Origin: an uncultured Candidatus Saccharibacteria bacterium | GTDB lineage: Bacteria; Patescibacteriota; Minisyncoccia; UBA6257; XYB1-36-10 | Assembly (NCBI GenBank): GCA_964362215.1 | Contig: CAYIDJ010000002.1 | Coordinates: forward strand, 911 to 64,910 | Reading direction: 5' to 3' | Length of the DNA: 64,000 nt | Shown: positions 1 through 64,000 of the stretch, piece by piece | How positions within the stretch are numbered: the first letter of the stretch is position 1 | How the letters are laid out: each line of letters begins with the position of its first letter | Translations under genes and position numbers: made by a program | The notes under the pieces: model-generated | What the model was told of the DNA's origin: nothing | Seen by the model: the letters and a program-made list of their open reading frames with translations, nothing else | Databases searched by the model: none

Positions 1-1755
1 GATAGCCGACATTCCTACAGAAAGAGGAACGTTACTTTCTTCAGCGGTGAAGAAGGCCAGACCCGAGGGGATGGGGGTGGGTGGGACGCGAGTTGGAGTC
101 GCGGTGCGGGTGGAGGTGGGCGGGACGCGAGTCGCGGTTGGACGTGGCGTCGCGGTGTTGGCGGGAGTGGCGGTGTTAGTGCCGGTCGGCGTAGCGGTGG
201 CAGTCGGTGTCGGGGTATTGGTCGTGCCAATACTTAAAGCCGACGTTGATGTCGGGGTGGCGGTGGGTTGGGGATCGACCACCGAAAACATTAATATTTG
301 AATTCGGGGTCGATTCTCGCTGTTAAAGGCGAGAATGGAGATTTCAAATTCTCCCGTCGCTGATGTTATCAGCGTGGCGAGGATGGCGCCAGCACTTTCA
401 TTAATGATGGAGATTTCGTCTCCAAACACTAAGAGATCCGCTGGGCGGCCGGATGGTTCGGCGGCGGTGATGAGAATAGACACACCCTGTGTTCCTTGAA
501 GAATGTTTTCCAAGGAACGTGAGCCGAACAGAAATGTAGAGATGATAATGTTCGGTGTGGAGGGGGTGGTGGTGGGGGATGGAGCGGGGGTTGCGGTTGG
601 CACCGAGGTCACGATCGGTTCCGGTTCGGCGACTGTAGGAGTCGCGGTGGCCGGGACTGGTGTGAAAGTCGGTGTTTGAGTCGCGGTGGCTATCGGTATA
701 GGCGTTGATGTCACCGTTGGGGTGGGGGTGGGAGTCGAAGGAGACTCAAATGGGAGCACATCGATTATCACGTCTCCGCTTTGAGTCATTGAATTGCTGT
801 TGTTACGCTCGGTTACATACCAGTGGATGATATCTACTCCGCTAAAACCTCTGTTTGGGACATAGGTAAAACTTCCGGTGCGGTTCATCACAGTGATGTC
901 ACTTTCTTCCCAATGCCCAAACTCTGGTGGGGGGATTATGAAGAAAGATAACGGATCACCTTCTGGATCGGTGGCGGGCAATAGAATGGGTAAAGGCGTG
1001 TTTATATAAGTCCTTACCCTCATCTGTCTGCTGATAACAGGAAGTCTGTTTTGTCCGCCGGAGCCGCTGCTGCCGCCCGAAGGGGCGGGAGTCGCGGTGG
1101 GCGGTACTGGCGTTGCGGTGGGCGAGCTTCCGCCACTTCCGCCGGATGGGGTGGAAGTAGGTGGTACCGGAGTGGCAGTAGGTGAACCACTACCTCCACC
1201 GGATGGGGTGGAAGTGGGCGGTACGGGAGTCGCGGTGGCGGTTGGAGAGTAAGTAAACTCTCCAGCGCTGCGGCTGACGCCGTCCACTGTCAGGTTTCCG
1301 ATGTACAAACTACCACCTCCTGATTTAAGAAAGGTGATTTCTTGGACATAGAATAGTGGACTTGCATAGTTTAGGAAGGGCGTAGAAAGACCACCGGCGG
1401 TGCCGATAGTAGCCCAATCGAAACTACTGCTTGTCTGAATACTGTTTAGTGAGGCGCCAGTTCCCGCGTACGGAATGCTACCGTTACTGTAAAACGTATG
1501 AAAGAAGTTAAGCGGTGGGCTGGCCCAAGAACTACCAGCGGAATTGTAGCTCACGATGTTGTGGAATAAACCTGGCTGGTCAGCTTTTCTGATAACAATA
1601 TGGGTTATCAGGGCGGCATCCCCCCTAATTTCTAGAGAAACGCCGAAACTGTTAAGGGTGGCGCCGGAGCTGATGGTTAACGCTGATGTTGGTGTTGCCG
1701 AAAAGAATACTAACAATACTGCCAATACTAATGCGGTGATCGGTGTTGCTTTCAT
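1..1755 (-). CDS. Secreted surface protein, C-terminus cut by window edge (Thr/Pro-rich linkers, cadherin/Ig-like module)
   Basis: Absent from ORF track because no stop lies in the window. Reading the reverse complement from ATG at 1755 (GGAG upstream) stays open to base 1 (585 codons). N-term MKATPITALVLAVLLVFFSATPTSA looks like a signal peptide. PTATPVPPTSTPSGG linkers repeat. 'DPEGDPLSF...GSFTYVPNRGFSGVDIIHWYV' fits the cadherin-like/Big repeat pattern. Confidence 0.7.
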   Translation of the reverse strand, partial: MKATPITALVLAVLLVFFSATPTSALTISSGATLNSFGVSLEIRGDAALITHIVIRKADQPGLFHNIVSYNSAGSSWASPPLNFFHTFYSNGSIPYAGTGASLNSIQTSSSFDWATIGTAGGLSTPFLNYASPLFYVQEITFLKSGGGSLYIGNLTVDGVSRSAGEFTYSPTATATPVPPTSTPSGGGSGSPTATPVPPTSTPSGGSGGSSPTATPVPPTATPAPSGGSSGSGGQNRLPVISRQMRVRTYINTPLPILLPATDPEGDPLSFFIIPPPEFGHWEESDITVMNRTGSFTYVPNRGFSGVDIIHWYVTERNNSNSMTQSGDVIIDVLPFESPSTPTPTPTVTSTPIPIATATQTPTFTPVPATATPTVAEPEPIVTSVPTATPAPSPTTTPSTPNIIISTFLFGSRSLENILQGTQGVSILITAAEPSGRPADLLVFGDEISIINESAGAILATLITSATGEFEISILAFNSENRPRIQILMFSVVDPQPTATPTSTSALSIGTTNTPTPTATATPTGTNTATPANTATPRPTATRVPPTSTRTATPTRVPPTPIPSGLAFFTAEESNVPLSVGMSAI

Positions 1756-1894
1756 TTTCCTTCTCCTTTTTTTTGGAATTTTTTCCAATATTTAGTTATC
1801 TAAGAACCGGTCAGATTATAGGATATTTTTATTGTAATGTCAACAATGCGGGCTATCGGCTGATAATTTGCAGTTGGTAGAAAAATAGAGGAAA

Positions 1895-1994
1895 CTGGAT
1901 TCCCGCTTTCACGGGAATGACAGAGGAGGGGACTGGATTCCAGCTTCCGCTGGAATAACAAGGCGGAAGGGATGGATTCCAGCTTTCGCTGGGA
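1895..1994. repeat. Three tandem REP-like hairpin units (CTGGATTCC-N-GGAATGACA type)
   Basis: ctggattcccgctttcacgggaatgaca (1895-1922), ctggattccagcttccgctggaataaca (1933-1960), ggattccagctttcgctggga (1972-1994). Each is a short stem-loop. They lie in the divergent intergenic region. Confidence 0.8.
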
Positions 1995-2131
1995 CCCGCC
2001 CAACGGAGTTGTTCGGGCAAGTGACAGAAAAGGAGAGGGAGTTGACAAGGGTTTTTATATGGTATATAATACGGCGGAATTAATATTCAGTCGGTTAGGG
2101 CGTTTATTTATTAGGTTTTAAGCAATAATTT

Positions 2132-3808
2132 ATGATTAATAAGTTTGTAGGTTTGTTAGTGGTCGGTTTGGTTATTACCAGCTTGTTTTCGGGTGCGCCG
2201 GTGGTCGTGGCGGCAAGCGTAACTCCAGCAAACGGCGGGCAGAATCTGCCAACTGGGTCGGGATTTGTGAATTTAACTAATGTGTTTATCAGTGAGGTAG
2301 TGGGAGGGGAGATAAGCGTGGGAACGCACATAATTAACCTTCCGGCCGGATGGGAATTTGATACCAGCGGCACGGTTGAGATTGTCACTACAAGTTCGCT
2401 TATGGTGATTTCTCCTACTTCACTTAATCCGGGAGCGAGTTCTTTTTCGTTTCAGATACAGTCGCCGTCAGTGCCGGCTTCTGATTTAGCGATTAAATCA
2501 ATGCGGGTGCGGCCGACGGGAACGGCGGGTGGCAATATCACTCACAGCGGCGCGGCGATTACCGGAATTGTAAATGGCGCGACGAGTTTGGGAGCGTTGT
2601 CAGTGGCGGGTGGTGGCGGAGGCGGTTCATCTTCCGTGGGGCCGCTTTTGGCGGCTGGTGGCGGGGGAGCGGGAGCGCCGATTGTTCCGCCCAGTGGTAT
2701 TTCCGTTCGTATTAACAACGGAGCGGAGACGACTAACAGCCGAACGGTAACGCTTTATATCGTAGCCACTTATGCCGGTGATATGATAATCGCTAACGAC
2801 GAGCCGATTTTTGAAAATTCCGTGCTGGAGTCGTTCGCGGAGCGTAAGACGTGGACATTGTCGGCGGGGGCGGGCGAGAAGCGAGTGCACATAAAGTTCC
2901 GCAGTCCGACCGGCGTTTATTCGGAAGCGGTTTCCGATTCTATCCGGTATGAGCCGGCCGCGGTGGCAGCGCCGATGCCGGAACCGGGTTCGCCCGACGT
3001 CAATATTGATGGAACGATTGATATTGGGGACGCGGCGACGGTTATCACCGGCTGGAACAATGCGGGAGCGACTGACATCAACCGTGATGGAGTTACGGAC
3101 ATAAAAGATTTCAACGCGGTGATGGCGGGGTGGGATGGGGCGGTTCCTTCCACTCGCAGCGGCGCGGCGGACACGATTTTCAGATTGTCTCCGATTATTA
3201 CCGAGGCACGCACTGGCGGGCAGGTGGCGGTGACAATTGAAGTTCTGCCGGGTTCAAACCCAATTTATACTACCCGTTTAGTGCTTAACTATTCGGCGAA
3301 TATGCTGGAGGTGGCACAAGTGAGTTATGAAAACGGATGGATGCCTTTATCTATCGGAATTAACGCGTCGGACGCGGCCGGCACATTGGTGCGGACGGCT
3401 GGGTTCCCTCGCGGATTGGATTCAAACCGGAATTTTATGAGAGTGGTGTTTAATGCCAAGCGGCCGGGGACGGCAACGGTGTCCGTTAACAGCGGCTCGG
3501 TGGCAATGGATGGACGCGGCTTAAATGAGTTTGGCGGCGGATTGGCGCAGACGGCGATAACGATTACCGGTACGCCAGTGGCGGCCGCGACGATAGTGAC
3601 GCCGGCGGCGAGAGTAACTTCGGTAGCGCCGACGGCGGGAACTGAAGCAGAAGCGCCGGTAACAGAGACAACGGAACAGCCGGTACAGCCGTTAGGAGCT
3701 TTGGTGGTGGATTTGTTTAGCAATTTGTCACCGGCGGCGTACGCGGCGGCGATAGCGATTTTGGCGGCGGCCGGATATGGGGCCAGACGGTGGTTTATGC
3801 CGTTCTAA
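2132..3808 (+). CDS. Cell-surface protein with dockerin-like repeats and a cohesin-like domain, C-terminal membrane anchor
   Basis: 558-aa ORF with N-terminal hydrophobic segment. 'DVNIDGTIDIGD...TDINRDGVTDIKDF' is a paired dockerin/EF-hand-like DxNxDGxxD repeat. 'IFRLSPIITEARTGGQVAVTIEVLPG...LVLNYSANMLEV' is cohesin-like. C-terminal 'AAYAAAIAILAAAGYGARRW' is a TM segment. Confidence 0.7.
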   Translation: MINKFVGLLVVGLVITSLFSGAPVVVAASVTPANGGQNLPTGSGFVNLTNVFISEVVGGEISVGTHIINLPAGWEFDTSGTVEIVTTSSLMVISPTSLNPGASSFSFQIQSPSVPASDLAIKSMRVRPTGTAGGNITHSGAAITGIVNGATSLGALSVAGGGGGGSSSVGPLLAAGGGGAGAPIVPPSGISVRINNGAETTNSRTVTLYIVATYAGDMIIANDEPIFENSVLESFAERKTWTLSAGAGEKRVHIKFRSPTGVYSEAVSDSIRYEPAAVAAPMPEPGSPDVNIDGTIDIGDAATVITGWNNAGATDINRDGVTDIKDFNAVMAGWDGAVPSTRSGAADTIFRLSPIITEARTGGQVAVTIEVLPGSNPIYTTRLVLNYSANMLEVAQVSYENGWMPLSIGINASDAAGTLVRTAGFPRGLDSNRNFMRVVFNAKRPGTATVSVNSGSVAMDGRGLNEFGGGLAQTAITITGTPVAAATIVTPAARVTSVAPTAGTEAEAPVTETTEQPVQPLGALVVDLFSNLSPAAYAAAIAILAAAGYGARRWFMPF

Positions 3809-3906
3809 CTAGATAATAGATGGAAGATATAAGATAGAGAGAGGAGAGATTCTTCACTGCGTTCAGAATGACAGAAAGGGAGCGGAAATATTATAGATAA
3901 GATAAA

Positions 3907-3941
3907 AATCCGTCTCGACCTCAAGTCGGGGCGGATTTTTG
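3907..3941 (+). terminator. Intrinsic terminator-like hairpin + T tract
   Basis: aatccgtctcgac-ctcaa-gtcggggcggatt followed by ttttt. Confidence 0.5.
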
Positions 3942-3966
3942 TTGACGGGGAGGGGAAGGAGGATTT

Positions 3967-4410
3967 ATGATGAAGGCAGAAATTTTAAAATCATATTTTG
4001 AAGGTAAAGGAGGAAATAGCGCCATGATTTCATTTAATAAGGCAAAACGACAAAGTACGTGGCTGGATATAATTTTAAAGGAGCCGGAGTATTTTGGTGA
4101 ACCATATGTTTTAGAATTTGAGAAAGAAGTGGTGCTGGATGTGACGAATTTTGAAGTTCTAAACGATGTTTTAGGCGACCGGATGAATGAAGGAGTAAGA
4201 AAGTTGGTGGTTGATATGGGAAACGTCAGCCGTATGACCGCTAATGCTTTAGCGGTACTAACCGCCAAGAACGAAGAGTTTAAAGCGAAGGGCGGGGAGA
4301 TAGTGCTGGCTAACCTAACTTTGTTAATGGAGAATTTTTTAAGAGAATTGCACTTTGATACGATTTTCCGTATTTTTGGAAGTGTGGAGGAGGCGATGGA
4401 CTTATTTTAA
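3967..4410 (+). CDS. STAS-domain protein (anti-sigma-factor antagonist, SpoIIAA-like)
   Basis: AAGGAGGA SD before the ATG. 'LVVDMGNVSRMTANALAVLTAKNEEFKAKGGEIVLANL...LHFDTIFRIFGSVEEA' matches the STAS fold pattern. Confidence 0.7.
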   Translation: MMKAEILKSYFEGKGGNSAMISFNKAKRQSTWLDIILKEPEYFGEPYVLEFEKEVVLDVTNFEVLNDVLGDRMNEGVRKLVVDMGNVSRMTANALAVLTAKNEEFKAKGGEIVLANLTLLMENFLRELHFDTIFRIFGSVEEAMDLF

Positions 4411-4419
4411 TGAAGAGGA

Positions 4420-4447
4420 CTGGATTCCTGCTTTCGCAGGAATGACA
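4420..4447. repeat. REP-like hairpin copy
   Basis: ctggattcctgctttcgcaggaatgaca directly after the STAS gene stop. Confidence 0.8.
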
Positions 4448-4562
4448 CGGAAGTAAAAGATAAATCCCGGAGATGATATCAAAGGGATTTTTTATTTTGG
4501 AAGCGAAGCCTGCCTACGCTCTGTCGAGCTTCGGCGGGGCGAAGTGGTATAATGAAAAGCAA

Positions 4563-5426
4563 ATGAGGAAGATATTTTTTATCGCAGTGATGGTGGTGGC
4601 GGTGGGGGGAGTTTGGTGGTGGGGACAACAAAACGGTATTTCCTGGCGAGAACTGCCGGCAGAGTTTATGGCGCTGGTTGAGGATTCTTTTAAGCGGGAA
4701 GTGGAGTGGAAGACGACGACGATAGGAGAGAATCGGAAGTTTACGGCGGATGTGCCGGAGAATTGGGAGGCGACGATTAGCGGGAACGGGCTTACCCTTT
4801 CCAGTCCGGAGTTAGGAGAGACAATAAAGATTGAAACAGCTTCAACAACGGTGACGTTGCCGGTGGAGGAAGTCAGCCGGAGCGAGACGGTTCAGGTTGG
4901 GGGGCAGGAAGCGGTGGTGGTGCGGGGAGAAGGAGAAGAACCGGATACGGCTTATGTGCCTTTGCCGGACGGGACGCAAGTAGTGGTGACGGGCAAGGGG
5001 GAAGTATTTGAAGAAACATATAAGCGGATTGACCCGACACCGAACGAGCCGGACTGGAAACTGTTGGGAGTGGAGGCGCCGGAGACGGAGAGAATCGCGG
5101 CGGTACTGGACGAGTATTTGCCGAAGTTCGCGCCGGAACCGGCGGCGGCCGGAAAAAAATGGCAGAGCGAGGCGGTAGTCAGAATTATCGGACAACCGTT
5201 CGCTTATGTGGGATATGGGGATGGGGAAAGTAAACAGACGCTGATTATTAATTTGATGACGCCAGCAGGAGAGGTACCGGCGACTATCGGCTATTACAAA
5301 ACGGAAATAAAACAACAAGGAGGAAAGTGGGTGGTGATGGGTTCGCCGGACAAGGCAATTGCGATTTTGCCGGAGGCGGCGGCGGGATACGCGAAGGGGA
5401 GTGGCGGCACGTGGGAGAAGAAGTAG
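4563..5426 (+). CDS. Membrane-anchored hypothetical protein
   Basis: ORF 4473-5426. I prefer the internal ATG at 4563 (MRKIFFIAVMVVAVGGVWWW signal anchor) because an extended -10 (TGgTATAAT, 4545-4553) lies 9 nt upstream. Confidence 0.55.
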   Translation: MRKIFFIAVMVVAVGGVWWWGQQNGISWRELPAEFMALVEDSFKREVEWKTTTIGENRKFTADVPENWEATISGNGLTLSSPELGETIKIETASTTVTLPVEEVSRSETVQVGGQEAVVVRGEGEEPDTAYVPLPDGTQVVVTGKGEVFEETYKRIDPTPNEPDWKLLGVEAPETERIAAVLDEYLPKFAPEPAAAGKKWQSEAVVRIIGQPFAYVGYGDGESKQTLIINLMTPAGEVPATIGYYKTEIKQQGGKWVVMGSPDKAIAILPEAAAGYAKGSGGTWEKK

Positions 5427-5431
5427 GTTTT

Positions 5432-5536
5432 AGTAAAAGATAATTGTTTGTGAGACACGTGTATTTTCTGGCTGGAAAATCACTCTGATTCGCACCGCCG
5501 TGCTCCGCGCGGTCTCACAAACAATTATCTTTTACT
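5432..5536. repeat. Long hairpin element, family C copy 1 (25-bp perfect inverted repeat, ~55-nt conserved loop)
   Basis: agtaaaagataattgtttgtgagac (5432-5456) is the exact reverse complement of 5512-5536. The loop ends in ctctgattcgcaccgccgtgctccgcgcg, which is shared with 42694-42748. Confidence 0.85.
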
Positions 5537-5606
5537 GTACACTTGGCTCTGGCGAATGTTTTTGTCGATTGGATTGTGCCGAGGGGAAAGAAATTATATT
5601 TAAGAT

Positions 5607-5656
5607 AGCCTGCCTAAATTTTTACATGAGTAAAAAATTAGGCAGGCTTTAATTTT
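5607..5656 (+). terminator. Terminator-like hairpin of the AGCC(C/T)GCC-AT-rich family
   Basis: agcctgcctaaattttta-catgag-taaaaaattaggcaggct followed by ttaattttt. Confidence 0.6.
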
Positions 5657-5733
5657 TATACACAACCGAAGGCAGATTTTAGTTTCGGTTTGTGGTAAAA
5701 TTACGAAGGCGGTTAGAAATAATTTTTTATAAA

Positions 5734-6627
5734 ATGAATTTGTTTGATTTTAAGGAGCAGGGAATATTTGCGATGGCAGCGCTGGACCATCGGCGGAGTT
5801 TGATGAAGATGCTGGGGAGTGGCGGCAAGCGGAAAATGACGGAGTGGAAAGAAGAAGCGTTGGGTGGCCTTGCGGGGGTGGCGTCGGGAGTGTTGCTGGA
5901 TATGGAATACGGATTGCCGGCTTACCGGAAGTTAAAATTAAACAAGCCGTTTTTGTTGGCGATGGAGGCGAGCGGGTGGACGGGAACGGAAAATAATCGC
6001 CGGACGCGGCTGGCGCACTCGGCGAGAGAGATAAGAGAGGCGGGGGCGGGGGGAGCAAAGTTACTGGTTTATTATAATCCGGCGGCGAAGGGGGCGGGGG
6101 AAGTGAAAAAGACAGTGGCGCGGGCGGCGGAGCAGTGCCGAAGAGAGGAAATTCCGTTTTTGCTGGAAGTGATGACGTATAAAGTTGACGGGAGAGAAAA
6201 AAAAGCCGACTTGATTATTAAATCAATAAAAGAATTAGAGACGGGGAAAGTGGATGTATGGAAGCTGGAGTTTCCGGGAGACGCTAAAACGGCGGCAGGA
6301 AGGAAAAAAGCGGCAGAGGCGTGCCGGAAAATAACGGAGGTGCTTGGAGACAGACAATGGATACTGCTTTCGGCAGGAGATGATTTTAACGTGTTTAAGA
6401 GGCAGGTTGATGTGGCGACGGCGAATGGGGCGGCGGGGTTTTTGGCGGGTAGGGCTTTGTGGAAAGATTTTGGAAAATATAAGAATAGGAAAAAGTTTTT
6501 TACGGGAGTAACAAGGAGGCGTTTAGAGCAAATCAAAAAAATAGTGGTGGAAAATAAAGGGGGACACACTGACGTTTTTAGTCGTAGTTTCGGTCGGAGT
6601 TTGTGGTGGAAGGAGTTGTGGAGGTAG
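5734..6627 (+). CDS. Class I aldolase, LacD/DeoC family (tagatose/fructose-bisphosphate aldolase-like)
   Basis: 'FAMAALDHRRSL', 'AKLLVYYNP', 'PFLLEVMTY', 'VWKLEFPGD', 'ILLSAGDDF', 'GFLAGRALW' follow the LacD-type TIM-barrel pattern. ATG at 5734 preferred over the upstream GTG at 5692. Confidence 0.6.
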   Translation: MNLFDFKEQGIFAMAALDHRRSLMKMLGSGGKRKMTEWKEEALGGLAGVASGVLLDMEYGLPAYRKLKLNKPFLLAMEASGWTGTENNRRTRLAHSAREIREAGAGGAKLLVYYNPAAKGAGEVKKTVARAAEQCRREEIPFLLEVMTYKVDGREKKADLIIKSIKELETGKVDVWKLEFPGDAKTAAGRKKAAEACRKITEVLGDRQWILLSAGDDFNVFKRQVDVATANGAAGFLAGRALWKDFGKYKNRKKFFTGVTRRRLEQIKKIVVENKGGHTDVFSRSFGRSLWWKELWR

Positions 6628-6635
6628 GTGTGTTT

Positions 6636-6688
6636 GAGTGGAGTTAAGGTAGCTGTCTTTTTACAAAAAAAGACAGCTTTTGATTTTT
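6636..6688 (+). terminator. Conserved 3-prime module (GAG..GTTAAGGTAGC + hairpin + T tract), stand-alone copy
   Basis: gagtggagttaaggtagctgtc-tttttacaaaaaaa-gacagcttttgattttt right after the aldolase stop. Confidence 0.6.
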
Positions 6689-6789
6689 AGGAGCGGTGTT
6701 GTTGTTGACTGATTTTGATGGATGTGGTATACTAATTGAAGTTAAATAACTTTGATAATAAAAAAATAAATAAATAAGGGAGAAAAAAG

Positions 6790-7728
6790 ATGATAAGGAA
6801 AGCGGATGGAAAGAAGTTGCCGGTGATTGACGGGAAGTTGGTAGCGCATCTTGACCGGTGCGGGCGATTGATACGGCGAGCGCACATTGCTGTGGTAGCC
6901 ACGGTTTTCTTTTTACTGGCGAGTTTGTGCGCCGTTTACGTGACTCTTTCGGGAGTGTTTGTGGGAGTGGCGGCATACTATTTATTGTATGTTGATGGGT
7001 TTTTTGCCGCGGCAACTGTAATAAGTGCCGGACTTGTTTTCTGGTGGTTTAGAAAAGCTAGAAAGAACCGAGTGGGGGTGGAGATGATAAAGATTCGCTA
7101 TCAGCCGGGAGGAAAGAGCGAGGAGTTTATTATTATTTTTCCGGCTGACGGGAAGCCGCCTATTGAAGTGCCTTTCGTTGAGTTTAAAAAATTAGGCGGA
7201 AGGCACAAAATACCGCCGGTGTGTTATTATCGGGCGCCGGGCAAGACGACTGTGATTGCCTCTTGGAAGTTCTCGGTTATAGAAATGGAGTGTTTTGTTT
7301 TTATATGCGAGGATGCTTCGCCGGCGGCTTTGTTTAGATTCTGTCCAAAACCTCTAAAAGGAGCTGGTTTTGTTGAGCAAATGGAACTAGTTTTGGGAGA
7401 ATGGCTATCAAACAAATGCAGTGCCTGTAATGACGAGAAGCGAGTTTGGAAGCGGTTGGAAGCAGTAGGAGAATGCTTAAAACATAATAAGTATATTCCT
7501 TTCCGTTGCGGATTTTCAATTGAGGTGAAGGTTCGTAAAATACTGATGGACGGAAGGATGGTTTGGTCGGATGATATTATAATAAGAATATCAAAAAAAG
7601 CTCTTCGTGATATTCTGCGTCCCGGTAATCTGTGGCAACAAAGAGCTAAGAAAAGATTGCCGATGGGCAGAATTGAGCTAGTGGAAGATGACGATGTGAA
7701 AAAAAGAGTACATTCAGCCCTGCGTTAG
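6790..7728 (+). CDS. Hypothetical membrane protein
   Basis: 312-aa ORF with two or three N-terminal TM segments and a Cys-containing C-terminal domain. No motif recognised. Confidence 0.5.
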   Translation: MIRKADGKKLPVIDGKLVAHLDRCGRLIRRAHIAVVATVFFLLASLCAVYVTLSGVFVGVAAYYLLYVDGFFAAATVISAGLVFWWFRKARKNRVGVEMIKIRYQPGGKSEEFIIIFPADGKPPIEVPFVEFKKLGGRHKIPPVCYYRAPGKTTVIASWKFSVIEMECFVFICEDASPAALFRFCPKPLKGAGFVEQMELVLGEWLSNKCSACNDEKRVWKRLEAVGECLKHNKYIPFRCGFSIEVKVRKILMDGRMVWSDDIIIRISKKALRDILRPGNLWQQRAKKRLPMGRIELVEDDDVKKRVHSALR

Positions 7729-7888
7729 CGGGGCTTTTTATTTTTAATTATTTTAGTAAAAACACAAAATAAAATATATGTTTTATTTTATTGCAGGAAC
7801 GTTTTTTATTCTGTGTTGTAAAGCCGCGTGTTTTATGGTTAATTTAAAAATAGAAGTTTGAGAATAAAAAACAGCGGAAGGGAGAAGG

Positions 7889-9820
7889 GTGATGAAAAGC
7901 AAACGGTTGTTGATAGTAATGCTGGTTATGGTAGCGGTGATAACACAATCAGCAGAGGAAGGGATTACGAGATTTGACCAGTGGCGTGCCAATATACAGT
8001 TGGGGGATATATTGTATGACCCTTACGGTTTTGGGATCGGAGATGATACAAAAACTGGCCATATAGGGATTTACGTTGGCAGTTTGGAATATGGGGGACG
8101 GAGATGGGACAATCAGGTGATTGAGTCGACATTAACGGGTGATGGTGTTTATTTTATTGGAATTGAGACGTGGGATCCGTGGCATGGCCAGCAGGAAGCC
8201 TGGATTTTGCGGCCGCTGGAAGTTGATCAGTCGCGGAAGGCGGCGGCAGTTAATTTTGTCAAGCGGCAAATAGGAAAACCGTACAACTTGAATTTTTTTA
8301 GGGCGCCGCGCACTTCAGTGAATAATGAAAGTTGGTATTGCAGTGAATTAGTGTGGGCGGCTTATTGGAATGAGGGCAGAGGCGTTAATCTGGTGACGGT
8401 AGACGTACCGGAACTTTTCAGATTAAATTCTCGTGTTTCGCCGCTCGATATTTACAACAGTAATCGGATTGAAGCGATTAGTTATTACGGTCCGCAGTAT
8501 CCTTTGTTGCCAGGAGCGTTACGGGTGCATAATGTTTCCCTACAGCGCAATTACGGTTCTATAGCCGAAGCGCTGATTGAGGCGGCAACCGGCAATATCA
8601 TTTTTCTTGACGCTGGCAGTTATCTAGAAAGAGTGGTGGTGGAGACGCCGGGGATAAAATTTTATGCGCGGCCAACTGGTTTCAAAACCTATGCCGATAT
8701 TTATAAGAGGAACAGTGTTTGGGACACGATTCAGCAGATTTTTAGGATAGATAAAGACACTTTGACGGTTAAAGCGCCGGGGGCGAGTTTTTATGGAATA
8801 GTATTGCGCGGTTCGGCACACGGCGAGGATGACGGTGGCTTATTTGTGGACACGGGCGCCAATCGGACGACGGCGCGCAATTGTATATCTTTTGGAAACT
8901 CGGTGGGGTTGAAAATACGGTCTTCGTCAAATAATTATTTTTCCAGATTTGTCATGGATAACAATGAGCGTGGTTTCGGATGGGTTGCTTCTTTCGGTAA
9001 TACATTAATGATGTCGTCGGTTGCGGGGAGTAGTGATATCTCTGTTTTTACCGAGGATACCAGCTCCTGCCCGTCGGTGGTTTTAGCGGAACAGACCAGT
9101 AGCGGAACGTGGTTATCTAAAGCCAGAGTTTTCCGCGATAATTTGGCAAGCGAGAAGGCAATTCGACTCTACTACGAATTAGGACCGGGGCTGACGGAGT
9201 TTGTGCCACACGCCGAATGGGCATTGCCTACGGCGCGACGTTTAGCAGAACTGACGTTGAATTTAGACAGCCGCGACGGTTTGAAAAAAGTTTTAGTGGA
9301 GCGGCGGGATGTGGAATTGGCAAAGTTGATAGTAGCCGATTTGAAACGAGCGCCAGTTGAACAGGAAATATTATCTGAACTTAAGGAAATAATAGATAAA
9401 CTGGAAGATGGAGTAGGCCATTCAATATATTCTTGGCTTGAGGAGAATGGTTTATTGAGAGATGGGAACGGCGAGACGGAAAAGCTAAACGAGCGTCCGG
9501 TTTCTTATATTTATCTCAATGACTTCGGCGGAAATGACTATATTGGTCAGTCGGATTATTCGGATGGATTGATTGTGTGGAATTCGCCGCGGGAGTTGAA
9601 TTACATTTTTTCTGGACGCCGGCAGCGCGGTTATCTGGGAAATTATTGGGGGGGAGATGTTTCTTACTGGACAGACAGGAATGGAAACGGCGTGGCGGAT
9701 ACGGTGTTCAGCGACGACCGTTATCCTTTAGTAGCACCAGTTGCCAATTATTTTCCTCAATCTTCAAATAAGGATGTGGAGAATACGGAAACTGCTGTGA
9801 TGGGATGGGATATATATTAA
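7889..9820 (+). CDS. Secreted protein: YiiX/C92-type permuted papain-like domain + right-handed beta-helix (PbH1-like) region
   Basis: Signal peptide MMKSKRLLIVMLVMVAVITQSA. 'GHIGIYVG...VIEST...GKPYNLNF...SWYCSELVWAAY' matches the permuted NlpC/P60-C92 order. 'ARNCISFGNSVGLKIRSSSNNYFSRFVMDNNERGFG' is beta-helix-repeat-like. Confidence 0.65.
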   Translation: MMKSKRLLIVMLVMVAVITQSAEEGITRFDQWRANIQLGDILYDPYGFGIGDDTKTGHIGIYVGSLEYGGRRWDNQVIESTLTGDGVYFIGIETWDPWHGQQEAWILRPLEVDQSRKAAAVNFVKRQIGKPYNLNFFRAPRTSVNNESWYCSELVWAAYWNEGRGVNLVTVDVPELFRLNSRVSPLDIYNSNRIEAISYYGPQYPLLPGALRVHNVSLQRNYGSIAEALIEAATGNIIFLDAGSYLERVVVETPGIKFYARPTGFKTYADIYKRNSVWDTIQQIFRIDKDTLTVKAPGASFYGIVLRGSAHGEDDGGLFVDTGANRTTARNCISFGNSVGLKIRSSSNNYFSRFVMDNNERGFGWVASFGNTLMMSSVAGSSDISVFTEDTSSCPSVVLAEQTSSGTWLSKARVFRDNLASEKAIRLYYELGPGLTEFVPHAEWALPTARRLAELTLNLDSRDGLKKVLVERRDVELAKLIVADLKRAPVEQEILSELKEIIDKLEDGVGHSIYSWLEENGLLRDGNGETEKLNERPVSYIYLNDFGGNDYIGQSDYSDGLIVWNSPRELNYIFSGRRQRGYLGNYWGGDVSYWTDRNGNGVADTVFSDDRYPLVAPVANYFPQSSNKDVENTETAVMGWDIY

Positions 9821-9966
9821 TTTTTTTTAAATTTAGAATATTTTTTTGAACTGGGTATAAGTGCCCAGTTTTATTTTGGCGTGTTTGGTATAATTAAATT
9901 ACTAATTTTTAATTAAAGTAGCCCTTCGATAAACTCAGGGACTATTACGACTTTTTTTAACAGTTT

Positions 9967-11664
9967 GTGACGGATGTTTTTTTACAACTGGGGGTGGTAA
10001 TGGGCATCGCGGTAGCGGTGTCGTGTCTGGCGCGATGGTTGCGCCAGCCGATGCTGGTGGGTTATATCGCGACGGGACTTATTATCAGTATCGGCCTGGC
10101 AAACTGGGTTGATTTTGCGTCCATTGAGTCGTTCGCGCGTTTGGGAGTGGCGTTACTTTTGTTTATGGTGGGGATGGGGATAGCACCACACTTGGTTTAC
10201 GAGATGGGGCCGGTGGCGGCAGCGGTAGGTCTGGGGCAAATTGTTTTTACGGCGGTGATAGGTTATGGAATCGCGATGTTGTTGGGGTTTGCCAGTGTTA
10301 CGGCCCTGTATCTGGCAGTGGCATTTACTTTTTCCAGCACGATTATAATCGTACAGCTTCTGCATGAGCGGGGAGACACGGAAAAACTTTACGGAAGGAT
10401 AGTGATAGGAATGTTATTGGTGCAGGACTTGGTGGCAATGGTGATACTGCTTGGCATTTCTTTATTCCAACAGGCGGGCGGGGTGGCGGCGGGGTGGGAC
10501 AGTTTCACAAGTTTGCTGGTTTTTAATTTTGCCGCTGGCGCGCTTTTGGTTTATTTATTGGGGGTGTTCGTATTGCCGCGGGTGGATAAGTTTTTTGTCA
10601 AGAGCAGCGAGTCATTGCTTGTTTTTTCGCTGACAGTTTGTTTCGGGGTGATAGTGGCATTTAAATACTTGGGATTTCCGCCGGAAGTGGGAGCGTTGTT
10701 GGCGGGGGTGATGATGGCTTCCTCGCCGCACCAGCGTGAAATAGCGGCCAGGATAAAACCGCTGCGCGACTTTTTCCTGATTATGTTTTTCGTGATGCTG
10801 GGATTCACGCTGGAACCGTCGGCTTTAGCGGGGAATTGGTGGCCGGCGGCGGTATTTTCACTTTTTATAATTGTCGGCAATCCGCTGATTGTGATGACGG
10901 TAATGAAGGTGATGGGTTATTCGCTACGGACAATGTTTTACGCGGGGCTGACGGCGGCGCAGATAAGCGAATTTTCACTGATACTTTTAGTATTGGGAGT
11001 GTCGCTGGGACACATTCCGGCGGCGGTAGCGGCGCTGGGAACACTGGTGGGATTAGTAACAATCGCGGCCTCATCTTATATGATTACTTACGCGGACGGG
11101 CTGTACCGATATTTGCGTCCGTATTTGGAAGTTTTCAGCGACGGGCGGGCGCACCCGGAAGATAAGGAAAAAGGAGAGGAGTATGAGGTGTTTGTTTTTG
11201 GCGCGCATCGATTGGGGGGCGGGGTGATTGCTTCTTTGAAGCGCAAGAAGGTTAAATTTTTAGTGGTGGATTACGACCCGATAATTGTGGCGGAACTTAA
11301 AGCCAGGCGGGTGCTGGCGGTGTTCGGCGACGCGGGAGAACCGGATTTTCTGGAGGAATTAAAACTGAAGAGCGCGAAGATGATCATATCTTCCATTCCA
11401 GAGGCGGAGACGGCGATAAATATTATGAATTATTTGAAAAAGATACATTCGCGAGCGGTTTTTGTGACGGTGGCCGGTGCGGTTAGCGAAGCAGAAAAAC
11501 TTTATGAAGCGGGGACGCATTTTGTGATTATGCCGCATTATTTAGGTAGACGTTATTTAGTGGAGATGCTGGAGCGGCACGGGTTTGACAAGAAAAAGTA
11601 TAACCGGGAGCGAAGCAGGCATCAGCGAGAGTTGGTTTTAGCGGGGCAAGAGAAAACTCTTTAA
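9967..11664 (+). CDS. Cation:proton antiporter (CPA2, Kef-type) with C-terminal RCK/TrkA-N domain
   Basis: 565 aa with about 12 hydrophobic segments. The C-terminal 'VFVFGAHRLGGGVIASLKRKKVKFLVVDYDP' is a Rossmann GxGxxG-like TrkA-N motif. Confidence 0.8.
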   Translation: MTDVFLQLGVVMGIAVAVSCLARWLRQPMLVGYIATGLIISIGLANWVDFASIESFARLGVALLLFMVGMGIAPHLVYEMGPVAAAVGLGQIVFTAVIGYGIAMLLGFASVTALYLAVAFTFSSTIIIVQLLHERGDTEKLYGRIVIGMLLVQDLVAMVILLGISLFQQAGGVAAGWDSFTSLLVFNFAAGALLVYLLGVFVLPRVDKFFVKSSESLLVFSLTVCFGVIVAFKYLGFPPEVGALLAGVMMASSPHQREIAARIKPLRDFFLIMFFVMLGFTLEPSALAGNWWPAAVFSLFIIVGNPLIVMTVMKVMGYSLRTMFYAGLTAAQISEFSLILLVLGVSLGHIPAAVAALGTLVGLVTIAASSYMITYADGLYRYLRPYLEVFSDGRAHPEDKEKGEEYEVFVFGAHRLGGGVIASLKRKKVKFLVVDYDPIIVAELKARRVLAVFGDAGEPDFLEELKLKSAKMIISSIPEAETAINIMNYLKKIHSRAVFVTVAGAVSEAEKLYEAGTHFVIMPHYLGRRYLVEMLERHGFDKKKYNRERSRHQRELVLAGQEKTL

Positions 11665-11676
11665 GTTTGGGCGGAG

Positions 11677-12450
11677 GTGAGTTATACTCCGTGGGTTATG
11701 TCGCAGTATTATAAACCGAACCGAAATCCGGAGTGGAATTACGGGGGGCGGAACTGGAAATTGTCGCGGAGCAAGATTGATTTGTTTAAGGAGTGCCCGC
11801 GCTGTTTTTATATTGATAATAAGTTGGGGGTGGCGCGGCCGCCGGGGTATCCGTTTTCGCTGAACGCGGCGGTGGATGCTTTGTTAAAAAAAGAATTTGA
11901 TATTCATCGGGCGGCGGGAACAACGCATCCTTTGATGAAAGCGTACGGGATTGAGGCGGTGCCTTTTCGGCATTCTAAAATGAATGAGTGGCGAGATTCG
12001 CTAAGGGCGGGGGTGCAATTTTATCATGAGCCGACCGGTTTGCCGGTGAAGGGAGGAGTAGACGATATTTGGATGGGGCGGGACGGGAAGCTTTTTGTGG
12101 TTGATTATAAGGCGACGAGTAAGGAAGGGGAAGTTAATTTAGACGCGGCGTGGCAGGACGGGTATAAGCGGCAGATGGAAGTTTATCAGTGGCTGTTGCG
12201 GCACAACAGTTTTGTGGTTTCGGATACGGGATATTTTGTTTATGCTAACGGGCGGACGGACAGAGAAGCATTTGACGGGAAACTGGAGTTTGATGTAAAA
12301 GTAATTCCATACACCGGAGACGACGGATGGGTGGAGCCGACACTTTTTAAGATAAAAGAATGTCTGGAGGAGAAGGAAATACCGGCGGCGGGGGCGGATT
12401 GCGATTATTGCCGGTATAGGGGGGCGGTGGAGAAAGTTCAAAGTTTATAG
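11677..12450 (+). CDS. PD-(D/E)XK nuclease, Cas4/RecB-like with Cys cluster
   Basis: 'CPRCFY' near the N-term and 'CDYCRY' at the C-term (4-Cys pattern). 'GGVDDIW...LFVVDYKATSK' is D...D/ExK. 'QMEVYQWL' is a QxxxY motif. No CRISPR or cas genes nearby. Confidence 0.65.
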   Translation: MSYTPWVMSQYYKPNRNPEWNYGGRNWKLSRSKIDLFKECPRCFYIDNKLGVARPPGYPFSLNAAVDALLKKEFDIHRAAGTTHPLMKAYGIEAVPFRHSKMNEWRDSLRAGVQFYHEPTGLPVKGGVDDIWMGRDGKLFVVDYKATSKEGEVNLDAAWQDGYKRQMEVYQWLLRHNSFVVSDTGYFVYANGRTDREAFDGKLEFDVKVIPYTGDDGWVEPTLFKIKECLEEKEIPAAGADCDYCRYRGAVEKVQSL

Positions 12451-12487
12451 AGTACGTAAAATAAAAAGCAAATAGCGAATCTCGGGA

Positions 12488-12542
12488 CTGGATTCCTCTG
12501 CCATTCGTCAGTTGGCGGAGGCGGAGGCGGACGGGAATGACA
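12488..12542. repeat. REP-like hairpin with nested GGCGGAGGCGG-type insert
   Basis: ctggattcc...acgggaatgaca arms enclose tctgccattcgtcagttggcggaggcggaggcgg, which is related to the hairpin at 31628-31658. Confidence 0.7.
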
Positions 12543-12576
12543 AGGCGGGAAGGGAATGATAGGATAAAATTTAAAT

Positions 12577-14115
12577 ATGACTGGCGGGGAGAGAAAAGGA
12601 AAAAAATTTTGGCGGAAGAAGAGATATATCGCGGCGGGAGCGGCAGTTTTAATAATCGCGGTTGTTTGGTGGGGGTGGGGTGGGGGGAGCGAGGGAAGAT
12701 ATGACACAGCGGCGGCGGCAAAGGGAGAGGTAGTACAGATAGTATCGGCTACCGGCAAAGTGATGGCAGTGGAAGACGTGGATTTGTCTTTTCAGGCGGG
12801 AGGAAGAGTAGGAGCGGTGTATGCGAATGTGGGTGATTATGTTTTAGCGGGACAGGTTTTGGCGCAGATTGACGATGCCGATATTAGAGCGCAGATAAGG
12901 GAGGCGCAGGCGAATGTGGCGGCGCAGGAGGCAAAACTTAGCCAGTCAAAGCGCGGGACAAGACCGGAGGAGATAGAGATAGCGGAAAACGATTTGACGA
13001 ACGCTTATCTGCCGGCGCCGGACATTATGAACGACGCGCGTATTAAGGCGGAGGACGCTCTTTTTAAGCAGGTAGACCCGATTTTTGACAACGATAATAC
13101 CTCTCCCACTCTGACTTTTACGGTTACGGACACGCAAGTTAAGAGCGACGCGGAATCTTGGCGCAATAAAATGACAGCTGAGCTTAACGGGTTGAGAGAT
13201 GATATTGATGGCGCGAAAGCAACGGAAACAGGCAGTTTAGATACGGCGCTGGTTTCGGTTAAGAAGAGATTAGCGGCGTTTGAAGATTTTTTGGCGTTGG
13301 CGTTAAGAGCGGTTAATTTATCGGTGGGGCTAACGGCGAGCGACGAGGCGGCTTACAAAGCGAATGTGAATACAGCGCGGGCGAATATAAATACAGCGAT
13401 TGACTCGGTAACGGCTCAACAAAAAATAATTGCCAGTGCCAAGAGCGCGTTGGCGTTGGAGCGGGCGGGGACGACGGCAGAGGATATCGTTTACCAGGAG
13501 GCGCAGGTGGAGCAGGCGCGGGCGAAGGTGGAGAGTTTGGAAGCGCAGATGACAAGGACGCGTCTGATAACGCCGATAAGCGGGGTGGTGGCGGCGCGGA
13601 CGATAGAAAGAGGAGAATATGCCGGAGCGGGGACGGACGCGTTTACAGTTATCAGTAGTTCTCGGTTTAAAGTGGAAAGCAACATTCCGGAGGCGGACAT
13701 CGCAAAAGTTAAGGCGGGAGACAAGGCGGAGGTGACATTGGACGCCTATACGAGCGACGATAAGTTCGCGGCGGGAGTGACAAAAATTGACCCGGCGGAG
13801 ACGGTCATTGAGGGAGTGTCAACTTACAAAATAACTTTGATTTTTAAAGAGAGAGACGAGCGGATTAAGCCGGGAATGACGGCTAATATTGAAATTAAGA
13901 CGGAAAAGCGGGAGGGAGTGCTGTTCGTGCCTTTGCGCGCCGTTATTAAAGAAGACGGGACAAGTTATGTGCGCATTAAGCCGCTTTCAGAAAAAATGGA
14001 GCCGGAGAAGCGCATAATTGGCGTGGGACTGCGCGGTTCGGACGGAAAGGCGGAGGTAACCTCGGGACTGGAGGAGGGAGAAGAGGTGATTGTTTTTGAC
14101 CGGCTGGCGCTTTAA
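12577..14115 (+). CDS. Efflux membrane-fusion (periplasmic adaptor) protein, HlyD/MacA family
   Basis: 512 aa with an N-terminal TM, a lipoyl-like 'GDYVLAGQVLAQID', a long coiled-coil, and 'ITPISGVVAARTIERGEY'. It heads an operon with the ABC ATPase and permease. Confidence 0.8.
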   Translation: MTGGERKGKKFWRKKRYIAAGAAVLIIAVVWWGWGGGSEGRYDTAAAAKGEVVQIVSATGKVMAVEDVDLSFQAGGRVGAVYANVGDYVLAGQVLAQIDDADIRAQIREAQANVAAQEAKLSQSKRGTRPEEIEIAENDLTNAYLPAPDIMNDARIKAEDALFKQVDPIFDNDNTSPTLTFTVTDTQVKSDAESWRNKMTAELNGLRDDIDGAKATETGSLDTALVSVKKRLAAFEDFLALALRAVNLSVGLTASDEAAYKANVNTARANINTAIDSVTAQQKIIASAKSALALERAGTTAEDIVYQEAQVEQARAKVESLEAQMTRTRLITPISGVVAARTIERGEYAGAGTDAFTVISSSRFKVESNIPEADIAKVKAGDKAEVTLDAYTSDDKFAAGVTKIDPAETVIEGVSTYKITLIFKERDERIKPGMTANIEIKTEKREGVLFVPLRAVIKEDGTSYVRIKPLSEKMEPEKRIIGVGLRGSDGKAEVTSGLEEGEEVIVFDRLAL

Positions 14116-14129
14116 GACCCTGTAATTTT

Positions 14130-14858
14130 ATGGCGCTAATAGAAGCAAAGAGGGTAGGAATGGTTTACGGCGAGGATGAGCCGGATTCCGCGCGGACGGT
14201 GGCACTTTGTGATATTGACTTAACGATAGAGAAAGGAGAATTTGTGGCTATTATGGGGCCGTCGGGGTCGGGGAAGTCAACCTTGCTTCATATTTTGGGA
14301 TTTTTGGACCGCAATACTTCCGGCGAGTACAGGTTCAACGACAAACTAATGGATGAGCTTGATGACAATGAATTGGCGCGAGTGCGGGGAAGAGAGATGG
14401 GTTTTGTTTTCCAATTTTTTAATTTGTTGCCGCGAATGAGTGTTTTAGATAATGTGATGTTACCGCTTATGTATTCAGATATGGCCGAACGGGAAGCGAC
14501 GGAGAGGGCGCGGGAGGCAATTGAGGCGGTGGGATTGACACACAGAATAGAGCATGAGCCATCGGAATTGTCGGGAGGAGAAAAACAAAGAGTGGCGATA
14601 GCGCGGGCGCTGATAAACGACCCGCTGGTTATTTTTGCCGATGAGCCGACTGGAAATTTGGACTCCAAGTCGGGGCAGGCAGTGATGGAGATTTTACGCG
14701 ATTTGAATAATGAGGGGAAAACGGTCTTGCTGATTACTCACGAGGAATATACGGCGCGGCACGCGGAGCGCATTATTCATATCCGCGACGGGCAGATTGA
14801 GAAGGAGAAGAGAGTGGATGGAGGGCAGAGAGCGGCGAGGGATGTTTTTAGGAAATAA
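14130..14858 (+). CDS. ABC transporter ATP-binding protein (MacB/LolD-type)
   Basis: Walker A GPSGSGKST, Q-loop, signature LSGGEKQRVAIARAL, Walker B VIFADEPTGNLD. Confidence 0.9.
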   Translation: MALIEAKRVGMVYGEDEPDSARTVALCDIDLTIEKGEFVAIMGPSGSGKSTLLHILGFLDRNTSGEYRFNDKLMDELDDNELARVRGREMGFVFQFFNLLPRMSVLDNVMLPLMYSDMAEREATERAREAIEAVGLTHRIEHEPSELSGGEKQRVAIARALINDPLVIFADEPTGNLDSKSGQAVMEILRDLNNEGKTVLLITHEEYTARHAERIIHIRDGQIEKEKRVDGGQRAARDVFRK

Positions 14859-14913
14859 ATCATACTAAAGATAATTTTCAATTATCAATTATCAATTTTC
14901 AGTTATTGAAGAT

Positions 14914-16167
14914 ATGACTTTAAGGAGAATAATAAAAACATCACTGACGGGACTACAGACGAACCGGGGGCGGGCGGCGTTGACTATTTTGGGCATAGTG
15001 ATAGGAATCACGGCGATTATTATCGTGATGGCAGTGGGGCAGTCGGCGCAGAAACTAATTTTAGACCAGATTCAGGGTTTGGGTTCAAAGACGATAGCAA
15101 TTGTGCCCGGTAAACAGCCGGAGGGGCCGTCGGACGCGGCTAATGTGTTTTTAGATTCGCTGAAAGAGCGGGACGTGGAGAGTTTAAACAATAAGGGAAA
15201 TGTGCCTTACGCGGATTCGGTAATGCCGGTAGTGTTCGGAACGGCGCGGACGGGGTATGAGGAGGAGACATATCAGGCGACCGTTTTGGGACTGGGAAGC
15301 GCGACGGAAGATAATATAATAAGTAAGGTTTTTAGCATTGAGACGGATAAGGGAGATATGTTTTCCGCTGATGACGTTAGGTCCAGAACAAGCGTGGTGG
15401 TTATCGGCAGCAAGGTAAAAGAAAAGTTGTTTGGTTTGTCGGACGCGGTAGGAGAAAAAGTAAAAATAAACGGGCGGAATTTTCGGGTGGTGGGAACGTT
15501 GCCATCCAAGGGACAGGTATCGTTTTTCAATTTTGACGAGATGGTGCTAGCGCCATATACGACTGTTCAGCAGTATATTTTGGGGAGAAAATATTTTGAC
15601 CGGGTAATAGTGGTGGCGGGAAACGAGGCGTCAATAGAGCGGACAGTGAATGATATAGAGATTGTTTTGCGCAATAATCATGGCATTACAGACCCCGATA
15701 AAGATGACTTTTTTGTGGAGACGCAGGCGGACTTATTGGACAGAGTATCATCAGTAACGACGATTTTGACGATACTGCTGGCGGCGATCGCGGCAGTGTC
15801 GTTATTGGTGGGCGGGGTGGGAATAATGAATATCATGTTCGTGTCGGTGACGGAGCGGACAAAAGAGATAGGGCTGCGCAAAGCGGTGGGAGCGACGAAC
15901 GCGGACATAATGAAACAGTTTTTGTTTGAGGCGGTGTGGCTGACGCTGATTGGAGGGGTGGTGGGGGTGATTTTAGGAAGCGGGTTGGCGGCAACAGCCA
16001 CTTGGGCGATTGCCGTTTTTTACAATATTGATTTTTCATTTTCGTTTCCGTGGACGGCGGCGGTAATGGGGATAGGAGTGGCGGCGGGAGTAGGACTTAT
16101 CTTCGGGATTTATCCGGCGCGGCAGGCGGCGAGGAAGAGCCCGATTGAGGCATTGAGGTATGAATAA
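14914..16167 (+). CDS. ABC transporter permease, MacB_PCD + FtsX domains
   Basis: 417 aa with an N-terminal TM, a large extracytoplasmic domain, and a C-terminal FtsX-like 3-TM bundle ('ERTKEIGLRKAVGA'). Confidence 0.85.
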   Translation: MTLRRIIKTSLTGLQTNRGRAALTILGIVIGITAIIIVMAVGQSAQKLILDQIQGLGSKTIAIVPGKQPEGPSDAANVFLDSLKERDVESLNNKGNVPYADSVMPVVFGTARTGYEEETYQATVLGLGSATEDNIISKVFSIETDKGDMFSADDVRSRTSVVVIGSKVKEKLFGLSDAVGEKVKINGRNFRVVGTLPSKGQVSFFNFDEMVLAPYTTVQQYILGRKYFDRVIVVAGNEASIERTVNDIEIVLRNNHGITDPDKDDFFVETQADLLDRVSSVTTILTILLAAIAAVSLLVGGVGIMNIMFVSVTERTKEIGLRKAVGATNADIMKQFLFEAVWLTLIGGVVGVILGSGLAATATWAIAVFYNIDFSFSFPWTAAVMGIGVAAGVGLIFGIYPARQAARKSPIEALRYE

Positions 16168-16173
16168 AGCTTG

Positions 16174-16368
16174 CCATACTAAAAAAATTTCTGGATGCTG
16201 GTAATGCGGCTCATAATATACTCTCGCTACCGTCCATCTCCCCAGCGAGGAGATGGACTACGCCTCGCCCTCGCTCGTCCCGACTAAAGTCGGGACACCG
16301 TGCCTGCTCGGGCTCGGATGCGCGCTCGAGTATATTATGAGCCGCATAGTGTATATTTTTTAGTGTGG
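16174..16368. repeat. Nested palindromic element, family B copy 1
   Basis: Outer arms atgcggctcataatatactc (16204-16223) and gagtatattatgagccgcat (16328-16347). Inner hairpins are gtccatctcc/ggagatggac and gtcccgac/gtcgggac. Homologous to 63101-63258. Confidence 0.85.
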
Positions 16369-16463
16369 ACTCGTGGGGGTTAGTGGAGAGAGTCCATGGC
16401 GGTCTCGGAAGGAAGCTTTTTCTTTACGAGTGATGTTTAGGGGAAGTTTTGATATATACTTGT

Positions 16464-16570
16464 ATAGAAGTCGCTAATGGCAATGGGGAGAATAAACCAC
16501 TCTTTTCTTTCCTACTTTAGGGGAGAGGTTGGATAATAAGGTAGTCCCGAATTACTCGGGACTTTTATTA
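16464..16570 (+). repeat. Family-A right-arm fragment + conserved 3-prime module
   Basis: atagaagtcgctaatggcaatggggagaataaa (compare 22764-22795), then gggagaggttggataataaggtagtcccga-attac-tcgggacttttatta. Confidence 0.7.
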
Positions 16571-16616
16571 TATAAAGAATAATTTAAGAGAAGTAGATGA
16601 AAAAAAGAAAAGCCGC

Positions 16617-16943
16617 TCAGGAGTGAGTGGCTTGAGATAAAGGGGAAGGTTTAACTTCAACAATTAGTTTATTGCCAGAGAAGTCCAGAATAGTGAAGTC
16701 ATAATTGTGCATAATAAAAGGTATAGTTACAAGCGGTGTGGAGCGGGATATTTCCTTGTGCCAGGCCATAGCGGCATAGTCAACAAGACAGTGCGGAGTG
16801 ACGAAGTTGATTTTTTTCAGGCTTTGGTAAAATTCATCCCGTTTTATGCCGGAAACGGTCTTCATTTCTCGCCATTGAAGATAAATTTCCAGTTCTCCCG
16901 AGCGCTGATTAATAAGAGACCAGTTGGCGGTTTTTCTTTTCAT
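16617..16943 (-). CDS. Small hypothetical protein, possible TnsA-N/PD-(D/E)XK-like nuclease fold
   Basis: Internal start MKRKTANW (GGAAAGGA SD) within ORF 16617-17168. 'RSGELEIYLQW' and the C-terminal 'YDFTILDFSGNKLIVEVKPS' resemble the S..E / D / EVK motifs of TnsA-type endonucleases. This is weak and from memory. Confidence 0.35.
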   Translation of the reverse strand: MKRKTANWSLINQRSGELEIYLQWREMKTVSGIKRDEFYQSLKKINFVTPHCLVDYAAMAWHKEISRSTPLVTIPFIMHNYDFTILDFSGNKLIVEVKPSPLSQATHS

Positions 16944-17140
16944 TTTTTCTATCCTTTCCGTTTTTAGTTTTTTATTTACTGGTTTTAATTTAGCGGGGTT
17001 GGGGTTGAGTGTCAAATTTGTGTGGGAGAAATGATGGAAGGAGGAGGGAATAGCGAAGGGAGAAGAAATTCCTCGCCCTACGGGCACTCCATGCAACAAA
17101 AGGGAGAATATGAATTTGTTGACGTGGTATAATCTAAATA

Positions 17141-18451
17141 ATGGTGAAAAATCTGGCGGAGTTGGCAAAAAGTCCGGCGCGGGAGAAGGCGCTGGAAATT
17201 CTTAACGCGGGATATGAGGCGATAAACATTCGGCGATTGGTTAGCCGCAAGGTGCGTTTAGAGGGTTCGCTATTTAAGGTTGAGGGGAGAGAATTTGATT
17301 TGAAAGAGTACAATCGTGTTTTTTTGGTGGCCTTTGGTAAGGGAGCGGCAGATTTCGCGTTGGCAGTGGCGGGGGTGTTGGGTGACAGATTGGAGCGAGG
17401 AATAGCGCTGGATATAATCAAGCCAGAGGCGGAATTACTGGAGGTTATTCCGGAAAGAATTGAGTTTTTAACGGGGACGCATCCGTTGCCGTCAGCGGCC
17501 AATATCGCGGCGACAAAAAAAATAGCAGGGCTGGCTGACCGACTGGGAAAGAGAGATTTGCTTTTGGTACTGGTTACCGGCGGCGGGTCGTCACTACTAA
17601 CAGCGTCGGAGCGAGAGTTTACGGACGCGCTGGTAGCGATAACAACATTGACTAAGGCGGGCGCACCGATTAATGAGCTCAACACGGTGCGCAAGCACTT
17701 GGGGGAGTTAAAAGGAGGAGGGTTGGCGCGGTTGGCGTATCCGGCGACGGTGGTCTCTTTAATCGCCTGTGATGTGTGTTATCGAGCGGATATTGATTTA
17801 TCCCTGGTGGCGTCAGGCCCGACGGTTGAAGATAAAAGCACAAAGCGTGAGGCGGAGGAGATACTGACGCGGTACGGGCTTAATCCATACTTATTTAATT
17901 TGCGGGAGACGCCGAAGGAGGAGATGTATTTTGAACGGGTGGAAAACATATTGGTGGCGTGTAATCAAGACGCGTTGGCGGCGATGGAGGAGAAGGCGGC
18001 TGAATTAGGACTATCGGCGAAAATTTTTTCCACGGCGGTGGCGGGGGAGGCACGGAATGTTTTTCACGCGATACTGGACAAGATAGAGCCGGGGGAAGTA
18101 GCGCTGGCCGGAGGGGAGACGACGGTTAAGATAAGAGGGAGGGGGCGTGGAGGAAGAAATCAGGAAGCGGTTTTAGGCGGGTTGAGATATGTTTATGGGC
18201 ACAAGGATTGGCCGGGGGGGACGTGGGCGATAATAAGCGCGGCTTCCGACGGAAGGGATAATACACCGGCGGCGGGGGCGATGGGGGACAATTTTACGTT
18301 TGAGGCGGCGCGGAAGCAGGGGTTGGATATGGTCAAGTTTTTGGACGATAACGATTCATTTAACTTCTTGGCGGCAACGGGAGACTTAATTTATGCGGAC
18401 CGGAAGAGTTTTAACGTGGCGGATTTGATGTTGGCGGTGAGGGAGAAATGA
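17141..18451 (+). CDS. Glycerate 2-kinase (DUF4147 + MOFRL family)
   Basis: 'FGKGAADFA', 'LVLVTGGGSSLL', 'LNTVRKHLGELKGGGLA', 'GGETTVKIRGRGRGGRNQE' are typical of TtuD/GCK-type glycerate kinases. Confidence 0.8.
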   Translation: MVKNLAELAKSPAREKALEILNAGYEAINIRRLVSRKVRLEGSLFKVEGREFDLKEYNRVFLVAFGKGAADFALAVAGVLGDRLERGIALDIIKPEAELLEVIPERIEFLTGTHPLPSAANIAATKKIAGLADRLGKRDLLLVLVTGGGSSLLTASEREFTDALVAITTLTKAGAPINELNTVRKHLGELKGGGLARLAYPATVVSLIACDVCYRADIDLSLVASGPTVEDKSTKREAEEILTRYGLNPYLFNLRETPKEEMYFERVENILVACNQDALAAMEEKAAELGLSAKIFSTAVAGEARNVFHAILDKIEPGEVALAGGETTVKIRGRGRGGRNQEAVLGGLRYVYGHKDWPGGTWAIISAASDGRDNTPAAGAMGDNFTFEAARKQGLDMVKFLDDNDSFNFLAATGDLIYADRKSFNVADLMLAVREK

Positions 18452-18467
18452 GGTACAATGGAATTGT

Positions 18468-18848
18468 ATGTTTAATTTTGAAAAACCGACGGGGGGTGGG
18501 GCGGAGGAGGTAAAAAAGAAAACATTAAAGGAAGAAGAAAAGGAGAGAAGCGCTCATATTTTAGATAAGAAGGCGGCGGAGATGTTTAGAAAAGCGGATG
18601 AAGCAGATAATTTGGGCGCAACAATAGCCGGCGTAGAAAATAAGTTAATGAAGGAGACCAACCCGCAAATACGGAAAACATTAGAGATCCAATTAAAACG
18701 GTTAAAGGAAGAGAGAGGAGCTATGGGGAAGAGAGAATTAGAAGAAGAGGCTAAAAAGCTTAGAGAAAAGTTTAGACCAAAGAGACAAGAAGAGCTCAAA
18801 GGAGATTACAGTAGAACAAGATTAGGAGGAAAAAGGAGAGTCGCTTGA
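18468..18848 (+). CDS. Lys/Glu-rich hypothetical protein
   Basis: 126-aa charged, predicted-helical ORF that abuts ppsA. No motif recognised. Confidence 0.4.
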   Translation: MFNFEKPTGGGAEEVKKKTLKEEEKERSAHILDKKAAEMFRKADEADNLGATIAGVENKLMKETNPQIRKTLEIQLKRLKEERGAMGKRELEEEAKKLREKFRPKRQEELKGDYSRTRLGGKRRVA

Positions 18849-18856
18849 TTTTTGTT

Positions 18857-21259
18857 ATGGCAGTTTATACAAAAAGGTTTAAGGAAGTAGGAATAAAGGA
18901 CGTGGCGGAGGCGGGGGGAAAGAACGCTTCGCTGGGGGAGATGATACGGCATTTGAAGCCGCGGGGAGTTAATATCCCCGACGGATTTGTGGTGACGGCG
19001 GGAGCTTACCGATATTTTTTAAAAGAGGCGGGACTGGAGAAAGAAATAAAACAGATATTAAGAGGACTTGATACGAGTAAGGTGGAAACACTTACAGAAA
19101 AAACGCGACAGGTGAGGGAACTTATTAAGAAGGCGGAACTGCCGAACGATTTGAAGCAGGAGATTATTTTGGGATATCGGGCAATGGAGAAGGAGTACGG
19201 GCGGCGGGTGGATGTAGCGGTGCGGTCGTCGGCGACGGCGGAGGATTTGCCGGACGCGAGTTTTGCCGGAGAGCATGAGACATATCTTAATGTGCGGGGG
19301 GCGGAGGAGGTGTTGGAAAAGGTAAAAGCGGCGATGGCGTCGCTTTTCACGGCGCGGGCGGTATCGTACCGCGTGGACAAGAAGTTTGACCACTTTAAGG
19401 TGGCCTTGTCGGTGGGAGTGCAGAAGATGGTGCGGAGCGATAAGGCGGCTTCGGGAGTGATGTTTACGCTGGACACCGAGTCGGGATTTCGCGAGGTGGT
19501 TATGATTGACGGCGTGTGGGGGTTGGGGGAGATGATTGTGCAGGGAGAAGTAACACCGGACGAGTGGATAGTTTTCAAACCGACCATGGGGGAATTCAAG
19601 CCGATTATTGATAAACGTTTAGGCAAGAAGGACAGAAAGATGATTTATAAAGCGGCGGGCGAGGGGACGAGGGTGGTGAGAGTGCCGGCGGAGGAGAGAG
19701 ATAAGTTTGTTTTGACTGACCGCGAGGTGATGAAGATGGCGGAGTGGGGGGTGTTGATTGAGGAGCATTATTCGCGGGCGCGCGGACGGTGGCAGCCGAT
19801 GGATATAGAGTGGGCTAAGGACGGGGAGAGTAATGAACTTTATATAGTGCAGGCGCGGCCGGAGACGGTGCACGCGACGCGGGATATGACAAAAGTGCGG
19901 ACGTATCGGAGGAGCGGGGAGGGGAAGGTAATATGCGCGGGCGCGTCGGTGGGAAGTAAGATCGCAAGCGGGCCGGCGCGATTGATTTTAGACGTGAAGG
20001 ATATCGGCAGTTTTAGGGCGGGAGAGGTGCTGGTGACGGACATGACGGACCCGGATTGGGAGCCAATTATGAAAATCGCGGCGGCGATTGTTACCGATAA
20101 GGGCGGACGGACTAGCCACGCGGCGATAGTGTCGCGGGAACTGGGGATTCCGTGCGTGGTGGGAACGGGAAGAGTGACAAAACTCATAAAAACGGGCGAG
20201 ATGGTGACAGTGGACACAACCGGAAGCGAAGGGGCGGTGCTGAAAGGTAAAGTGCCGTTTACGGTAAGTGAGATTGATATTAAAAAAATACCGAAGCCGC
20301 CGATTAAAATAATGATGAATATCGCGACGCCGGAATCGGCGTTTGAAAAGTCCTTTTTGCCGAATGATGGAGTGGGATTGGCGCGAGAAGAGTTTATCAT
20401 CGCGGGAGATATAGGCATTCATCCGATGGCGCTAATCAACTATAACCGGATGTCGGATAAAGTGAAGCGGGAAATAGACAGGCGGACAGCGGGGTGGCGG
20501 AGCCGGACGGATTTTTATGTGGATAAGCTGGCGTACGGGGTTGCTAAAATTGGGGCGGCTTTTTACCCCAAGCCAGTGATTGTGAGATTTTCGGATTTTA
20601 AGAGTAACGAGTACGCGGCACTTTTAGGAGGAGACGAATTTGAGCCGAAGGAAGAGAATCCGATGCTGGGGTGGCGAGGGGCGTCGCGGTATTATCATCC
20701 ACAGTTCGCGGAAGCGTTTATATTGGAGATAAGGGCGATAAAAAAGGCGCGAGAGGTATTCGGGCTGACTAACATTCAGACGATGATACCGTTTTGCCGG
20801 ACAGTAGAAGAAGGAAAGAAGGTGCTGTCAATTATGGAGAAAAACGGATTGGCTAGACCGCGGGGAAGGCAGGCGGACAAGGAAGGAGACCTTAAAGTTT
20901 ATGTAATGTGCGAGATTCCGAGTAATGTGATTTTAGCGGAGGAGTTTTTGGATGAGTTTGACGGGATGAGTATAGGGAGTAATGACTTAACACAACTGGC
21001 GCTGGGCCTGGACCGCGATGGAGGGGAGTTAATTCGCGGCGTGGCGGATGAGCGGGACGAGGCAGTGAAGGAATTAGTGAGACAGGTGATAAAGATTGCC
21101 AAGAAGCGGGGGAAATACATCGGTATCTGCGGACAGGCGCCGTCGGACTATCCGGAGTTCGCGGAGTTTTTAGTGAAGGCGGGGATAAACAGTATCTCCC
21201 TTAATCCGGACGCGGTAGTGCCGACGATTATGGCGCTGGCGAGGAAGAAAGGAAAATAA
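18857..21259 (+). CDS. ppsA: Phosphoenolpyruvate synthase (pyruvate, water dikinase)
   Basis: 'GGKNASLGEM' ATP-grasp N-term, phosphohistidine region 'TDKGGRTSHAAIVSRELGIPCVVG', C-terminal PEP-utilising TIM barrel. ATG at 18857 preferred over TTG at 18845. Confidence 0.9.
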   Translation: MAVYTKRFKEVGIKDVAEAGGKNASLGEMIRHLKPRGVNIPDGFVVTAGAYRYFLKEAGLEKEIKQILRGLDTSKVETLTEKTRQVRELIKKAELPNDLKQEIILGYRAMEKEYGRRVDVAVRSSATAEDLPDASFAGEHETYLNVRGAEEVLEKVKAAMASLFTARAVSYRVDKKFDHFKVALSVGVQKMVRSDKAASGVMFTLDTESGFREVVMIDGVWGLGEMIVQGEVTPDEWIVFKPTMGEFKPIIDKRLGKKDRKMIYKAAGEGTRVVRVPAEERDKFVLTDREVMKMAEWGVLIEEHYSRARGRWQPMDIEWAKDGESNELYIVQARPETVHATRDMTKVRTYRRSGEGKVICAGASVGSKIASGPARLILDVKDIGSFRAGEVLVTDMTDPDWEPIMKIAAAIVTDKGGRTSHAAIVSRELGIPCVVGTGRVTKLIKTGEMVTVDTTGSEGAVLKGKVPFTVSEIDIKKIPKPPIKIMMNIATPESAFEKSFLPNDGVGLAREEFIIAGDIGIHPMALINYNRMSDKVKREIDRRTAGWRSRTDFYVDKLAYGVAKIGAAFYPKPVIVRFSDFKSNEYAALLGGDEFEPKEENPMLGWRGASRYYHPQFAEAFILEIRAIKKAREVFGLTNIQTMIPFCRTVEEGKKVLSIMEKNGLARPRGRQADKEGDLKVYVMCEIPSNVILAEEFLDEFDGMSIGSNDLTQLALGLDRDGGELIRGVADERDEAVKELVRQVIKIAKKRGKYIGICGQAPSDYPEFAEFLVKAGINSISLNPDAVVPTIMALARKKGK

Positions 21260-21307
21260 TTATATTTATTTTCCCCATTACCCATAGCTCCGCTATTCGC
21301 TTAACGT

Positions 21308-21339
21308 GAACAAATAGGAATTTGTTTATGTGATATACT
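21308..21339 (+). promoter_or_regulatory. Palindrome GAACAAATAGGAATTTGTTt + extended -10 (TGaTATACT) upstream of eno
   Basis: The 20-bp palindrome (21308-21327) lies 3 nt before TG-a-TATACT (21331-21339). The GTG start at 21347 is only 7 nt downstream of the -10. Confidence 0.5.
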
Positions 21340-21346
21340 TAAAAAA

Positions 21347-22573
21347 GTGAAGTTAGATGAGGCGACAGTAGAAATAATTAAGGACTCGCGGGGGAGCGAG
21401 ACAGTTTTGGCGCGGGTGGTGAGCGGAGATAACTGGGGAGAGGCATCGGTGCCATCGGGACGGAGCCGTTCCAGTTATGAAGCGTACGTGTTGGAGCCGC
21501 ACATTGCCCAGAAGCGTTTTTTGAGCGAGGTTAAGGAGAAGATGTTGGGGCGTAATTTTGAGCATCAAGATAAGTTTGATAATTTTTTGAGGCGGCTGGA
21601 CGGAACGGCGGACAAACGGCGACTGGGTGGAAACACGACCTTGGCGCTGTCTTTGGCTTTCGCGAGGACAGCGGCGCGGGAAAGGGGGTTGGAGCTTTAT
21701 GAATATATCAACCGGATATACCGCGGGGGCGGGCAGGCGATTCCACTTTCGTTGCCGCGCCTGATTTTTAATTTAATTAATGGAGGGAAGCATGCGATGG
21801 GGACAGATCTGTCTTTTCAGGAGTTTCAGGTTATTCCGCAACATGAGAGCGTGAGGGAGGGGGTGGCGGCGGGGAGAAATTTATATAAGCGGTTAGGAGA
21901 GGCGTTGAGGAAACAGTTTGGGAAGGATAATGTTGAGTTGGGAGATGAGGCGGGATACGCAGTTAAGTTTGGAAGTAACGAACGGGCGCTGGCCGCGCTG
22001 AAAGAGGCGGTGAGAGAAGATGCCTTTCGGAAAAGAGTGTCATTTGATTTGGGAATTGACGCGGCGGCTAATTCTTTTTATGACAAAGATAAAGGCATAT
22101 ATCGTGTGGGCAGAGAGGAGATGAAGGCGGGAGAGTTGGCGAAATATTACCGGCACTTGGCGCATAAGTACGGGCTGATGCTGATTGAGGATCCTTTTCA
22201 CGAGGAGGCGTTTGCTGATTTTGCGGGGTTGAATAAGACAACCGGATTTTACGTGGTGGCGGATGATTTGACGGCGACTAATTTAGCGAGAACGAAGATA
22301 GCGGTAGGGAACGCGGCGGCGGACGCGATGATTGTAAAGCCGAATCAGGCGGGAACACTAACGGAGACAGTTGAGGCGGCGCGGTACGCGCATCGTTCCG
22401 GCTGGCAGCTGATTGTCAGCCACCGGAGCGGGGAGACAGAGGACGATTTTATCGCGGACTTGGCAGTAGGAATCAACGCTTGGGGGATAAAGGCGGGGGC
22501 GCCGGAGACGGCAGTGAGGATGGCGAAGTATTATCGGTTGGAGAAAATTGAGAAGGAGTTGGAAGGGAAGTGA
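21347..22573 (+). CDS. eno: Enolase (short form)
   Basis: 'IIKDSRGSETV', 'IEDPFHEEAF', 'VADDLTATN', 'MIVKPNQAGTLTE', 'SHRSGETEDDFIADLAVG' are enolase signature blocks. Confidence 0.85.
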   Translation: MKLDEATVEIIKDSRGSETVLARVVSGDNWGEASVPSGRSRSSYEAYVLEPHIAQKRFLSEVKEKMLGRNFEHQDKFDNFLRRLDGTADKRRLGGNTTLALSLAFARTAARERGLELYEYINRIYRGGGQAIPLSLPRLIFNLINGGKHAMGTDLSFQEFQVIPQHESVREGVAAGRNLYKRLGEALRKQFGKDNVELGDEAGYAVKFGSNERALAALKEAVREDAFRKRVSFDLGIDAAANSFYDKDKGIYRVGREEMKAGELAKYYRHLAHKYGLMLIEDPFHEEAFADFAGLNKTTGFYVVADDLTATNLARTKIAVGNAAADAMIVKPNQAGTLTETVEAARYAHRSGWQLIVSHRSGETEDDFIADLAVGINAWGIKAGAPETAVRMAKYYRLEKIEKELEGK

Positions 22574-22590
22574 AAAATATGTTTTGTGAT

Positions 22591-22791
22591 ATTCTCCCCA
22601 TTACCATCGGCTCCGCTATTCGCTTAAAGCGAGTAATATTCACTCCCCTCTAATTTGGCTTATAAAACGGCTGGTTCCCGTTCCTCCCAAGGGGATTTTC
22701 CGACCAGCCGTTTTATAAAAGCCAAATTCTTCGTTGCGTTCATTTATCGCTAATTAAGCTCATAGAAGTCGCCAATGGTAATAGGGAGAAT
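22591..22791. repeat. Nested palindromic element, family A copy 1 (~200 bp)
   Basis: attctccccattaccatcggc (22591-22611) pairs with gccaatggtaatagggagaat (22771-22791). Inner arms ...ggcttataaaacggctggt / accagccgttttataaaagcc also pair. Homologous to 34824-35040. Confidence 0.85.
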
Positions 22792-22810
22792 AATTTACCC
22801 TTTTTATTTG

Positions 22811-22880
22811 GAGAGGGGGTTGGACTTAAGGTAGCCCGCCAAAATTTTTGCTTGCGCAAAAACTTAGGCGGGCTTTTGTT
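22811..22880 (+). terminator. Conserved 3-prime module: GAGAGGGGGTTGGACTTAAGGTAGCCCGCC hairpin + T tract
   Basis: agcccgccaaaatttttg-cttgcg-caaaaacttaggcgggct then tttgtttt. The same module recurs at 8 other sites. Confidence 0.7.
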
Positions 22881-22881
22881 T

Positions 22882-22917
22882 TATCCACTTATAATACATA
22901 TGTATTATAAGTGGATA
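22882..22917. repeat. 36-bp perfect palindrome P1 (TATCCACTTATAATACATATGTATTATAAGTGGATA)
   Basis: It is its own reverse complement. Related copies are at 37772-37807 and 46275-46310, with half copies at 26081-26095 and 42601-42610. Confidence 0.85.
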
Positions 22918-22950
22918 TAATTAAAGAAATAGCCCCGAGGTGGGTCGGGG

Positions 22951-23046
22951 CTAATGATGTTTATGTGGATTAATAAAAAAAAGGAAAAGAAGGGAAATTA
23001 GAAGGAACAGATAGAAGATAATAAAGGCATCAGAGGTGCGGAGCAT
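22951..23046 (-). CDS. Candidate 31-aa hydrophobic peptide (MLRTSDAFIIFYLFLLISLLFLFFINPHKHH)
   Basis: Below the ORF-track size cut-off. AAAGGA lies 7 nt before the ATG. There is one TM-length hydrophobic run. The stop overlaps hairpin agccccga-ggtgggt-cggggct (22931-22953). Confidence 0.3.
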   Translation of the reverse strand: MLRTSDAFIIFYLFLLISLLFLFFINPHKHH

Positions 23047-23120
23047 ATTTTTTTCCTTTCTTGAATGAGAGCTGATTAAATTATACCGAAAACTTGGCAG
23101 AGATGCTATAATTAAAAAAT

Positions 23121-24137
23121 ATGAAAATAGGGGTTTGGCAGATGGAGGGGTGGGAGGCGGAATATTTTACGAAGGCATTAGCGGGGCAGGAGGTGGAAAT
23201 TTTTTCGGGCAAGCTGTCGGCGGAGGAGTTGCCGGAGAAGCGTGATTTTGAGGCGATTTGCGTGTTTGTGGGGTTGCCAGTTTCGGTGGAGGTGATTGAT
23301 GCCTTTCCGAAATTAAAATTGATTACCACCCGTTCTACCGGGTATGACCATATTGATTTGAAAGCGGCGGGGGCGAAGGGAATACAAGTCGGATACGTGC
23401 CAAGTTACGGAGAGAACACGGTAGCGGAGCACACTTTCGGGCTGCTTTTAACTTTATCGCACCATATTTACGAAGGGTATGACCGGTTGCGGGAGAAGGG
23501 GGAGTACAGTTTTGAGGGGTTGGAGGGATTTGATTTGAAAGGGAGGACAATAGGAGTGGTGGGAACAGGACGAATCGGAGTTCACTCCATAAGGATAGCC
23601 AAGGGATTTGAGATGAAGGTAATTGCTTATGACGCGTATCCCAAGGCAGGGTTGGATAAGGAGATAGGGTTTGAATATAAGAAAAGTTTGGAAGAGCTGC
23701 TGGCAGAGGCGGATGTGGTAACACTGCACGTGCCGTATATGTCGGAGACGCATCATCTGATAAACAAAGATAATATCGGGAAGTTTAAGAAGGGGGCGGT
23801 GCTGATAAATACGTCGCGGGGAGCGGTGGTGGAGACGGACGCGCTAGTCCGGGCTCTTAAGGAGGGGCATTTGGGCGGGGCGGGGTTGGACGTGATGGAA
23901 GAGGAGGGGGTGATGGCGGACGAGATGGGATACTTACTTTCGGGAAGCGAGAAGACGGATTTGAAGGTGGTGTTAGAAAACCACGCTTTAATTGATATGC
24001 CAAACGTAATAGTGACGCCGCATTCGGCGTTTAACACACGGGAGGCGAAGGAGAGGATTTTGAAGACAACGGTGGAGAATATATTGAGTTTTGCGGAGAG
24101 CGGAAAAACAAAAAATTCAGTAGAAGATATTAAGTAG
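23121..24137 (+). CDS. D-isomer-specific 2-hydroxyacid dehydrogenase (D-lactate dehydrogenase-like)
   Basis: NAD motif 'GVVGTGRIGVHSIRIAKGF', 'LINTSRGAVV', catalytic 'VTPHSAFNT'. TGcTATAAT (23104-23112) lies 8 nt before the ATG. Confidence 0.85.
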   Translation: MKIGVWQMEGWEAEYFTKALAGQEVEIFSGKLSAEELPEKRDFEAICVFVGLPVSVEVIDAFPKLKLITTRSTGYDHIDLKAAGAKGIQVGYVPSYGENTVAEHTFGLLLTLSHHIYEGYDRLREKGEYSFEGLEGFDLKGRTIGVVGTGRIGVHSIRIAKGFEMKVIAYDAYPKAGLDKEIGFEYKKSLEELLAEADVVTLHVPYMSETHHLINKDNIGKFKKGAVLINTSRGAVVETDALVRALKEGHLGGAGLDVMEEEGVMADEMGYLLSGSEKTDLKVVLENHALIDMPNVIVTPHSAFNTREAKERILKTTVENILSFAESGKTKNSVEDIK

Positions 24138-24209
24138 TAAGTATTAAATATAAGAAGGAGGGTGTTATGTGGGTGAATTTGGTTTTTGGAGAGATAAAAA
24201 AGTATAAAA

Positions 24210-24238
24210 AACCCGCGATTATACCTAATCGCGGGTTA
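24210..24238. terminator. Bidirectional terminator hairpin between convergent genes
   Basis: aacccgcgatt-ataccta-atcgcgggtt, flanked by an A tract upstream. Confidence 0.6.
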
Positions 24239-24247
24239 ACTTGTAAG

Positions 24248-24817
24248 TCATTGAGCAGCGGAAATTTCTTCTTTTTCAAGAATCGCTGCTATTTTCTTAA
24301 TACAGGCATAGGCCTTGGGAGAGTGGATGCTGGTAAAGCAAAAGATGTTTTTATATTCTTCCACGGTTGAGGCGAATTCCATGGCCTTCTCCAAGGCCTT
24401 TCTTTCCACCTCGCTGCCGCCTGGAGCTTTCCGGCAGATACCCAGACACTCTTTCACGGTTGAGGCGAATTCCATGGCCTTCTCCAAGGCCTTTTTTTTC
24501 ATCTCGCTGCCGCCTGGAGCTTTCTGGCAGATATCCAGACACTCTTCCACGGTTGAGGCGAATTCCATGGCCTTCTCCAAGGCCTTTTTTTCCACCTCGC
24601 TGCCGCCTGGAGCTTTCCGGCAGATACCCAGACACTCTTCCACGGTTGAGGCGGAGAGAAGTTTCTTCATTATGTCGGTTTCCTCCGGTAATGGCACATC
24701 GAGGGCTGAACAAACTTGGTCTCTTTTGTCTTGACCAAGAATCAGGCACAACCTATCAACTAACACTGAATTGTCCATAACAGAACTCCCTTCACTTTTT
24801 TGGGTTTTAATTAACAC
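24248..24817 (-). CDS. Tandem-repeat protein (31-aa helical repeats ASTVEECLxICxKAPGGSExxKKALEKAMEF)
   Basis: The longest of several open frames over the repeat (189 aa) and the only one with unique N- and C-terminal flanks. It sits between a terminator and a divergent promoter region. Confidence 0.5.
   Translation of the reverse strand: MLIKTQKSEGSSVMDNSVLVDRLCLILGQDKRDQVCSALDVPLPEETDIMKKLLSASTVEECLGICRKAPGGSEVEKKALEKAMEFASTVEECLDICQKAPGGSEMKKKALEKAMEFASTVKECLGICRKAPGGSEVERKALEKAMEFASTVEEYKNIFCFTSIHSPKAYACIKKIAAILEKEEISAAQ
24362..24653. repeat. 93-bp tandem repeat, ~3.1 copies, near-identical
   Basis: cacggttgaggcgaattccatggcc recurs at 24362, 24455, 24548 and 24641, an exact 93-nt (31-codon) period. 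Confidence 0.9.
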
Positions 24818-24911
24818 ACCTTCAGGGTGTGACGCTGGGTATAATATATGATATTTATCACTTAATTGTCAAGTTTGAGGGGGAAGGGAAATGGAGTAGA
24901 ATATAGGGACT

Positions 24912-25955
24912 ATGGAAATTGTTTTAATTGTGGCGGTGGTGGCGCTGGTGGGGGTGGTGGGGTGGTTAGGGTGGGAGGTAAGAAAAGGGCAGGCGAGGCC
25001 GGAGGAGAAGAAAGATGACACTTCGCTTATTTTGTTGCAGAAGCAGATGGAGGGAATGACGCACGCGCTGGATGAGCGGATGCGGAACTCGGCGGAGGCG
25101 GTGGAGAGACAATTTAAGAGCAGTTTGGGAATTGTGCGGGAGGTGACGGAGAAGCTGACAAAACTGGACGAGACCAACCGCCAAGTAGTGGGGTTTGCCG
25201 ACCAGTTGAAAAGTTTTGAAAATATTTTGAAAAATCCGAAACAGAGGGGAATTTTGGGCGAGTATTTTCTGGAGGCGGTGCTAAAAAATGTGCTGCCGCC
25301 AAACGCCTATCAGTTGCAGTACAAGTTCGCGGACGGGGAAATTGTGGACGCGGCGATTTTCGTGAAAGACAAGATTATTCCAGTGGACTCAAAATTTTCA
25401 CTGGAAAATTACAATCGGATTGTGGAAGAAGACGAGCCGGGGAGGCGGGAGGAGCTGGAGAAAGTTTTTAAGATGGATTTGAAGAAGCGAATTGATGAGA
25501 CGTCAAAATATATCCGGCCGAAAGAGAACACGACTGATTTTGCCTTTATGTTTATACCGGCGGAGGGGATTTATTATGATTTGTTAGTAAACCAGGTGGG
25601 GGCGATAAAAGCGAATACGCGGGACTTGATTGAGTACGCCTTTAAGGAAAAGCACGTGATTATAATTTCGCCGACGACTTTCCACGCGTATCTGCAGACA
25701 ATTTTGCAGGGGTTGCGGGGAATGGAGATTGAGAAGTCGGCGCAGGAGATAAGGAAGCGGGTGGAGGATTTGGGTCGGCATATTGGGAGCTATGAGGAAT
25801 ATTTTAAGAAGGTGGGGAATAATTTGGCGACGACGGTTAATTCTTACAACAGCGCTTACAAGGAGTTGGGGAAGATTGATAAGGACGTTTTGAAAATAAG
25901 CGGGCAGTCGGCGGGAGTGGAGCCGGAGATGCTGGAGAGGCCGAGGGAGGAGTAG
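24912..25955 (+). CDS. rmuC: DNA recombination protein RmuC
   Basis: N-terminal TM, a coiled-coil, then 'DFAFMFIPAEGIYYDL' and 'VIIISPTTFHAYLQTI', typical of RmuC. Confidence 0.85.
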   Translation: MEIVLIVAVVALVGVVGWLGWEVRKGQARPEEKKDDTSLILLQKQMEGMTHALDERMRNSAEAVERQFKSSLGIVREVTEKLTKLDETNRQVVGFADQLKSFENILKNPKQRGILGEYFLEAVLKNVLPPNAYQLQYKFADGEIVDAAIFVKDKIIPVDSKFSLENYNRIVEEDEPGRREELEKVFKMDLKKRIDETSKYIRPKENTTDFAFMFIPAEGIYYDLLVNQVGAIKANTRDLIEYAFKEKHVIIISPTTFHAYLQTILQGLRGMEIEKSAQEIRKRVEDLGRHIGSYEEYFKKVGNNLATTVNSYNSAYKELGKIDKDVLKISGQSAGVEPEMLERPREE

Positions 25956-25987
25956 GGCGGGAGGAAAAAATATAAAGTTCAGGCAAT

Positions 25988-26095
25988 ATTCTCCCCATTA
26001 CCACTGGCTCCGCTATTCGCTTAAAGCGGATAATATTCGCTCCAATCCAATTTGGCTTATAAAATGACCGGTTCCCGTTGTTTTATAAGTGGATA
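25988..26095. repeat. Family A left arm only (truncated copy) fused to a half P1 palindrome
   Basis: attctccccattaccactggctccgctattcgcttaaagcgg...ggttcccgtt, then ttttataagtggata. The right arm is missing. Confidence 0.75.
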
Positions 26096-26144
26096 GAGTA
26101 TAAAAAGGTGATGTCAGGGTGATAGTTGTTGTATAATAGCGGGG

Positions 26145-26843
26145 ATGGAAGAAATAGAGCGGAAGAGACTGGAGGTGGAGAGGGACAAGAAGTGGCGTGT
26201 ACTTGGCCGGCGGGCGGCGGTTTTTGAGTGGATGCCATTCGTGGAGGTGGCAATGGTCGCGGGAAGCATGGCGATGGGGACGGCGCGGATAGAGTCGGAT
26301 TTTGATTTGATTTTGGGAATGAAGACGAGGAGAATTTTTACGGGGAGATTTTTTTTGACGATGATTTTAGCGGGGATGGGATGGCGGAAGCGGCGAAATA
26401 GCCAGACAACTCATAATCGGTTTTGCCTGAACCATTTTGTGACGGCGGAGTTGTATTGTTTGCGGCCGCCATATAATGTTTACTGGGAGGAATTGTATCG
26501 GCGGCTGGTACCGGTTTATGGAAAGCGGGAGGAAATAAACAAGTTTTTGGCGGCGAATAGGTGGGCTAGAGCGGGGGAGTTTAGAGATGACGGACGGTGG
26601 CGGGGCGGAAAGCGAAGATGGTTAAAAAGAGCCACGGAGAGAGTTATGGGCGGGCGGTTTGGTAATTGGCTGGAGCGGCGATTAGGAATTTGGCAGTTGA
26701 AGCGAATAGCGCAGAGCGCGGCGGAGGATATGGGATACAAACCGCGGATGCATTATGACTGGACAGAGTTGGAATTTCATCCGGATACAAGAAGGATAGA
26801 AGAGTGGCTGAAACAAGAGGGATATATTTATCAAAACAAATAG
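26145..26843 (+). CDS. Pol-beta-superfamily nucleotidyltransferase-domain protein
   Basis: 'VAGSMAMGTARIESDFDLILG' fits hG[GS]x9-13Dh[DE]h. The rest is helical and Arg/Trp-rich. Confidence 0.6.
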   Translation: MEEIERKRLEVERDKKWRVLGRRAAVFEWMPFVEVAMVAGSMAMGTARIESDFDLILGMKTRRIFTGRFFLTMILAGMGWRKRRNSQTTHNRFCLNHFVTAELYCLRPPYNVYWEELYRRLVPVYGKREEINKFLAANRWARAGEFRDDGRWRGGKRRWLKRATERVMGGRFGNWLERRLGIWQLKRIAQSAAEDMGYKPRMHYDWTELEFHPDTRRIEEWLKQEGYIYQNK

Positions 26844-26857
26844 GGACGCGACTTAAT

Positions 26858-26885
26858 TTGACATTTTTTGAAATATGTTTATACT
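26858..26885 (+). promoter_or_regulatory. Sigma70-type promoter for groES-groEL
   Basis: TTGACA (26858-26863), 16-nt spacer, TATACT (26880-26885). Confidence 0.55.
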
Positions 26886-26953
26886 GTTCTGGTGTATAAA
26901 GTTGGGTGTGAAACAGGTCGTTTTTAATTATTAACAAGCATTATTGGATAAAT

Positions 26954-27238
26954 ATGATAAAGCCATTAGGAAATCGGGTGGTAATAGAGCCGGCGAAGGA
27001 GGAGGCGGCGACATCATCGGGAATTGTTTTGCCGGAGACGTCAGAGAAGAGGCCGGTAAAAGGGACGGTAATAGCGGTGGGGCCGGGAAAGCTTACCGAG
27101 AAGGGAGAACGTTTGCCGATGTCGGTTAAAGAGGGAGATAAAGTTATTTTCAGCGAGTACAGCACGACGGAATTTAAGGAAGGAGATAAAAAATATCTGG
27201 TGGTGCAGGAAGATGATATACTCGGAATTTTGGAGTAG
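26954..27238 (+). CDS. groES: Co-chaperonin GroES
   Basis: 'IKPLGNRVVIEP...SGIVLPE...KGTVIAVGPG' is the canonical Cpn10 pattern. Confidence 0.95.
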   Translation: MIKPLGNRVVIEPAKEEAATSSGIVLPETSEKRPVKGTVIAVGPGKLTEKGERLPMSVKEGDKVIFSEYSTTEFKEGDKKYLVVQEDDILGILE

Positions 27239-27300
27239 TACTCAAAAATTCCGGAATGACGAATTAATAATCAATAAATTACTAAATTTCTAATCAATAA

Positions 27301-28941
<1,641 letters not shown>

Positions 28942-29118
28942 AATTAGGAACTAGTGCCTAGTAAATGGTAACTAAGGAGAAAATAAAAACACTCTGGGAA
29001 ACCGGAGTGTTTTTTGCTTTTGATTTGTGGGAAAAAATGTTTTGTTGTATAATGACGTAGAGGGTTTTTACTATAGACAGCGGATGAGGAGGAAAATATA
29101 ATTAGGGTGTTTTAAATT

Positions 29119-29673
29119 ATGACAATTTTTTATATTGTCGGGGGAGTGGTGGCGGTAGTCGTAATATGGCTTATTGCCGCTTATAACGGCATGGTAAACT
29201 TGCGCAATCGGGCGGAGGAGGCGTTGTCTGACATTGACGTGCAATTGAAGCGCCGATTTGATTTAATTCCCAATTTGATTGAGGCGGTGAAGGGGTATAT
29301 GACGCACGAGCGGGAGGTGCTGGAAAAAGTAACGGTGGCGCGGGCGCAAGTGGCGGGAACGGGCGGAGACGCCTTGAAGAGGGAAAAACAGGAAAACGTT
29401 TTATCAGCGACGTTGAAGACGCTTTTCGCGGTGGCGGAGAATTATCCCGACCTTAAGGCGAATGCCAACTTTCTGGATTTACAGAGAGAGCTGGCGGACA
29501 CCGAAAATAAGATACAGGCGGCGCGGCGATTTTACAACACGACGGTGATGGAGTTTAACACACGGTTACAAACTTTCCCTAATAATACGATGGCGGGAAC
29601 TTTTGGTTTTGCCGATAAACAGTTTTTCACGGCGGAGGCGGCGGAAAAGGAAAATATAGCGGTGCAGTTTTAA
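29119..29673 (+). CDS. lemA: LemA family protein
   Basis: N-terminal TM plus 'RRFDLIPNLIE', 'ENYPDLKANANF', 'ARRFYNTTVMEFN'. Confidence 0.9.
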   Translation: MTIFYIVGGVVAVVVIWLIAAYNGMVNLRNRAEEALSDIDVQLKRRFDLIPNLIEAVKGYMTHEREVLEKVTVARAQVAGTGGDALKREKQENVLSATLKTLFAVAENYPDLKANANFLDLQRELADTENKIQAARRFYNTTVMEFNTRLQTFPNNTMAGTFGFADKQFFTAEAAEKENIAVQF

Positions 29674-29690
29674 CATTTAATAAAAATAGA

Positions 29691-30149
29691 ATGACTCACT
29701 ATTTATCAAAGGAACGTTTGGCGGAGTTGCAGGCGGAATATCAGGAATTGGTTACAGGGCGGAGAATGGAGGTGGCGGATAGGTTAAAAAAAGCAAAGGA
29801 GTTCGGCGATTTGTCGGAAAACTCCGAGTATAACGAAGCCAAAGACGAGCAGTCGCAAGTGGAGCGGCGGATAATGGAGCTGGAGGATATATTAAAAAAC
29901 GCGGAGGTTATTACCAGAAGCGGCAAGCACGACGAGGTGAGTTTAGGGTCGGTGGTGGAGGTGGAGAAAGATGGCGGAATGAAAGCGGTTTATAACATTG
30001 TCGGGTCGCAGGAGGTTGACCCGGAGCAAGGTAAAATTTCCAACGAGTCGCCGGTGGGAGCGGCGCTAATGGGACACAAGGCGGGAGAGACAATTAAGGT
30101 AAGGACTCTTAAGGGAGAAGTTAATTACACTATTAAGTCAATTAAGTAG
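29691..30149 (+). CDS. greA: Transcription elongation factor GreA
   Basis: 'AKEFGDLSENSEYNEAKDEQ' coiled-coil tip and a C-terminal FKBP-like domain. Confidence 0.9.
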   Translation: MTHYLSKERLAELQAEYQELVTGRRMEVADRLKKAKEFGDLSENSEYNEAKDEQSQVERRIMELEDILKNAEVITRSGKHDEVSLGSVVEVEKDGGMKAVYNIVGSQEVDPEQGKISNESPVGAALMGHKAGETIKVRTLKGEVNYTIKSIK

Positions 30150-30172
30150 GCGGCACAGAGGCCAGGAAAATT

Positions 30173-31621
30173 ATGCGCGAGGATATTATTCGTGACCGAA
30201 AAGAAAAACGGGAAAAACTCCAAAAGCTGGGGATTAATCCTTATCCGGCCAGGGTAAAGCGGACACATACAGTAGCGGAGGTGAAGGAAAGTTTCCAGAA
30301 GTTGGTGCAAGGAGGCAGTCCGGTTTTTATTGCCGGAAGAGTGCGGGGATTAAGAAAGCAGGGAGGAATAGTTTTTTTGGATGTGGAGGATGAGAGCGGG
30401 CGGATGCAGGCGGTAGCGAACGCGAAGACGACGGCGAATTTTAAAAAAATTGTCCCTAATTTAGACGGAGGTGATTTTGTGGCGGTGGGCGGAAAGTTAT
30501 TTACCACCAAGAGAGGAGAAAAAAGCGTAGAGGTGAAGAAGCTGGTTTTGCTTACCAAGAGTTTGAGGCCGCTGCCGGCGGATTACTATGGACTGGAAGA
30601 CACGGAGGTAAGATTGAGGCAAAGATACCTGGAAATGCTTATGAATCCGGAAGTGAGGCGGTTGTTTACCCGTAAAGCCAAGTTCTGGGCGACGATAAGG
30701 AGGGAATTGGCGGCGGCGGGGTTTACGGAGGTGGAGACAGGAGTGCTGGAGGCGATGCCGGGCGGAGCGGAAGCGGAGCCGTTTGTAACGCGCCACCGAG
30801 CGCTGGACGATGATTTTTATCTGCGCATTTCATTGGAAATCGCTTTGAAGAAGCTGATGGTGGGGGGGTGGGAGAAAATTTTTGAAATCGGACGAGTGTT
30901 TCGCAACGAGGGCATTGACGCGGAACATCTGCAGGACTATACCCAGATGGAGTTTTATTTGGCATACACGAATTATGAGGAGCTGATGGAGTTGGTAGAA
31001 AGAATGTATAAGAAAGTGATAAAGGAAACATTCGGGACGCTGATATTTGAATACAACGGAAAGAAAGTAAATTGGGGAAAGAAGTGGCCGAAAGTTGATT
31101 ATTTTGACATATTCAAAAAGAAGAGCGGCATTGATTTGAAGAAAGCGACAGAAGCAGAATTGAGGCGGAAGGCCGAGGCGTTGGGATTGAAGGTGGAGAG
31201 AGCGGCGGGGAAGGGACGAATCATAGACGCGATTTTTAAGAAGATGGCGAGGCCGACACTGGTGGAGCCGGTTATGCTGATTAATCCGCCGGTAGAGATA
31301 GAGCCGCTGGCCAAACGCCGACCGGAAGAGCTGAAACAGGTGGAGAGATTTCAGGTGATAGCGCACGGGACGGAACTGGGAAAGGGATTTTCGGAGGCCA
31401 ATGATCCGGTTGACCAGCGGGAGAGATTAGAGGAACAGGAGCGTCTAAGAGAAAAGGGAGACAAAGAAGCACAAAGATTGGATGAGGAATTTTTGACGGC
31501 GCTGGAATATGGAATGCCGCCGACGGCGGGGTTCGGAATGTCGGAGCGGCTATTCGCGGTTTTAGCGGGAAGGCCGATAAGAGAAACGGTTTTCTTTCCG
31601 CTAATGAAGAAAAAAGTTTAA
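30173..31621 (+). CDS. lysS: Lysine--tRNA ligase (class II)
   Basis: OB-fold N-term, class II motifs 'FRNEGID..H..EFT/QMEFY' and 'GFGMSERL'. Confidence 0.95.
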   Translation: MREDIIRDRKEKREKLQKLGINPYPARVKRTHTVAEVKESFQKLVQGGSPVFIAGRVRGLRKQGGIVFLDVEDESGRMQAVANAKTTANFKKIVPNLDGGDFVAVGGKLFTTKRGEKSVEVKKLVLLTKSLRPLPADYYGLEDTEVRLRQRYLEMLMNPEVRRLFTRKAKFWATIRRELAAAGFTEVETGVLEAMPGGAEAEPFVTRHRALDDDFYLRISLEIALKKLMVGGWEKIFEIGRVFRNEGIDAEHLQDYTQMEFYLAYTNYEELMELVERMYKKVIKETFGTLIFEYNGKKVNWGKKWPKVDYFDIFKKKSGIDLKKATEAELRRKAEALGLKVERAAGKGRIIDAIFKKMARPTLVEPVMLINPPVEIEPLAKRRPEELKQVERFQVIAHGTELGKGFSEANDPVDQRERLEEQERLREKGDKEAQRLDEEFLTALEYGMPPTAGFGMSERLFAVLAGRPIRETVFFPLMKKKV

Positions 31622-31627
31622 AAATCA

Positions 31628-31658
31628 ATCCGCCGTCCGCCAGTTGGCGGAGGCGGAT
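31628..31658 (+). terminator. GC-rich hairpin after lysS (ATCCGCC-GTCCGCCAGTTGGCGGA-GGCGGAT)
   Basis: A nested perfect stem, followed by an A-rich rather than T-rich tract. The core is related to the 16-bp palindromes at 40539 and 40750. Confidence 0.45.
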
Positions 31659-31716
31659 AAAAATCAAAGTTGAAGTAATTTATTTCATAAATTTATATTT
31701 TTAATATTTTTAAAAT

Positions 31717-32949
31717 ATGCTGGATGTTGAGATAATAAGAAATAATTCGGAGATGGTGAAACAAAAACTGGCTTGGCGGGGAGTGCCAGAGATTCTGGTG
31801 GATGATTTTTTGGCGCACGATAAGGTCTGGCGGGAGGCGACGGCGGAGCGAGACGAGAAGCGGGCGTCCCAACGGGCATTAGGAGCCGATGAGAGAGAAA
31901 AGGCGCGGGCGATAAAAGAAGAAATTTTAACTTTAGAGAAGACGGCACAGGCGGAGGACGAAGCCAGGAGGGAGATTTTAGAGCGGTTGCCTAATTTGCC
32001 GGAAGACGGGGCGCCGGCGGGAAAGGATGAGAACGAAAACGTGGTGGTGCGAGAAGTGGGAGAAAAGCCGGAATTTAATTTTGAGCCGAAGGACCATATG
32101 GAGATAGGGGAGGCGCTTGGCATTATTGATACGGAGAGAGCGGCTAAGGTGGCGGGGACGCGGTTTGGTTATTTACTGGGAGAAGCGGCGCTGATGGAGT
32201 TTGCTTTGGTGAAAATGGTGATGGAGGAAGCAATGGCGGCCGGTTTTAAACCGGTAGTGCCGCCGGTAATGGTTAAGCCGGAGGTGATGAAGGGAATGGG
32301 GAAAGGCAGGTTTATAAAGGAAGAGGAGGCATTTTACCTGCCGGCGGATAATTTGTATTTAGTGGGAAGCGCGGAACACAGTTTAGGGCCGTTGCATATG
32401 AATGAGATTTTGCCGGCGGAGGAATTGCCGAGGCGGTATGTAGGGTTTTCCACAGCTTTTCGGCGGGAAGCCGGTTCTTACGGAAAAGACACGAAGGGAA
32501 TTATCCGCGTGCACCAGTTTGATAAAGTAGAGTTGTTTTCTTTCGTTCATCCGGAGGCCTCTAGCGAGGAACACCGGCTGATTTTGGGACTACAGGAGAA
32601 AATAGTAAGAAAATTGGGATTGCCGTATCGCGTGGTGGATATCTGCACGGGAGACATGACGTGGGGAGACAGACGGCAATTTGATATTGAGGTGTGGATG
32701 CCAAGTCAAAACTGTTACCGCGAGACGCACTCCTGTTCCAATACCGGCGATTATCAGGCGAGAGGAATAAAAGCCCGCTGGCGAGATAAAGAGGGAGTTA
32801 AATATCTTCACACTTTAAACGGCACGGGGATAGCGATTGGGCGGACGATAGCGGCTATTATTGAGAATAACCAACTGGCGGACGGAACAGTTAAGATACC
32901 GGGAGCGTTGCGTGATTATGTCGGCAAAGACACGATTCAGCGCGATTGA
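31717..32949 (+). CDS. serS: Serine--tRNA ligase
   Basis: N-terminal coiled-coil arm, 'FRREAGSYGKDTKGIIRVHQFDKVE', 'NGTGIAIGRTIAAIIEN'. Confidence 0.95.
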   Translation: MLDVEIIRNNSEMVKQKLAWRGVPEILVDDFLAHDKVWREATAERDEKRASQRALGADEREKARAIKEEILTLEKTAQAEDEARREILERLPNLPEDGAPAGKDENENVVVREVGEKPEFNFEPKDHMEIGEALGIIDTERAAKVAGTRFGYLLGEAALMEFALVKMVMEEAMAAGFKPVVPPVMVKPEVMKGMGKGRFIKEEEAFYLPADNLYLVGSAEHSLGPLHMNEILPAEELPRRYVGFSTAFRREAGSYGKDTKGIIRVHQFDKVELFSFVHPEASSEEHRLILGLQEKIVRKLGLPYRVVDICTGDMTWGDRRQFDIEVWMPSQNCYRETHSCSNTGDYQARGIKARWRDKEGVKYLHTLNGTGIAIGRTIAAIIENNQLADGTVKIPGALRDYVGKDTIQRD

Positions 32950-34045
32950 TGCCATTGAGCCGCGGACGTGGGTGGAGATAAAGAAAGCGGCTTTGAGGCA
33001 TAACTATGACGCCGTTCGGCGGCGGCTGGCAAAAGGCGCACTTTTAATGGCAGTGGTGAAATCCAACGCTTACGGGCACGGGTTGACGGGCGCCGCGAAA
33101 ATTTTTAGTGAAGGCGGAGCGGAGTGGCTGGCGGTGGACGGTTTAGAAGAGGCAGCGGAACTTAAGGCGGCGGGAATAACGGCGCCGGTGATTGTGCTGG
33201 GGGCGACTTTACCGGAGAATTTCAGAGCGGCGGCGGCAATGGGAATAACTATCACCGTGTCAACGCGCGTTTGGCTGGAGGCGATAGCGCGGATGGCGAA
33301 GTCGCCAAAGTTTCATTTAAAAATTGATACCGGCATGCATCGGCAGGGTTTTTTGCCGCTGGAGATCGGGCGGGTTATTGAGATAATAAAAAGACAAAAG
33401 GGAGCGCGGGAAGCGTTAACGGGCATTTACACTCATTTCGCGGCGGCGAAAGATCCAATTTATCCTTACTTTACCGAGCAGCAGTTTGAAGAATTTATGA
33501 GGGTGGCGGAGTTGTTTAAGAGAGCGGGGTTTATTAATTTATTTCGGCACTGCGCGGCGAGCGCGGGCACGCTTTTGAATAAGAAATATCACTTGGACGG
33601 GGTGAGAGTGGGGATGGCGCTTTACGGTTATTTTCCGTCGCGGGAAATAGAAGCGGCTTTAGGAGAAGAAATAAAACTTAAGCCGGCGATGGATTGGAAA
33701 GCGGTGATTACCGAAGTGAAGGATGTTCCGGACGGCGCTTATGTGGGTTATGATCTGACGGAGAGGTTAAGGGGAAAAAGAAAGCTGGCGGTGGTGCCGG
33801 TCGGTTATTGGCACGGATTGCCGCGAACGCTTTCCAGTCGAGGCAGGTTTGTAGTTAAGGGTAAGCCAGTTAGAATAGTGGGAAGAGTAAGTATGGATAT
33901 GACGGTGATAGATGTGACGGGGATAGCAGTGGCGGTGGGAGACGAGGCGATTTTTGATATCCAGCATGGAATTGATACAAGTGAAATGATTCCTTATGAA
34001 TTTTTATCAAGAATAAATCCTTTAATAGAACGCCGATATATTTAG
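32918..34045 (+). CDS. alr: Alanine racemase
   Basis: 'AVVKSNAYGHG' PLP-lysine motif, 'VGYWHG', 'GRVSMDM'. The ATG at 32918 overlaps the serS end by 32 nt. ORF-track start 32861 is probably too long. Confidence 0.85.
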   Translation: MSAKTRFSAIDAIEPRTWVEIKKAALRHNYDAVRRRLAKGALLMAVVKSNAYGHGLTGAAKIFSEGGAEWLAVDGLEEAAELKAAGITAPVIVLGATLPENFRAAAAMGITITVSTRVWLEAIARMAKSPKFHLKIDTGMHRQGFLPLEIGRVIEIIKRQKGAREALTGIYTHFAAAKDPIYPYFTEQQFEEFMRVAELFKRAGFINLFRHCAASAGTLLNKKYHLDGVRVGMALYGYFPSREIEAALGEEIKLKPAMDWKAVITEVKDVPDGAYVGYDLTERLRGKRKLAVVPVGYWHGLPRTLSSRGRFVVKGKPVRIVGRVSMDMTVIDVTGIAVAVGDEAIFDIQHGIDTSEMIPYEFLSRINPLIERRYI

Positions 34046-34051
34046 ATAATT

Positions 34052-34786
34052 ATGGCGCAGAAACATGAATCAATAACGGAGAGGCGGTTATCACACCAAT
34101 TTAATAACCGGCGCCGGTTTTTGGCGGGAGCGGCGGTGGCGGCAGCCGCGTTGAGCTGGCTGATAATACACTACCAATTACTGGAAGTTAAGTCGGTATC
34201 GGTTAAGGGGGCAGGGGAGATAACAGCGGAGGCAATTATAAAACTCGCGGATATAAAATATATTTTTCAGACGGTTAAATGGAACGGAACATTACCTTTG
34301 GAAATTGAGGCAACCGAAATAAATAAAAATTATTGGACGAGGAAGGTGGTGATTGATGTTAGGAGCAGGGAGGAATATGGACAGTGGTGTAATTTTGGAG
34401 GAAGGGAGTGTTATTGGTTTGACCGGACGGGAGTGACGTTTAAAACAGCGCCGGCGGCGGGAGGGAAGATAGTGAGAGTAGTGACCGGACCGGAAGAAGT
34501 TAAACTGGGAGAAAAGATTATGCCGGAGCGGTTGTTCGCCAATTTAGTTAAATGGCTGGATGTTTTAGAGGAAGTAGAAGTGGCGGCGGGGAGGGTGGAG
34601 GTGGGAGAGGAGACGAGAGAGGAGGCGGTTATTCGTTTAGGGGTGGAAGAAGTGCCGGTTTATTTCAGTTTGCGGGACGAGCCGGCGGGCGTGAAGAGGG
34701 CGCTGGAGGCGTTGCGGGGTGATTTGGGGCGGTTGGAGTATATTGATTTGAGGAGTCCGAATAGGGTGTATTATAAGTATAGATAA
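34052..34786 (+). CDS. FtsQ/DivIB-like (POTRA) membrane protein
   Basis: N-terminal TM followed by 'LLEVKSVSVKGAGEITAEAIIKLADI' (POTRA-like). Similarity is weak. Confidence 0.4.
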   Translation: MAQKHESITERRLSHQFNNRRRFLAGAAVAAAALSWLIIHYQLLEVKSVSVKGAGEITAEAIIKLADIKYIFQTVKWNGTLPLEIEATEINKNYWTRKVVIDVRSREEYGQWCNFGGRECYWFDRTGVTFKTAPAAGGKIVRVVTGPEEVKLGEKIMPERLFANLVKWLDVLEEVEVAAGRVEVGEETREEAVIRLGVEEVPVYFSLRDEPAGVKRALEALRGDLGRLEYIDLRSPNRVYYKYR

Positions 34787-34823
34787 AGTATTAAGAGTAA
34801 GGAGAAGGGAATTGCGGCTTTTA

Positions 34824-35040
34824 TATATTCCCCCACCACCATTCGCTCCGCTACTCGCTCAAAGCGAATAATATTCGCTCCGTTCTAATTTGGCTTATAA
34901 AATGACTGGTTCCCATTCCTCCCTCGATAGAACCTCGGGATTTTCCGACCAGTCATATTTATAGAAGCCAAATTGTTCATTCCGCTCATTTATCGCTTAT
35001 TAAGCTCGTAGAAGTCGCGAATAATGATGGGGAGAATATA
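34824..35040. repeat. Nested palindromic element, family A copy 2
   Basis: tatattcccccaccaccattcgc pairs with gcgaataatgatggggagaatata. Collinear with 22591-22791 throughout. Confidence 0.85.
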
Positions 35041-35055
35041 AACTATTCTTCCTGG

Positions 35056-35125
35056 GGGAGAGGTTGGATGAGAATGTAGCCCGCCAAAATTTTTGCTTAC
35101 GCAAAAACTTAGGCGGGCTTTTGTT
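35056..35125 (+). terminator. Conserved 3-prime module (GGGGAGAGGTTGGATGAGAATGTAGCCCGCC hairpin + T tract)
   Basis: Hairpin agcccgccaaaatttttg-cttacg-caaaaacttaggcgggct (35078-35118), then tttgttt. Confidence 0.7.
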
Positions 35126-35191
35126 TATATGGGAAAATCGGAATTGAAAAAAAACAGCGCCGAGGGTTTGGGTTTTTTTAATGTTAGTTGG

Positions 35192-37120
35192 TTAGAGTTT
35201 GTAGATGAAGATGGAGGTGCCGGCGCGGTAGTCGGGAGGCGGGGGTTCGGCGAGGTTAACGGGTAAGCCGCGGGCGGTTTTTAGCCAGAGATACTCGTTT
35301 TCGGGAGCGCGGGCAAAGCCGGGAGCGGGGATGGCAGTGGCGGAAGCGAGAGTGTTGACGGAGACGGCCAGCCACTCAATTCCTTCTTCACGGGGATTGT
35401 TTTTTTCCGACCACCAAGGAACGAAGGCATTGCCGAGGCGATAAGAGGGAGAATCGCCGCCGAAGTAGTCAACGGCGATTTTGTCTATCCGGCGGCTATT
35501 TACAAAATCATCCAGGCGTTTTAGATCTTGTCCCCAGTCATAATTGGAATCGGTAACAACGCGATAGCCATTTAACGTACCTCCGCCGAGTTCATTGAAG
35601 TAGGAAAGGAAGAAAGGAGAGGTAACGGCGATGGTGATAGCGAGCCAGACGAGGAGAGCGCTTAAGGCGGTAAATTTAACAGCGAGACGGGAGAAAATAC
35701 CGACCAGAGAACGGAAACGGTTTAAGAATGAAACGGAGGAGAGATGATAAGGAAAAGAAACAATCCAGTTTTTAACGGAGCCGGCGGCGAGGATGTAGAG
35801 CATGGGAACAGTAGGTAAAATGTGGCGGACACCGATATTAAGCGGGCTGGTAATGCTGTAGCCCCAGTAAAAAACAACAAAGAGAATCAGAGAAAATTCA
35901 ATGAAATTTGTATGGAGGTATTCACCGAGAGTGAAGCCGCGGCGGGAGAAGGTGCGTTTCATTTTAATCAGTGCCAAGAGGAGGCCGGCCAGAATAAAAA
36001 TCAGGGAAGGAAGCGGTTCTTTAAGAAGGAAGATGACGGGAAAATAAGAGAGCCAGCCGGCGGCGGAGACTTCGCCTAAGAAGTAGCCGGTGTTGCCGGC
36101 GGCGGAGCGTTGAGAGACCATTAGGACGCCGAGCAGGTATTCACCCAGCGGCTGGGTCAGGCGGTGGCCGGAGAGAAATATATCAACATCAGCGAGGCAG
36201 CGCGCCGGACGGCAGGTTTGCCCGGCGGGAGTGGGGCCGCCAGCAAATGAGTTTAAACTGAAGACAGTATCACGGTGTTGGCGGGAGGTGGGGTAGCCGA
36301 TAGTAAATACAAAGTAAACGGCATAGATGACAACGGTTCCGATAAGGAAGACAGAAAGAAGTTGTCCCGCCTTTTTTAATTTTTCGCGAAAGAGGTAAAG
36401 AAGTTTTGTTTGGAGAGTAGTGTTTTTAAGGTTAACAGCGGCGTTGCGGATAAGGTGGACGGCAGTAATGATAATAAAGAACGGTATCAGGAGAACAACG
36501 GAGAATTTAAGAAGTTGGGCGAGGCCGAAAACGAGACCAGCAATAATTAAAGAGCGGCGATTAGGGCGTTCCAGAAAGTTAAGGAAAGCCCAAGAAGCGG
36601 CGAGGATACCCAGAGCGGCGCCGATGTCGGTGGTGACATAGTGGCCGTGAGCGAGGACGGTGGGAGAGAGAGATAAGAAGGCGGTGGGGAGAAGCGCCCA
36701 CCAGCGGCCGAGAAGACGGGAGGAAAGGCCATAGGTTATGATAATCAGAAGAAGAGTCAGAAGCATTGGGCCGAGGCGAGCGGAAAAGAGAATCTGGTCG
36801 GGATTATTTCCGGATTCAAAAAGGAATTGCGTGCCAGCGGTCCATTGGCCGTTAATGTCTTCCTGCCAGGAGGGGCGGTCGGAGGGGAAGTTGAGATTTA
36901 AAAAAAGAAGGGGAAGAGCGGAAATGACCTTAACGAGCGGAGGATGTTCGGGGTTAAGACGGTAATTAAAAAATTTTAGGTAGGAGTAGCCGGCGGGGAT
37001 ATGCGCCAGCTCATCCATAACAACAGAGTCGCTCGACGCGGCGGAGAGCATAAAAGAGAAAGAGACGGCGATAAGGGCGGCGACAAGGAACCAAGGAACG
37101 AAAGATCTGATTTTGTTCAT
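35192..37120 (-). CDS. GT39/ArnT-PMT-like integral-membrane glycosyltransferase
   Basis: 642 aa and polytopic. The N-terminal loop 'VVMDELAHIPAGYSYLKF..YRLNPEHPPLVK' carries the DE motif of GT-C enzymes. Confidence 0.75.
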   Translation of the reverse strand: MNKIRSFVPWFLVAALIAVSFSFMLSAASSDSVVMDELAHIPAGYSYLKFFNYRLNPEHPPLVKVISALPLLFLNLNFPSDRPSWQEDINGQWTAGTQFLFESGNNPDQILFSARLGPMLLTLLLIIITYGLSSRLLGRWWALLPTAFLSLSPTVLAHGHYVTTDIGAALGILAASWAFLNFLERPNRRSLIIAGLVFGLAQLLKFSVVLLIPFFIIITAVHLIRNAAVNLKNTTLQTKLLYLFREKLKKAGQLLSVFLIGTVVIYAVYFVFTIGYPTSRQHRDTVFSLNSFAGGPTPAGQTCRPARCLADVDIFLSGHRLTQPLGEYLLGVLMVSQRSAAGNTGYFLGEVSAAGWLSYFPVIFLLKEPLPSLIFILAGLLLALIKMKRTFSRRGFTLGEYLHTNFIEFSLILFVVFYWGYSITSPLNIGVRHILPTVPMLYILAAGSVKNWIVSFPYHLSSVSFLNRFRSLVGIFSRLAVKFTALSALLVWLAITIAVTSPFFLSYFNELGGGTLNGYRVVTDSNYDWGQDLKRLDDFVNSRRIDKIAVDYFGGDSPSYRLGNAFVPWWSEKNNPREEGIEWLAVSVNTLASATAIPAPGFARAPENEYLWLKTARGLPVNLAEPPPPDYRAGTSIFIYKL

Positions 37121-37183
37121 AGCGCGATTTTTTAAAAAAGGATATACTCTGGTTACTTATTATTATAGGCCATAAAGAGACAG

Positions 37184-37768
37184 ATGTTATTCACAAGAAG
37201 GAGTTTTGAGCCGCGAGCAACGGTGAGGTTGGCGAGGGAATTGCTGGGAAAGGTTTTAGTTCGCCGGATAGGACGGAAAGAAATACGGGCGGTAATTACG
37301 GAGACGGAGGCGTATCACGGGCTGAAAGACAAAGCCAGCCACGCGGCGAGAGGAAAGACGAAGCGGAACGCGCCGATGTGGGGAGCGGCCGGACACTGGT
37401 ATGTTTATTTTGTTTACGGAAATCACTGGATGCTTAACTTGGTGACGGGACCGGAAGAATACCCGGCCGCGATTTTAATAAGGGGAATTTCAAAAATTAA
37501 AAATCAAAAATCAAAATTTAGGAGGTCTGCTTCGCAGACTTTAATTAAAAATAAAGACGGTGTAGTCAGTGGGCCGGGGAGGGTGGCGAAGTTTTTGAAA
37601 ATTGACGGGAGTTTGAGCGGGCGGCCGGCAAGCCGGAAGACGGGACTATGGATTGAGGACGGAGGAGAAAAAATAAAGCCGTCGCGGATTAAGGCAGCGG
37701 CGAGAGTGGGGGTCAATTACGCGGGGAAGGAGTGGGCAGGGAAGAAGTGGAGGTTTAAATTACTTTAA
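37184..37768 (+). CDS. DNA-3-methyladenine glycosylase (AAG/Mpg family)
   Basis: 'LARELLGKVLV', 'ITETEAYHG..DKASHA', 'GHWYVYFVYGNHWMLNLVTG', 'AILIRG', 'GPGRVAKFLKI'. Confidence 0.85.
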   Translation: MLFTRRSFEPRATVRLARELLGKVLVRRIGRKEIRAVITETEAYHGLKDKASHAARGKTKRNAPMWGAAGHWYVYFVYGNHWMLNLVTGPEEYPAAILIRGISKIKNQKSKFRRSASQTLIKNKDGVVSGPGRVAKFLKIDGSLSGRPASRKTGLWIEDGGEKIKPSRIKAAARVGVNYAGKEWAGKKWRFKLL

Positions 37769-37771
37769 TAT

Positions 37772-37856
37772 TATCCACTTATAAAACATATGTTTTATAA
37801 GTGGATAGGTTGGGTGTGGTTACTATAATTTTTCCACGGTCGTTGGAAAATTATAG
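37772..37856. repeat. Two-hairpin module: P1 palindrome (37772-37807) + H2 hairpin (37823-37856)
   Basis: tatccacttataaaacatatgttttataagtggata, then ctataatttttccacggtcgttggaaaattatag. The same pair is found in reverse order at 46231-46310. Confidence 0.8.
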
Positions 37857-37895
37857 TTGATATAAAAATTGTAGAATTTTTAGTAAATAAAAAAA

Positions 37896-37997
37896 GGGTG
37901 GTCGAGGTAACAATATATGGGCGAATAAATTCGCCATATGGGCGAATAAATTCGCCCCTCAAAGAGCTCCGTCGACCACCCAAGATAGCTCTTTGAG
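37896..37997 (+). other. Structured intergenic segment with pseudoknot-type pairing and a 21-bp tandem duplication
   Basis: gggtggtcga (37896-37905) pairs with tcgaccaccc (37972-37981). ctcaaagagct (37958-37968) pairs with agctctttgag (37987-37997). atatgggcgaataaattcgcc occurs twice (37915-37956). Confidence 0.4.
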
Positions 37998-38058
37998 TAT
38001 CTGGTTGTAATTATACTCCTATTTTTATTTTTTGTCAACAGGGAGTATATTAAAACCT

Positions 38059-39066
38059 ATGAAAATGTCACTGGGAATTGTGGGGATGCCGAACGTGGGA
38101 AAGTCCACCTTGTTTAAGATGCTGACGCGGCAGGAGGTAAATATCGCTAATTATCCGTTCGCGACGGTGGACCCGAACGTGGGAGTGGTGGCGGTGCCGG
38201 ATGAGCGGCTGGAAAAGTTGAATAAGATGTCGCGAAGTGCCAAGAAGATTCCGGCGGTGGTTGAGTTTTATGATATCGCGGGGCTGGTGAAGGGGGCACA
38301 CGAGGGAGAGGGGCTGGGCAACCAGTTTTTAGCCAATATTAGGGAGACGAACGCGATTGTCCACTTGGTCAGGTGTTTTAAGGACGAGGAGGTTATTCAC
38401 GTGGAGGGAGGAACGGATCCGGCGCGAGACGCGAAGGTGGTTAATTTAGAATTGATTTTTAAGGACCTGGAGACGATAGAAAAGCGGATAGGAAGTTTGG
38501 AAAAAGAGGCGAGGGCGGGAGATAAGGAGAAGGCAAAATCGCTTAAGGCGGCGAAGGAAGTGAAGGAAAAACTGCTGGCTGAAAAAATGGTCAACGAGAT
38601 GCCGGAGGAGTTGAGGGAAGACGCGGCGATAAGGGAACTTAATTTACTGACAGCCAAGCCGCAGATATTTTTACTGAACGGGAAAGAGGAGGAGGTGGGG
38701 AAAGAGATAAAGGATTATATTGCTTCTTTGGGAGCGGATTATCTGGTTTTGGATTTGAAAAAAGAAGAGGGGTTGGATAAGTTAATAAAAAAATCGTACG
38801 AGATTTTGGGGCTGATTAGCTTTTTTACCACCGGTGAGGACGAGACGCGGGCGTGGACGATTAGACGCGGGACAAAAGGGCCGGAGGCGGCGGGAACAAT
38901 CCACACGGATTTTGAGGCAAAGTTTATTCGGGCGGAGGTGGTGGGGTGGGAGGAGTTGTTGGCGGCGGGGAGTTGGGCGGCGGCCAAACAAAAAGGAAAG
39001 ATGAGATTAGAGGGAAAGGAGTATGTGGTGAGGGATGGGGATGTGGTGGAAATAAGGCATGGGTAG
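38059..39066 (+). CDS. ychF: Ribosome-binding ATPase YchF
   Basis: 'GIVGMPNVGKSTLF', 'ANYPFATVDPNVG', C-terminal TGS-like 'IHTDFEAKFIRAEV'. ATG at 38059 preferred over TTG at 38032. Confidence 0.9.
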   Translation: MKMSLGIVGMPNVGKSTLFKMLTRQEVNIANYPFATVDPNVGVVAVPDERLEKLNKMSRSAKKIPAVVEFYDIAGLVKGAHEGEGLGNQFLANIRETNAIVHLVRCFKDEEVIHVEGGTDPARDAKVVNLELIFKDLETIEKRIGSLEKEARAGDKEKAKSLKAAKEVKEKLLAEKMVNEMPEELREDAAIRELNLLTAKPQIFLLNGKEEEVGKEIKDYIASLGADYLVLDLKKEEGLDKLIKKSYEILGLISFFTTGEDETRAWTIRRGTKGPEAAGTIHTDFEAKFIRAEVVGWEELLAAGSWAAAKQKGKMRLEGKEYVVRDGDVVEIRHG

Positions 39067-39081
39067 TAGAAAGGTATGGTA

Positions 39082-39217
39082 ATTGCTTTTTCCGCTATAT
39101 TTTGCCGGGTACGAACTGGCTCGCTCCAGCGGCGAGCCGTTCTCTGATCTCGCCGGCCGGAAGAACCAAGCCCGGCCGGCTCTGATAGCCCCTCTAAAAT
39201 ATAGCGGGAAAAGCAAT
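39082..39217. repeat. Nested palindromic element, family D
   Basis: attgctttttccgctatatttt (39082-39103) is the reverse complement of aaaatatagcgggaaaagcaat (39196-39217). The interior is GC-rich. Confidence 0.8.
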
Positions 39218-39242
39218 AAAAAAATAAAACAATACTTTTTTA

Positions 39243-39290
39243 GAGGGAGAGTTAGGTAATATAGCGTCCGCCCAAGGCGGATTTTATTTT
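39243..39290 (+). terminator. Conserved 3-prime module (GAGGGAGAGTTAGGTAATATAGCGTCCGCC hairpin + T tract)
   Basis: tccgcc-caa-ggcgga (39267-39281), then ttttattttt. Confidence 0.65.
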
Positions 39291-39345
39291 TATAAAAAAA
39301 CCGCTCAGGGCGAGCGGCGGAAAAAGGGTGGATTTGTCAAATGGT

Positions 39346-40908
39346 TTAGATATGGAAGACGGGGGCGGTGGGGGGAATAGAGTCGGTTTGAGGGGGGAGA
39401 AGGTAGAAGATGTTTTTGGTTTGGCGGTTTTCGGGTGACCAGGTATCGGTTAAGAATATTACGGTTTGGGCGGGCATGGGGAGGCCGCGGACGTCAACGC
39501 CGCCGGAGTCCACAATGACGTATTTTGGAATGGCGGAGGGAAGGGAGTTTATTTGAGCGGCGAGGTCAACATAGTTTTGGTTGAAGGCGCCGGCGGTTTC
39601 AGGATTTTGTCCCCATTTAAGGAAGTAGGTGTCGTAAGTATTTATAGTAATGGTGGCGAGGAAAATTATGGCAAGAGCAAAGAGAAAACGGCGCTGGCGG
39701 GGGAGAATGGTTTTAAGATGTTCATAAACATAGATACCGCCTAAAGCGGAGAGAATAAAGACGGGCGGAATCATCAGAATAGCGCGGAGGGCGTGGGGAA
39801 GGCCTTCGTTAGAAATTACTACCGGTAAGGCAGAGATAAATAACCAAGAAAATAAAATAATCGGAAGTAACAGCGATGAATTATGGACTGGATTCCCGCT
39901 TTCGCGGGAATGACGGAAGAGTGTATAAAGTGAAATGGGGATACCGATTAAGAACAGTATACCGACGGGCCAGTAGAGCTGGGGCGCGCCAGCAAGGTTG
40001 TGGCGCCAGTTGCCGTCGCCCGCAAAATTAAACATAGCGGCGGTTTTGGAGGTATTTATAACCAGGTCTTTAAGAGGAGAAGCGGAAGAAAAGACAGATA
40101 TTTGGGAGGTACGGCCGAGGAAATCGGCGGGGTTATTTAGGAAATACAGGCCGAGCGGGGCGGCGGTGATGACAGCGCCAATGGTGAAGGCGGCGGCGGC
40201 TTGCCAGAATTGTTTGGAGCGCCAGAAGAAAGGAATAAAGACAAGAAAGAGCAGGGGCATAGCGCGGTAGGCGATGTAAGAATATAAACCGAGGCCAAAT
40301 ATTATCCCACTAAGGACGGCGGGGATGATGAATAGCCGCCACCCGGCAGGTTTCGGCCGCGCCTGTTGGCGAGCGGGGGAAATGGATTTAAGAAAAAAAT
40401 AAAGAGCCCAGATGAGAAAAGCAGGAGCCATAATGGCGCGGAAGCCGACGCGGGAGAAGTTGATGTGCCAAAAGCTCACGGCGAGGAAAAAGGAGGAGAG
40501 AAGAGCAGTAACCTCGCCGCGAGAAATCCTAAATCCTATCCGCCAGCTGGCGGACGAAACTCTAAATAATTCTTTGGTTAGGAAAAATAGTCCCAGAACG
40601 GTTAAGATACCGAAGATAGCGGAAGGGAAGCGGAGCGCCCAGGGTTGGGTGGGGGAGATGCCGGAGTTTTCCAAAGAGCCGAGGAAGGCGGCCTGGATGT
40701 TTATGAAAAGTCCTTCGCGGCCGTTGTTTTCGGGGTAGAAAACTTTGTATCCGCCAGCTGGCGGACTTGTGTGAAGCGCTTCCAGAGCGTTGTTGCCATT
40801 CATGGCCTCGTCCGGATAGAGGCCGGGAGGGGTAGAGGAAAGATTATAAAGCCGGAAGAAGGAGGCAATAGCAATTATAAGAATGAGCCAAACCCAAGTT
40901 TTTTTCAT
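39346..40908 (-). CDS. GT39-family (ArnT/PMT_2-like) glycosyltransferase carrying three in-frame palindromic inserts
   Basis: 520 aa and polytopic. 'LYPDEAMNGNNALEA...FYPENNGREGLFINIQA' is typical of this family. It contains a REP copy (39888-39915) and two 16-bp palindromes. Confidence 0.75.
   Translation of the reverse strand: MKKTWVWLILIIAIASFFRLYNLSSTPPGLYPDEAMNGNNALEALHTSPPAGGYKVFYPENNGREGLFINIQAAFLGSLENSGISPTQPWALRFPSAIFGILTVLGLFFLTKELFRVSSASWRIGFRISRGEVTALLSSFFLAVSFWHINFSRVGFRAIMAPAFLIWALYFFLKSISPARQQARPKPAGWRLFIIPAVLSGIIFGLGLYSYIAYRAMPLLFLVFIPFFWRSKQFWQAAAAFTIGAVITAAPLGLYFLNNPADFLGRTSQISVFSSASPLKDLVINTSKTAAMFNFAGDGNWRHNLAGAPQLYWPVGILFLIGIPISLYTLFRHSRESGNPVHNSSLLLPIILFSWLFISALPVVISNEGLPHALRAILMIPPVFILSALGGIYVYEHLKTILPRQRRFLFALAIIFLATITINTYDTYFLKWGQNPETAGAFNQNYVDLAAQINSLPSAIPKYVIVDSGGVDVRGLPMPAQTVIFLTDTWSPENRQTKNIFYLLPPQTDSIPPTAPVFHI
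39888..39915. repeat. REP-like hairpin inside CDS (encodes RHSRESGNPVH)
   Basis: ctggattcccgctttcgcgggaatgacg matches the intergenic copies at 1895, 4420 and 12488. The reading frame is maintained. Confidence 0.8.
40539..40554. repeat. 16-bp perfect palindrome TCCGCCAGCTGGCGGA inside CDS (read as SASWR)
   Basis: Exact palindrome. A second identical copy lies 211 bp away. Confidence 0.85.
40750..40765. repeat. 16-bp perfect palindrome TCCGCCAGCTGGCGGA inside CDS (read as PPAGG)
   Basis: The same 16-mer as 40539-40554, translated in a different phase of the same gene. Confidence 0.85.
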
Positions 40909-40923
40909 ATTACAAAATATTTG

Positions 40924-42552
40924 CTACTGGCCACTCTTTTGGATAGCGGCTTTGAGGAAGGCAAGGAAGAGGGGGTGAGGAGTGAGGGGGCGGGATTGGA
41001 GCTCGGGATGAAATTGAGTAGCAAGGAAGAAAGGGTGGTTAGGGAGTTCAAGAATTTCCACCAGATTTTGGTCGGGATTGACGCCGGAGAAGACGAGGCC
41101 GGCGGCGGCAAGTTGGTCGCGATAGTTATTATTGAGTTCGTAGCGGTGGCGGTGGCGTTCGGAGACAGTGTCGGCTTTGTAGGCGCGGTGGGCGAGAGTG
41201 TTTTTAGCGAGGGCGCAGGGGTAGCCGCCCAGACGCATAGAAGCGCCATAGTTTTTGTTTTTTACATTAGCAGCTTGTTCGGGAAGAATGTGAATAATAG
41301 GATGGGGAGTGTCGGGATTGATTTCGGTGGTGTGAGCGTCTTTGAGTCCGACAACGTTGCGGGCGAATTCCACGGCGGCCATTTGCATACCATAACAAAG
41401 TCCCAGGAAGGGGATGTTATTCCGGCGGATGTATTCAATAGCTTTTATTTTTCCTTCAATGCCGCGAGAACCGAAACCGCCGGGAATAATGATGCCGTCA
41501 TAGGATTTAAGCTCTTCCAGAGATACCGGATTTTTCTCAAAAGATTCAGAGTTGAGCCAGTCAATAACGGGGCGGCGTTTAAGGGCATAGCAGGCGTGTT
41601 TGATGGCCTCAATGACGGAAATGTAAGCGTCGGATAAAGTAAAGTCGCCGGAGGAAAAGTATTTGCCGACAATGCCGATGCGGACGGTGTCGGGAAAACG
41701 AGAGATTTTGAAACGCTTGTGCCACTCATGACCATTGCGGCGGCGGGGTTTGAGGCCGAATTTTTTGAGAATAACAGCGGAAAGATTGTCTTTTTCAAAG
41801 TTAATTGGTATCTGGTAGATGGATTTGACGTCGGGGGCGGAGATGACGTTTTCTTTGGGGACGTTGCAGAAGGTGGAGATTTTTTCTTTGCGGGGTTCGT
41901 CCAAAGAGGCGGAAGAGCGGGCGATGATGATGTCCGGCTGGATGCCGGCGGAATTCAGCAGGCGGGTGGCGTGCTGGGTGGGTTTTGTTTTCATCTCGCC
42001 AATCATTTTGGGAGTGGGAAGGTAGCTGACTAAAATAAAAGCTACGTTTTGCGGCTGGCGTGATTTAAGCAGACGGGCGGCTTCCAGAAAGAGCATATTT
42101 TCATACTCGCCGGCGGTGCCGCCGATTTCCACTAAAACAAAATTGGCTGACTCTTTGCGACTGACATGTTCCAAGCGTCTAATAACCTCTTCGGGGATGT
42201 GGGGGACAACTTGGACGCATTTGCCGCCATATTCCAGATTGCGTTCTTTCTGGATGACGGCGAGGTAGATGGAGCCGGTGGTCATGTAGTTGTCACTGGT
42301 TAAAGTGGTGTCCAGGAAGCGTTCGTAGTTGCCCATATCCTGGTCGCACTCGCGGCCGTCATTCAAAACAAATGTTTCACCGTGCTCAATGGGGTTCATA
42401 GTGCCGGCGTCAACGTTAATATAAGGGTCAATCTTGACGGCGGTGACTTTGAAGCCGAGGTCTTTAAGAATCCGCCCGATGGAGGCAGTGGTGACGCCTT
42501 TGCCAACTCCCGACATGACGCCGCCGACTACGAAGATGAACCGTGAAACCAT
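40924..42552 (-). CDS. pyrG: CTP synthase
   Basis: 'FVVGGVMSGVGKG', 'DPYINVDAGTM', glutaminase 'GLCYGMQ' and 'HRHRYE'. Confidence 0.95.
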   Translation of the reverse strand: MVSRFIFVVGGVMSGVGKGVTTASIGRILKDLGFKVTAVKIDPYINVDAGTMNPIEHGETFVLNDGRECDQDMGNYERFLDTTLTSDNYMTTGSIYLAVIQKERNLEYGGKCVQVVPHIPEEVIRRLEHVSRKESANFVLVEIGGTAGEYENMLFLEAARLLKSRQPQNVAFILVSYLPTPKMIGEMKTKPTQHATRLLNSAGIQPDIIIARSSASLDEPRKEKISTFCNVPKENVISAPDVKSIYQIPINFEKDNLSAVILKKFGLKPRRRNGHEWHKRFKISRFPDTVRIGIVGKYFSSGDFTLSDAYISVIEAIKHACYALKRRPVIDWLNSESFEKNPVSLEELKSYDGIIIPGGFGSRGIEGKIKAIEYIRRNNIPFLGLCYGMQMAAVEFARNVVGLKDAHTTEINPDTPHPIIHILPEQAANVKNKNYGASMRLGGYPCALAKNTLAHRAYKADTVSERHRHRYELNNNYRDQLAAAGLVFSGVNPDQNLVEILELPNHPFFLATQFHPELQSRPLTPHPLFLAFLKAAIQKSGQ

Positions 42553-42665
42553 AATACCAAGTTAATTTTATATTAAGTGGCGGGGTAGAGCAATGGAGGA
42601 AGTGGATAGGTTGGTTTGTGTATAATTATGAATAACTTGCCAACATACTCTCGCTTAGCGGCAAT

Positions 42666-42776
42666 CAGAAGCCCAGTTTCCTGTTTGTTGGACACGGATA
42701 TTTTTTTGCTAAAAAATTCCTCTGACTCGCACCGCCGTGCTCCGCGCGGTCCAACAAACAGGAAACTGGGCTTCTC
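42666..42776. repeat. Long hairpin element, family C copy 2 (27-bp perfect stem, conserved loop)
   Basis: agaagcccagtttcctgtttgttggac pairs with gtccaacaaacaggaaactgggcttct. The loop 3-prime half ctctgactcgcaccgccgtgctccgcgcg matches the copy at 5484-5511. Confidence 0.85.
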
Positions 42777-42827
42777 TGGCTGATTTATGTGTTTTAAGTG
42801 AGTTGCTCTTAAATTTATCAACCTTAA

Positions 42828-42877
42828 GAGGAAGAGTTGGATGATAATGTAGCCTGCTTGCCGGCAGGCCTTGATTT
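42828..42877 (+). repeat. Conserved 3-prime module in a divergent promoter region (GAGGAAGAGTTGGATGATAATGTAGCCTGC hairpin)
   Basis: gcctgc-ttgccg-gcaggc without a clean T tract. It lies between the pyrG (-) and pgk (+) starts, so a terminator role is doubtful here. Confidence 0.6.
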
Positions 42878-42914
42878 GTAGCAGTACAAACAAAGCGTGT
42901 ATAATGGTTTAAAA

Positions 42915-44021
42915 ATGGCAATACAATTTATTTCTAAAGCCAGCCGGAGGGAACTTACCGGGACGGCCATAGTACGGCTGGATTTTAATGACGCGGATGG
43001 GTGGCGGATAGAGCAGTCGGCGCGGACGATAAAGTTTCTGATTAAAAAAGCGGATAAGCTGGTTATTTTGGGGCACCGAGGCCGGCCGAAGCCGTCAATG
43101 CATATAACGCGGAACAATAAAGAGTTCTCGCTTAAGGGAGAGGAAGCGCGTCTGGCGAAAATTGTCGGGCGGTCGGTGGAATTTATCGCTCACAGCCGGA
43201 TATCGGAGGCGGCCAACGAGATACGGAACGCGGCGGTGGGCGCGGTTTTTCTGTTGGAGAATGTGCGGTTTTTAGACGGCGAGGAGGAGAATAACACGGA
43301 GTTGGCGCGGCACCTGGCGTCGCTGGGAGATTATTATGTAAATGAAGCGTTTGCCAACTGCCACCGGGCGCACGCTTCCATGGTGGGGATTACCAAGTTT
43401 GCGCCGAGTTATGGCGGGCTGCGACTGGAAGAGGAAATAGTTAATTTGTCGCGAGTGATGAAGAAGCCGAGACGTCCGCTGGTGATGATATTCGGCGGAG
43501 CGAAGGCGGACTCAAAACTGCCGGTGATTGCGCATTTTCGCAGGCGGGCGGATGCTTTTTTGGTGGGAGGAGCGCTGGGAAATACTTTGCTTTATTTAGA
43601 AGGTGTGAACATAGGGGAGTCAGTGGCGGAGAGAAAAATTGACGGCATGATATTGAAAGTGGCGCGGATGAAAAATATAAAGGGACTGGTTGATGCGCGG
43701 AGACGAGGCGGAAAGATCTTAGATATCGGACCGAAGACAGAGAAGATATTTATGGGGGAGATAAAGCGGGCGAAGACAATTGTTTGGAACGGGCCGTTGG
43801 GAATGATTGAGAAGCGCGGGTTTGAGAGCGGAACGAAGGTGGTCGCTCGGGCGGTGGCGAGAACGAAGGCGTTTTCGGTGGTGGGAGGTGGGGAGACGGT
43901 CAACTTTATCCGCAAGTTGAAACTAGAGAAAAAGATTAGTTTTCTTTCCACCGGCGGGGGAGCGATGCTTGATTTTTTGGCGGGGAAGAAATTGCCGGGG
44001 ATAGAGGCGTTGAGTAAATAA
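42915..44021 (+). CDS. pgk: Phosphoglycerate kinase
   Basis: 'IVRLDFN', 'ILGHRGRPK', 'ENVRF', 'GGAKADSKL', 'WNGPLGM', 'STGGGA'. TATAAT (42900-42905) lies 9 nt before ATG 42915, so the upstream GTG start is unlikely. Confidence 0.9.
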   Translation: MAIQFISKASRRELTGTAIVRLDFNDADGWRIEQSARTIKFLIKKADKLVILGHRGRPKPSMHITRNNKEFSLKGEEARLAKIVGRSVEFIAHSRISEAANEIRNAAVGAVFLLENVRFLDGEEENNTELARHLASLGDYYVNEAFANCHRAHASMVGITKFAPSYGGLRLEEEIVNLSRVMKKPRRPLVMIFGGAKADSKLPVIAHFRRRADAFLVGGALGNTLLYLEGVNIGESVAERKIDGMILKVARMKNIKGLVDARRRGGKILDIGPKTEKIFMGEIKRAKTIVWNGPLGMIEKRGFESGTKVVARAVARTKAFSVVGGGETVNFIRKLKLEKKISFLSTGGGAMLDFLAGKKLPGIEALSK

Positions 44022-44041
44022 ATAGTAGAAATAGGAAAAAA

Positions 44042-44060
44042 GCCCCGAGTAGATCGGGGC
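44042..44060. terminator. Bidirectional terminator between pgk and the convergent small gene
   Basis: aaaaaa-gccccga-gtaga-tcggggc-gtttt. Confidence 0.65.
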
Positions 44061-44079
44061 GTTTTAACTATGAAGAGAG

Positions 44080-51948: not shown

Positions 51949-52677
51949 ATGAATACGGAAATTCTTTTAGTGGTGACAATGGCCACAAAACAGCAGATAG
52001 GTCTTATCTGGATGGGGATAATTGCGGCGGCTGGTCTGGCTTTTTTTTCTGGGTGGGCGCTCCATGAAGTTATGAATTCTGCCACTGAAGGTGGTGGAAA
52101 GAGTAAAAAGGAAGATGAAAACTTGCCAATGGGAATTGGCAAGGGGGCTAATCCTAAAAGAGTAAAACCTGGAGAAAAAGCAGGGTTTGCTCCTCCGGCG
52201 TCTATAAATCCGGGCGATAAAATAATGCAGATTGGCCCTGGGGGAAAAGGGGAGGCGCTAGTAAAAGTAATCAAGAGAGATAAAGTTTCAGTTAAGAAGT
52301 GCATTAAAATTTTTCTGAAGGGAGTTACTTATTTTGAAACGTCTCCTTCCACTTATTTTATGGTTTATATAAAGGGAGAAGGGGATGCTTGGCGGAAAGG
52401 AAGTGAATTGGAAGTTGGAATGATGTTGGGTGGAAAGGAGATTGAGAAAATAGAAGTAATAGAAAAAGAAACGGATGTTTATCGTTTCCAGGTTGAGGGG
52501 CAGAAAGTTATAAAGAGTCTTTTAGCGATGGTTGGCGATACAACTATAGCATTTTTTGCTCAGCCGTCGATGGAAGATATAGCGCCGCCGGTGAAGAATG
52601 GCAACGGAAAGAACGGAGGTGGGAAGAGTGATTCTAAACGGCCGGCGCCGACAGATAGACGGCGGGGTCGCAGGTAA
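51949..52677 (+). CDS. Hypothetical membrane-anchored protein
   Basis: 242 aa with one TM near the N-term, a Gly/Lys-rich linker, a beta-rich domain and a basic tail. No secure motif. Confidence 0.45.
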   Translation: MNTEILLVVTMATKQQIGLIWMGIIAAAGLAFFSGWALHEVMNSATEGGGKSKKEDENLPMGIGKGANPKRVKPGEKAGFAPPASINPGDKIMQIGPGGKGEALVKVIKRDKVSVKKCIKIFLKGVTYFETSPSTYFMVYIKGEGDAWRKGSELEVGMMLGGKEIEKIEVIEKETDVYRFQVEGQKVIKSLLAMVGDTTIAFFAQPSMEDIAPPVKNGNGKNGGGKSDSKRPAPTDRRRGRR

Positions 52678-52700
52678 AGAGGTGTTGATGATAAGAATTT

Positions 52701-52726
52701 ACGGGAGAGAAATCTCCCGTTTTTTG
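52701..52726 (+). terminator. Intrinsic terminator
   Basis: acgggagag-aa-atctcccgt, then tttttg. Confidence 0.7.
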
Positions 52727-52750
52727 TTTGCTTGTGGTAGTATTTTAGAT

Positions 52751-53476
52751 ATGCGTGGGAAAACAATATTTTTTAATTGGAAGATGAAGCCGGAAACGGC
52801 AGGGGAGGCGAGACGGATTATGAAGGCGGTTTTGGCGGCGAGTAGAAAAAGAATAACAGGTGAAATAATAGTAGCGTCGCCTTTTGTTTATATTGCCGAG
52901 ATGGCACGGATGGCTAAGGGAAGCGGAGTAAAGATTGCCGGGCAGAATTGTTTTATACAGGCGGCGGGAGCTTTTACGGGAGAAATTTCGCCGACAATGC
53001 TAAAAGATGCGGGGGCGGAATATGTGATTATCGGACACTCGGAGAGGCGGGCGATGGGAGAAGATGATGGGCTTATAAATAGGAAAGTTAAGGCGGCAAT
53101 AAGCGCGGGACTCAAAGTGATTTTAGCGGTGGGGGAGGCAAAAAAGAAGGGAGTAGCAGAAGCGGTTAGGGTTGCGGGAAAACAAGTAAGTCGGGGACTC
53201 GTGGGTGTGGTTAAAGAAGATTATAAAAAAGTGATACTGGCTTATGAGCCGGTGTGGGCAATAAGCACCAGCCGGGGAGTAAAACAGGCAGAACCGGAGT
53301 ATGTGGGAAAGGTGATGGCGTTGCTTAATAAGTGGGGCATGCCGGTACTTTATGGCGGTTCGGTGGGAGCGGAAAACATTAGTGATTTTCTTTCACTGGA
53401 CGCGGCGGACGGAGTTTTAGTGGGAGGAGCTTCGCTTAAAGTGGAGGCTTTACAAAAAATTATAAATAGTTTATAA
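52751..53476 (+). CDS. tpiA: Triosephosphate isomerase
   Basis: 'FFNWKM', 'IIGHSERR', 'LAYEPVWAI', 'VLYGGSV'. ATG at 52751 chosen. ORF-track start 52598 would cross a terminator. Confidence 0.85.
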   Translation: MRGKTIFFNWKMKPETAGEARRIMKAVLAASRKRITGEIIVASPFVYIAEMARMAKGSGVKIAGQNCFIQAAGAFTGEISPTMLKDAGAEYVIIGHSERRAMGEDDGLINRKVKAAISAGLKVILAVGEAKKKGVAEAVRVAGKQVSRGLVGVVKEDYKKVILAYEPVWAISTSRGVKQAEPEYVGKVMALLNKWGMPVLYGGSVGAENISDFLSLDAADGVLVGGASLKVEALQKIINSL

Positions 53477-53528
53477 TAAAATCTCGTTGCTTGCGGGGAG
53501 GTATTCTGCGGAGATATAATAAAAACAT

Positions 53529-54278
53529 ATGGAAAAAGAAAAATTATTCAGCACTTTAAGATGGGCGGTGTGGGTATTGGTGGCACTGGCGGTTTACGGC
53601 ATATTTTGGGGTCCGCCGGCGCAGTTGGCGCGAGCGTTGCCGCCGGCGCGAACAGTGGTGGTGGCCGGCACGGGTAAGGCGGTGGGCATTCCGGACAAGG
53701 CGACAGTGAATTTCTCGGTGGTATCCAGCGGCAGTAATCCGGCGAAAGTGCAGGAGCAGAACACAAAGATGATGAACGAAGTAATCGCGTATCTTAAAGA
53801 ACAAGAAGTGGGAGAGAAGGATATAAAGACGAGCGGATATAATTTGTTACCAAAGTATTCTTATAATCAAGAAACCGGTAAGTCGGATATTTATGGCTAT
53901 GAGCTTAACCAGACGGTGACGGTGACGATAGGGGACTTGGGGAAAGTGGGGACGATAATCGGCGGTTTGGGTCAAAGAGGCATCAATCAGATCGGAAGTT
54001 TGTATTTTGAGGTGGAAAATAAAGATGAGTTGATGGCGGCGGCGAGGGAGGAGGCGTTTACAAAGGCGAAAGAAAAAGCAAAGGAGATGGCGAGTGCGGC
54101 CGGCGTGCGGCTAGGCAGAGCCATTTCTTTCTCGGAGTCGGGAGGTGGTTCGCCGATATTTTATGAGAAAGCGATGGCTTACGGTGTAGGCGGCGGAGAC
54201 AGTGTTTCATCGCCGCAGATAGAGCCGGGAAGCCAGGAGATAAACGTGAATGTGACGGTAACTTACGAGTTGAAGTAG
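53529..54278 (+). CDS. SIMPL-domain (DUF541) protein
   Basis: N-terminal TM plus 'GIPDKATVNFSV', 'IKTSGYNLLPKY', 'GINQIGSLYFEVEN', 'AREEAFTKAKEKA'. Confidence 0.8.
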   Translation: MEKEKLFSTLRWAVWVLVALAVYGIFWGPPAQLARALPPARTVVVAGTGKAVGIPDKATVNFSVVSSGSNPAKVQEQNTKMMNEVIAYLKEQEVGEKDIKTSGYNLLPKYSYNQETGKSDIYGYELNQTVTVTIGDLGKVGTIIGGLGQRGINQIGSLYFEVENKDELMAAAREEAFTKAKEKAKEMASAAGVRLGRAISFSESGGGSPIFYEKAMAYGVGGGDSVSSPQIEPGSQEINVNVTVTYELK

Positions 54279-54279
54279 G

Positions 54280-54966
54280 ATGAAACTCCGCCCTGTTGCA
54301 CTTAAAACCGTGGACGGGCGCCGGATAGTCGGCTTGTTCGGTGCTGTGCCGGAGCCGCGCGGGTGGGTTTTATTTTTGCATATGATGCTGGCGACGAAAG
54401 AATCGTGGGGAGAACTGGCGGAGCGGATGCGTGAGGAGGGGATAGCGACATTGGCGATAGACCTGCGCGGGCATGGAGAGTCGGAGGGCGGACCGGAGGG
54501 ATATAAGCAATTTTCGGATGAAGAGCACCAGGCAAGCTGGTATGATGTGAAAGCGGCGATTGAATTTTTAAGGAGTGAAGGAGCGGAGAAGAAAAAAGTA
54601 CTTTTAGTCGGAGCGTCTATCGGAGCAAATTTGGCTTTGCGGTATTTGGCGGAAAAGGAAGAGATAAAGGCGGCGGTATTTCTGTCACCGGGATTAAACT
54701 ATTATGGAGTTAACGGAGAGGAGGCGGCGGGAAAATTACACAGCGGACAAAGGGTTCTTTTGGTAGCGGTGCGTGACGATGAGCGAAGAAGTGGGGGAAG
54801 GGCGGCGGATATGACACAGACGCTTTATGAGGAGGTGCCGATTGACGTAGATAAAAAAATTATAATTTATGAGCGAGGCGGGCATGGAACAGATATGCTA
54901 AAAACGGAGGAGTTGCCCAATTTGACGGAGGCAATCATTACTTTTACGCGGGAGAATAAAATATGA
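54280..54966 (+). CDS. Alpha/beta hydrolase
   Basis: 'LAIDLRGHGES' and the nucleophile elbow 'VGASIGA' (GxSxG). Confidence 0.7.
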   Translation: MKLRPVALKTVDGRRIVGLFGAVPEPRGWVLFLHMMLATKESWGELAERMREEGIATLAIDLRGHGESEGGPEGYKQFSDEEHQASWYDVKAAIEFLRSEGAEKKKVLLVGASIGANLALRYLAEKEEIKAAVFLSPGLNYYGVNGEEAAGKLHSGQRVLLVAVRDDERRSGGRAADMTQTLYEEVPIDVDKKIIIYERGGHGTDMLKTEELPNLTEAIITFTRENKI

Positions 54967-55448
54967 TAAAGCAGTTTGTGAAATTTGGGCTGGTAGGAGC
55001 GTTTAACACGTTGCTGGATATAATGGTTTTGAACGCGCTGATGTGGACTTTCGGCATTACGGCAGGCATCGGGTTTTCCATTTTTAAAACGATATCTTTT
55101 ACGGCGGCGGTGGGGAACAGTTATTGGCTCAATAAATATTGGACTTTTCGGGATCGGAGTCGGAGTGAGGTGGGGCAGATAAGCCAGTTTTTATTGGTTT
55201 CTGTTGTGGGGGCGATAATTAATGTGGGGGTGGCATCTCTTATCGTCAACTGGGTTCAGCCGATAGAGGCACTGATTAGAATGGGAGCGGCAATACTGGC
55301 AATGGCGGGTATAGAGATGCCGGCGGGGCAGATATGGGCAAACGCGGCCACTTTTTTGGCGATTGCGGTGTCAATGATTTGGAACTTTACCGTATACAAG
55401 TTGGTGGTGTTTAAAGAGAATGACGAAGCGCGAATGACGAATGACTAG
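54963..55448 (+). CDS. GtrA-family membrane protein
   Basis: 'FVKFGLVGAFNTLLD' and 'NKYWTFR', with 4 TM segments. Confidence 0.8.
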   Translation: MIKQFVKFGLVGAFNTLLDIMVLNALMWTFGITAGIGFSIFKTISFTAAVGNSYWLNKYWTFRDRSRSEVGQISQFLLVSVVGAIINVGVASLIVNWVQPIEALIRMGAAILAMAGIEMPAGQIWANAATFLAIAVSMIWNFTVYKLVVFKENDEARMTND

Positions 55449-55530
55449 TTAATAACCAAATTAACAAATAACCGATTAAATTAACTTAAAAAGTTAGACG
55501 GGAGAAAAATAGCTTATCCACAGTAAAATG

Positions 55531-55560
55531 TTGACAAGTGGGGGGTGGGGGGTGTATACT
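55531..55560 (+). promoter_or_regulatory. Promoter (TTGACA-18-TATACT), preceded by TTATCCACA
   Basis: ttatccaca (55514-55522), ttgaca (55531-55536), tatact (55555-55560). Confidence 0.5.
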
Positions 55561-55566
55561 GTGTGG

Positions 55567-55670
55567 TGAATGAGTGTAAATAGGCGGACTTAGGCGAAAT
55601 TCGACCCAAGTTTAACTATTAGCTCTATTGTTTGGCTAAACGGGCGCTTCGGCGCCTGTTTAGTTTTTTG
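55567..55670 (+). ncRNA. Candidate ~100-nt small RNA (promoter to intrinsic terminator)
   Basis: Bounded by the promoter above and aaacgggcgc-ttcg-gcgcctgttt + tttttt (55638-55669). No ORF and no family recognised. Confidence 0.3.
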
Positions 55671-55691
55671 CTTTCAAAAAGAGGAGGAGTT

Positions 55692-55787
55692 ATGATATTA
55701 GAGACCATATTCGGGCTTTCTAAGCGGTTGCGGACAGAGCACTCATTCAACAACAAACAATGGAGGTCACCATTCGCAGCCGCTTAG
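55692..55787 (+). CDS. Candidate 31-aa ORF (MILETIFGLSKRLRTEHSFNNKQWRSPFAAA) embedded in a 19-bp-stem hairpin
   Basis: AGAGGAGGAG SD 5 nt before the ATG. ggctttctaagcggttgcg (55714-55732) pairs with cgcagccgcttagaaagcc (55775-55793), followed by tgattttt. Confidence 0.25.
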   Translation: MILETIFGLSKRLRTEHSFNNKQWRSPFAAA

Positions 55788-55869
55788 AAAGCCTGATTTT
55801 TATTGTGGACAAGAAGGCAGTTTTGGTTTATTTTATTAAGTAATGCTGGTTTTTATCAGCAGACAGTTT

Positions 55870-55943
55870 TGCGGGATCGTCTAATGGTAGGACATCGCCC
55901 TTTGGAGGCGAGTATCTAGGTTCGAATCCTAGTCCCGCAGCCA
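55870..55943 (+). tRNA. tRNA-Gln (anticodon UUG), CCA encoded
   Basis: Acceptor tgcggga/tcccgca, anticodon loop CU-UUG-GA, T arm ctagg-ttcgaat-cctag, then 3-prime gcca. Confidence 0.9.
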
Positions 55944-56018
55944 CATTGTATGAATTGGAAAGGTTGCCTCGCGGCTTCGCCTCATGTTTAGATATAGACT
56001 AAATAAAGAAAAGTAATT

Positions 56019-56630
56019 ATGGAAGAAATGAAACCAATCGAAAACAAAGAAGTAGAGTTGTTAGTTTCTGATCTAGAAACTCTTTTTGCTCGACTTGCTA
56101 AACTGAAAGCAGAAAAAGGGACTCTATGGTTTGGTATTAGCGGAAGTTGGAGAAAAACAAACGAGCAAGTCGAGCAAGGAGTGCGCGAAGCTGTTCGCAA
56201 AATAATCAAGCGTGGAGATGGAATTGTTTCTGGCGGTGCGCTAAATGTAGATTATTTTGCGACTGACGAAGCACTAAAACTCAATCCTACCGCAGATAGA
56301 ATAAAAATATTTCTTCCTGTTGTTTTAGATTTATATGCGGCTCACTACCGAAAAAGAGCGACAGAGGGCGTTATAACTTCTGAACAAGCAGAAGCCCTCG
56401 TCGCTCAACTAGAAAGTTTGAGAGCCACAAACTCCGACGCCCTCATTGGAAATCCACAAAATACTATAGTAGACACAAAAACTTATTTTGAACGGAATAC
56501 AGATGTGGTAAGTGCTTCAGACGCTCTCGTTGGATTTCAGGTAAATGAGAGCGAGGGTGTCGGGGACACAGCCAAGAAGGCGATTGAGCAAGGCAAACCG
56601 GTTTGTTTAGAAAAGTTTATAATTGAATAG
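56019..56630 (+). CDS. SLOG-superfamily-like (DprA/YpsA/DUF2493-type Rossmannoid) protein
   Basis: Visibly AT-rich ORF. 'GISGSWR', 'IVSGGALNVDYFA' (compare GGAxGxD), 'SASDALVGFQ...GVGDTAKKAIEQGKPV' follow the SLOG strand-loop pattern. Assigned from motif memory only. Confidence 0.45.
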   Translation: MEEMKPIENKEVELLVSDLETLFARLAKLKAEKGTLWFGISGSWRKTNEQVEQGVREAVRKIIKRGDGIVSGGALNVDYFATDEALKLNPTADRIKIFLPVVLDLYAAHYRKRATEGVITSEQAEALVAQLESLRATNSDALIGNPQNTIVDTKTYFERNTDVVSASDALVGFQVNESEGVGDTAKKAIEQGKPVCLEKFIIE

Positions 56631-56819
56631 CCGCCGGATTTTTTCGCCGAAATGCCAGAAGTGAGGGCGCGGCGGAAGGGGGGTGTGGGGGGAATTCCGC
56701 CGCGCCCGAGCGTTCCGCCGGAGCGAAGCGGAGGCGGTCATTCTTCCGGATTCGTTTGGTAAAAAGTTCGGATTTTATTCAGGAGGGACAGCAAGTGTTC
56801 TGTTTACTAAAATAAATTT

Positions 56820-57239
56820 ATGGATATAAAAAATAAGTTGAGGGAACTTGGTTTGAATCCAGACAATTCTGTTGTAATCGGGTCCGGTATTTTGAATGCT
56901 TTGAATATTAGGGAAAGTGAAGATATTGATATAGTGGTGTCAATCGATAAGTACGAGAGCTTAGGCAGGGATAGCCGTTTTAAGAAAAAGGAAAATCATG
57001 GACGAGAAGTGCTCGCGGATGATATTTTTGAGATTGGAACCAGTTGGACGGTGTTAGATAAAGATTGGAAATTTGATGATTTTTTAGATTACTCGGATGT
57101 TATAGATGGGGTTAGATATAATACTTTACAGTTTTTATTGGATGTTAAGCGCCGATGGATCGCTGATGGGGATATACGTCAAAAAGATATAGATGACGTG
57201 AAATTGATGGAAAATTATTTGAGAGAAATGCAGAAATAA
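56820..57239 (+). CDS. Minimal Pol-beta-superfamily nucleotidyltransferase (139 aa)
   Basis: 'VVIGSGILNALNIRESEDIDIVV' is hG[GS]x9-13Dh[DE]h. A short helical C-terminus follows. No HEPN-like partner is adjacent. Confidence 0.6.
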   Translation: MDIKNKLRELGLNPDNSVVIGSGILNALNIRESEDIDIVVSIDKYESLGRDSRFKKKENHGREVLADDIFEIGTSWTVLDKDWKFDDFLDYSDVIDGVRYNTLQFLLDVKRRWIADGDIRQKDIDDVKLMENYLREMQK

Positions 57240-57254
57240 GATATCGTTGTAAAT

Positions 57255-57800
57255 ATGAAAAAAATAATTTTGTGGATAGTGGTTTTGGGGGTGGTGGGGA
57301 CAGGAGTTTGGGTGTTTGGAGGCAGGTGGCAGAAGAGTGAACAAGGGGGAGAGGGGAGTACGCAGGCGGATTACCAAAATATAGCGTACGAGATTGAAGG
57401 AAAGATGATTAAACTTATGGACGGCGCGGCTCAAACAGAAGCGGCACCGGGATCGGCGTCAATGATAACCACAAAGTATTTTGGGAATAAGGCGGAAGGG
57501 GATTTGAACGGGGACGGGTTGGCGGATGTTGTTTTTATAATCACGCAGGATGGCGGAGGGAGCGGCACGTTTTACTACGCGGTGGCGGCATTGAAGACAG
57601 ACGCGGGAGGGTACATAGGCACGAACGCGGTTTTACTGGGGGATAGAATTGCTCCGCAGACGACGGAGTTTCATGATGGAACAGTGGTAGTGAACTACGC
57701 GGAGCGAAATCCGGACGAGCCGATGACAGTGAGTCCGTCGGTGGGAGTGTCAAAATATTTGAAGGTTGAGGAGGGAAAATTAGTAATTAGTGAACAGTAA
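57255..57800 (+). CDS. Membrane-anchored/secreted hypothetical protein with FG-GAP/VCBS-like DxNGDGxxD motif
   Basis: N-terminal TM MKKIILWIVVLGVVGTGVWVF and 'GDLNGDGLADVVFI'. GC looks like the genome background. Confidence 0.5.
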   Translation: MKKIILWIVVLGVVGTGVWVFGGRWQKSEQGGEGSTQADYQNIAYEIEGKMIKLMDGAAQTEAAPGSASMITTKYFGNKAEGDLNGDGLADVVFIITQDGGGSGTFYYAVAALKTDAGGYIGTNAVLLGDRIAPQTTEFHDGTVVVNYAERNPDEPMTVSPSVGVSKYLKVEEGKLVISEQ

Positions 57801-58191
57801 CGAGTAAATAAGGAAAGGACAGAAAAGTCATTCTGACGTTACGCCCGAACATTGGAATGACACAAGGAAGTTTGAACTTTGGGGTGGTTTGTGGGAAAAT
57901 AGGCGATAGTAGAGATTTATAAAAGAATAAAGAAAGAGAGGATTTGGCGATGGTAGGTTTAGTTAATCCAGCAGGTCCGCCTGTTTTGGGGGTTTTTAAG
58001 GTGACGTATCCAAATCCAATAAAGGAGATACCGAGCGGGATTAAGCGGTTAGAGGGTCCTTTTGCGCCGGAGAGTTCGCCTTCACAAATTATTATCGCTG
58101 ACACAAGGCAGTTTCGGCGTTGGCCGGTGCTTCATCCGTACAAGGGGCATAATTTAGATGTCCTCGCGTGAAATAAATAAGGATAACGCCG

Positions 58192-58229
58192 CCCGCCTAA
58201 ATTTTTTCCTAAGCAAAAATTTAGGCGGG
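58192..58229 (+). terminator. Terminator-like hairpin of the CCCGCC-AT-rich family
   Basis: cccgcctaaatttttt-cctaag-caaaaatttaggcggg, then tttttgttt. Confidence 0.6.
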
Positions 58230-58351
58230 TTTTTGTTTATTTATGTATTGCCGAATTCAGGCAGTTTTTGTGATAAAATAAATTCCAATGAAAATAATGG
58301 CGAGAATATAAAAACTTTAACTCGGGCGGGGTTTGTATTATTATTTAGTTA

Positions 58352-61300
58352 ATGCCGGAAAGATTTCCCGACCGTCCGGAAAGAAATGAAGAAAACCTAA
58401 AGAAGGCGGGGTTAGAGTTGGAAAAAGAGGAAAAATCAGAAAAAGAGAAGATTTCGGAAGAAGTAATTCCGGAAGAAAAAACGCCCACGGAGATAGAAAA
58501 AGAAGTTATATTAAACAGTTTGAGTTTAGAAACTGAGCTTGAAAAAGACGCGACAAAAGAATTTAAAAAAGAAAGAAATGAAGAGTGGGAAGAGAAAAAG
58601 GATAATCTGACAATAACCGAGCTTAAAGAAACGGTAGAATTTAATGAATCACAAATAAAGAATCTATTGCATTACGGAGATTCTTTCTTTCACTTATCAG
58701 AAGAAGAGGGGGAGAAGATAGAGAAACTAAACATAAACTTGCCGGAAGAGACGGAGGAGGTTTATTTTTCCCTGAATAAAATAAAAGATTTTATGGAGAA
58801 GGCGCAGAATTATCGCCAAAAAGCTTTTAATCTGATCGGAATAACGGAAGAAGCAGAAGGTGTTTACATAAATAAGCAAGCGCAAGAAGGAGGATGGTCC
58901 TCTTTTCAGGAATTAAAAGAAGAGCATGAGCGACTCGAGGAAGAGATGATGAATTTAGACGAGAAACTAACTTATAACAAATCCTTGAAAAAGTTTATTT
59001 TTGATAAAGAATACCGACAAGAGAGGAAACAGGATAAGCAAAAATTTAAGGAAGTAAAAAAAGAGTACGAGCACAATGAAAAACTATTCCATCCATTAAG
59101 CTATTATAATTTTAGTATTAGAGAACAGATAAGAGGATTTAACCAACTTTTGGATATGTATGGACAAAATACTAAATATTTTACTGAAAAAATTGGAGAT
59201 AAATTAAGAGAAAAATTCATTCAGTATATAAAAAATAAACAAAAGGAAATGGCGCCGGCGGATGAGTTTAAAGATTATGATTTAAGTTTATGGGGACAAA
59301 ATTTTTCTAAGGTAAAAAACTGTTTAACAATTGAAAAAAGCTTAAAGGAGGTGATAACCGCGATGGAGGATAGGGAAAAATGGTATGTTTTTGATATTAA
59401 TAAATTAAAAGGAAGTATGGTTAAGAGTTCAATAAGTCAACACATTATTGAATTTTTTAAAGATGTTTCGTTTAATGACTGGGAGAAGTTTTGCGCGGAT
59501 AATGAAAACACCCTGACCGAAGAAATACGAAAGACAGTCAGCGGAGTTATAACGGATAGAATTCTGGAAACCAGAGAAAAATTTGACGATGGCCGTTTGC
59601 AGAGAGAGGCGGATAGCCTTAGTAACAGTTCTTTTGTTTTTGCTGATAAAGAAACAATGCCGATAGCCGTTATTAATTTACTTAATATTAGTGATTATTA
59701 TGATCGGGTTATGGTGGAAAATAGAGCAGCCGCTGTTTTTGAAAAGTTTAAAGAGGAGAATTTTGACGTTCCGGGAATAAAGAAAATTGTAAAAGCAAAG
59801 GAGATGGTTAATTCTGTTGGTGAATTTTTAAGAGGGGAAAGAGAAATGTATACTCGGTATTTATTAGCAGATGGTTTACTGGAGGCCGGTTCTTTTTACT
59901 TAAAATCAAACGATCCACGAATGCAGGTTTTGGGGGCTTTGTCTTTGCGTGAAATAGACAGATATGAAGGTGCCGACTCAAATAGATCCGATGAGGTTTA
60001 TAAAATGTTTAATAATGTTTATAAAGAAAAAAATCTTAATGAACGGGTAATAGGGGCCATTGGAAAAGTAGCCTTAGATGAGGTATGGTACACAAAAAAT
60101 TTTTATGCCAAGCAAATAGCTTTTAATTTAATTAAAGATTATGACCGTTTGTCTAATGTTAACCAGTGGAAAATAAAGGAGGCGGCGCCCAGGATGGTAG
60201 GATTGTTTGTTTCTAAAAATGAAGTTAGTAATATAAACGAAGAAGAAGCGGAAGTTTTAGCTAAAGTTCTTGAAATAGAACCAAAGGACCTTATAAAAAC
60301 AATTAATTTAATTAATTTGGCAATTAATACTCTTAACGTCAACCATGATTACAGCCCGTTAGAATTTAAACTTTATCATCGTTTGGCTAAAATTGAAGAT
60401 GCGGAAGATTTTTTGGTGAAATTAAATAATCTGGGTTGTCATTTTAGAATAGACAGCACGGATAAATTATTGAAAATACACGAAAACAAAGAGGAATTCA
60501 TAAGTAGAGTTAAACAATTAAAAAATTCCCTTAGTGATTCCGCCTCTTTTAATTTCATAGAGAGAGATGAAGATGTTTATAAAATAACCGATAGCAATCT
60601 TTTAGAAATTTTAGGCAGTTTTAAATCAGATAAGGGTTTGCAGAATTTTGTTCTAAACAATCTTGATAAAATCTTGGCTATTACTTCAGAAAGAAGAGAG
60701 AATTACATTAAAATTCTTGATAAAATAGAACATTCTCCCTCGCAAGAAATTCAAAAACTTAAAAACCAGATTCTTTCTGAAATTGTTTCCACTGATAATC
60801 CGGAGATATCTTATGAAAAGATAGAGCAAGTATTTTTAAAGAACAATCTGCCGGCGGTAGGGAAAATTTACCGCATTTTCGAGACGCTTTATCCGGCATA
60901 TAAAATAAAAAGTTTGATAAATTATCAATCCAGTCCGGTTTTACAGAAAGCCGGACCGACCAGACGGCGCCATATTTTTTACCAAGATTTATTAAAAACG
61001 CATATCCGTTCGGCTAACCGTTCACTTAGAGAATACGCGGAAGCTTTTTTAAGCGGCGAGGGAGTATTGGCTAAAGCGGAGCGGGACGGATTTGATAATT
61101 TAGCAGGAGAAGAAAAAGAGCGGTTAAAATATTTCTTCGGACGATTGAATACATTATTTTTAAGTTCTTCGCTGGGAGAAAACATCAAGGCGGTTGAAAG
61201 AGGTTTATCTTTAGAAGACGAATATAAAAGATTAAAGATAAGTTTGGTGGTTAAAGAAGGACAAACCGTTAAGGAGAGGGTGGAAGAAATGTTTTTGCGA

Positions 61301-62863
61301 CCGGCCGGGCTTGATTCCCTGGGAGCTCTGCTCGATGAAATGGCGGAAGCTAAAAGAGAAGCCCACGAACGAAATATGGAATTGGCTAAAAATCTTAAGG
61401 CCGGTGATCTTAATTTATCTCCGGGAGATATACTGAAGGGGGTTAATGAGAAATTTATTAACTTAATTTTACAAAATGGTTCCGTTTCCAAAGAGTTTTT
61501 AGGCGCGGATACGCCGGGTTCGGATAGTACTCCTTTTGACACGGACGTCAGTGTAGTTTTAAAGCAGGACGTGGAAAACGGAAAAAATAACGCCTTTAAA
61601 AATTCAATGGCGGCTTCTTTTGGTAATCTTGTCTTAGCCATACGCGACCGGGGGCAATTCCAAGTTACAAGACGGCATGGCCAAGAACTTGGCCGCCAGC
61701 AAACAGATAACGGTAAAATGGAACTTTTTAGCACTGGCGGGGGAGGACAACATTACGGCGTCCGTACCGGGTTTCCCTCCACGGAGATAGATTTTATTAT
61801 CGCCAGAGATTCTTTTCTTGAAAAAGGTTATGGCTACAACGAGGGGAAGGTGGAAGAATTGTATTATGAAATAGCCCAAAACGGATTTTACATACCGGTA
61901 ACAGATGAGGAAGGAGAAATTGTTTTCACTCCGGAAATGTACAACGAGTACCGAAAAACATTTGACGGTTTGGACCGTTTTGACGGTAATCCATTGGAAA
62001 TTAAAAGATTGTCAACTGGCGATTCTTATTTACAACAGGTTAAAGAAATAACTAAGGAAATGAAAAAAGACAGAAAAGAGGTGGTAAATTTATCCGACGG
62101 GATTATCAAAGAAGTCCGCCGAGCTTTAGGTGTTTTGGGAATAACTTTTAAGGATAAATATGATCCGGGAATATTGGGGGCGGAACTTTTAGATATCGGC
62201 TCTACCGGGCGGGGAACCAATATGCCAGGCGATTATGATTTTGATTTTACTTTAAAATTAGATGATAAGGATTTTGAATCCGCGGAGGTGATAGCTAAAA
62301 ATATAAAATCGGAAATGGAGTTTCAGGAGGATAAATCTCATCCGGAGGCAAGCGGCTATTATCAGTTGCGTTTGATGGGAATTACTAAAATCGGAAAAAT
62401 TAAATTAAAAGAATCACTTGACCTTGATATTGGATTTGTTAAAAAATCGGATTTGGCGGTTTTTGGTTCTCATAATGCCATTGAAGAAAAATTAGAGTGG
62501 ATAAAAGATAACTTGGGAGAAGACGCCTATTGGGAAGTTTTGGGTAATATTGTCTTGGCTAAAAAAATCCTTAAAGAGGGCGGGGCTTATAAAAGGGTAG
62601 AGCAAGGGGGGTTTGGCGGTATCGGGACGGAAAATTGGATATTGGCTAATTCCGGTAATTTGGAAGAAGCGTTTAGAACTTTCCGCGGGGCCGCTTATGA
62701 AAATGGAAAAATTATTTCCTTTGATGAATTTATGAAAAAATATAAAATTTTTAACGCCGGTATGAATATTAAACATCTTTTCCACGATAACTATATTAAA
62801 AATATGACGGAGAGCGGATATGCTGCTTTTGTTAAAACGGCTGATGAGTTTTTATCTAAATAA
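58352..62863 (+). CDS. Giant 1503-aa protein: E/K-rich N-terminus, long helical middle, C-terminal class-I (archaeal CCA/PAP-like) nucleotidyltransferase domain
   Basis: A single uninterrupted ORF that is strongly AT-rich. aa 1283-1298 GSTGRGTNMPGDYDFD fits the Pol-beta motif. 'LDLDIGF' is a candidate third-acid strand. 'KILKEGGAYKRVEQGGFGGIGTENWIL' resembles the GFSGY..ELL neck motif. No signal peptide or TM. Confidence 0.7.
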   Translation: MPERFPDRPERNEENLKKAGLELEKEEKSEKEKISEEVIPEEKTPTEIEKEVILNSLSLETELEKDATKEFKKERNEEWEEKKDNLTITELKETVEFNESQIKNLLHYGDSFFHLSEEEGEKIEKLNINLPEETEEVYFSLNKIKDFMEKAQNYRQKAFNLIGITEEAEGVYINKQAQEGGWSSFQELKEEHERLEEEMMNLDEKLTYNKSLKKFIFDKEYRQERKQDKQKFKEVKKEYEHNEKLFHPLSYYNFSIREQIRGFNQLLDMYGQNTKYFTEKIGDKLREKFIQYIKNKQKEMAPADEFKDYDLSLWGQNFSKVKNCLTIEKSLKEVITAMEDREKWYVFDINKLKGSMVKSSISQHIIEFFKDVSFNDWEKFCADNENTLTEEIRKTVSGVITDRILETREKFDDGRLQREADSLSNSSFVFADKETMPIAVINLLNISDYYDRVMVENRAAAVFEKFKEENFDVPGIKKIVKAKEMVNSVGEFLRGEREMYTRYLLADGLLEAGSFYLKSNDPRMQVLGALSLREIDRYEGADSNRSDEVYKMFNNVYKEKNLNERVIGAIGKVALDEVWYTKNFYAKQIAFNLIKDYDRLSNVNQWKIKEAAPRMVGLFVSKNEVSNINEEEAEVLAKVLEIEPKDLIKTINLINLAINTLNVNHDYSPLEFKLYHRLAKIEDAEDFLVKLNNLGCHFRIDSTDKLLKIHENKEEFISRVKQLKNSLSDSASFNFIERDEDVYKITDSNLLEILGSFKSDKGLQNFVLNNLDKILAITSERRENYIKILDKIEHSPSQEIQKLKNQILSEIVSTDNPEISYEKIEQVFLKNNLPAVGKIYRIFETLYPAYKIKSLINYQSSPVLQKAGPTRRRHIFYQDLLKTHIRSANRSLREYAEAFLSGEGVLAKAERDGFDNLAGEEKERLKYFFGRLNTLFLSSSLGENIKAVERGLSLEDEYKRLKISLVVKEGQTVKERVEEMFLRPAGLDSLGALLDEMAEAKREAHERNMELAKNLKAGDLNLSPGDILKGVNEKFINLILQNGSVSKEFLGADTPGSDSTPFDTDVSVVLKQDVENGKNNAFKNSMAASFGNLVLAIRDRGQFQVTRRHGQELGRQQTDNGKMELFSTGGGGQHYGVRTGFPSTEIDFIIARDSFLEKGYGYNEGKVEELYYEIAQNGFYIPVTDEEGEIVFTPEMYNEYRKTFDGLDRFDGNPLEIKRLSTGDSYLQQVKEITKEMKKDRKEVVNLSDGIIKEVRRALGVLGITFKDKYDPGILGAELLDIGSTGRGTNMPGDYDFDFTLKLDDKDFESAEVIAKNIKSEMEFQEDKSHPEASGYYQLRLMGITKIGKIKLKESLDLDIGFVKKSDLAVFGSHNAIEEKLEWIKDNLGEDAYWEVLGNIVLAKKILKEGGAYKRVEQGGFGGIGTENWILANSGNLEEAFRTFRGAAYENGKIISFDEFMKKYKIFNAGMNIKHLFHDNYIKNMTESGYAAFVKTADEFLSK

Positions 62864-62866
62864 CAG

Positions 62867-63085
62867 ATGAAAATTTTGGTTAAGGTAAAGGCGAGAGCGA
62901 AGGCGGAGAAGGTGGTGGAGATGGGCGGCTGGTATTTTGAGGTGTGGGTGAAAGAGCCGCCGATTGAGGGGAGAGCGAATGAGGCGGTGGAGAGGGCGCT
63001 GGCGGATTATTTTGGCGTGGCCAAATCCAAAGTGAATATCGTTTCGGGACAGACGAGCCGGAAGAAGGTGGTGGAGATTGGTTAA
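62867..63085 (+). CDS. DUF167 (YggU-like) protein
   Basis: 'VKEPPIEGRANEAVERALADYFGVAKSKVNIVSGQTSRKKVVEI' matches the UPF0235 pattern. Confidence 0.8.
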   Translation: MKILVKVKARAKAEKVVEMGGWYFEVWVKEPPIEGRANEAVERALADYFGVAKSKVNIVSGQTSRKKVVEIG

Positions 63086-63100
63086 GTTAGGAGGATAGAT

Positions 63101-63258
63101 AGCATCTCGTCAACATACTCTCCCTACCGTCCATTCCCCCAGCGAGGGAATGGACTACGCCTCGGTCTCGCTCCCGAGCACTCAAATTAAGAAATACGAG
63201 TGTTCGGACCATGCCCACTCGACCTCGGATGCGCGCTCAAGTATATTGGCGAGATGCT
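63101..63258. repeat. Nested palindromic element, family B copy 2
   Basis: agcatctcgtcaacatactc pairs with aagtatattggcgagatgct. It shares ...atactctccctaccgtccattcccccagcgagggaatggactacgcctcg... and ...ctcggatgcgcgctcaagtatatt with 16174-16368. Confidence 0.85.
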
Positions 63259-63281
63259 TTTTTGATTTACCTATGAACCTT

Positions 63282-63350
63282 GAGGTAAGAGTTAGACATG
63301 GTGTAACCCGCCTATGTTTTACTAAGTAAAACATAGGCGGGTCTTTATTA
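63282..63350 (+). terminator. Conserved 3-prime module (GAGGTAAGAGTTAGACATGGTGTAACCCGCC hairpin + T tract)
   Basis: acccgcctatgtttta-ctaag-taaaacataggcgggt (63306-63342), then ctttatta. Confidence 0.65.
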
Positions 63351-63392
63351 TTAAAATTTGTGCGGCAGGGAAGATTGGGTGATAATAAATAA

Positions 63393-64000
63393 ATGGAAAT
63401 TGGGGATTGGGTGAGGAATAATATATTTGAAGCGCCGACTAAACTTGGGAAGTTGAGGGTGGTGGTGGTGGGGGTGGGAATAGTGGCCGCGATAATAGCG
63501 GCGGTTTTTTATATAAACTTTTGGGCGGCGCCGGAGAAGGGCGCGGAGGTAGAACGGTTTGTGGTGCCGATAGGGTATGACAGCCAGCAGGTGGCGGTAA
63601 GGTTGAAAGAGGAGGGATTTATTAAGAGTGAGACCGGCTGGAAAATAGCGATATGGATGAGAGGGGGAGAAATAGCGCCGGGCGGATATAAGCTGTCAAA
63701 ATCAATTTCGGCTTGGCAGATAGCCGGAATATTGAAGGGCGCATCTTATATGAAATGGGTGGTGATTCCGGAAGGGATGCGAAAAGAAGAGACGGCGGAA
63801 ATACTGGCGCGAGAACTCGGCTGGAGCGAGGCCGAAAAAGAAAGGTGGATTACAGTGGATACGGCAATTGATTATGACCACACGGAAGGAGTTTATTTTC
63901 CGGACACGTATCTTATATCAACAGAAGAAGAGCTGGCGATGGTAGCGGAAAGAATGCGAACAACATTCAATGAAAAGTTCGCGCCATACGCGGCGGAGGC
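63393..64000 (+). CDS. mltG: Endolytic murein transglycosylase MltG (YceG-like), 3-prime end beyond window
   Basis: Absent from ORF track (no stop in the window). Translating by hand from ATG 63393 gives an N-terminal TM, then 'VPIGYDSQQVAVRLKEEGFI', 'GGYKLSKS', 'VVIPEGMRKEE', 'EGVYFPDTY'. Confidence 0.8.
   Translation, partial: MEIGDWVRNNIFEAPTKLGKLRVVVVGVGIVAAIIAAVFYINFWAAPEKGAEVERFVVPIGYDSQQVAVRLKEEGFIKSETGWKIAIWMRGGEIAPGGYKLSKSISAWQIAGILKGASYMKWVVIPEGMRKEETAEILARELGWSEAEKERWITVDTAIDYDHTEGVYFPDTYLISTEEELAMVAERMRTTFNEKFAPYAAE

Follow-up and report, generated by a model that had tools for sequence, protein, structure and literature searches.

The window analysed here (the whole 64-kb stretch of DNA) contains two copies of a long hairpin that we call Family C. 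Copy 1 starts 5 nt past the stop codon of the open reading frame at 4473-5426, and copy 2 lies between the divergently oriented genes pyrG (40924-42552, minus strand) and pgk (plus strand, with its ATG at about 42915). A preliminary description of this DNA had reported perfect stems of 25 and 27 bp around homologous loops of about 55 nt, one of them 3' of a gene and the other in the divergent pyrG/pgk region; the positions of the open reading frames agree with this placement, and both stems are indeed perfect, each enclosing 55 nt. The features, including one that lies outside the hairpins, are:

5432..5536, plus strand: copy 1, whole hairpin, 105 nt (covariance model score 117 bits)
5432..5456, plus strand: copy 1, left arm of the basal stem P1, 25 nt, AGTAAAAGATAATTGTTTGTGAGAC, 100% complementary to 5512-5536
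5457..5511, plus strand: copy 1, conserved apical module of 55 nt (from alignment A4, pair counts, RNAalifold and loop-only folds)
5459-5469/5474-5483: copy 1, hairpin P2 with one bulged T, following the AC joiner with which the apical module starts at its 5' end
5484-5491, plus strand: copy 1, joiner TCTGATTC
5492-5495/5500-5503: copy 1, invariant G+C hairpin GCAC/GTGC, or alternatively CGTGC/GCGCG
5504-5511, plus strand: copy 1, tail TCCGCGCG
5512..5536, plus strand: copy 1, right arm of P1, 25 nt (from complementarity to the left arm)
42667..42775, plus strand: copy 2, whole hairpin, 109 nt (covariance model score 128 bits)
42667..42693, plus strand: copy 2, left arm of P1, 27 nt, 100% complementary to 42749-42775
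42694..42748, plus strand: copy 2, conserved apical module of 55 nt (from alignment, pair counts, RNAalifold and loop-only folds)
42696-42706/42711-42720, plus strand: copy 2, hairpin P2
42721-42728, plus strand: copy 2, joiner TCTGACTC
42729-42740, plus strand: copy 2, G+C hairpin, followed by the tail at 42741-42748
42749..42775, plus strand: copy 2, right arm of P1, 27 nt (from complementarity to the left arm)
42852..42869, plus strand: context feature outside the Family C hairpin, a hairpin resembling a terminator, 77 nt 3' of copy 2

Among inverted repeats within 200 nt, no others in the 64-kb window are as long as these two. Folded as RNA they reach z-scores of -9.5 and -10.8, folded as DNA -8.6 and -11.1; no shuffled sequence folds equally well, and a chance origin of the two hairpins is excluded. 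The arms of copies 1 and 2 have in common only the loop-proximal TGTTTGT(GA/TG)GAC, and the left arm of copy 1 has no second match in the window. The loops align without gaps, and their last 22 nt together with the GTC of the right arm (25 nt) are identical; this loop 22-mer (TCGCACCGCCGTGCTCCGCGCG) occurs twice in the window against an expectation of 0.01. To the right, the flanks begin with GTACAC (copy 1) and CTGGCT (copy 2).

The preliminary description had proposed searching for the loop motif and tabulating the stems. Our metagenome scan yielded 12 further loci (L040-L051, from Hainich contigs and two JGI metagenomes) that carry the exact 22-mer, and all 12 are hairpins with a 55-nt loop and a stem of 24-28 bp. 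A covariance model (R1), built from 13 copies and run over the collected loci, added one full copy without the exact 22-mer (L060, 9724-9835, with a 56-nt loop) and two copies that are cut by the ends of contig L061, while a fuzzy search with the arms picked up one degenerate remnant (L058, 1745-1776) and, in L045, a partial duplication. Family C amounts to about 15 copies; beyond the two in the window, we count 13 copies or fragments in groundwater metagenome contigs of related Paceibacteria (Patescibacteria/CPR). An assembly artefact is ruled out by the presence of the same elements in independent assemblies and samples; copy 1 itself is also present in an independent Hainich contig (L062). 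The exact PyrG protein of the window is encoded on Hainich groundwater metagenome contigs from the 0.1-µm fraction, and the relatives of Pgk, ArgS and the aldolase are labelled Paceibacterota, Patescibacteria or Parcubacteria by their sources. The host has 3 copies in about 96 kb, or roughly one every 30 kb. In relatives at about 58% Pgk identity, model R1 detected no Family C within ±10 kb of pgk. Scanning species-representative genomes with a loop 20-mer gave 37 matches, all single chance hits in G+C-rich genomes (e.g., Streptomyces) without arms, and viral contigs, phage records and plasmid records gave no Family C match. As possible guides or targets elsewhere, the stem arms had no other matches in the collected clade sequence.

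Alignment A4 holds 13 copies without gaps in 28 + 55 + 28 columns. Of its paired cells, 95.2% are complementary, versus 73.6% in shuffles and 41-49% in slid registers. In the basal stem P1, 93% of the cells are paired and 24 of the 27 pairs change on both sides. The apical hairpin P2 joins loop positions 3-13 with 18-27, leaving one bulged T; it is paired in 99% of the cells, and four of its nine pairs change on both sides (TG/CA, GA/TC, AG/CT, GG/CC; C-G/T-A), the five central A-T pairs being invariant. RNAalifold independently recovers both P1 and P2, and the isolated loop folds into P2 with DNA parameters as well. The structure of Family C is supported by this covariation, and the conserved loop on divergent but paired stems, first described from two copies, extends to the family of about 15.

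The loop measures 55 nt in all copies except L060, and 45 of its 55 positions are invariant; eight of the ten variable ones make up the four covarying pairs. Its 3' half, TCTGAYTC-GCACCGCCGTGC-TCCGCGCG, does not vary at all, and the alternative helices GCAC/GTGC and CGTGC/GCGCG are therefore indistinguishable; with either of these small G+C helices, the tip of Family C becomes a three-way junction. Manual comparison with the junction layouts of the hammerhead, the purine riboswitch and tRNA-like structures found their core motifs (CUGAUGA/GAAA and others) absent, and a minus-strand mini-ORF in the loop was discarded, its length and sequence differing between the window copies. The invariance of the 3' half is partly a matter of ascertainment, the same 22 bases having served as search query. 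Were Family C an ordinary MITE, derived from an unseen insertion sequence and decaying neutrally, the conservation of the loop would be an artefact of a search that demanded 22 exact bases. The 33 loop positions outside the search motif are conserved too, however: 23 are invariant, and eight of the ten variable ones lie in the covarying pairs.

The stems vary far more, with a mean arm identity of 45% across the family. They measure 24-28 bp, keep an invariant GAC/GTC at the junction and a nearly invariant T at columns 17 and 19-21, and have AG...CT ends in 9 of the 13 copies. The preliminary description had called them completely different: that they diverge and yet remain paired holds, but "completely" overstates it in view of the AG...CT ends, the T-rich block and the GAC. 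Six copies have perfect stems (copies 1 and 2, L041, L043, L045, and L060) and eight carry one to four mismatches (L040, L042, L044, L046, L047, L048, L049, and L051). Among some 350 stem pairs, the mismatches comprise about 10 A.C, 5-7 G.T and 5-6 of the transversion type, with no excess of G.U when read on either strand. The stem bases of L040 and L041 are G+C-rich, and in L041 a T-rich tail follows, as in a terminator.

Of immediate interest is whether each copy acquires its stem anew, as the preliminary description expected (by copy-out, by foldback or by templating from flanking DNA), or inherits it. The stem of copy 2 belongs to a recurrent type, AGAAGCC (AGAAGCCnAGnTTCCTGTTTGCTGGAC), that is found in copy 2 and its sister-species orthologue (L049/L052), in L042, L044, L046 and L048, at both ends of L061 and in the remnant in L058. 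The loci that are not orthologous to one another number six or more; L049/L052, at pyrG/pgk and with a Pgk 84% identical, is the sole orthologue of a window copy, and the others have unrelated surroundings. Similarity among the AGAAGCC copies extends beyond the stem, over about 14 nt to the left and about 30 nt to the right, and four of them share one A.C mismatch (alignment column 18/94). A stem, flanks and a mismatch common to several loci imply that new copies inherit their stem. Apart from the T-rich block and the GAC, the seven other stems cannot be aligned with one another.

Two orthologous pairs from sister species, on which the whole comparison rests, point the same way:

copy 2 versus L052: arms 78% and 85% identical, loop 96%, adjacent non-coding DNA 28% and 50-52%
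L060 versus L051 (ligA/argS spacer, ArgS 80% identical): arms 78% and 78% identical, loop 86%, non-coding DNA 43-62%

Together they show seven compensated pair changes in P1 and four in P2 versus four unpaired outcomes, where arms evolving independently of each other would give about 0.3 compensated pairs per stem. In L060/L051, three compensated pairs stand side by side (TTC/GAA versus GCA/TGC). Family C is under purifying selection relative to the neighbouring spacer DNA, and its stems are passed on with new copies as well as between orthologues. Strong selection for pairing, named in the preliminary description as an alternative to rebuilding, is supported, and it fits the compensated changes and the orthologous stems that outlast their flanks.

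Rebuilding of the stem at every insertion, whether by fold-back or copy-out synthesis or by inverted copying of flanking DNA, is not supported, and indeed largely refuted. It would account for the six copies with perfect 24-27-bp stems of unrelated sequence, and the compensated three-base patch between orthologues hints at arm-to-arm copying; but the same stem recurs with its inherited mismatch at several non-orthologous loci, stems pass vertically between species, and the further copies include the eight ordinary diverged stems with mismatches listed above, an outcome that the preliminary description had named as refuting. Nor does either arm look like an ancestral flank, as had been suggested: in the sister species (L058) the locus of copy 1 is no clean empty site, since in place of Family C it has a member of a different hairpin family enclosed by additional inverted repeats, and the arms of copy 1 match this orthologous spacer no better than chance (score 11 versus 9.1 ± 1.2 in shuffles). 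That locus does retain the terminator-like hairpin downstream, as well as the aldolase gene. No target-site duplication of either polarity extends beyond the stem, the best flanking direct repeat averaging 1.9 nt versus 1.2 ± 1.4 at random, and no common flanking motif surrounds the Family C copies. We regard rebuilding as the least probable of all the accounts considered here.

A related idea is that the apical module alone (the 55 nt plus GAC/GTC, perhaps with some 12 bp of inner stem) is mobile or exchanged, either by insertion into the tips of pre-existing hairpins or by gene conversion limited to the loop, so that the history of a stem would differ from that of its loop. The 55-nt loop is identical in five pairs of copies, and in four of these pairs the stems are unrelated (33-48% arm identity); at least five variants of the loop occur on the AGAAGCC stem; in L044 and L048 Family C is nested within shells of another hairpin family; and potential targets abound in the window as perfect 18-19-bp palindromes with loops of 0-4 nt. 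The G+C-rich stem bases of L041 and L040, with the terminator-like tail of the former, would also suit such an origin. The loop has only about five free sites or site-pairs, though, so that 2.2 identical pairs out of 78 are expected by chance and the five observed are not significant; we dropped identical loops on unrelated stems as proof of stem replacement on this ground. Moreover, the stems share their length of 24-28 bp, the AG...CT ends and the T-rich block, as homologous parts would and random targets would not, no loop-less version of any stem occurs in about 230 kb of clade sequence, and the copy 1 locus of the sister species holds no empty palindrome. We consider a mobile tip improbable.

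None of the Family C loci lies inside a gene. The contexts are tandem (copy 1, L046, L047, and L051/L060), divergent (copy 2/L049, L042, and L043) and convergent (L044 and L048), and single copies sit between pyrG and pgk, between ligA and argS, and between a hypothetical gene and the aldolase gene. Five copies lie 5-22 nt past a stop codon, and nine or ten lie 70-200 nt upstream of a co-oriented gene. Every locus has at least one neighbouring gene in the same sense as the motif, and the motif strand is the G-rich strand of the flanks in all 13-14 independent loci (skew +0.16 to +0.50). Against random orientation this has a probability of 2 x 0.5^14 = 1e-4. In the window, where the GC skew is +0.17 to +0.45 along all 64 kb, minus-strand genes included, about 80% of the genes lie on the G-rich strand; against such a bias the probability is only 0.04 (0.8^14), and 14 of 14 co-oriented loci are therefore only marginally beyond what a transcribed element would give.

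Copy 2 is flanked by two gene-proximal -10 boxes that fire away from it: one for pyrG, TATAAAAT-like and 14-20 nt before the ATG, and one for pgk, TGTATAAT, 12 nt before the ATG. Both are conserved in L052. In the divergent contexts of copy 2 and L043 the -10 boxes of the flanking genes lie 9-17 nt from the start codons, so that the known promoters leave the Family C element uncovered. A perfect extended -10 (TGTGTATAAT) is found 30 nt upstream of copy 2, and downstream lies the terminator-like hairpin at 42852-42869, towards which no upstream gene reads; neither the extended -10 nor this hairpin is conserved in the orthologue (L049/L052). A similar terminator-like module follows copy 1 at 5607-5648, and L040 and L042 likewise have such a module downstream, the distance from the Family C hairpin being 50-85 nt in all three. 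Neither window copy was itself called an intrinsic terminator (a G+C-rich stem with an immediate T run), and a T-rich tail is present only in L041.

One might also read Family C as a portable promoter, nnGACA-17 nt-(A/G)AAAAT (A4 columns 24-29 and 47-52), present in every copy and directed rightward, that is akin to sigma-70-type promoters in this lineage and could drive the downstream gene. The GACA, the 17-nt spacing and the AAAAT are invariant in all 13 copies, a promoter scan detects the site in copy 2, and the nine or ten copies upstream of a co-oriented gene are placed suitably. On the other hand, the covariation of P2 runs across the promoter spacer and past the -10, and a duplex promoter has no need of such covariation; the downstream genes own proximal -10 boxes; L044 and L048 face a convergent gene; and shuffled sequence gives a similar number of sites in the scan. 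Such a promoter function is highly improbable in our view.

A structured RNA deserves more weight, although we think it rather unlikely on balance. Family C would then be transcribed from the upstream genes or from its own promoter and act in cis or as a small RNA, its helix serving as an RNase III-type site or a stability element and its junction binding a protein. In keeping with this are the covariation in P1 and P2, the sense orientation to at least one neighbour everywhere, the many copies placed directly past stop codons, in what must be 3' untranslated regions, the extended -10 and terminator-like hairpin that bracket copy 2, the terminator modules 3' of copy 1, L040 and L042, and the better conservation of Family C than of the surrounding spacer. 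Against it stand the mismatches, with G.U not in excess over A.C, the non-conservation of the bracketing signals of copy 2, the divergent contexts of copy 2 and L043 outside the reach of the known promoters, and the lack of any matching Rfam family, hammerhead, twister, pistol, hatchet, Y RNA, 6S and SRP included. At gathering thresholds, Rfam finds only RNase P and two tRNAs in the window; at E <= 10, the Family C region gives only generic microRNA-precursor hairpin models, with 16 bits versus thresholds of at least 75.

What usually defines interspersed hairpin repeats (REP, REPIN, MITE and attC) is the conservation of their arms or ends. Family C reverses this pattern: it conserves the tip, and its arms vary freely yet stay paired. 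REPINs are doublets of REP sequences that form hairpins and are mobilised by RAYT transposases, and they are thought to act as folded single strands. Like them, Family C is an extragenic, multi-copy, dispersed hairpin of about 100 nt that persists vertically and shows compensatory changes, which in REPINs are common on the two sides of the hairpin (PMC3116915). The two differ in that REPIN arms (the REP 25-mers) are conserved and their spacer or loop is free, the inverse of Family C, which moreover has no GTAG-type head (its ends are AG...CT), is asymmetric and is locked in orientation. In the roughly 100 kb of host genome covered, no RAYT gene was seen: none of ten unusual window ORFs compared with Pfam gave a match, and the gene tables of the collected loci list no Y1/HUH transposase.

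The Correia, ERIC and RUP elements, all MITEs, resemble Family C in their size of 100-150 bp, terminal inverted repeats of about 26 bp, long hairpin, intergenic location and frequent co-transcription; in work of De Gregorio et al. (2002-2003), Correia transcripts were reportedly cut by RNase III. MITE terminal repeats are conserved among copies, however, and target duplications flank them (TA for Correia), while the ends of Family C are locus-specific except in the AGAAGCC subfamily, no duplication is seen and the centre is conserved. Besides the demand of the search for exact loop bases, the size, the lack of an ORF, the extragenic dispersal and a recently amplified subfamily that breaks assemblies (L061) would all agree with neutral decay of an ordinary MITE. 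Such an origin is very unlikely nevertheless: beyond the conservation of the unsearched loop positions, orthologous copies are far better conserved than the flanking spacer and carry compensated changes, the terminal repeats are not conserved family-wide, target duplications are lacking, and no long version with Family C ends, as a parent insertion sequence would be, is among the matches (all 12 metagenome matches have the 55-nt interior, and viral contigs have none).

The attC sites of integrons are conserved in structure and free in sequence, act as a folded single strand of one polarity and depend on orientation relative to replication. Family C likewise puts structure over sequence and is strand-specific. 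In attC sites, however, conservation falls on the outer R''/R' boxes (RYYYAAC / GTTRRRY) and on extrahelical bases, with variation at the tip, which is the part that Family C conserves; the base of the Family C stem is AG...CT (9 of 13 copies), six stems are without bulges, and there are no R''/R' core sites. Also, attC sites are arrayed in cassettes beside an integrase, whereas Family C copies stand singly among housekeeping genes. In eukaryotic RNA systems, the AGNN hairpins cut by yeast Rnt1p and the substrates of Drosha and Dicer are RNase III substrates recognised by their loop or measured from a junction. A conserved apical signal on a stem of free sequence but constrained length and pairing would be the analogous feature in Family C, and the comparison serves as a working analogy for possible selection on the length (24-28 bp) and perfection of its stems; the eukaryotic systems use tetraloop signals and act on RNA. 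Heterocyst-forming cyanobacteria reportedly contain very small dispersed repeats in hairpin contexts, nested in one another (Elhai et al., 2008, Genome Res 18:1484; cited in PMC3116915); these differ in being units of 21-27 nt with a conserved sequence. No repeat that combines a conserved 55-nt junction with stems specific to each locus is known to have been described, and a literature search for such repeats in Patescibacteria found nothing relevant. Family C is an interspersed extragenic hairpin repeat outside any named family. Its remaining interest lies in the inverse conservation, the purifying selection on a folded shape at individual loci and the fixed orientation.

We tentatively prefer, with somewhat less than even confidence, to see in Family C a REP-like extragenic hairpin of 105-111 nt, dispersed, constrained in structure and specific to one small lineage of Paceibacteria, that acts as a folded single strand. 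The whole hairpin would be the unit that is inherited and occasionally copied, with two parts under different constraints. The apical module would be read by its sequence, as a three-way junction made of the stem, the A/T-rich hairpin with its bulged T, the short G+C hairpin and pyrimidine-rich joiners. In the basal stem only the pairing, the length and a few positions (the AG...CT ends, the T-rich block and the GAC) would matter, so that each locus could drift to a stem of its own through compensated changes. A trans-acting protein presumably recognises the junction of the folded single strand; the perfect stem, about 2.5 helical turns long, might conceivably be a rigid spacer or ruler to the stem base, and templated correction from arm to arm probably helps to keep the stems perfect. 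Comparison of the ten unusual window ORFs with Pfam in search of the partner protein revealed no transposase, recombinase or HUH domain.

Whether this folded strand is DNA or RNA bears on its role. We slightly favour a REP-like DNA form, in which the plus-strand hairpin would be exposed on the lagging-strand template. This leaning rests on the lack of a wobble signature among the stem mismatches (A.C about 10, G.T 5-7), on the motif orientation that tracks the strand-wide skew in tandem, divergent and convergent contexts alike, on the location of copy 2 between conserved promoters that both fire away from it, and on the compensated three-base patch in one orthologous pair. Three-way junctions with conserved joiners, for their part, are typical of functional RNAs, and the copies 5-22 nt after stop codons would be transcribed anyway. 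At the DNA level, Family C would represent a new kind of strand-specific chromosomal signal; at the RNA level, a new structured RNA family that is absent from Rfam. Either way it offers a natural data set on how long helices are kept perfect, by selection alone or by templated correction. The host has a streamlined CPR genome of about 1 Mb with scant room for junk, and Family C is therefore probably used.

A broader proposal, which we consider doubtful, is that Family C and the window hairpin families of the same layout constitute an undescribed class of host-maintained chromosomal cis-elements in Paceibacteria. A protein would read the junction, as single-stranded DNA at the replication fork or as RNA, and act about 26 bp away at the base of a stem whose sequence would be irrelevant and which arm-to-arm templated correction would keep perfect. 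Several other hairpin families in the window share a common layout with Family C: a long, locus-specific stem, a three-way junction and pyrimidine-rich joiners, on the same strand.

The intergenic spacers of this clade are made up of nested hairpin repeats. In addition to Family C, the extragenic hairpins with a conserved loop and locus-specific stems, the window and the metagenome loci (prefix L; L058 is the sister-species locus of copy 1) hold the following features:

16204-16347 and 63101-63258, with L042 2407-2564 and L058 about 200-350, on the Family C strand: second hairpin family
22590-22792 (enclosing 22652-22728) and 34887-34974, with L044 3806-3963 and L058 about 1540-1620: third hairpin family (AATTTGGCTTATAAAA...GGTTCCCGTTCCTCCC...)
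39082-39217: 136-nt hairpin with a 22-bp stem
5607-5648, 42850-42872 and about 6650-6690, with L042, L040 and L058 about 1835-1870: recurrent terminator-like module
44580-44619, 63306-63342, 46230-46265, 37772-37807, 37822-37857 and 22873-22926: perfect or near-perfect palindromes of 17-27 bp with 0-2-nt spacers
47568-48063: class A RNase P RNA (214 bits)
58352-62863: 1503-aa ORF in a low-G+C stretch (36-37%)

Members of the second family have homologous, G+C-rich interiors and 19-20-bp stems that differ; their two internal hairpins make a three-way junction, as in Family C. Shells of this family enclose the Family C copies of L044 and L048, and its left junction is resembled by the left flank of copy 2 (CATACTCTCGCTTAGCGG), the Family C hairpin between pyrG and pgk. 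The third family is nested, being enclosed by a larger inverted repeat. The interior of the 136-nt hairpin follows the Family C order: a hairpin, the joiner TTCTCTGATCTC, a G+C-rich hairpin, and a pyrimidine-rich tail. Since the CTCTGAY-TC joiner motif is common to both, this hairpin and Family C may share ancestry, or the same factor may read both.

Two further observations concern individual Family C copies. In L045, the final 12 nucleotides of the copy's loop, its right arm, and about 60 nt to the right of that arm (2600-2690) occur a second time 225 nt further downstream (2826-2910). This duplication is due either to rearrangement or to insertion with duplication of a long segment. At column 18/94 of the gapless 13-copy alignment, an identical A.C mismatch occurs in L042, L044, L046, and L049, although copy 2, the orthologue of L049, has G-C there (42684/42758); the explanation could be mutation in parallel, conversion, or tolerance of the mismatch.

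The terminator-like module reads TAAGGT or TAATGT, then AG, the two stem arms and CT, and lastly TTTGATTT. In the orthologous spacers of the two species (that of the window and its sister) its stem is different yet fully compensated (AGCTGTC.../AGTCCCGA...). TATAAT-like -10 boxes lie just 9-17 nt 5' of start codons (window 42895-42917 and about 5715-5736; upstream of argS in L051, L060, and L061), with no visible Shine-Dalgarno sequence, which suggests that this lineage has leaderless mRNAs or mRNAs with very short leaders. Among the short-spacer palindromes are two sequence families, TATCCACTTATAA.ACAT and ACTAYAATTTTTCCACG.

An A+T-rich insertion of some 100 nt in the P15-P17 region (about 47837-47934) brings the RNase P RNA to 496 nt; the insertion belongs to none of the hairpin families. 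The 1503-aa ORF has no match in Pfam. Strand asymmetry in the window is unusually strong: GC skew is +0.17 to +0.45, with A slightly exceeding T, uniformly along the whole 64 kb and unchanged across minus-strand genes such as pyrG.

Follow-up and report, generated by a model that had tools for sequence, protein, structure and literature searches.

We found that a nested palindromic repeat, here termed Family B, is a real, lineage-restricted family of dispersed structured elements within a narrow clade of ultra-small groundwater Patescibacteria, and that its members are best explained, at a probability of roughly one in two, as dispersed, cis-acting RNA structures in the 3' untranslated regions (UTRs) of the genes that they follow. 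The window, i.e., the whole 64-kb stretch of DNA that was analyzed, derives from a population of Paceibacteria-like Patescibacteria sampled from groundwater at Hainich (0.1 µm fraction of well H43); proteins of the window recur on ENA contigs of that sample. Each element is about 150 nt in length and forms a long stem around a three-way junction, and the window contains two copies, with cores at 16204-16347 (+) and 63102-63257 (+). A preliminary description had placed these copies at 16174-16368 and 63101-63258, and both were located there. The two sequence blocks it reported as common to them matched exactly at the two sites on the + strand and had no other occurrence in the window (0 matches expected from dinucleotide-preserving shuffles), and a direct-repeat search of the window also recovered the pair. 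The upstream genes were likewise those proposed, encoding a permease with MacB_PCD and FtsX domains (macB-like, copy 1) and a PF02594/DUF167 protein (copy 2). The parts of copy 1 are as follows.

16174..16203 (+): 5' arm of the outermost extra stem (CCAUACUAAAAAA...); the MFE fold pairs 16174-16186 with 16356-16368
16204..16223 (+): 5' arm of the closing stem (P1), 20 nt; 100% complementary to 16328-16347 and covarying between copies
16224..16231 (+): junction strand J1, UCGCUACC (alignments)
16232..16258 (+): hairpin P2 (GUCCAUCUCC / loop CCAGCGA / GGAGAUGGAC) (folds)
16259..16276 (+): J2 (UACG), then the P4 5' strand CCUCGCCCUCGC, then UC; P4 pairs with 16306-16317
16277..16296 (+): apical hairpin P3 (GUCCCGAC UAAA GUCGGGAC) (covariation)
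16297..16327 (+): J3 (ACCGUGCCU), the P4 3' strand GCUCGGGCUCGG and J4 (AUGCGCGCUC); invariant or nearly invariant alignment columns
16328..16347 (+): 3' arm of the closing stem (P1) (complementarity, covariation)
16348..16368 (+): 3' arm of the outermost extra stem (...UUUUUUAGUGUGG) (MFE fold)

Those of copy 2 are as follows.

63102..63120 (+): 5' arm of the closing stem (P1) (fold, model score)
63121..63159 (+): J1 (UCCCUACC), P2 (GUCCAUUCCC / CCAGCGA / GGGAAUGGAC) and J2 (UACG) (alignment)
63160..63228 (+): P4 5' strand (CCUCGGUCUCGC), P3 (CCGAGCACUC...GAGUGUUCGG), J3 and P4 3' strand (ACUCGACCUCGG) (alignment)
63229..63263 (+): J4 (AUGCGCGCUC) and the 3' arm of the closing stem, then UUUUUU (sequence, fold)

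Further copies were recovered outside the window. A pattern scan of metagenomes gave 29 matches, three of which were real: sequences L003 and L007, from the same Hainich samples, carry a copy after secF, and L017, from another sample, carries one after folD, while the rest fell in high-GC coding DNA. Protein-guided look-up added a copy after folD in the Hainich population (L276), a longer contig of the L017 organism that includes its folD copy (L275), and a third organism in which the folD copy is cut by the contig end (L277). The alignment comprised six full copies from five different loci or organisms, with three organisms in total, and model R1 of the family gave 122-181 bits on every full copy (copy 2: 173 bits). 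About 92 kb of the Hainich population (the window, L007, L276, and L003), chosen for holding copies, contained four to five of them. Conversely, Family B was absent after folD orthologues at 63-67% FolD identity (L278-L285) and after macB orthologues at 65-69% identity (L286-L290); these best MacB homologues belonged to Kaiserbacteria and Taylorbacteria-type metagenome-assembled genomes. Among GTDB representative genomes, no match was obtained with a strict pattern and at least 117 with a looser two-block pattern; among the matches listed, none looked like a true copy, and one from Parcubacteria lay inside a coding sequence. Two patterns searched against IMG/VR returned chance matches only, BLAST against plasmids and phages returned no Family B match, and a literature search found nothing relevant on structured repeats of the candidate phyla radiation (CPR). 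The absence from more distant relatives, together with these null collection searches, suggests that Family B is confined to a narrow clade.

One fold fitted all six copies, comprising the closing stem, the three-way junction, P2, P4, and the apical P3. The closing stem was 19-20 bp in length, and exceeded 30 bp with its extension in copy 1 and L007. The copy 1 region folded on the + strand at −93.8 kcal/mol (z = −8.9 vs. shuffles) and the copy 2 region at −64.0 kcal/mol (z = −6.1), and the reverse strands of both folded about equally well. Each copy had previously been taken as self-complementary from end to end, but the idea of a simple palindrome did not hold: because P4, P2, and the conserved junction strands fit one fold across copies, the interior is a branched three-way junction, the strands of which are non-palindromic and highly conserved. 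These single strands (CUCUCGCUACC, CUACGCCUCG, ACCGUGCC, and CUCGGAUGCGCGCU) were almost invariant among the six copies, with J3 being ACCGUGCC and J4 being AUGCGCGCUY in the full fold, and J1 was nearly invariant, with a G-to-C change in the DUF167 copy only. P4 is interrupted by conserved U.C/C.U 2x2 internal loops, the outer of which is invariant. Unconstrained folding of L276 recovered P4 and P3 unaided.

The fold was supported by covariation. It had been suggested that uncompensated arm differences in additional copies would point to decay of a simple duplication; in the six copies, standard pairs occupied 96% of pair cells and 26 of the 46 pairs had changed on both sides, including 10 of 10 in P3, 6 of 10 in P2, and 8 of 18 in the closing stem. 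None of 500 shuffles reached any of five pairing and covariation measures, and slid registers paired in only 31-42%. The double change reported in the inner hairpin (CT/AG in copy 1, TC/GA in copy 2) was real, and the central hairpins of the two window copies were indeed unrelated in sequence. The outer arms, as claimed, differ yet remain complementary; they are not unrelated, however, but homologous with compensated changes (CUCGYCAAYAUMCUC ... GAGKAURUUGRCGAG). Furthermore, GCCC/GGGC of P4 is replaced by GGUC/GACC in copy 2 and L276, and the inner UC/UC loop of P4 has become U-A and C-G in L276. A local GCCC/GGGC hairpin proposed by RNAalifold was rejected, as it is broken in copy 2, whereas the long-range P4 (CCUCGCCCUCGC/GCUCGGGCUCGG) covaries in copy 2 and L276. 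P3 varied in both sequence and length among copies, and that of copy 2 holds a G.U pair. In L276, P2 kept its position and its loop ends (CCAG...CGAG), but its stem sequence was wholly different and a 53-nt two-hairpin insert split the loop; such tolerance of an insert and a stem swap is typical of the variable arms of structured RNAs.

Sequence was constrained as well as structure. Identity between copies was 83-97% in the core (junction strands and P4), 55-79% in the outer stem, and 22-59% in P3. The preliminary description had argued for selection on the folded form rather than on the primary sequence; the first half of this argument is borne out by the pairing data, whereas the second is qualified by the identity of the junction strands and P4. 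Judging from the aligned copies, constraint acts on fold and junction sequence alike. Two further hypotheses were set aside. Bases of the P2 loop (AGCGAG) could form a pseudoknot with CUCGCU, but every position involved is invariant and L276 has a split loop. A small open reading frame does not fit either, since the ATG-initiated frame differs between copies past P3 and L276 lacks the ATG.

Compensatory changes are also common in the hairpins of REPIN mobile DNA (PMC3116915), and covariation alone therefore cannot tell an RNA from a DNA hairpin. Nor do the non-Watson-Crick cells discriminate: the + strand reading has 3 G.U vs. 8 A.C cells, with the A.C cells at helix ends in four of five distinct sites, and these counts have no power for strand assignment. 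An RNA is argued instead from position, after a stop codon and upstream of a terminator, and from conservation that ends at the terminator. At all four loci (macB-like, DUF167, secF, and folD), Family B had the orientation of its upstream gene. The distance from stop codon to stem was 6 nt for folD in three organisms, 6 nt for the outermost stem of copy 1 (macB-like stop codon, 16165-16167), 16 nt for copy 2 (DUF167 stop codon, 63083-63085), and about 25-40 nt for secF. On the same strand, canonical terminators separate from the element were found 50-200 nt 3' of both window copies by a terminator scan, at 16543-16563 and 63306-63342 within the following intervals.

16543..16575 (+): intrinsic terminator following copy 1
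63306..63350 (+): intrinsic terminator following copy 2 (stem of 17 bp, then a T-rich tail)

The former places copy 1 within a 3' UTR. The element itself was rejected as an intrinsic terminator, because a U6 tract follows copy 2 only and none is present after L275, L276, or L007. The elements thus lie between a co-oriented stop codon and a terminator and have covariation support, as is generic for cis-acting 3'-UTR structured RNAs.

The terminators belong to a recurrent module that consists of GGGAGAG(G)UU, roughly 6-10 nt, UAAGGUAG, a GC hairpin, and UUUUAUUU. The module occurs in the window at 16516-16575, 22810-22881, 35055-35126, 39233-39290, and 63285-63350, and elsewhere in L275 (4592-4650), L276 (5718-5775), and L003 (3800-3850). 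Different loci and organisms share the sequence 5' of its hairpin, a conservation that an ordinary terminator would not require.

The folD locus, with syntenic housekeeping neighbors such as glyA-folD, allowed conservation to be followed along the transcript. The FolD proteins of the three organisms are 75-79% identical, with 60-62% identity at third codon positions. Between L275 and L276 (FolD protein 77%, third codon positions 60%), identity was 75% in the element, 75% in the spacer, and 82% in the terminator module, and fell to 46% after the terminator. This conservation, which runs from the stop codon to the terminator and ends there, is the best available argument for a cis role at the RNA level.

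As a cis-acting 3'-UTR RNA, Family B would be co-transcribed with its upstream operon (macB-like, DUF167, secF, and folD so far). The long closing stem would then act as a stable 3' structure that blocks 3'-to-5' exonucleases, and/or would be cut by a double-strand-specific RNase of the RNase III type, for which its length of about 20 bp, equivalent to two helical turns, makes it a plausible substrate. Through either or both of these routes, the half-life of the upstream mRNA would be set. The invariant junction may serve as a docking site for a protein, or may form a tertiary fold, that confers specificity, and the copies would have arisen by occasional duplication followed by vertical inheritance under purifying selection. 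REPs stabilize upstream mRNA against 3' exonucleases, and this is the mechanism that we propose for Family B. Phage lambda sib is another long 3' hairpin located after a coding region, in which cleavage by RNase III controls the stability of the upstream message. The analogy with Family B is functional only: sib is a single-copy phage element without a three-way junction and is not homologous to Family B.

A simple stabilizer does not need an invariant junction, which means that the real function may be more specific than we propose. On a bolder reading, which we regard as quite improbable, the junction would be the active core of a new functional RNA class in CPR bacteria, either a new ribozyme, self-cleaving or processing, through which mRNA 3' ends are matured, or a high-affinity decoy or docking site for RNA polymerase or for a protein specific to the lineage. 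If this were true, the other long-stem three-way-junction repeats of the genome, at 5432-5536, 39082-39217, and 42667-42775 would be divergent superfamily members sharing that activity.

It is also conceivable, although rather unlikely, that Family B is a stand-alone non-coding RNA, cut from the 3' UTR or made from the opposite strand, which acts as a protein sponge, a 6S-type decoy, or a new self-cleaving ribozyme. Invariant junction nucleotides combined with freely varying peripheral helices are the signature of a tertiary core or a specific binding site, and the rod-like shape of 145-200 nt (closing stem, asymmetric central junction, terminal stem) would suit such an RNA, as would conservation over the entire region from stop codon to terminator. 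In addition, the reverse strand was consistently more stable, by 6-12 kcal/mol in six of six copies, and on that strand the 2x2 loops of P4 turn into tandem G.A motifs (−14.0 vs. −9.8 kcal/mol); thermodynamics thus slightly favors the opposite strand, which also speaks against the cis-acting 3'-UTR account. Nevertheless, partial scans and reading of the flanks showed no room for a promoter on the + strand and no consistent promoter or terminator on the − strand. At least four copies, each at a different operon end, would be unusual for a trans-acting housekeeping RNA. Rfam 15, run over the whole window, gave no family at the gathering threshold over Family B. At E ≤ 10, three copies were compared with all families, 6S RNA and ribozymes included: nothing was found on copy 1 or on the L276 copy, and copy 2 gave two overlaps far below threshold (RT-19, 16 bits vs. 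78; ceN49, 12 bits vs. 65). Rfam orphan motifs and 6S RNA do share features with Family B, namely covariation with a conserved junction and a rod of about 150 nt with a central asymmetric loop, but Family B is multi-copy, lies at the 3' ends of different operons, and has a side hairpin in place of an open bubble.

Mobile DNA offers another account, which we consider unlikely. Family B would then be a non-autonomous element of the MITE or REPIN type, with the folded single-stranded DNA read by a transposase or HUH enzyme encoded elsewhere and the structure serving transposition. It is multi-copy and extragenic with long inverted terminal arms, and several further long-stem repeat families exist in the genome. 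Paralogues can be closer than orthologues (core identity 0.97 for secF vs. macB, 0.85 for folD vs. folD), and the split P2 of L276 resembles a nested insertion. Moreover, L003 and L007, contigs from replicate samples, are 99.9% identical over 3763 nt (secD-secF and the element) and diverge exactly inside the 3' arm of the closing stem (L003 3763, L007 2403), with jag-yidC downstream in one and a comF-like gene in the other; L007 keeps the cognate extended stem, whereas the 3' flank of L003 is foreign and bears a terminator module of the typical kind. This divergence reflects either recombination between two copies, rearrangement, or mobility at the element, or else a chimeric assembly at the repeat, and in both cases at least one more copy must exist. 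However, flanks read by eye contained no target-site duplication at any of the five copies, the approximately 45 proteins of the window, all housekeeping, included no transposase, integrase, or RAYT, and no matches were found in plasmids, phages, or IMG/VR. The terminal arms vary with compensation, whereas a transposase site would be conserved in sequence. The same site, 6 nt past the folD stop codon, is occupied in three diverged organisms, the orientation to the upstream gene is strict at four loci (for folD, in all three organisms), and the flanking spacer and terminator are conserved together with the element.

In its proposed mode of action, Family B comes closest to REP/BIME, ERIC, and Correia elements and to 3' retroregulatory hairpins. 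Like REP, BIME, and REPIN sequences, Family B is extragenic and dispersed, lies mostly after gene ends, and forms hairpins with compensatory changes (PMC3116915). Its conserved blocks are not reverse complements and hence do not make up the inverted REP doublet of a REPIN; the blocks are asymmetric, the junction is three-way, and P2 lies on the 5' side only. REPs and REPINs are proteobacterial and associated with RAYTs, whereas the host of Family B belongs to Patescibacteria, its copy number appears low, and one of its copies is orthologous in three diverged organisms. Unlike in a MITE, the outer 12 bp of the arms are only 55-79% identical, with compensation. The MITE-like Correia/NEMIS repeats of Neisseria and ERIC repeats of enterobacteria are 100-150 bp in length, have long inverted arms, and are co-transcribed into long RNA hairpins, whose processing by RNase III or RNase E affects mRNA levels; their terminal repeats are conserved in sequence, their targets are duplicated (TA for Correia), and they are found in either orientation. 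Family B resembles them in size and in its long inverted arms, and by analogy may be co-transcribed and processed, but it has no duplication detectable by eye, arms that are compensated rather than conserved, a fixed orientation, and a branched, invariant core. Integron attC sites are also imperfect palindromes right after an open reading frame, in which structure is more conserved than arm sequence and the terminal structure varies. This assignment was rejected, because no RYYYAAC/GTTRRRY boxes occur at the base (the arms read GCATCTCGTCAAC.../...TTGGCGAGATGC and similar) and there is neither a cassette array nor an integrase, the neighbors being syntenic housekeeping genes.

A non-mobile site acting at the DNA level, such as a cruciform, a BIME-like site for gyrase or a nucleoid protein, or a recombination hot spot at operon ends, is very unlikely. 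The palindromic character with folding on both strands, the position at operon boundaries, and the rearrangement boundary in L003/L007 would agree with such a site, but a cruciform would not need a strongly asymmetric core or a strict orientation relative to the gene, and conservation reaches the terminator across a non-palindromic spacer. Random decay of a duplication with chance complementarity, for which the only point in favor is that the window has just two copies, is effectively excluded by the shuffle expectations for block matches and for double-sided changes and by the conservation of copies across organisms.

The window and its relatives contain several other repeats. An element at 39082..39217 (+), 16 nt past the stop codon of a ychF-like gene (YchF domains), scored 26.7 bits with model R1 and folded (z = −8.8) into a long-stem three-way junction with a 22-bp closing stem; its first hairpin has the loop UCCAGCG, which is the P2 loop motif, and a second GC hairpin is flanked by CUCUGAU. 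The model match is weak, and the element may be a distant relative of Family B. Closing stems of 20-27 bp with multi-hairpin interiors characterize families at 5432-5536, 42667-42775, 22590-22792, 39082-39217, and 55711-55796, most of them a few bases past a stop codon. It may be that operon-end structures of this lineage form a larger superfamily in which Family B is one branch. A second repeat family (5432-5536 and 42667-42775, also L007 6659-6770 and L276 13631-13727) has perfect closing stems of 25-27 bp and a two-hairpin interior of about 55 nt (…CACUCUGAUUCGCACCGCCGUGCUCCGCGCGG…), with one copy 6 nt past a stop codon and another between divergent pyrG and pgk. A third, palindromic family of about 200 nt, with ends TATTCTCCCCATTACCAT.../...ATGGTAATAGGGAGAATA, is present at 22590-22792, 25986-26079, and 34824-35038, after the enolase gene and others, with a right-end fragment of it (16464-16506) in the stretch that separates Family B copy 1 from the terminator of that copy. 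In L286, a different nested palindrome (2696-2812) follows the macB orthologue (65% identity); its interior is unrelated to Family B, and its closing stem begins with CUCGGCCAACA, much like CUCGCCAACA of Family B. A short hairpin repeat of REP-like size, ACUGGAUUCCCGCUUUCRCGGGAAUGAC, is dispersed through the window five times (1894-1966, 4419-4453, 39887-39921, and 48487-48521). The window also encodes a bacterial type A RNase P RNA (47568-48063, 214 bits), in which about 95 nt of AT-rich sequence (~47836-47934) are inserted compared with the Rfam consensus, and three tandem 93-nt units (24357-24653), 94-100% identical, within the − strand open reading frame 24248-24817, which had no Pfam match.

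To our knowledge, hardly any non-coding RNAs or post-transcriptional control elements specific to their lineage have been described in Patescibacteria. Their genomes are tiny, and each conserved intergenic base is costly. Here, a 150-nt element, together with its spacer and terminator, is kept more strictly than synonymous sites and now occurs, through copying, at several housekeeping operon ends. We regard Family B as a 3'-UTR RNA motif or structured extragenic repeat from a phylum with essentially no described elements of this kind, and with a covariance model available, the predictions made here are open to testing with existing groundwater metatranscriptomes. These results suggest either that mRNA 3' ends are under a previously unrecognized layer of control in these uncultured organisms, or that a new partnership of RNA and protein exists in them.

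Follow-up and report, generated by a model that had tools for sequence, protein, structure and literature searches.

The window, by which we mean the whole stretch of 64,000 nucleotides analyzed here, comes from a genome whose best protein relatives are Paceibacteria/Parcubacteria (CPR), and the same DNA was recovered in Hainich groundwater assemblies from the 0.1 um fraction. Three of its intergenic spacers bear on this study. The first lies in front of a glycerate kinase gene (DUF4147/MOFRL) that leads an operon of glxK, a small ORF, and PEP synthase/PPDK; the second precedes eno, recognized by its Pfam enolase match; and the third precedes a PBP2/FtsI-type gene with Pfam matches to PBP_dimer and Transpeptidase, which is itself preceded by mraZ, rsmH, and ftsL (Pfam). 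The features of these spacers, all on the + strand, are as follows.

17095..17121, +, third, decayed copy of the palindrome, CAACAAA-AGGGAGAATATGA-ATTTGTTG (pattern and 9-mer match)
17125..17133, +, TG-extended -10 box TGGTATAAT, 7 nt before the glycerate kinase ATG
21267..21304, +, left-end fragment of the "family A" MITE-like repeat (families D3, D5, D13)
21307..21328, +, palindrome copy 1 (eno), TGAACAAATAGGAATTTGTTTA (sequence match, shuffles, fold)
21331..21339, +, TG-extended -10 box of eno, TGATATACT, of leaderless type (sequence; kept in relatives L021, L022, and L023)
49841..49892, +, module minus palindrome, comprising 5' box, hairpin 1, and linker (homology to L017:997-1080)
49841-49849, +, module 5' box AAGACAATA (conserved in L017)
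49850-49880, +, hairpin 1, stem GACTCT/AGAGTC plus closing pairs (L017: GACTCC..GGAGTC)
49881-49889, +, linker with conserved ACGAGCAGA (kept in L017)
49893..49914, +, palindrome copy 2 (ftsI), TGAACAAATAGGAATTTGTTCA, perfect; hairpin 2 of the 84-nt module
49919..49927, +, TG-extended -10 box of ftsI/PBP2, TGATACAAT (sequence; identical box and leader in L016)

A preliminary description of this DNA had reported a 20-bp palindrome at two places, perfect at 49894-49913 and with one mismatch at 21308-21327, and the sequence bears this out. The ftsI-side palindrome, GAACAAAT-AGGA-ATTTGTTC (GAACAAATAGGAATTTGTTC), is a perfect 9+4+9 dyad, and the eno-side palindrome, GAACAAATAGGAATTTGTTT, has T, not C, as its final base. 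One complementary flanking base on each side is common to both, extending the 20-mer to a shared 22-bp unit TGAACAAATAGGAATTTGTTYA, which can be written TGAACAAATAGGAATTTGTT(T/C)A and is found at 21307-21328 and 49893-49914. The two good copies agree in 21 of these 22 nucleotides, with the asymmetric AGGA centre and the orientation included. As RNA, the stem of copy 1 reaches 21304-21331 and has 12 pairs, 2 of them G-U pairs on the + strand (-10.9 kcal/mol, z = -4.0); the stem of the 20-mer is AU-rich (-5.4 kcal/mol). The variant contigs L001 and L081, with 2 SNPs in 12.3 kb, give no population signal because they are identical at the sites.

A third copy, which the preliminary description did not mention, lies before glxK. 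The 9-mer GAATTTGTT, made up of the loop edge and right arm, occurs four times on the + strand of the window: in the two palindrome copies, once within a coding start, and at 17112, where it stands 4 nt before TGGTATAAT in a register equal to that of the eno copy. The right arm and loop edge of this third copy are identical to those of the others, and its left arm, CAACAAA, has moved about 8 nt further out, so that 14 nt separate the AACAAA and TTTGTT arms, where the two intact copies have 6 nt. Copy 1 resembles the third copy over the whole stretch that begins with the right arm and runs into the -10 box (GAATTTGTTnAyGTGrTATA). The general pattern AACAAA-N(2-30)-TTTGTT occurs exactly 3 times in the window, compared with 0.18 expected, and 0 of 200 shuffles reach 3. 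Counted over the roughly 75 kb of genome at hand, there are 3 copies, every one intergenic.

That these likenesses are a coincidence between unrelated AT-rich stretches is scarcely credible. A loose search, allowing 3 mismatches and a free spacer, did give 2 matches in 11 of 100 shuffles, but the full 22-mer TGAACAAATAGGAATTTGTTYA with up to 3 mismatches gave 2 matches in the window and 0 in all 100 of 100 dinucleotide shuffles; the third copy and the consistent register described below tell against chance as well.

Each copy stands in a fixed relation to a promoter-like box. After copy 1 come 3 nt (ATG), TGATATACT, 7 nt, and the eno GTG start at 21347; after copy 2, 5 nt (AGGTG), TGATACAAT, 12 nt, and the ATG of the PBP2/FtsI-type gene at 49940; and after the third copy, ACG, TGGTATAAT, 7 nt, and the ATG at 17141. 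TATAAT-like boxes, often with TGn, lie 7 to 8 nt before the starts at 17141, 21347, 23121, 26145, 44670, and 53529, and the same box-to-start architecture is kept in relatives. Because of that conservation we take the boxes to be real promoters, probably of leaderless or near-leaderless mRNAs. At 17-bp spacing, the palindrome would contain the -35 hexamer (21311-21316 for eno, 49899-49904 for ftsI); no TTGACA-like hexamer was found at that position in either site, and a consensus promoter scan made no call at the eno or the ftsI site. The anatomy given in the preliminary description, a dyad in the place of a -35 element and 3 to 5 nt before the extended -10 boxes of eno and ftsI, is therefore correct.

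Three of the four clear TGnTAnnnT leaderless-type promoters of the window carry the palindrome, and all three copies end 3 to 5 nt before the box. The combined pattern AACAAA-N(2-30)-TTTGTT-N(3-7)-TGnTAnnnT has 3 occurrences in the window against a shuffle mean of 0.02. Genome-wide, a random position has such a box 3 to 7 nt downstream with a probability of about 0.004, while inside the free part of a spacer the chance per copy of this register is perhaps about 0.1. The association with TG-extended -10 boxes is real, far beyond chance, and in need of explanation.

Several simple readings of the same letters were discarded. TTGTTN as a -35 element would lie merely 6 to 8 nt from the -10 box, and an ECF-like GAAC recognized by an alternative sigma factor would have variable spacing. 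A mini-ORF (ATG/GTG-AAC-AAA-TAG), not present in L017, and a "start-stop" (ATG/GTG-TGA) after the AGGA loop are both by-products of the TGTGA extended -10 motif.

The register invites the view that the palindrome is an operator bound by a lineage-specific dimeric protein, most simply a repressor, such as an Xre/Cro-like helix-turn-helix (HTH) protein on ACAA..TTGT half-sites. Such a protein would cover roughly -19 to -41 of the three extended -10 promoters and occlude RNA polymerase, so that lower glycolysis (glxK-ppsA, eno) would be coregulated with septal peptidoglycan synthesis (ftsI), the sites having spread by copy and paste. We regard this as the main rival reading, if a somewhat unlikely one. 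In its favor are a perfect 9+4+9 dyad with its midpoint near -30 relative to the predicted start sites; a separation of the half-sites, in the two good copies, of roughly one turn of the helix; the share of leaderless-type promoters that carry the palindrome and the constancy of its register; and the adjacency of two of the three targets, which are units of the same pathway. The details fit less well: the distance from the centre to the -10 box differs by 2 bp between the two good copies, and arms 14 nt apart in the third copy as opposed to 6 nt are hard to fit to one dimeric protein. Nor do the copies form a set of nonidentical sites giving a degenerate motif with a free spacer. The two good copies are identical even in the asymmetric spacer, which would have a likelihood of 1/256 had they evolved independently, and identity of this kind is what recent copying, as opposed to the separate evolution of operators, usually leaves.

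Comparison with relatives speaks to the same question. The preliminary description had taken the sharing of a site between a glycolytic and a cell division gene to suggest a common regulator, but the test for a phylogenetic footprint was negative at both eno and ftsI. The ftsI gene of L016 (88% identity) has the same TGATACAAT and leader with the palindrome absent; in L017 and L018 (84%) the spacer is another one, which carries a Shine-Dalgarno sequence and again no palindrome; L019 (60%) has nothing comparable; and in L025 (57%) ftsL and ftsI overlap, leaving no spacer. At eno, the palindrome is present in none of L021 (82%), L022 (80%), and L023 (59%), all of which retain TG(G/A)TATAAT, 7 to 8 nt, and a GTG or ATG start. 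No copy was found in about 100 kb of relatives' DNA or in an extra 10.6 kb of the same genome (L020, L026). Since the nearest relatives, at 80 to 88% protein identity, are without the palindrome, it would by parsimony have been gained in the window's lineage at all three promoters, before -10 boxes that already existed, and would not be a conserved operator. A conserved binding site of a shared regulator is thus probably not what these sequences are. L016 and L022 come from one sample.

A related proposal holds that the hairpin and the TG-extended -10 box move together as a mobile module that supplies genes with a promoter. The likeness of copy 1 and the third copy continues through the -10 box, and the -10 box and leader of the window's eno differ at 3 positions from those of L021 and L022, which match each other. 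Yet relatives lacking the hairpin have these -10 boxes too, equally far from the start codons, so the promoters are ancestral, and the similarity of the -10 regions is accounted for by the promoter consensus. We find this proposal quite improbable. The preliminary description had offered a promoter-carrying repeat module as its second interpretation; the repeat half of that idea lies closer to the evidence than a regulator does, whereas the promoter is native and not carried.

In L022, a GC-rich terminator with a U-tract directly abuts the -10 box of eno; in L023, a terminator abuts the TTATAAT of glxK; and in L019, too, a terminator hairpin lies directly against the -10 box. Relatives thus put terminators in that -35 space. 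In the window copies, an AU-rich stem is followed by AUGUGAUA or AGGUGUGA, without a U-tract, and they were not called by a terminator scan of the window. Because of the AU-rich stem and the lack of a U-tract, they are not canonical terminators.

On the ftsI side, the palindrome is part of something longer. The entire ftsL-ftsI spacer (49832-49915, about 84 nt) aligns with positions 997-1080 of L017 with a local alignment score of 57, compared with 22 +/- 2.6 (maximum, 31) for shuffled queries. In this 84% relative, the segment is flanked by a small ORF's terminator on one side and the rnpB promoter on the other, a nonorthologous place at which the window carries other sequence. The alignment covers the 5' box, hairpin 1, the linker with ACGAGCAGA, and, as hairpin 2, the palindrome, which in L017 reads ACGT-AAACGAAT-AAGA-ATTCGTTT-ACG and is followed by GGGGTTTTGTTTTAT, a terminator tail common to other terminators of these genomes. 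The L017 homologue alone is followed by a local U-rich tail, GGGGTTTTGTTTT; the window copies are not. The eno copy consists of hairpin 2 alone and has the ACGT left extension in common with the L017 homologue. The preliminary description had set membership in a longer repeat fragment against a regulatory role, and this largely describes what was found: the ftsI copy is the 3' hairpin of an element of about 84 nt, whose homologue sits at an unrelated locus in L017. The 15-nt direct repeat around the L017 element is equal to the shared terminator tail and was dismissed as a target duplication, and the 84-nt module does not end in inverted repeats.

The two genomes differ within the module in ways that preserve its folding. 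With two full sequences and one partial one as the basis for covariation, RNAalifold gave 19 pairs, of which 4, two per hairpin, are changed on both sides with pairing kept (two sequences only). In the palindrome, the paired changes between the window and L017 are G1:C20 to A:T and A5:T16 to G:C. A G-U pair conserved in both is possible on the + strand only (RNAalifold), and since the G-U pairs work on the + strand, a single-stranded structure is indicated. The covariance model R1 scores 95 bits at the 49841..49892 module, and the covariance model of the module finds three places only in 170 kb (ftsI, L017, and eno). Weak covariance-model matches in L025 and L023 (E = 0.03 to 0.25) were not accepted as further copies.

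Conservation of this kind raises the prospect of a small RNA gene, in which a promoter would lie near AAGACAATA, hairpin 1 would follow, ACGAGCAGA would be a single-stranded seed, and the palindrome would form the stem of the terminator; what stands before eno and glxK would then be remnants consisting of the terminator alone. The module is kept between two genomes with structure-preserving changes and an unpaired conserved linker, and in L017, isolated between a terminator and the rnpB promoter, it ends in a local U-rich tail. Nevertheless, a search of Rfam 15 gave weak matches only (up to 18 bits in the window and up to 24 bits in the L017 region, far below gathering scores), and no convincing promoter was found, GACAAT being a poor -10 box. 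The window copy, having no U-tract, would read into ftsI; there are two full copies only, so that the covariation comes from two sequences; and the strict register with -10 boxes is left unexplained by the model. We consider a small RNA gene improbable.

For the operator, the paired half-site changes in L017 would fit a coevolving dimer, but the homologue in L017 does not overlie a promoter, and a second covarying hairpin and a conserved linker accompany it. Candidate proteins are also scarce. Pfam and NCBIfam searches of essentially all ORFs of the window and its extra flanks (about 75 kb) found MraZ as the sole DNA-binding protein and mraZ as the only possible HTH gene, and MraZ boxes are direct repeats, unlike this dyad. 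The only ORF divergent from glxK, at 16617-16943 on the minus strand, is an orphan with no homologue in two very large protein collections, and its single-sequence structure model is unusable, with no fold signal; AlphaFold2 models of the candidate local regulator ORFs have a pLDDT of 44. This orphan, the small ORF at 18468-18848, and others were passed over as regulators, having neither a Pfam or NCBIfam domain nor homologues. In L023, an Xre-type HTH gene adjoins eno; the window has repeats only in that spacer.

Known motifs did not fit. The LexA box of Gram-positive bacteria is GAAC-N4-GTTC and lies upstream of DNA repair genes; the palindrome has GAAC-N12-GTTC instead and stands before glxK, eno, and ftsI. 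The generally known motifs of MraZ, LexA, Rex, CRP/FNR, CIRCE, and NrdR all misfit in half-site sequence, order, or spacing.

Searches farther afield returned isolated matches. Exact 19-mer scans gave 5 matches in GTDB genomes (596 Gb) and 9 in JGI metagenomes, neither of which includes the source genome, all of them single, in unrelated taxa, and at chance level; a seeming multicopy match in L009 is eukaryote-like satellite DNA. In IMG/VR, a free-spacer pattern had 53 matches, single and unrelated, and a linker-plus-palindrome pattern had 0, so no link to phages emerges. The one match that favors an operator is in L006, an actinomycete metagenome-assembled genome (MAG) of 69% GC and unrelated to the window, in which the identical 20-mer CCGAACAAATAGGAATTTGTTCGG abuts TACAAT, 6 nt before the ATG of a leaderless gene for a Fic protein (homologues in plasmids are at most 36% identical). 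We regard this match as coincidental, since dyad operators number in the millions in nature and few positions of a 9+4+9 dyad are free to vary; it does show that such a sequence is able to occupy an operator position.

The surroundings of the palindrome are rich in other repeats. The window gives about 100 palindrome calls, compared with 3 to 13 in shuffles, and its other intergenic repeat and hairpin families, which crowd it, are absent from the matching spacers of relatives. The family-A fragment that the preliminary description placed just upstream of the eno copy is real but separate: it breaks off at CGCTTAA and does not include the palindrome. An IS200-type Y1_Tnp gene occurs in the relative L025 (19606-20034, E = 3e-28), without these hairpins beside it; no Y1/RAYT transposase was found in the window, L020, or L026.

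On this evidence we tentatively favor, as our first choice, the reading that the sites are copies of one short, lineage-specific, hairpin-forming intergenic repeat with the core TGAACAAATAGGAATTTGTTYA. We prefer it to an operator because the copies are identical, asymmetric centre included, and in one orientation; because their gain seems recent, with no footprint in relatives; because the palindrome lies within a longer module that is found elsewhere in a relative with a second covarying hairpin; because the third copy has decayed by arm displacement, which is ordinary for a repeat; because G-U pairs on the + strand indicate a single-stranded structure; and because intergenic repeats crowd the genome and the clade includes a Y1 transposase gene.

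The full form, which stands before ftsI, would be a module of about 84 nt with two stem-loops, of which the repeat is the 3' one. Copies of the repeat would have been gained recently in this Paceibacteria lineage. In spacers so short, the one stretch that could be spared would be that separating the end of the preceding unit from an existing TG-extended -10 box, and there the copies would have landed; a promoter with such a box would need no -35 element and would drive a leaderless or near-leaderless mRNA. The selected trait would be the pairing of the arms in single-stranded nucleic acid rather than a sequence recognized by a protein across a regulon. The stem-loop may be required for copying of the element by hairpin-dependent transposition of single-stranded DNA; alternatively, copying could proceed by template switching, for which the similar TGTGATA sequences of the promoters would be the anchor. 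When transcription runs on from ppsA or ftsL, the repeat would form a 3' stem-loop in the RNA where relatives place the terminator of the upstream gene, and it might there weakly insulate back-to-back units from each other or serve as a 3'-end hairpin. No codirectional gene stands upstream of the third copy, whose spacer is divergent, so a role as an RNA 3' hairpin cannot apply to it. For that reason, and because the stem is AU-rich and has no U-tract, any function of the hairpin at the RNA level is at most weak and not general.

Further considerations weigh against the repeat as we favor it. The register with TG-extended -10 boxes in three of three copies suggests a role linked to promoters or some rule of targeting; searches of about 75 kb of the genome turned up no transposase; and paired changes in the arms are equally expected of a dimer coevolving with its operator. 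The register could arise in the absence of a regulator if minimal spacers made the dispensable -35 region the only tolerated landing place, and copying anchored on similar TGTGATA sequences may have the same effect. It is unlikely, in our judgment, that the hairpin is a true promoter element of this ultra-small bacterium, either a copy-and-paste operator or a DNA stem-loop that replaces the -35 element at leaderless promoters with TG-extended -10 boxes, read by a lineage-specific factor that couples glxK-ppsA and eno to ftsI in a regulon assembled by the spread of a 22-bp module within the divergence of relatives 80 to 88% identical.

If the best reading holds, these sequences are one more family of short hairpin repeats, with the lesson that very compact CPR genomes house such repeats where leaderless-type promoters with an extended -10 box can spare the -35 region, and that these repeats still turn over between relatives at 80 to 88% protein identity. 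It would also caution motif hunters that an identical dyad at two promoters of one genome is not evidence of a regulon. The operator, if true, would be considerably more interesting than a repeat: it would afford a rare view of a link between carbon metabolism and cell division made by a copy-and-paste binding site, in an organism with almost no known regulators.

Several known systems resemble the element in part. Like dyad repressor operators (434/Cro-type ACAA-N6-TTGT, LexA boxes, TetR/Xre), it is a perfect dyad with ACAA/TTGT half-sites that covers the -35/spacer region and recurs at several promoters; unlike them, it is not conserved at orthologous promoters, its copies are identical down to the asymmetric centre, it has no cognate regulator in about 75 kb, and it belongs to a two-hairpin module placed elsewhere in a relative. 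As at the terminator/promoter junctions of compact genomes, it occupies the place of relatives' terminators (L022 eno, L023 glxK, and L019), but the window copies have neither the GC-rich stem nor the U-tract of intrinsic terminators. Propagated ("mobile") promoters and the Correia elements of Neisseria likewise put the same upstream sequence before unrelated genes of one genome; here, in contrast to Correia-type MITEs, the -10 box is ancestral and the hairpin alone is new, and there are no terminal inverted repeats or target duplications of the MITE kind.

Repetitive extragenic palindromes of the REP type are mobilized by RAYT/Y1 (IS200-like) transposases. With REP sequences, the element shares its nature as a short extragenic palindrome of about 20 to 30 nt in several near-identical copies, rapid turnover between close relatives, a stem kept by paired changes, a location on the 3' side of genes, and a host genome full of other repeats; as in REP/RAYT systems, a Y1 transposase gene is present in the clade (L025). 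It departs from them in lacking a GTAG-like 5' tetranucleotide (the left flanks are ACGT, GTAT, and CATG), in its AU-rich stem, in having no inverted REP pairs and no RAYT gene found near the copies, and in the fixed register of all three copies with a -10 box, which is no REP property. We therefore file the element under the broad class of short hairpin-forming intergenic repeats, among which it stands out by a preference for the place of the -35 element at promoters with an extended -10 box.

Six start codons in the window are preceded, 7 to 8 nt upstream, by TATAAT-type boxes that are often TG-extended, and no Shine-Dalgarno sequence is found at these sites. The six intervals are as follows.

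17125-17143
21331-21349
23104-23123
26132-26147
44657-44672
53515-53531

The same 7- to 8-nt spacing is kept in three relatives (L021, L022, and L023). Such close boxes, lacking a Shine-Dalgarno sequence, suggest that leaderless mRNAs are widespread in this organism. Nearly all genes of the window (1-64000) lie on the plus strand, and a very strong, uniform GC skew of +0.17 to +0.45 marks each 2-kb segment across the same range.

Other sequences resembling the eno and ftsI palindrome include the following.

26835-26844: 10-mer AACAAATAGG, the left arm and the start of the loop, overlapping the stop codon of the gene that precedes groES
L016 (the relative with 88% ftsI identity), 1945-1990: AU-only hairpin AAACAAACAAT-TACG-ATTGTTTGTTT, following the ftsI stop codon
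L006 (an unrelated Actinomycetes MAG, 69% GC), 4150-4230: 24-bp palindrome CCGAACAAATAGGAATTTGTTCGG

The 10-mer is followed 13 nt downstream by ATTTG, beside the TTGACA of the groES promoter; its recurrence is possibly due to chance (about 0.1 occurrences expected). The L016 hairpin has arms of the same kind as the window copies and is placed in the same way relative to a TG box; 4 nt separate it from the downstream TGGTGTATTTA, which may be a tRNA-Glu promoter. The L006 palindrome includes the window's 20-mer exactly and directly abuts TACAAT, and a Fic-domain gene begins with its ATG 6 nt further on; the palindrome itself is preceded by a dyad, TGTTCGGAACA, 18 nt upstream. This match is probably a coincidence, albeit an unexplained one.

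Intergenic palindromes are about 10 times more common in the window than in shuffled sequences, and several belong to other families.

22882-22917: 36-bp palindrome, perfect
37772-37807: 36-bp palindrome, perfect
46275-46310: 36-bp palindrome, an 11-bp stem around a 14-nt center
44580-44619: palindrome TAAACTATTCTAATGTTCTCAAGAACATTAGAATAGTTTA, with 19-bp arms, between divergent genes
51812-51839: related copy of TAAACTATTCTAATGTTCTCAAGAACATTAGAATAGTTTA, after tRNA-Glu

The arms of the 36-bp palindromes contain the DnaA-box-like TTATCCAC. All three directly follow a terminator tail, and two (22882 and 46275) lead directly into a -10-like TATAAT or TAAAAT. The two TAAACTATTCTAATGTTCTCAAGAACATTAGAATAGTTTA-type palindromes are operator-like in appearance; the 132-aa ORF (44080-44478) adjoining the first has no known domain.

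Intrinsic terminators of the clade have a nearly fixed common tail, GGG(G/C)TTTTGTTTT(AT), seen at these sites in the window and in the 84% relative L017.

Window: 46745-46782, 22863-22880, and 58224-58240
L017: 940-954 and 1080-1094

Because the tail is nearly fixed, identical 15-mers can flank unrelated segments and so mimic target-site duplications.

A MITE-like repeat of about 205 nt, family A, has terminal inverted repeats TATTCTCCCCATTACC...GGTAATAGGGAGAATA and is present as follows.

22589-22792 and 34824-35038: repeat
25986-26079: partial copy
16464-16506 and 21267-21304: fragments

A left-end fragment of this family lies immediately upstream of the eno palindrome. An Xre-type HTH gene (HTH_3, E = 2e-9) separates eno from the 2-hydroxyacid dehydrogenase gene in L023 (11275-11583); the corresponding 547-nt spacer of the window (22574-23120) holds only repeats and hairpins. 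The class A RNase P RNA (47568-48063; 214 bits) must contain sizeable insertions, since it spans 496 nt versus the 367 positions of the model.

The region of a 1,503-aa ORF (58352-62863) is clearly AT-richer, with a GC content of 0.36 to 0.37 versus about 0.49 elsewhere in the window; no Pfam domain was found in this ORF. A 93-nt unit is repeated three times in tandem at 24357-24653 (94 to 100% identical), and the minus-strand 189-aa ORF enclosing these units has no known domain.

Further repeated hairpin families were located at three sets of sites.

1894-1966, 4419-4453, and 39887-39921
5432-5536 and 42667-42775
16232-16258 and 63129-63155

Among these families, one, ACTGGATTCCCGCTTTCGCGGGAATGACA, resembles REP, another consists of two long inverted repeats with 25- to 27-nt arms around a 55-nt center, and a third is GTCCATCTCCCCAGCGAGGAGATGGAC.

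Follow-up and report, generated by a model that had tools for sequence, protein, structure and literature searches.

Family A, an orientation-specific palindromic repeat between stop codons and terminators in groundwater Paceibacterota

The locus and its palindromic repeats

The window analyzed here, a stretch of 64,000 nucleotides, encodes an enolase whose sequence, together with the products of neighboring genes, points to a member of the Paceibacterota (CPR), the nearest named relative being a Liptonbacteria MAG with 56% identity; the same DNA is also present in assemblies from Hainich groundwater. According to Pfam, the 42 ORFs of the window are housekeeping genes or unknowns, and nearly all genes lie on the + strand. 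GC skew at 4-fold sites is +0.65 in the plus-strand genes and, when read on the + strand, +0.72 in three minus-strand genes. As genes on both strands are skewed in the same direction, this points to a mutational bias of the replication strand and not to a coding effect. These values are among the strongest replication-strand skews that we have met.

Several intergenic spacers of this DNA carry a palindromic repeat, termed Family A, which the sequence-only reading had described as a dispersed, non-coding element with full and truncated copies. That description is borne out by profile searches, by copies on other contigs and by reading frames that are broken within the repeat. A profile HMM built from two full copies and a second one built from five recovered an identical set with nhmmer, namely five significant + strand copies in the window, against the six or more counted earlier. 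Copy A (22589-22793, +; E 2e-72) is a 205-nt imperfect palindrome lying 15 nt past the stop codon of enolase. Copy B (34824-35040, +; E 1e-77), likewise full, lies 37 nt past the stop of a gene for a 244-aa protein and is convergent with a minus-strand PMT_2 gene. The two align collinearly from end to end, as had been noticed for the segments 22591-22791 and 34824-35040, and full copies of the family measure 205-218 nt. The earlier naming of the flanking genes holds for enolase, which Pfam identifies, but not for the supposed ftsQ-like gene, as the 244-aa protein has no Pfam match.

The other copies are truncated. Copy C (25986-26079, +; E 1e-26), recognized earlier as a left arm at 25988-26078, is a left half situated 30 nt past the RmuC stop and is 93% identical to copy F, one of the copies outside the window. 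It extends along the left arm as far as the apical loop, where it passes without a break into a D11 palindrome, of which the right half is present; compared with the D11 copies, the junction reads ...ggttcccgtt on the Family A side and gttttataagtggata on the other. Two smaller pieces, placed by eye at ~21271-21304 and 16464-16496, are both significant in the profile search. Copy D (21267-21313, +; E 2e-6) comprises 47 nt of the left end and lies downstream of the PPDK stop, ahead of the enolase promoter region, a position occupied by other sequence in the relatives L005 and L006, and copy E (16464-16494/16495, +; E 2e-4 and 8e-5 with the two profiles) is a 31-nt right-end fragment that retains the terminal motif with one mismatch. 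A further right-arm fragment proposed at ~58297-58317 was not recovered, neither the two-copy nor the five-copy profile finding a match there in the window; what the site offers is a doubtful lone relic of the right terminus (gaaaataatggcgagaata; 58290-58308, +) with three mismatches to the 19-nt terminal motif.

The longest ORFs across Family A are no longer than 39 aa and their frames are broken by indels between copies. Small ORFs, including a mini-ORF in the adjoining tail (TTG/ATG...TAG), were rejected as candidates for a coding function, neither frame nor length being conserved between copies. The family matches no Rfam 15 entry at the gathering threshold, at which only RNase P and two tRNAs pass in the window, and permissive Rfam scans of both full copies returned sub-threshold hairpin look-alikes only. 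All five window copies fall within 18.6 kb (16.4-35.0 kb), a clustering that counts against a mobile reading of the repeat, and no copy was found in the other ~56 kb examined, including 10.7 kb added via flanking contigs. The very high load ascribed to this DNA is thus true of one 19-kb stretch and not of those ~56 kb.

The placement of the repeat is strict. At nine of nine loci, including those outside the window, the element lies 8-46 nt past the stop codon of a co-oriented gene, and the same strand of the element is always on the G-rich strand of the genome. Copies A, C and D are found between co-directional genes, and four loci (B, F, G and H) are at junctions of convergent genes, an uncommon arrangement in this genome.

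Conserved pairing and the terminator junction

Copies A and B each fold as one long hairpin, as had been proposed from their outer and inner arms. None of 200 shuffles was equally stable, with z-scores of -10.4 (+) and -10.6 (-) for copy A and -7.5 (+) and -8.8 (-) for copy B. The fold energy of copy A is -85 kcal/mol on the + strand (-86 with flanks) and -99.7 kcal/mol on the - strand; the corresponding values for copy B are -69.6 (+) and -92.6 (-) kcal/mol. In copy A complementarity is 91% over the 22 nt of the outer arms and 100% over the 16 nt of the inner ones. The terminal arms are 88% complementary over 24 nt in copy G and 81-91% complementary in segments of 11-16 nt in copy B; for the family as a whole, the terminal inverted repeats measure 22-24 nt and read TATTCTCCCC...GGGGAGAATA.

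Between copies A and B, seven stem pairs have changed on both sides and seven on one side, with none broken. Of 394 cells in the comparison of all five full copies, 94.9% are paired, two-sided changes are seen in 8 pairs versus 0-4 in slid controls, and the covariation score is reached by none of 500 shuffles. Pairing itself is maintained, by compensatory changes. It had been suggested that covariation be examined and that pairing might prove no better conserved than in shuffled sequence; the compensatory changes exceed the controls.

The left boundary of the element is sharp at (TA)TATTCTCCCC, and the left flanks are unrelated between copies. On the right, homology runs past GGGGAGAATA for a further ~40-50 nt, up to a GTAG at the base of a terminator hairpin, an extension that the sequence-only reading overlooked. 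All six copies that bear a right arm (A, B, E, F, G and H) continue into a CT-rich spacer and then a purine-rich tail with the consensus GGGGAGAGGTTGGATAATAAGGTAG, at which the homology between copies stops. The tail is followed by an intrinsic terminator hairpin and a T run, the stem sequence being specific to each locus. After copy A, the spacer and tail (ggagagggggttggacttaagGTAG; 22794-22834, +), homologous in the six right-arm copies, lead into a long terminator hairpin (AGCCCGCC...GGCGGGCT and a T run; 22833-22883, +) of repeat family D2, which begins inside the GTAG and recurs in L005 behind another palindrome at enolase. Copy B is followed at 35041-35126 (+) by the spacer, the tail (gggggagaggttggatgagaatGTAG) and a long terminator hairpin, and copy E at 16495-16569 (+) by the spacer, a tail reading ggggagaggttggataataagGTAG and a short bidirectional hairpin that is listed as a terminator on both strands. 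Because the element lies between a stop codon and an intrinsic terminator of the + strand, it must belong to the sense transcript.

The pattern GTTGGA-N4-9-GTAG occurs five times in the window versus 0.61 expected, and four of the five occurrences lie behind palindromic elements (copies A, B and E, and a copy of the D15 family); D19 copies are also trailed by a similar tail. Among ten tail-associated hairpins, seven directly follow a GTAG, the remaining three being preceded by ATAG, GGTG and GTAA. Their stems are of 6-19 bp, and in most of them the AG of GTAG pairs with a downstream CT. Since the A-rich end of the tail is complementary to the T run, these hairpins may also terminate transcription in the reverse direction. 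We considered the spacer, tail and terminator as the resident 3' end of enolase, given that L005 shares the tail and hairpin behind a different palindrome. This candidate is weakened by the restriction of the tails in the window to the neighborhood of palindromic elements, and by their absence from the empty relA/parB sites and from the enolase terminator of L019. A promoter within the element, or on the minus strand in the tail, was rejected as no conserved -35/-10 pair could be discerned by eye in the six right flanks; likewise, a sigma-70 scan detected no promoter inside the copies that it covered.

Dispersal and turnover in related genomes

The proposal that further copies be sought in other genomes and metagenomes led to three more full copies and one truncated copy, other species included, so that the family now comprises nine loci in at least three populations. 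Copy F, behind a TPR gene, is on another contig from the same Hainich groundwater sample, and copies G and H are on two JGI metagenome contigs, behind relA/spoT and a PGA_cap gene, respectively. With these three copies elsewhere, the notion of a local duplication confined to the window fails. The truncated copy was reached in a related species (L007/L008) through its homolog of the gene that precedes copy B, the two sharing 69% protein identity at a dS of about 1. Here the site orthologous to that of copy B holds a 57-nt Family A left arm (E 6e-11), 37 nt past the stop codon as in copy B. The 22-mer GCTCCGCTAYTCGCTYAAAGCG has no matches in the GTDB species genomes or the metagenome collection; the looser pattern TCGCTYAAAGCG-N1-3-TAATATTCRCT matches five metagenome loci, and nothing in the GTDB species genomes or viral contigs. 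Nor does Family A match any phage, plasmid or any of 5,426 complete E. coli genomes. All copies known so far come from a small clade of groundwater Paceibacterota (CPR).

Comparison of orthologous sites reveals considerable turnover. L017 and L019, which are syntenic with the window and have enolases 58-59% identical to that encoded there, possess no Family A copy. In L019 the spacer from MacB to MOFRL is 25 nt long (973 nt in the window), that from enolase to the 2-hydroxyacid dehydrogenase 177 nt (547 nt) and that from RmuC to the next gene 38 nt (189 nt). In the closer relatives L005 and L006, with enolases 80-82% identical, the enolase site holds palindromes of the D19 and D15 families, respectively, both of which are present in the window too. 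The relA/parB junction carries copy G in L012, has 2 nt in L021 (the Hainich population), and has 82 nt with no element, tail or hairpin in L024. The gain in L012 also brings a probable toxin-antitoxin pair (a weak HigB/RelE-like match), and relA/parB is thus not a clean empty site for a single element. Hence, of the anticipated empty sites in relatives, filled and empty or differently filled ones do exist, but none is clean for the element alone. The left arm of copy H harbors a nested 42-nt palindrome, and the truncated copy of L007 contains the identical 42-nt insert and then breaks off. The fusion of copy C to D11, judged from its sequence, would be the expected product of a single deletion from the order element-tail-terminator-D11 that is found at site A. 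At least three long-palindrome families (Family A, D19 and D15) have thus made the spacers at core loci 3 to 40 times as long as those of syntenic relatives, and these families swap between close species at identical sites.

In agreement with the earlier statement that the window lacks a transposase, Pfam detects no transposase or Y1/HUH domain in its 42 ORFs, nor in 10 neighboring ORFs of other loci, and none of the precomputed Pfam labels of the remaining fetched loci denotes a transposase. No related autonomous IS sharing the termini of Family A is present among the scanned window, neighbor and fetched loci. As for a terminal target duplication, which the sequence-only reading did not see, the two ends share only a terminal TA, which is itself part of the palindrome and so does not demonstrate target-site duplication, and the right flank, being homologous between copies, is not readable as target DNA.

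Strand asymmetry, origin and kinship of the element

In all five full copies the - strand folds better than the + strand, by 13-26 kcal/mol with RNA parameters and by 3.6-7.3 kcal/mol with DNA parameters; D19 copies likewise fold better on the - strand (3/3). One-sided changes compatible with G.U pairing are found in 20 pair columns on the - strand versus 6 on the +. Unpaired columns of the + strand have 19 G versus 83 C and 30% purines, which on the - strand corresponds to 39% A, 31% G, 23% U and 7% C; other intergenic DNA has a skew of +0.25 and 56% purines. Both the composition and the wobble bias of Family A are thus opposite to the mutational skew of the genome. As this skew drives the + strand toward G and purines, neutral decay would give the opposite of the pattern seen, which implies that the sequence is either young or under selection. 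That the bias runs against the mutational skew argues for selection on the sequence, and the family may accordingly be functional and not merely selfish. A mutational origin of the wobble asymmetry was rejected, as 4-fold sites in plus- and minus-strand genes predict the opposite asymmetry. The asymmetry fits either selection for pairing on the - strand, as antisense RNA or ssDNA, or selection for a C-rich, G-poor sense RNA. The contrast between Family A and the genomic skew is an unusually clean setting in which to find the selected strand of a palindrome, and we regard the antisense-biased structure as the feature most worth following.

Family A is dispersed, has been gained and lost at orthologous sites, and has sharp boundaries, a fixed orientation and conserved pairing. 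We favor, with a probability of about 0.6, its interpretation as a lineage-restricted, non-autonomous and orientation-specific mobile palindrome of the MITE/ERIC/REP kind, and infer that its movement is mediated by an enzyme. The mobile unit would be of ~250 nt, consisting of the 205-nt palindrome, the CT-rich spacer and the purine-rich tail that ends in GTAG and abuts the terminator hairpin. It would insert after the stop codon of a gene and ahead of the terminator, or be tolerated only there, with the pyrimidine-rich strand always as the mRNA-sense strand on the G-rich (leading) strand of the genome, and would be transcribed together with the upstream gene as its 3' UTR. Decay would proceed via internal deletions and nested insertions of other small palindromes. 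The strict orientation, together with the hairpin junction, suggests a strand-specific or hairpin-guided enzyme, such as one of the Y1/HUH type, rather than classical DDE cut-and-paste, and movement may be strand-specific or guided by structure.

Several other explanations bear on the same observations. Segmental duplication or gene conversion within the 19-kb stretch, with no mobility, would account for the presence of all five window copies at 16.4-35.0 kb and of none in the other ~56 kb examined; as copies with unrelated flanks follow unrelated genes on contigs outside the window and in further metagenomes, at sites that are empty in relatives, we consider it highly improbable. The strand asymmetry speaks to another proposal, in which the functional fold is that of the antisense (-) strand, whether as structured antisense RNA or as an ssDNA hairpin of the minus strand, and mobility is secondary; a candidate role would be that of a barrier, or an RNase III target, for convergent-gene read-through past the bidirectional terminator. 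It draws on the more stable - strand of all five full copies, the 20 versus 6 G.U-compatible columns, a bias opposing the 4-fold-site skew of +0.65 to +0.72, the four convergent loci (B, F, G and H), and the purine-rich unpaired columns of the - strand with only 7% C; A/G-rich, C-poor unpaired columns resemble the loops of structured RNAs. However, no conserved minus-strand promoter was found in the six right flanks or in the copies scanned for sigma-70 sites, and on the - strand the element lies downstream of the terminator hairpin, where it would be transcribed by read-through only. Moreover, the hairpin of this strand has no U tract after it, the genes on either side of copies A, C and D are co-directional, and selection on the composition of the + strand could yield the same asymmetry. 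We therefore hold this proposal to be unlikely, if deserving of attention. The same guarded assessment applies to a sense 3'-UTR module acting in cis, whether in REP/ERIC-like protection or processing of 3' ends or as a C-rich Rho-loading tract. The latter could end messages that are otherwise G-rich and C-poor, with the intrinsic terminator as a backup. Such a module would be in keeping with the invariable placement after a stop codon and before an intrinsic terminator of the + strand that ends in a T run, the orientation fixed relative to transcription at 9/9 loci, the pyrimidine tract of the spacer, and a + strand that is C-rich and G-poor (7% G in unpaired columns) despite strong mutational pressure to G; selection on this strand for C and against G alone gives C.A and not G.U mismatches. 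Yet compensatory changes show that pairing itself is kept, and truncated copies persist without the hairpin. Rho binds unstructured RNA, the very opposite of a hairpin of -65 to -85 kcal/mol.

A further explanation concerns the mode of movement: the GTAG hairpins would be REPs, with Family A as a long palindrome regularly attached to them, in a REP/BIME-like system moved on ssDNA by a Y1 (HUH) transposase of the RAYT/TIRYT type. Transposition of ssDNA, as in IS200/IS605, places all copies in one orientation with respect to the replication strand, as is seen here. The GTAG directly before 7 of 10 tail-associated hairpins points in the same direction, as do GTAG-tagged REPs known to lie after ORFs and, in some cases, to be embedded in longer palindromes (PMC3733652), and the fit of the tails GGGGAGAG (copies B and E) to GGGGWSAS, which the right terminus GGGGAGAA matches at 7/8 positions. 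Against it, no Y1_Tnp gene is present in any sequence examined, copy numbers are small, most hairpins pair the AG of GTAG with CT where REP tags are described as unpaired, and the better-folding strand is the -, whereas the exposed lagging-strand template should be the G-rich + strand. We thus regard this system as rather unlikely and, with the AG paired and no RAYT among the scanned ORFs, take the likeness to REPs as a lead only. Equally speculative is the idea that Family A and the co-resident D19 constitute a strand-specific class of CPR elements with an antisense functional fold, delivered to the 5' base of GTAG terminators. This class could reflect an undescribed hairpin-guided single-strand insertion (HUH-type or RNA-templated), or else a domesticated antisense RNA that insulates convergent or read-through transcription in a genome with nearly all genes on one strand. 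We entertain it because of the 20 versus 6 wobble columns, the purine-rich loops of the - strand, the composition that opposes the skew, and the 9/9 orientation.

Genomes of CPR/Patescibacteria are small and generally regarded as streamlined, and a full-text literature search found no description of MITE-like or intergenic palindromic repeats in these bacteria. Repeats of the Family A type add long hairpins to the 3' UTRs of housekeeping genes, including glycolytic ones; they also break short-read assemblies and can serve as strain markers.

Among known systems, the ERIC/IRU elements (~127-bp imperfect palindromes) resemble the mobile palindrome that we favor in being long, non-coding palindromes that form a single hairpin, are transcribed from intergenic positions near gene ends, occur as full and partial copies, and have orthologous sites that are filled or empty between related species. 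Family A differs from them in its length of ~205 nt with an asymmetric tail of ~40-50 nt, its single orientation and its CPR host, and shares no sequence similarity with ERIC (blastn with word size 11 against the 5,426 complete E. coli genomes); to our knowledge, ERIC has no fixed terminator junction. The original assignment to ERIC/MITE-type elements is hence sustained by the dispersed and truncated copies and by the filled and empty sites, but not by homology to ERIC, a target-site duplication or a partner transposase. Similarly, the TIR-MITEs, such as Correia/NEMIS of Neisseria, RUP, and bcr1 of the Bacillus cereus group, have terminal inverted repeats, are shorter than 300 nt, lack an ORF, and are dispersed beside genes, with which they are hence co-transcribed. 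The terminal TA of Family A would agree with a TA target such as that of Correia. Unlike these, Family A has no demonstrable target-site duplication or partner IS in the scanned loci, its orientation is non-random, its homology extends beyond the right repeat to the terminator base, and a scan detected no promoter-like sites inside the copies that it covered. The single orientation at 9/9 loci, the non-palindromic 3' tail and the antisense-biased pairing are atypical for a classical TIR-MITE.

The attC sites of integrons are also imperfect palindromes located 3' of genes in an unvarying orientation, and their two strands likewise differ in how well they fold. However, Family A flanks core, syntenic genes (enolase, PPDK, RmuC and relA) instead of cassettes, is longer than known attC sites and has no R'/R'' GTTRRRY core, and no integron integrase was found among the window ORFs scanned. 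The GTAG-tagged REPs are defined as 20-40 bp stem-loops with an unpaired 5' GTAG, are found after ORFs and between co-directional or convergent genes, in some cases regularly inside longer palindromes, and have G.T pairs noted in their stems (PMC3733652). The superfamily is thought to be mobilized by RAYT transposases (Di Nocera et al. 2013, PMC3733652), and the TIRs that flank such transposase genes share GGGGWSAS (PMC3733652). Like these REPs and BIMEs, the hairpins described here have GTAG in front, follow ORFs or lie at convergent junctions and are partnered by longer palindromes, and the stems of the Family A system covary between copies and include wobble pairs. In contrast, Family A is ~5-10 times longer than a REP. 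The GTAG hairpins that accompany it are small in number and are canonical terminators in which the AG of the tag is base-paired, and no RAYT is present in the ORFs scanned. Thus, Family A is a new family by sequence and a familiar one by kind.

Further palindrome families and their placement

Family A, the palindrome family represented behind enolase by copy A, is accompanied by two further families with termini of their own. The D15 palindromes, bounded by TGTTTGTTGGACACGG...CCAACAAACA, are found in the window at 5436-5532 and 42655-42790, at the 3' end of the related L006, and in L013 at ~1590-1700. As with Family A, a tail and a hairpin come after them. The copy at 42655 is flanked by the divergent genes pyrG and pgk and lies downstream of a promoter-like site, TGTGTATAAT; given this placement, it could be an independent transcript. 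The D19 family comprises ~145-nt nested palindromes with the termini ATATACTC...GAGTATAT, located at 16205-16347 and 63095-63250 in the window and at 1334-1483 in L005. Their plus strand is C-rich and the better fold is on the minus strand, where each of these three copies contains a GTAG-tagged hairpin. In L005, which is from a related species, the D19 copy lies behind enolase in place of Family A.

A small palindrome with the core ATATACACGATCGTGTATAT and flanks TGATTA...TAATCA was recovered from three relatives, namely L015 (~3538-3580, nested in the full Family A copy H), L007 (~4745-4790) and L005 (1-25). In two of the three it is nested at an identical position in the left arm of Family A; it was not found in the window.

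Recurrent hairpins, inverted repeats and tandem repeats

The long terminator hairpin, with a 19-bp stem and the sequence AGCCCGCC(A/T)AAATTTTT...GGCGGGCT followed by a T run, occurs four times in the window (5600-5655, 22833-22881, 35078-35126 and 58185-58238); L005, L006 and L015 carry it too. A perfect inverted repeat, TATCCACTTATAA-N9-TTATAAGTGGATA, is seen at 22885-22917, 37771-37807 and 46274-46310, with a half-site at 26085-26096. It is situated close upstream of plus-strand genes and displays TATAAT on each strand, making it a candidate for a shared operator or bidirectional promoter. The short hairpin ACTGGATTCCCGCTTTCGCGGGAATGAC is present in 4-5 copies in a single orientation (1894, 1932, 4419, 39887 and, weakly, 48487), one of which falls within a 520-aa minus-strand ORF for which a Pfam scan yielded no match. 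At 24357-24653, within a 189-aa minus-strand ORF, a 93-nt unit is repeated three times in tandem, with a T run after GGCCTTCTCCAAGGCC in every unit; at the position of this ORF, syntenic relatives hold a gene of 84-90 aa. A bacterial class A RNase P RNA was identified by its Rfam-model match at 47568-48063; at 496 nt against a 367-position model, it accommodates ~130 nt of insertions.

Strand asymmetry and candidate mobile regions

Replication-strand asymmetry is extreme across the whole window: 39 of the 42 large ORFs are on the plus strand. At 4-fold sites, plus-strand genes have a GC skew of +0.65 and minus-strand genes, read on the plus strand, one of +0.72; in the latter the plus strand is purine-rich as well.

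Near the right end is a 1503-aa ORF (58352-62863) with no match to Pfam. Directly past this end, L002 carries a minus-strand gene block of unassigned function (6822-12939), one gene of which matches Phage_30_3; this region may be mobile or phage-derived.

In L012, the relA to parB interval has received, together with the full Family A copy G, two small minus-strand ORFs of 68 and 85 aa in an overlapping operon (1544-2013), upstream of which the DNA is AT-rich and palindromic. The second ORF shows a weak HigB/RelE-like match (E 0.0016), and the pair is missing from the relA/parB junctions of the relatives L021 and L024; it is thus a probable toxin-antitoxin cassette.

Follow-up and report, generated by a model that had tools for sequence, protein, structure and literature searches.

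The window, i.e., the whole 64-kb stretch of DNA analysed here, is an array of housekeeping genes, including those for an aldolase (DeoC), MacB/FtsX, glycerate kinase, PPDK, enolase, RmuC, GroES/EL, GreA, LysRS, SerRS, Alr, YchF, PyrG, PGK, MraZ/RsmH and a PBP. Nearly all window genes lie on the + strand, which is also the G-rich and purine-rich strand, with a GC skew of +0.17 to +0.45 over all 64 kb at a GC content of ~48%. No transposase, integrase or other recombinase is found among the genes of the 64-kb window, and none of its ORFs carries a Y1_Tnp domain (RAYT, Y1 HUH). A 100% identical copy of the enolase is present on a contig from 0.1-μm-filtered Hainich groundwater, and the best named relatives of this enolase, at 56-59% identity, are Candidatus Paceibacterota and Liptonbacteria; judged by these matches, the window genome belongs to the Patescibacteria (CPR) and appears Paceibacteria-like. 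Relatives at 59% identity share the gene order of the window, and their intergenic regions are much shorter, as exemplified by the gap between the FtsX and glycerate kinase genes (973 bp in the window versus 25 bp in L062). The short intergenic regions of relatives at 59-72% identity (GC 34-39%) contain neither the box nor the palindromes described below. An Rfam search of the window returned RNase P RNA and two tRNAs and nothing else, and at both gathering and permissive thresholds no Rfam family matched the repeats in the window, the modules and palindromes taken singly, or the sister loci.

Nine sites on the + strand hold a module in which a leader sequence (the box) precedes a hairpin and a T-tract (Table 1; sites are referred to by the number in the first column). 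The part of the original prediction that concerns the hairpins is fully borne out, all nine sites holding a + strand stem-loop followed by a T-rich tail; the module copies amount to 8-9 per 64 kb, every one intergenic. The box is a conserved 25-30-nt leader composed of three parts, namely a purine run, a GTTRGAY core and an A-rich stretch ending in GTAG. The purine run (GGAGAGG or GAGGAAGAG) is usually predicted to pair with an adjoining upstream pyrimidine run into a small auxiliary hairpin (for example CCCUUUUU/GGAGAGGG in the fold prediction), the GTTRGAY core is unpaired in the predicted folds, and the A-rich 3' part, (A/T)AAKGTAG, is predicted to pair in part with the U-tract. At 39243, the predicted fold pairs the T-tract with an upstream A-tract (39217-39229). 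The GTAG tag is present at 16521, 22811, 35056, 42828 and 6636, in L081 and in both L086 copies; it reads GTAA at 63282 and ATAG at 5580 and 39243, and is absent at 58180. The AG of GTAG is paired inside the stem.

The hairpins, with stems of 19-42 nt, had been described as one family. They fall into a few dispersed families, which are type 1 (an AT-rich extension between AGCCCGCC and GGCGGGCT), type 2 (AGTCCCGAATTAMTCGGGACT) and minimal forms. In the alignment of type-1 hairpins, 4 of the 15 pairs carry double substitutions and 2 occur with U.G, a pairing that the opposite strand, with A.C, could not form, so that it works on the + strand only. Box and hairpin types are not tied to one another; the A-type box is found with a type-1 or a type-2 hairpin, and A5, a copy of the A family, combines an A-type box with a hairpin type unlike that of A1 and A2.

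Table 1. Module copies, palindromes and a promoter-like element in the window
Feature	Positions	Strand	Description
Module 5580	5584-5656	+	Divergent box variant GAGGGGAAAGAAATTATATTTAAGATAG, type-1-like hairpin 5608-5647; orthologous to L086 426-490
Module 6636	6636-6688	+	Bare: rudimentary box GAGTGGAGTTAAGGTAG only, hairpin 6651-6678, T-tract; without palindrome
Module 16521	16520-16572	+	Box GGGGAGAGGTTGGATAATAAGGTAG, type-2 hairpin AGTCCCGAATTACTCGGGACT, T-tract; A-family 3' arm fragment (16463-16500) upstream
Module 22811	22810-22882	+	Box GGAGAGGGGGTTGGACTTAAGGTAG, type-1 hairpin 22833-22874, T-tract; after enolase, 17 nt 3' of palindrome A1
Module 35056	35054-35127	+	Box GGGGGAGAGGTTGGATGAGAATGTAG, type-1 hairpin 35078-35119, T-tract; 15 nt 3' of palindrome A2; convergent genes either side
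Module 39243	39242-39294	+	Weak box (GAGGGAGAGTTAGGTAATATAG; GAGGGAGAGTTAGGT), minimal hairpin TCCGCCCAAGGCGGA, T-tract; after YchF and palindrome D
Module 42828	42828-42877	+	Box GAGGAAGAGTTGGATGATAATGTAG, short hairpin GCCTGCTTGCCGGCAGGC, weak T-tract CTTGATTTGT; between divergent pyrG and pgk
Site 58180	58180-58240	+	Type-1 hairpin 58191-58230, T-tract; essentially boxless, at most TAAGGATAAC
Module 63282	63282-63350	+	Weaker box (GAGGTAAGAGTTAGACATGGTGTAA; GAGGTAAGAGTTAGAC), perfect 18-bp-arm hairpin 63306-63342, T-tract; 23 nt 3' of palindrome C2
Palindrome A1	22590-22792	+	22-nt outer arms; central hairpin 22652-22728, conserved loop TCCCGTTCCTCCC..GGGATTTTCC
Palindrome A2	34827-35038	+	81% identical to A1; compensatory stem changes
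A-family 5' arm fragment	21267-21304	+	Between PPDK and enolase; without module
A-family 5' half	25986-26079	+	After rmuC; truncated at central loop; without module
Palindrome B1	5432-5536	+	Perfect 25-bp arms; 41-nt core 93% identical to B2, arms different
Palindrome B2	42667-42775	+	Perfect 27-bp arms
Palindrome C1	16204-16347	+	Perfect 20-bp arms; internal hairpins covary with C2, L081 and L086 copies
Palindrome C2	63101-63258	+	C family
Palindrome D	39082-39217	+	22-nt arms, 95% complementary
Extended -10 TGTGTATAAT	42617-42626	+	Promoter-like, upstream of B2 composite; second copy 42898-42905 precedes pgk

A box profile hand-aligned from ten copies was used in an nhmmer search of both strands of the window and the relatives' loci, and it recovered its training copies only, with none on the minus strand. 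When whole families were removed from the profile and 128 kb of both strands were searched, the best non-training matches were 42828 (E=0.0036), 22811 (E=0.007), 16521 (E=0.015) and 35056 (E=0.11), and all matches sit 0-3 nt 5' of a terminator stem. Because 16521, 22811 and 35056 are also homologous over ~60 nt further upstream (A-family 3' arm plus spacer), these three are related by descent and not mutually independent. The leave-out profile did not recover 63282 (E=11), 39243 (E=33) or 5580; the boxes of the first two resemble the others by eye only, and 5580 is a real, divergent variant, as the same variant stands at the orthologous site of a sister genome (L086). A conserved box at all nine sites, as first proposed, is thus statistically solid at 16521, 22811, 35056 and 42828 and visible by eye at 63282 and 39243, but it is divergent at 5580, a stub at 6636 and essentially missing at 58180. 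That an upstream box is conserved and forms part of a repeat system is upheld by the leave-out recovery and by its recurrence in sister genomes. A single recent segmental duplication, which had been named as a possible source of the copies, does not account for them; the copies are old (A1 and A2 are 81% identical), stand in varied gene contexts and recur in other genomes.

Counts of short words need more caution. The exact 12-mer GAGAGGTTGGAT occurs twice, against ~0.02 occurrences expected from the estimated base composition. With three mismatches allowed, it has 74 matches, 71 of them on the + strand; loose matches are common there because this strand is purine- and G-rich, and the weight therefore lies with the profile result and the adjacency to terminators only. 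An exact scan of 185,579 species genomes with GGARRRGTTGGATNNNNNNGTAGYC gave 58 single matches in unrelated taxa, about the chance number, and a scan of JGI metagenomes with GAGAGGTTGGATNNNAANGTAG gave 17 matches (~9 independent). The two with GTAG and a hairpin have other explanations and were rejected as module copies. L068-L080, from a soil organism of 57% GC, are classical GTAG REP dimers whose linkers differ between dimers, so that the box match there is chance; in L066 and L074, the match lies in the apparent upstream region of a tRNA gene on the opposite strand (tRNA recognised by eye). L083, which extends the window 3.3 kb leftward, holds no additional module copy. The sequence read for module copies amounts to 64 kb from the window genome and, for sister genomes, a few kb.

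The original observation that the module is always on the plus strand is true at the nine sites, but the bias is confounded with the directions of transcription and replication; it is no independent evidence, because + is, from end to end, both coding and G-rich. Minus-strand genes have five terminators, all boxless, a number too small to part strand from gene direction.

The copies had also been proposed to serve as intrinsic terminators, and they look so: the modules lie at the ends of transcription units, where the next gene either is convergent or appears to have a promoter of its own. A convergent gene follows 16521, 35056 and 39243, and candidate promoters of the TGnTATAAT type are found downstream of modules at 6705-6733, 17125, 23104 and 42898, a few bases 5' of an ATG. 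In the window as a whole, TG(0-2 nt)TATAAT has 16 matches, at least 8 of which are directly upstream of genes. Such convergent or separately promoted downstream genes fit the modules as real transcription-unit ends. Among the 17 terminator-like sites in + strand intergenic regions, 8 are of the box type and 9 lack a box; when the site list was combined with a reading of the sequence, a long palindrome was found 15-172 nt upstream of 7/8 box-type terminators versus 0/9 boxless ones (Fisher p ~4e-4).

The palindromes upstream fall into four families, A-D. It had been claimed that every long palindrome is followed by the module within 15-45 nt. For six palindromes, the gaps measure 15-52 nt; C1, however, lies 172 nt upstream of its module with an A fragment in between, and the partial A copies at 21267 and 25986 have no module. 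Within families, sequence changes respect the fold. Across the four C copies, 22 of 42 predicted pairs show compensatory double changes, and entire internal hairpins are swapped for a different sequence of the same shape. In the three A copies, the loop TCCCGTTCCTCCC..GGGATTTTCC and its U.G closing pair are constant and the central stem varies from ACGGCTGG/CCAGCCGT to ATAACTGG/CCAGTTAT. The 22-nt terminal arms are conserved in the A family; in the B and C families, the outer arms vary between copies and the cores are conserved. The palindromes carry C-rich, CCUCC-like loops, and in L086 a C element and an A-like element both lie inside the same outer palindrome (TTTACARCCAAACTATTT...), giving nested palindromes. 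Around the composites, a search for target-site duplications found only T-rich or promoter-consensus repeats, none convincing. The stem sub-families of REPs and REP doublets differ by complementary changes because the hairpin is needed for mobilisation (PMC3733652). The covariation of the palindromes matches this behaviour, and alone it does not prove an RNA function.

Comparison with sister genomes, available as short contigs from relatives at 72-82% protein identity, shows how these parts behave at orthologous loci. After the enolase gene, where the window has an A palindrome, L081 (enolase 82% identical) has a C palindrome followed by GGGTAGAAGTTGGATAATAAGGTAG and the same CCCGCCAAAATT hairpin as the window, and L082 (80%) has a B palindrome, i.e., three palindrome families occupy one site in three genomes. 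Between its PPDK and enolase genes, L082 also contains a type-1 hairpin; the window has only an A-arm fragment in that gap. The L081 and L082 contigs end inside a type-1 hairpin, as expected of a multi-copy repeat.

The aldolase gene provides two further orthologous sites. Upstream of it, the window carries palindrome B1 and L086 (aldolase 72% identical) a C palindrome, and the two sequences align well from ~10 nt 5' of the purine run onwards; what they have in common comprises the odd box variant GAGRGARAGAAATTATAYTTAAGRTAG, the placing of the hairpin, the T-tract and the promoter of the aldolase gene. The box is ~80% conserved between orthologous sites of genomes with 72% protein identity. 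On the 3' side of the aldolase gene, the module of the window is the bare one at 6636, whereas in L086 the stop codon and the module are separated by 385 additional nt, contributed by an A-like element and a partial B-like one. The L086 hairpin at this place (AGTCCCGAATTAATCGGGACT) is 20/21 identical to the type-2 hairpin at 16543 of the window, a non-orthologous locus; at the orthologous site, it stands in place of the 6651 hairpin of the window. Judged from these alignments, orthologous gene ends retain box, GTAG and hairpin, and the upstream palindrome is swapped, gained or lost. Since the combinations are reshuffled across loci and genomes, the mosaic repeat is built of blocks, i.e., palindrome, box and hairpin, that can be parted from one another; the separation of module from palindrome is read mainly from one clean orthologous locus, the one upstream of the aldolase gene.

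Taken together, these data lead us to favour, with moderate confidence, the reading that the module is a GTAG-tagged, REP-like hairpin repeat that acts as an intrinsic terminator with a conserved leader and represents one block of a lineage-specific, BIME-like mosaic. Its core would be the GC-clamped hairpin and U-tract, which would terminate + strand transcription. The hairpins would belong to a few dispersed families and have the 5' tag (A/T)AAKGTAG, as in GTAG-tagged REPs; hairpin units would spread or swap between loci, through gene conversion or a single-strand mechanism like that of REP/RAYT, and would be retained only at places and in the orientation where transcription is terminated. 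Palindromes A-D would be separate blocks that are inserted, swapped and truncated directly upstream of box-type terminators, and the module may also mark the spot where palindromes accumulate. The failure of 63282 and 39243 in the leave-out test was counted against this reading, as were the lack of a RAYT or other transposase among the window genes and the departures from classical REPs in orientation, tag pairing and leader length.

GTAG-tagged REPs are repetitive extragenic palindromes that RAYT/TnpA-REP mobilises (Di Nocera 2013, PMC3733652; Nunvar 2010, PMC2817692). Their defining look is GTAG followed by a short (20-40 bp), GC-rich palindrome, with the tag (GTAG, or GYAG/GTRG) unpaired at one end of the stem-loop; they often exceed 100 copies per genome and lie in either orientation, many of them paired head-head or tail-tail as dimers (PMC3733652). 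Like GTAG REPs, the modules are short, GC-rich extragenic hairpins that follow GTAG, with stem families that have complementary variants and G.T pairs; they are mostly downstream of genes and probably transcribed, and coexisting types are exchanged between loci. Unlike GTAG REPs, and unlike the true REP dimers of the soil loci L068-L080 that were used for comparison, the modules are all singletons in one orientation, each with a U-tract. Their tag has its AG inside the stem, their leader measures 25-30 nt rather than the 4 nt of a REP, and the 64-kb window of their genome contains no RAYT. Patescibacteria are not named among the REP-bearing taxa in the portion of PMC3733652 cited here. We do not file the module as a REP and regard it as a variant of that kind of system.

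The mosaic itself resembles other bacterial repeats. The BIMEs of enterobacteria, the pneumococcal BOX and the Correia elements of Neisseria are intergenic mosaics of a few repeat blocks in variable combinations, some of which act as terminators or mRNA-end structures. As in BIMEs, palindromes A-D, the box and the hairpin types recur here in varying combinations across loci and genomes; unlike in BIMEs, the blocks include much larger structured palindromes (105-200 nt) whose loops are conserved and whose stems covary, nested inside other palindromes and locked to one strand, with no alternation of REP orientation. Like intrinsic terminators, the module has a GC-rich stem-loop followed by a U-tract, with which the A-rich half of the box is predicted to pair in part. 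It differs from ordinary terminators of one genome in that the modules are paralogous copies sharing 25 nt of upstream sequence and near-identical stems. Similarities to the ends of IS200/IS605 elements and to their non-autonomous derivatives (PATEs) comprise strand-specific hairpins, a short guide-like 5' motif and a replication-orientation bias. The modules, however, have no paired left- and right-end hairpins, no tnpA and no tnpB, and the sequence downstream is unrelated between copies.

Patescibacteria are regarded as streamlined, with short intergenic regions. The relatives at 59-72% identity fit this picture, whereas the lineage of the window has hundreds of bases in structured, swappable repeat blocks at many gene ends. 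Such repeats are not known to have been described in Patescibacteria. On the favoured reading, the module is a piece of a mosaic repeat system of the REP/BIME kind rather than a stand-alone new signal. If the favoured reading holds, mosaic repeats of the REP/BIME type would extend to the CPR, a dispersed repeat would supply terminators to the cell, and empty and filled orthologous sites, together with the site that holds three palindrome families, would offer a natural system in which to follow the movement of blocks. For annotation, the repeats would explain assembly breaks, and they should not be confused with riboswitches or small ORFs.

Several other readings of the same data have to be weighed against a REP-like terminator. 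The original prediction cast the module as the functional 3' end of a composite element, and in this form box and hairpin would be the true 3' end of units (palindrome, spacer, box, hairpin) that transpose as a whole. The homology among A1, A2 and the A fragment at 16463 is unbroken, running from 3' arm to box with the spacer included, several composites lie between T-rich direct repeats, and the B2 composite is flanked by the 9-mer GTGTATAAT (42618-42626 and 42897-42905), which could be a target duplication. However, this 9-mer is the genome's functional -10 consensus, and its repetition is for that reason no evidence of duplication. Moreover, the locus upstream of the aldolase gene keeps its box variant, hairpin position and promoter, i.e., the module stays with the locus, although the palindrome has been exchanged (B in the window, C in L086). 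A5 joins an A-type box to a hairpin type other than that of A1 and A2, and both a bare module (6636) and a boxless hairpin (58180) exist. The composite reading thus appears weakened by the aldolase upstream locus, less so for the A family, and we regard it as rather improbable. Within that family, the box accompanies the A 3' arm, a pattern that also fits a box travelling with the palindrome.

The association of palindromes with box-type terminators only (7/8 versus 0/9) invites another reading, namely that box and hairpin together would be the place where palindromes A-D, always in the same orientation, are inserted by recombination or homing, much as at attC/attI or at REPs targeted by IS elements. 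The three families at the one site after enolase and the empty versus filled pair after the aldolase gene (window versus L086) point in the same direction, and the cores GTTGGAT, GTTAGAC, GTTAGGT and GTTGGAC fit GTTRRRY. Chance alone, nevertheless, yields a degenerate 7-mer of this kind once per kb, and the palindromes have neither an inverse core (RYYYAAC) at their bounds nor a second core copy at their 5' junctions. The neighbouring genes are syntenic housekeeping genes rather than cassettes, the window has neither an integrase nor another recombinase, and the junctions are unmappable at the available divergence. Integron attC sites are likewise long, one-orientation imperfect palindromes of variable sequence downstream of genes with a core that the box core would fit, but here the inverse core, cassette genes and integrase are missing, gene order is kept and the GTTRRRY-like core lies outside the palindrome; in sequence terms the attC likeness seems to be a resemblance only. 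We hold such a homing site to be similarly improbable. A more specific version, in which box and GTAG-hairpin would be the homing site of undescribed, structured, strand-locked mobile palindromes (A-D, 105-200 nt) in ultra-small CPR genomes, strikes us as unlikely, if conceivable. Here the palindromes, with their conserved loops and fully covarying stems, would be mobilised by a putative enzyme and inserted site-specifically directly 5' of such terminators, the centres of other palindromes would also serve as targets, and three families at one orthologous site would reflect repeated targeted integration.

At the RNA level, the box could instead be a motif of 3' UTRs or of small RNAs derived from them, such as a ribosome or protein site, a pairing seed or the ribosome-binding site of a mini-ORF. 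The purine run is SD-like, mini-frames of the form ATG-NNN-ATG-TAG or TTG-...-TAG are present at 35056, 42828, 22811 and 63282, the box is ~80% conserved at orthologous sites despite a protein identity of 72%, and the CCUCC-like, C-rich loops of the palindromes could pair with it. However, no ATG is found at 16521, 39243, L081 or either L086 copy, the frame is unconserved, the spacing from SD to start ranges from 0 to 12 nt, and in most copies the predicted folds have the purine run tied up with the pyrimidine run upstream. In addition, about one copy per 8 kb is a high density for a trans-acting regulator, and no Rfam family corresponds. We give an RNA-level motif little probability, and the earlier suggestion of a mini-ORF or ribosome recognition site loses its basis, since start codon, frame and SD spacing are unconserved across copies and orthologues. 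In its mini-ORF version, this reading places a stop codon at the foot of the terminator, with ribosome-controlled termination.

Finally, the notion that these are ordinary, unrelated terminators, alike only because the + strand is rich in G and purines and because A-tracts match the U-tract as its complement, has hardly any probability left and by sequence is already largely refuted: it would accommodate the strand bias of loose GAGAGGTTGGAT-like words, the partial pairing of the 3' half of the box with the U-tract and the leave-out failures of 63282, 39243 and 5580, but not the excess of the exact 12-mer, the leave-out matches (E 0.004-0.1) that every time abut a terminator, the same box and hairpin in L081 and L086, or the nine window terminators without a box.

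A number of further candidates were rejected. A leader peptide or mini-ORF attenuator was dismissed on its start codon and frame, neither being conserved across copies and orthologues. The words GGTTGGAT and AAGGTAGCC, which we take to be 16S 3'-terminal words, suggest mimicry of the 16S rRNA 3' end, but their order is reversed and there is no pairing logic, and the likeness was treated as coincidence. TRAP-like (G/U)AG triplets, CsrA GGA pairs and likeness to IHF sites or DnaA boxes are inconsistent between copies. If TAAGGT or GATAAT (-10-like) in the box were a promoter, the transcript start would fall inside the terminator.

The 42828 copy had been singled out as a place where termination makes no sense, lying as it does between two divergent gene starts. 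The extended -10 elements on either side of the B2 composite (Table 1), of which the upstream one is canonical, dissolve this objection. Judged from the sequence, the upstream one can drive a ~250-nt transcript through B2 that ends at the 42828 module, and the module can accordingly be seen either as the putative end of a short separate transcript or as a candidate insulator of the pgk promoter.

The sister genome contig L086 carries palindromes nested within palindromes, since a further palindrome family (TTTACARCCAAACTATTT / AAATAGTTTGGYTGTAAA) surrounds both the C element and the A-like element. In a 76% relative by YchF (L088; also L090 and L091), a type-2-like hairpin, GTAGTCCC...GGGAACTA, contains in its loop an insert of ~50 nt, itself with a hairpin, hinting that the loops of hairpins are candidate insertion points. 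More palindromes, perfect or near-perfect and 28-40 bp long, occupy intergenic sites in the window with neither an insert nor the box (the conserved leader of the terminator hairpins); these may be 'empty' forms of the outer arms around families A-D.

The DnaA-box-like sequence TTATCCAC occurs 9 times in the window, versus 1.95 expected. Two perfect 36-bp palindromes each consist of two inverted TTATCCAC copies, and other copies lie immediately 5' of promoters. Together, the excess, the inverted pairing and the promoter-proximal placement suggest that TTATCCAC is a putative binding site of a global DNA-binding protein.

A second recurrent motif, which shows no relation to the box, consists of GGATTCC, a small hairpin, GGAATGACA and a purine run, in that order, and is placed 5' of plus-strand genes; three tandem copies precede the gene at 2132. 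Upstream of the Na+/H+ exchanger/TrkA gene, promoter TGGTATAAT is followed by AAGTAGCCCTTCGA...CAGGGACTA and then by a T-run directly before the gene, an arrangement that may serve as a leader or attenuator. A like element, TAGCCCTTCGA...CAGGGA, is found within the 3.3 kb that adjoin the window on its left (L083). In many window genes, an extended -10 (TGnTATAAT) ends just 6-10 nt 5' of the ATG, leaving no space for a Shine-Dalgarno sequence (SD), which indicates that leaderless or near-leaderless mRNAs are probably frequent; GGAGG-type SDs are present at other window genes.

Positions of the sequence features
Feature	Position	Location
TTTACARCCAAACTATTT / AAATAGTTTGGYTGTAAA outer arms	140-175/385-410; 1478-1500/1680-1700	L086
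GTAGTCCC...GGGAACTA hairpin	1690-1820	L088
Insert-less palindromes	44580-44619; 46230-46265; 51770-51797	window
TTATCCAC sites	22881-22917; 37771-37807; 46441-46448; 55514-55521; 48145-48152 (minus strand); others	window
GGATTCC/GGAATGACA motif	1894-2030; 3850-3885; 4417-4446; 12480-12550; 57830-57870	window
TGGTATAAT promoter and following elements	9886-9966 (promoter at 9886)	window
TAGCCCTTCGA...CAGGGA	406-450	L083
Extended -10 close to ATG	17125-17141; 23104-23121; 26130-26145; 42898-42915	window
93-bp repeats	24357-24653	window
Repeat-bearing ORF	24248-24817 (minus strand)	window
RNase P RNA	47568-48063	window

One minus-strand ORF contains a 93-bp repeat in three tandem copies of 95-98% identity, and its product therefore has a repeated 31-aa unit; no Pfam domain was found with confidence in this ORF. 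The RNase P RNA of the window spans 496 nt against a 367-position model and thus carries large insertions.
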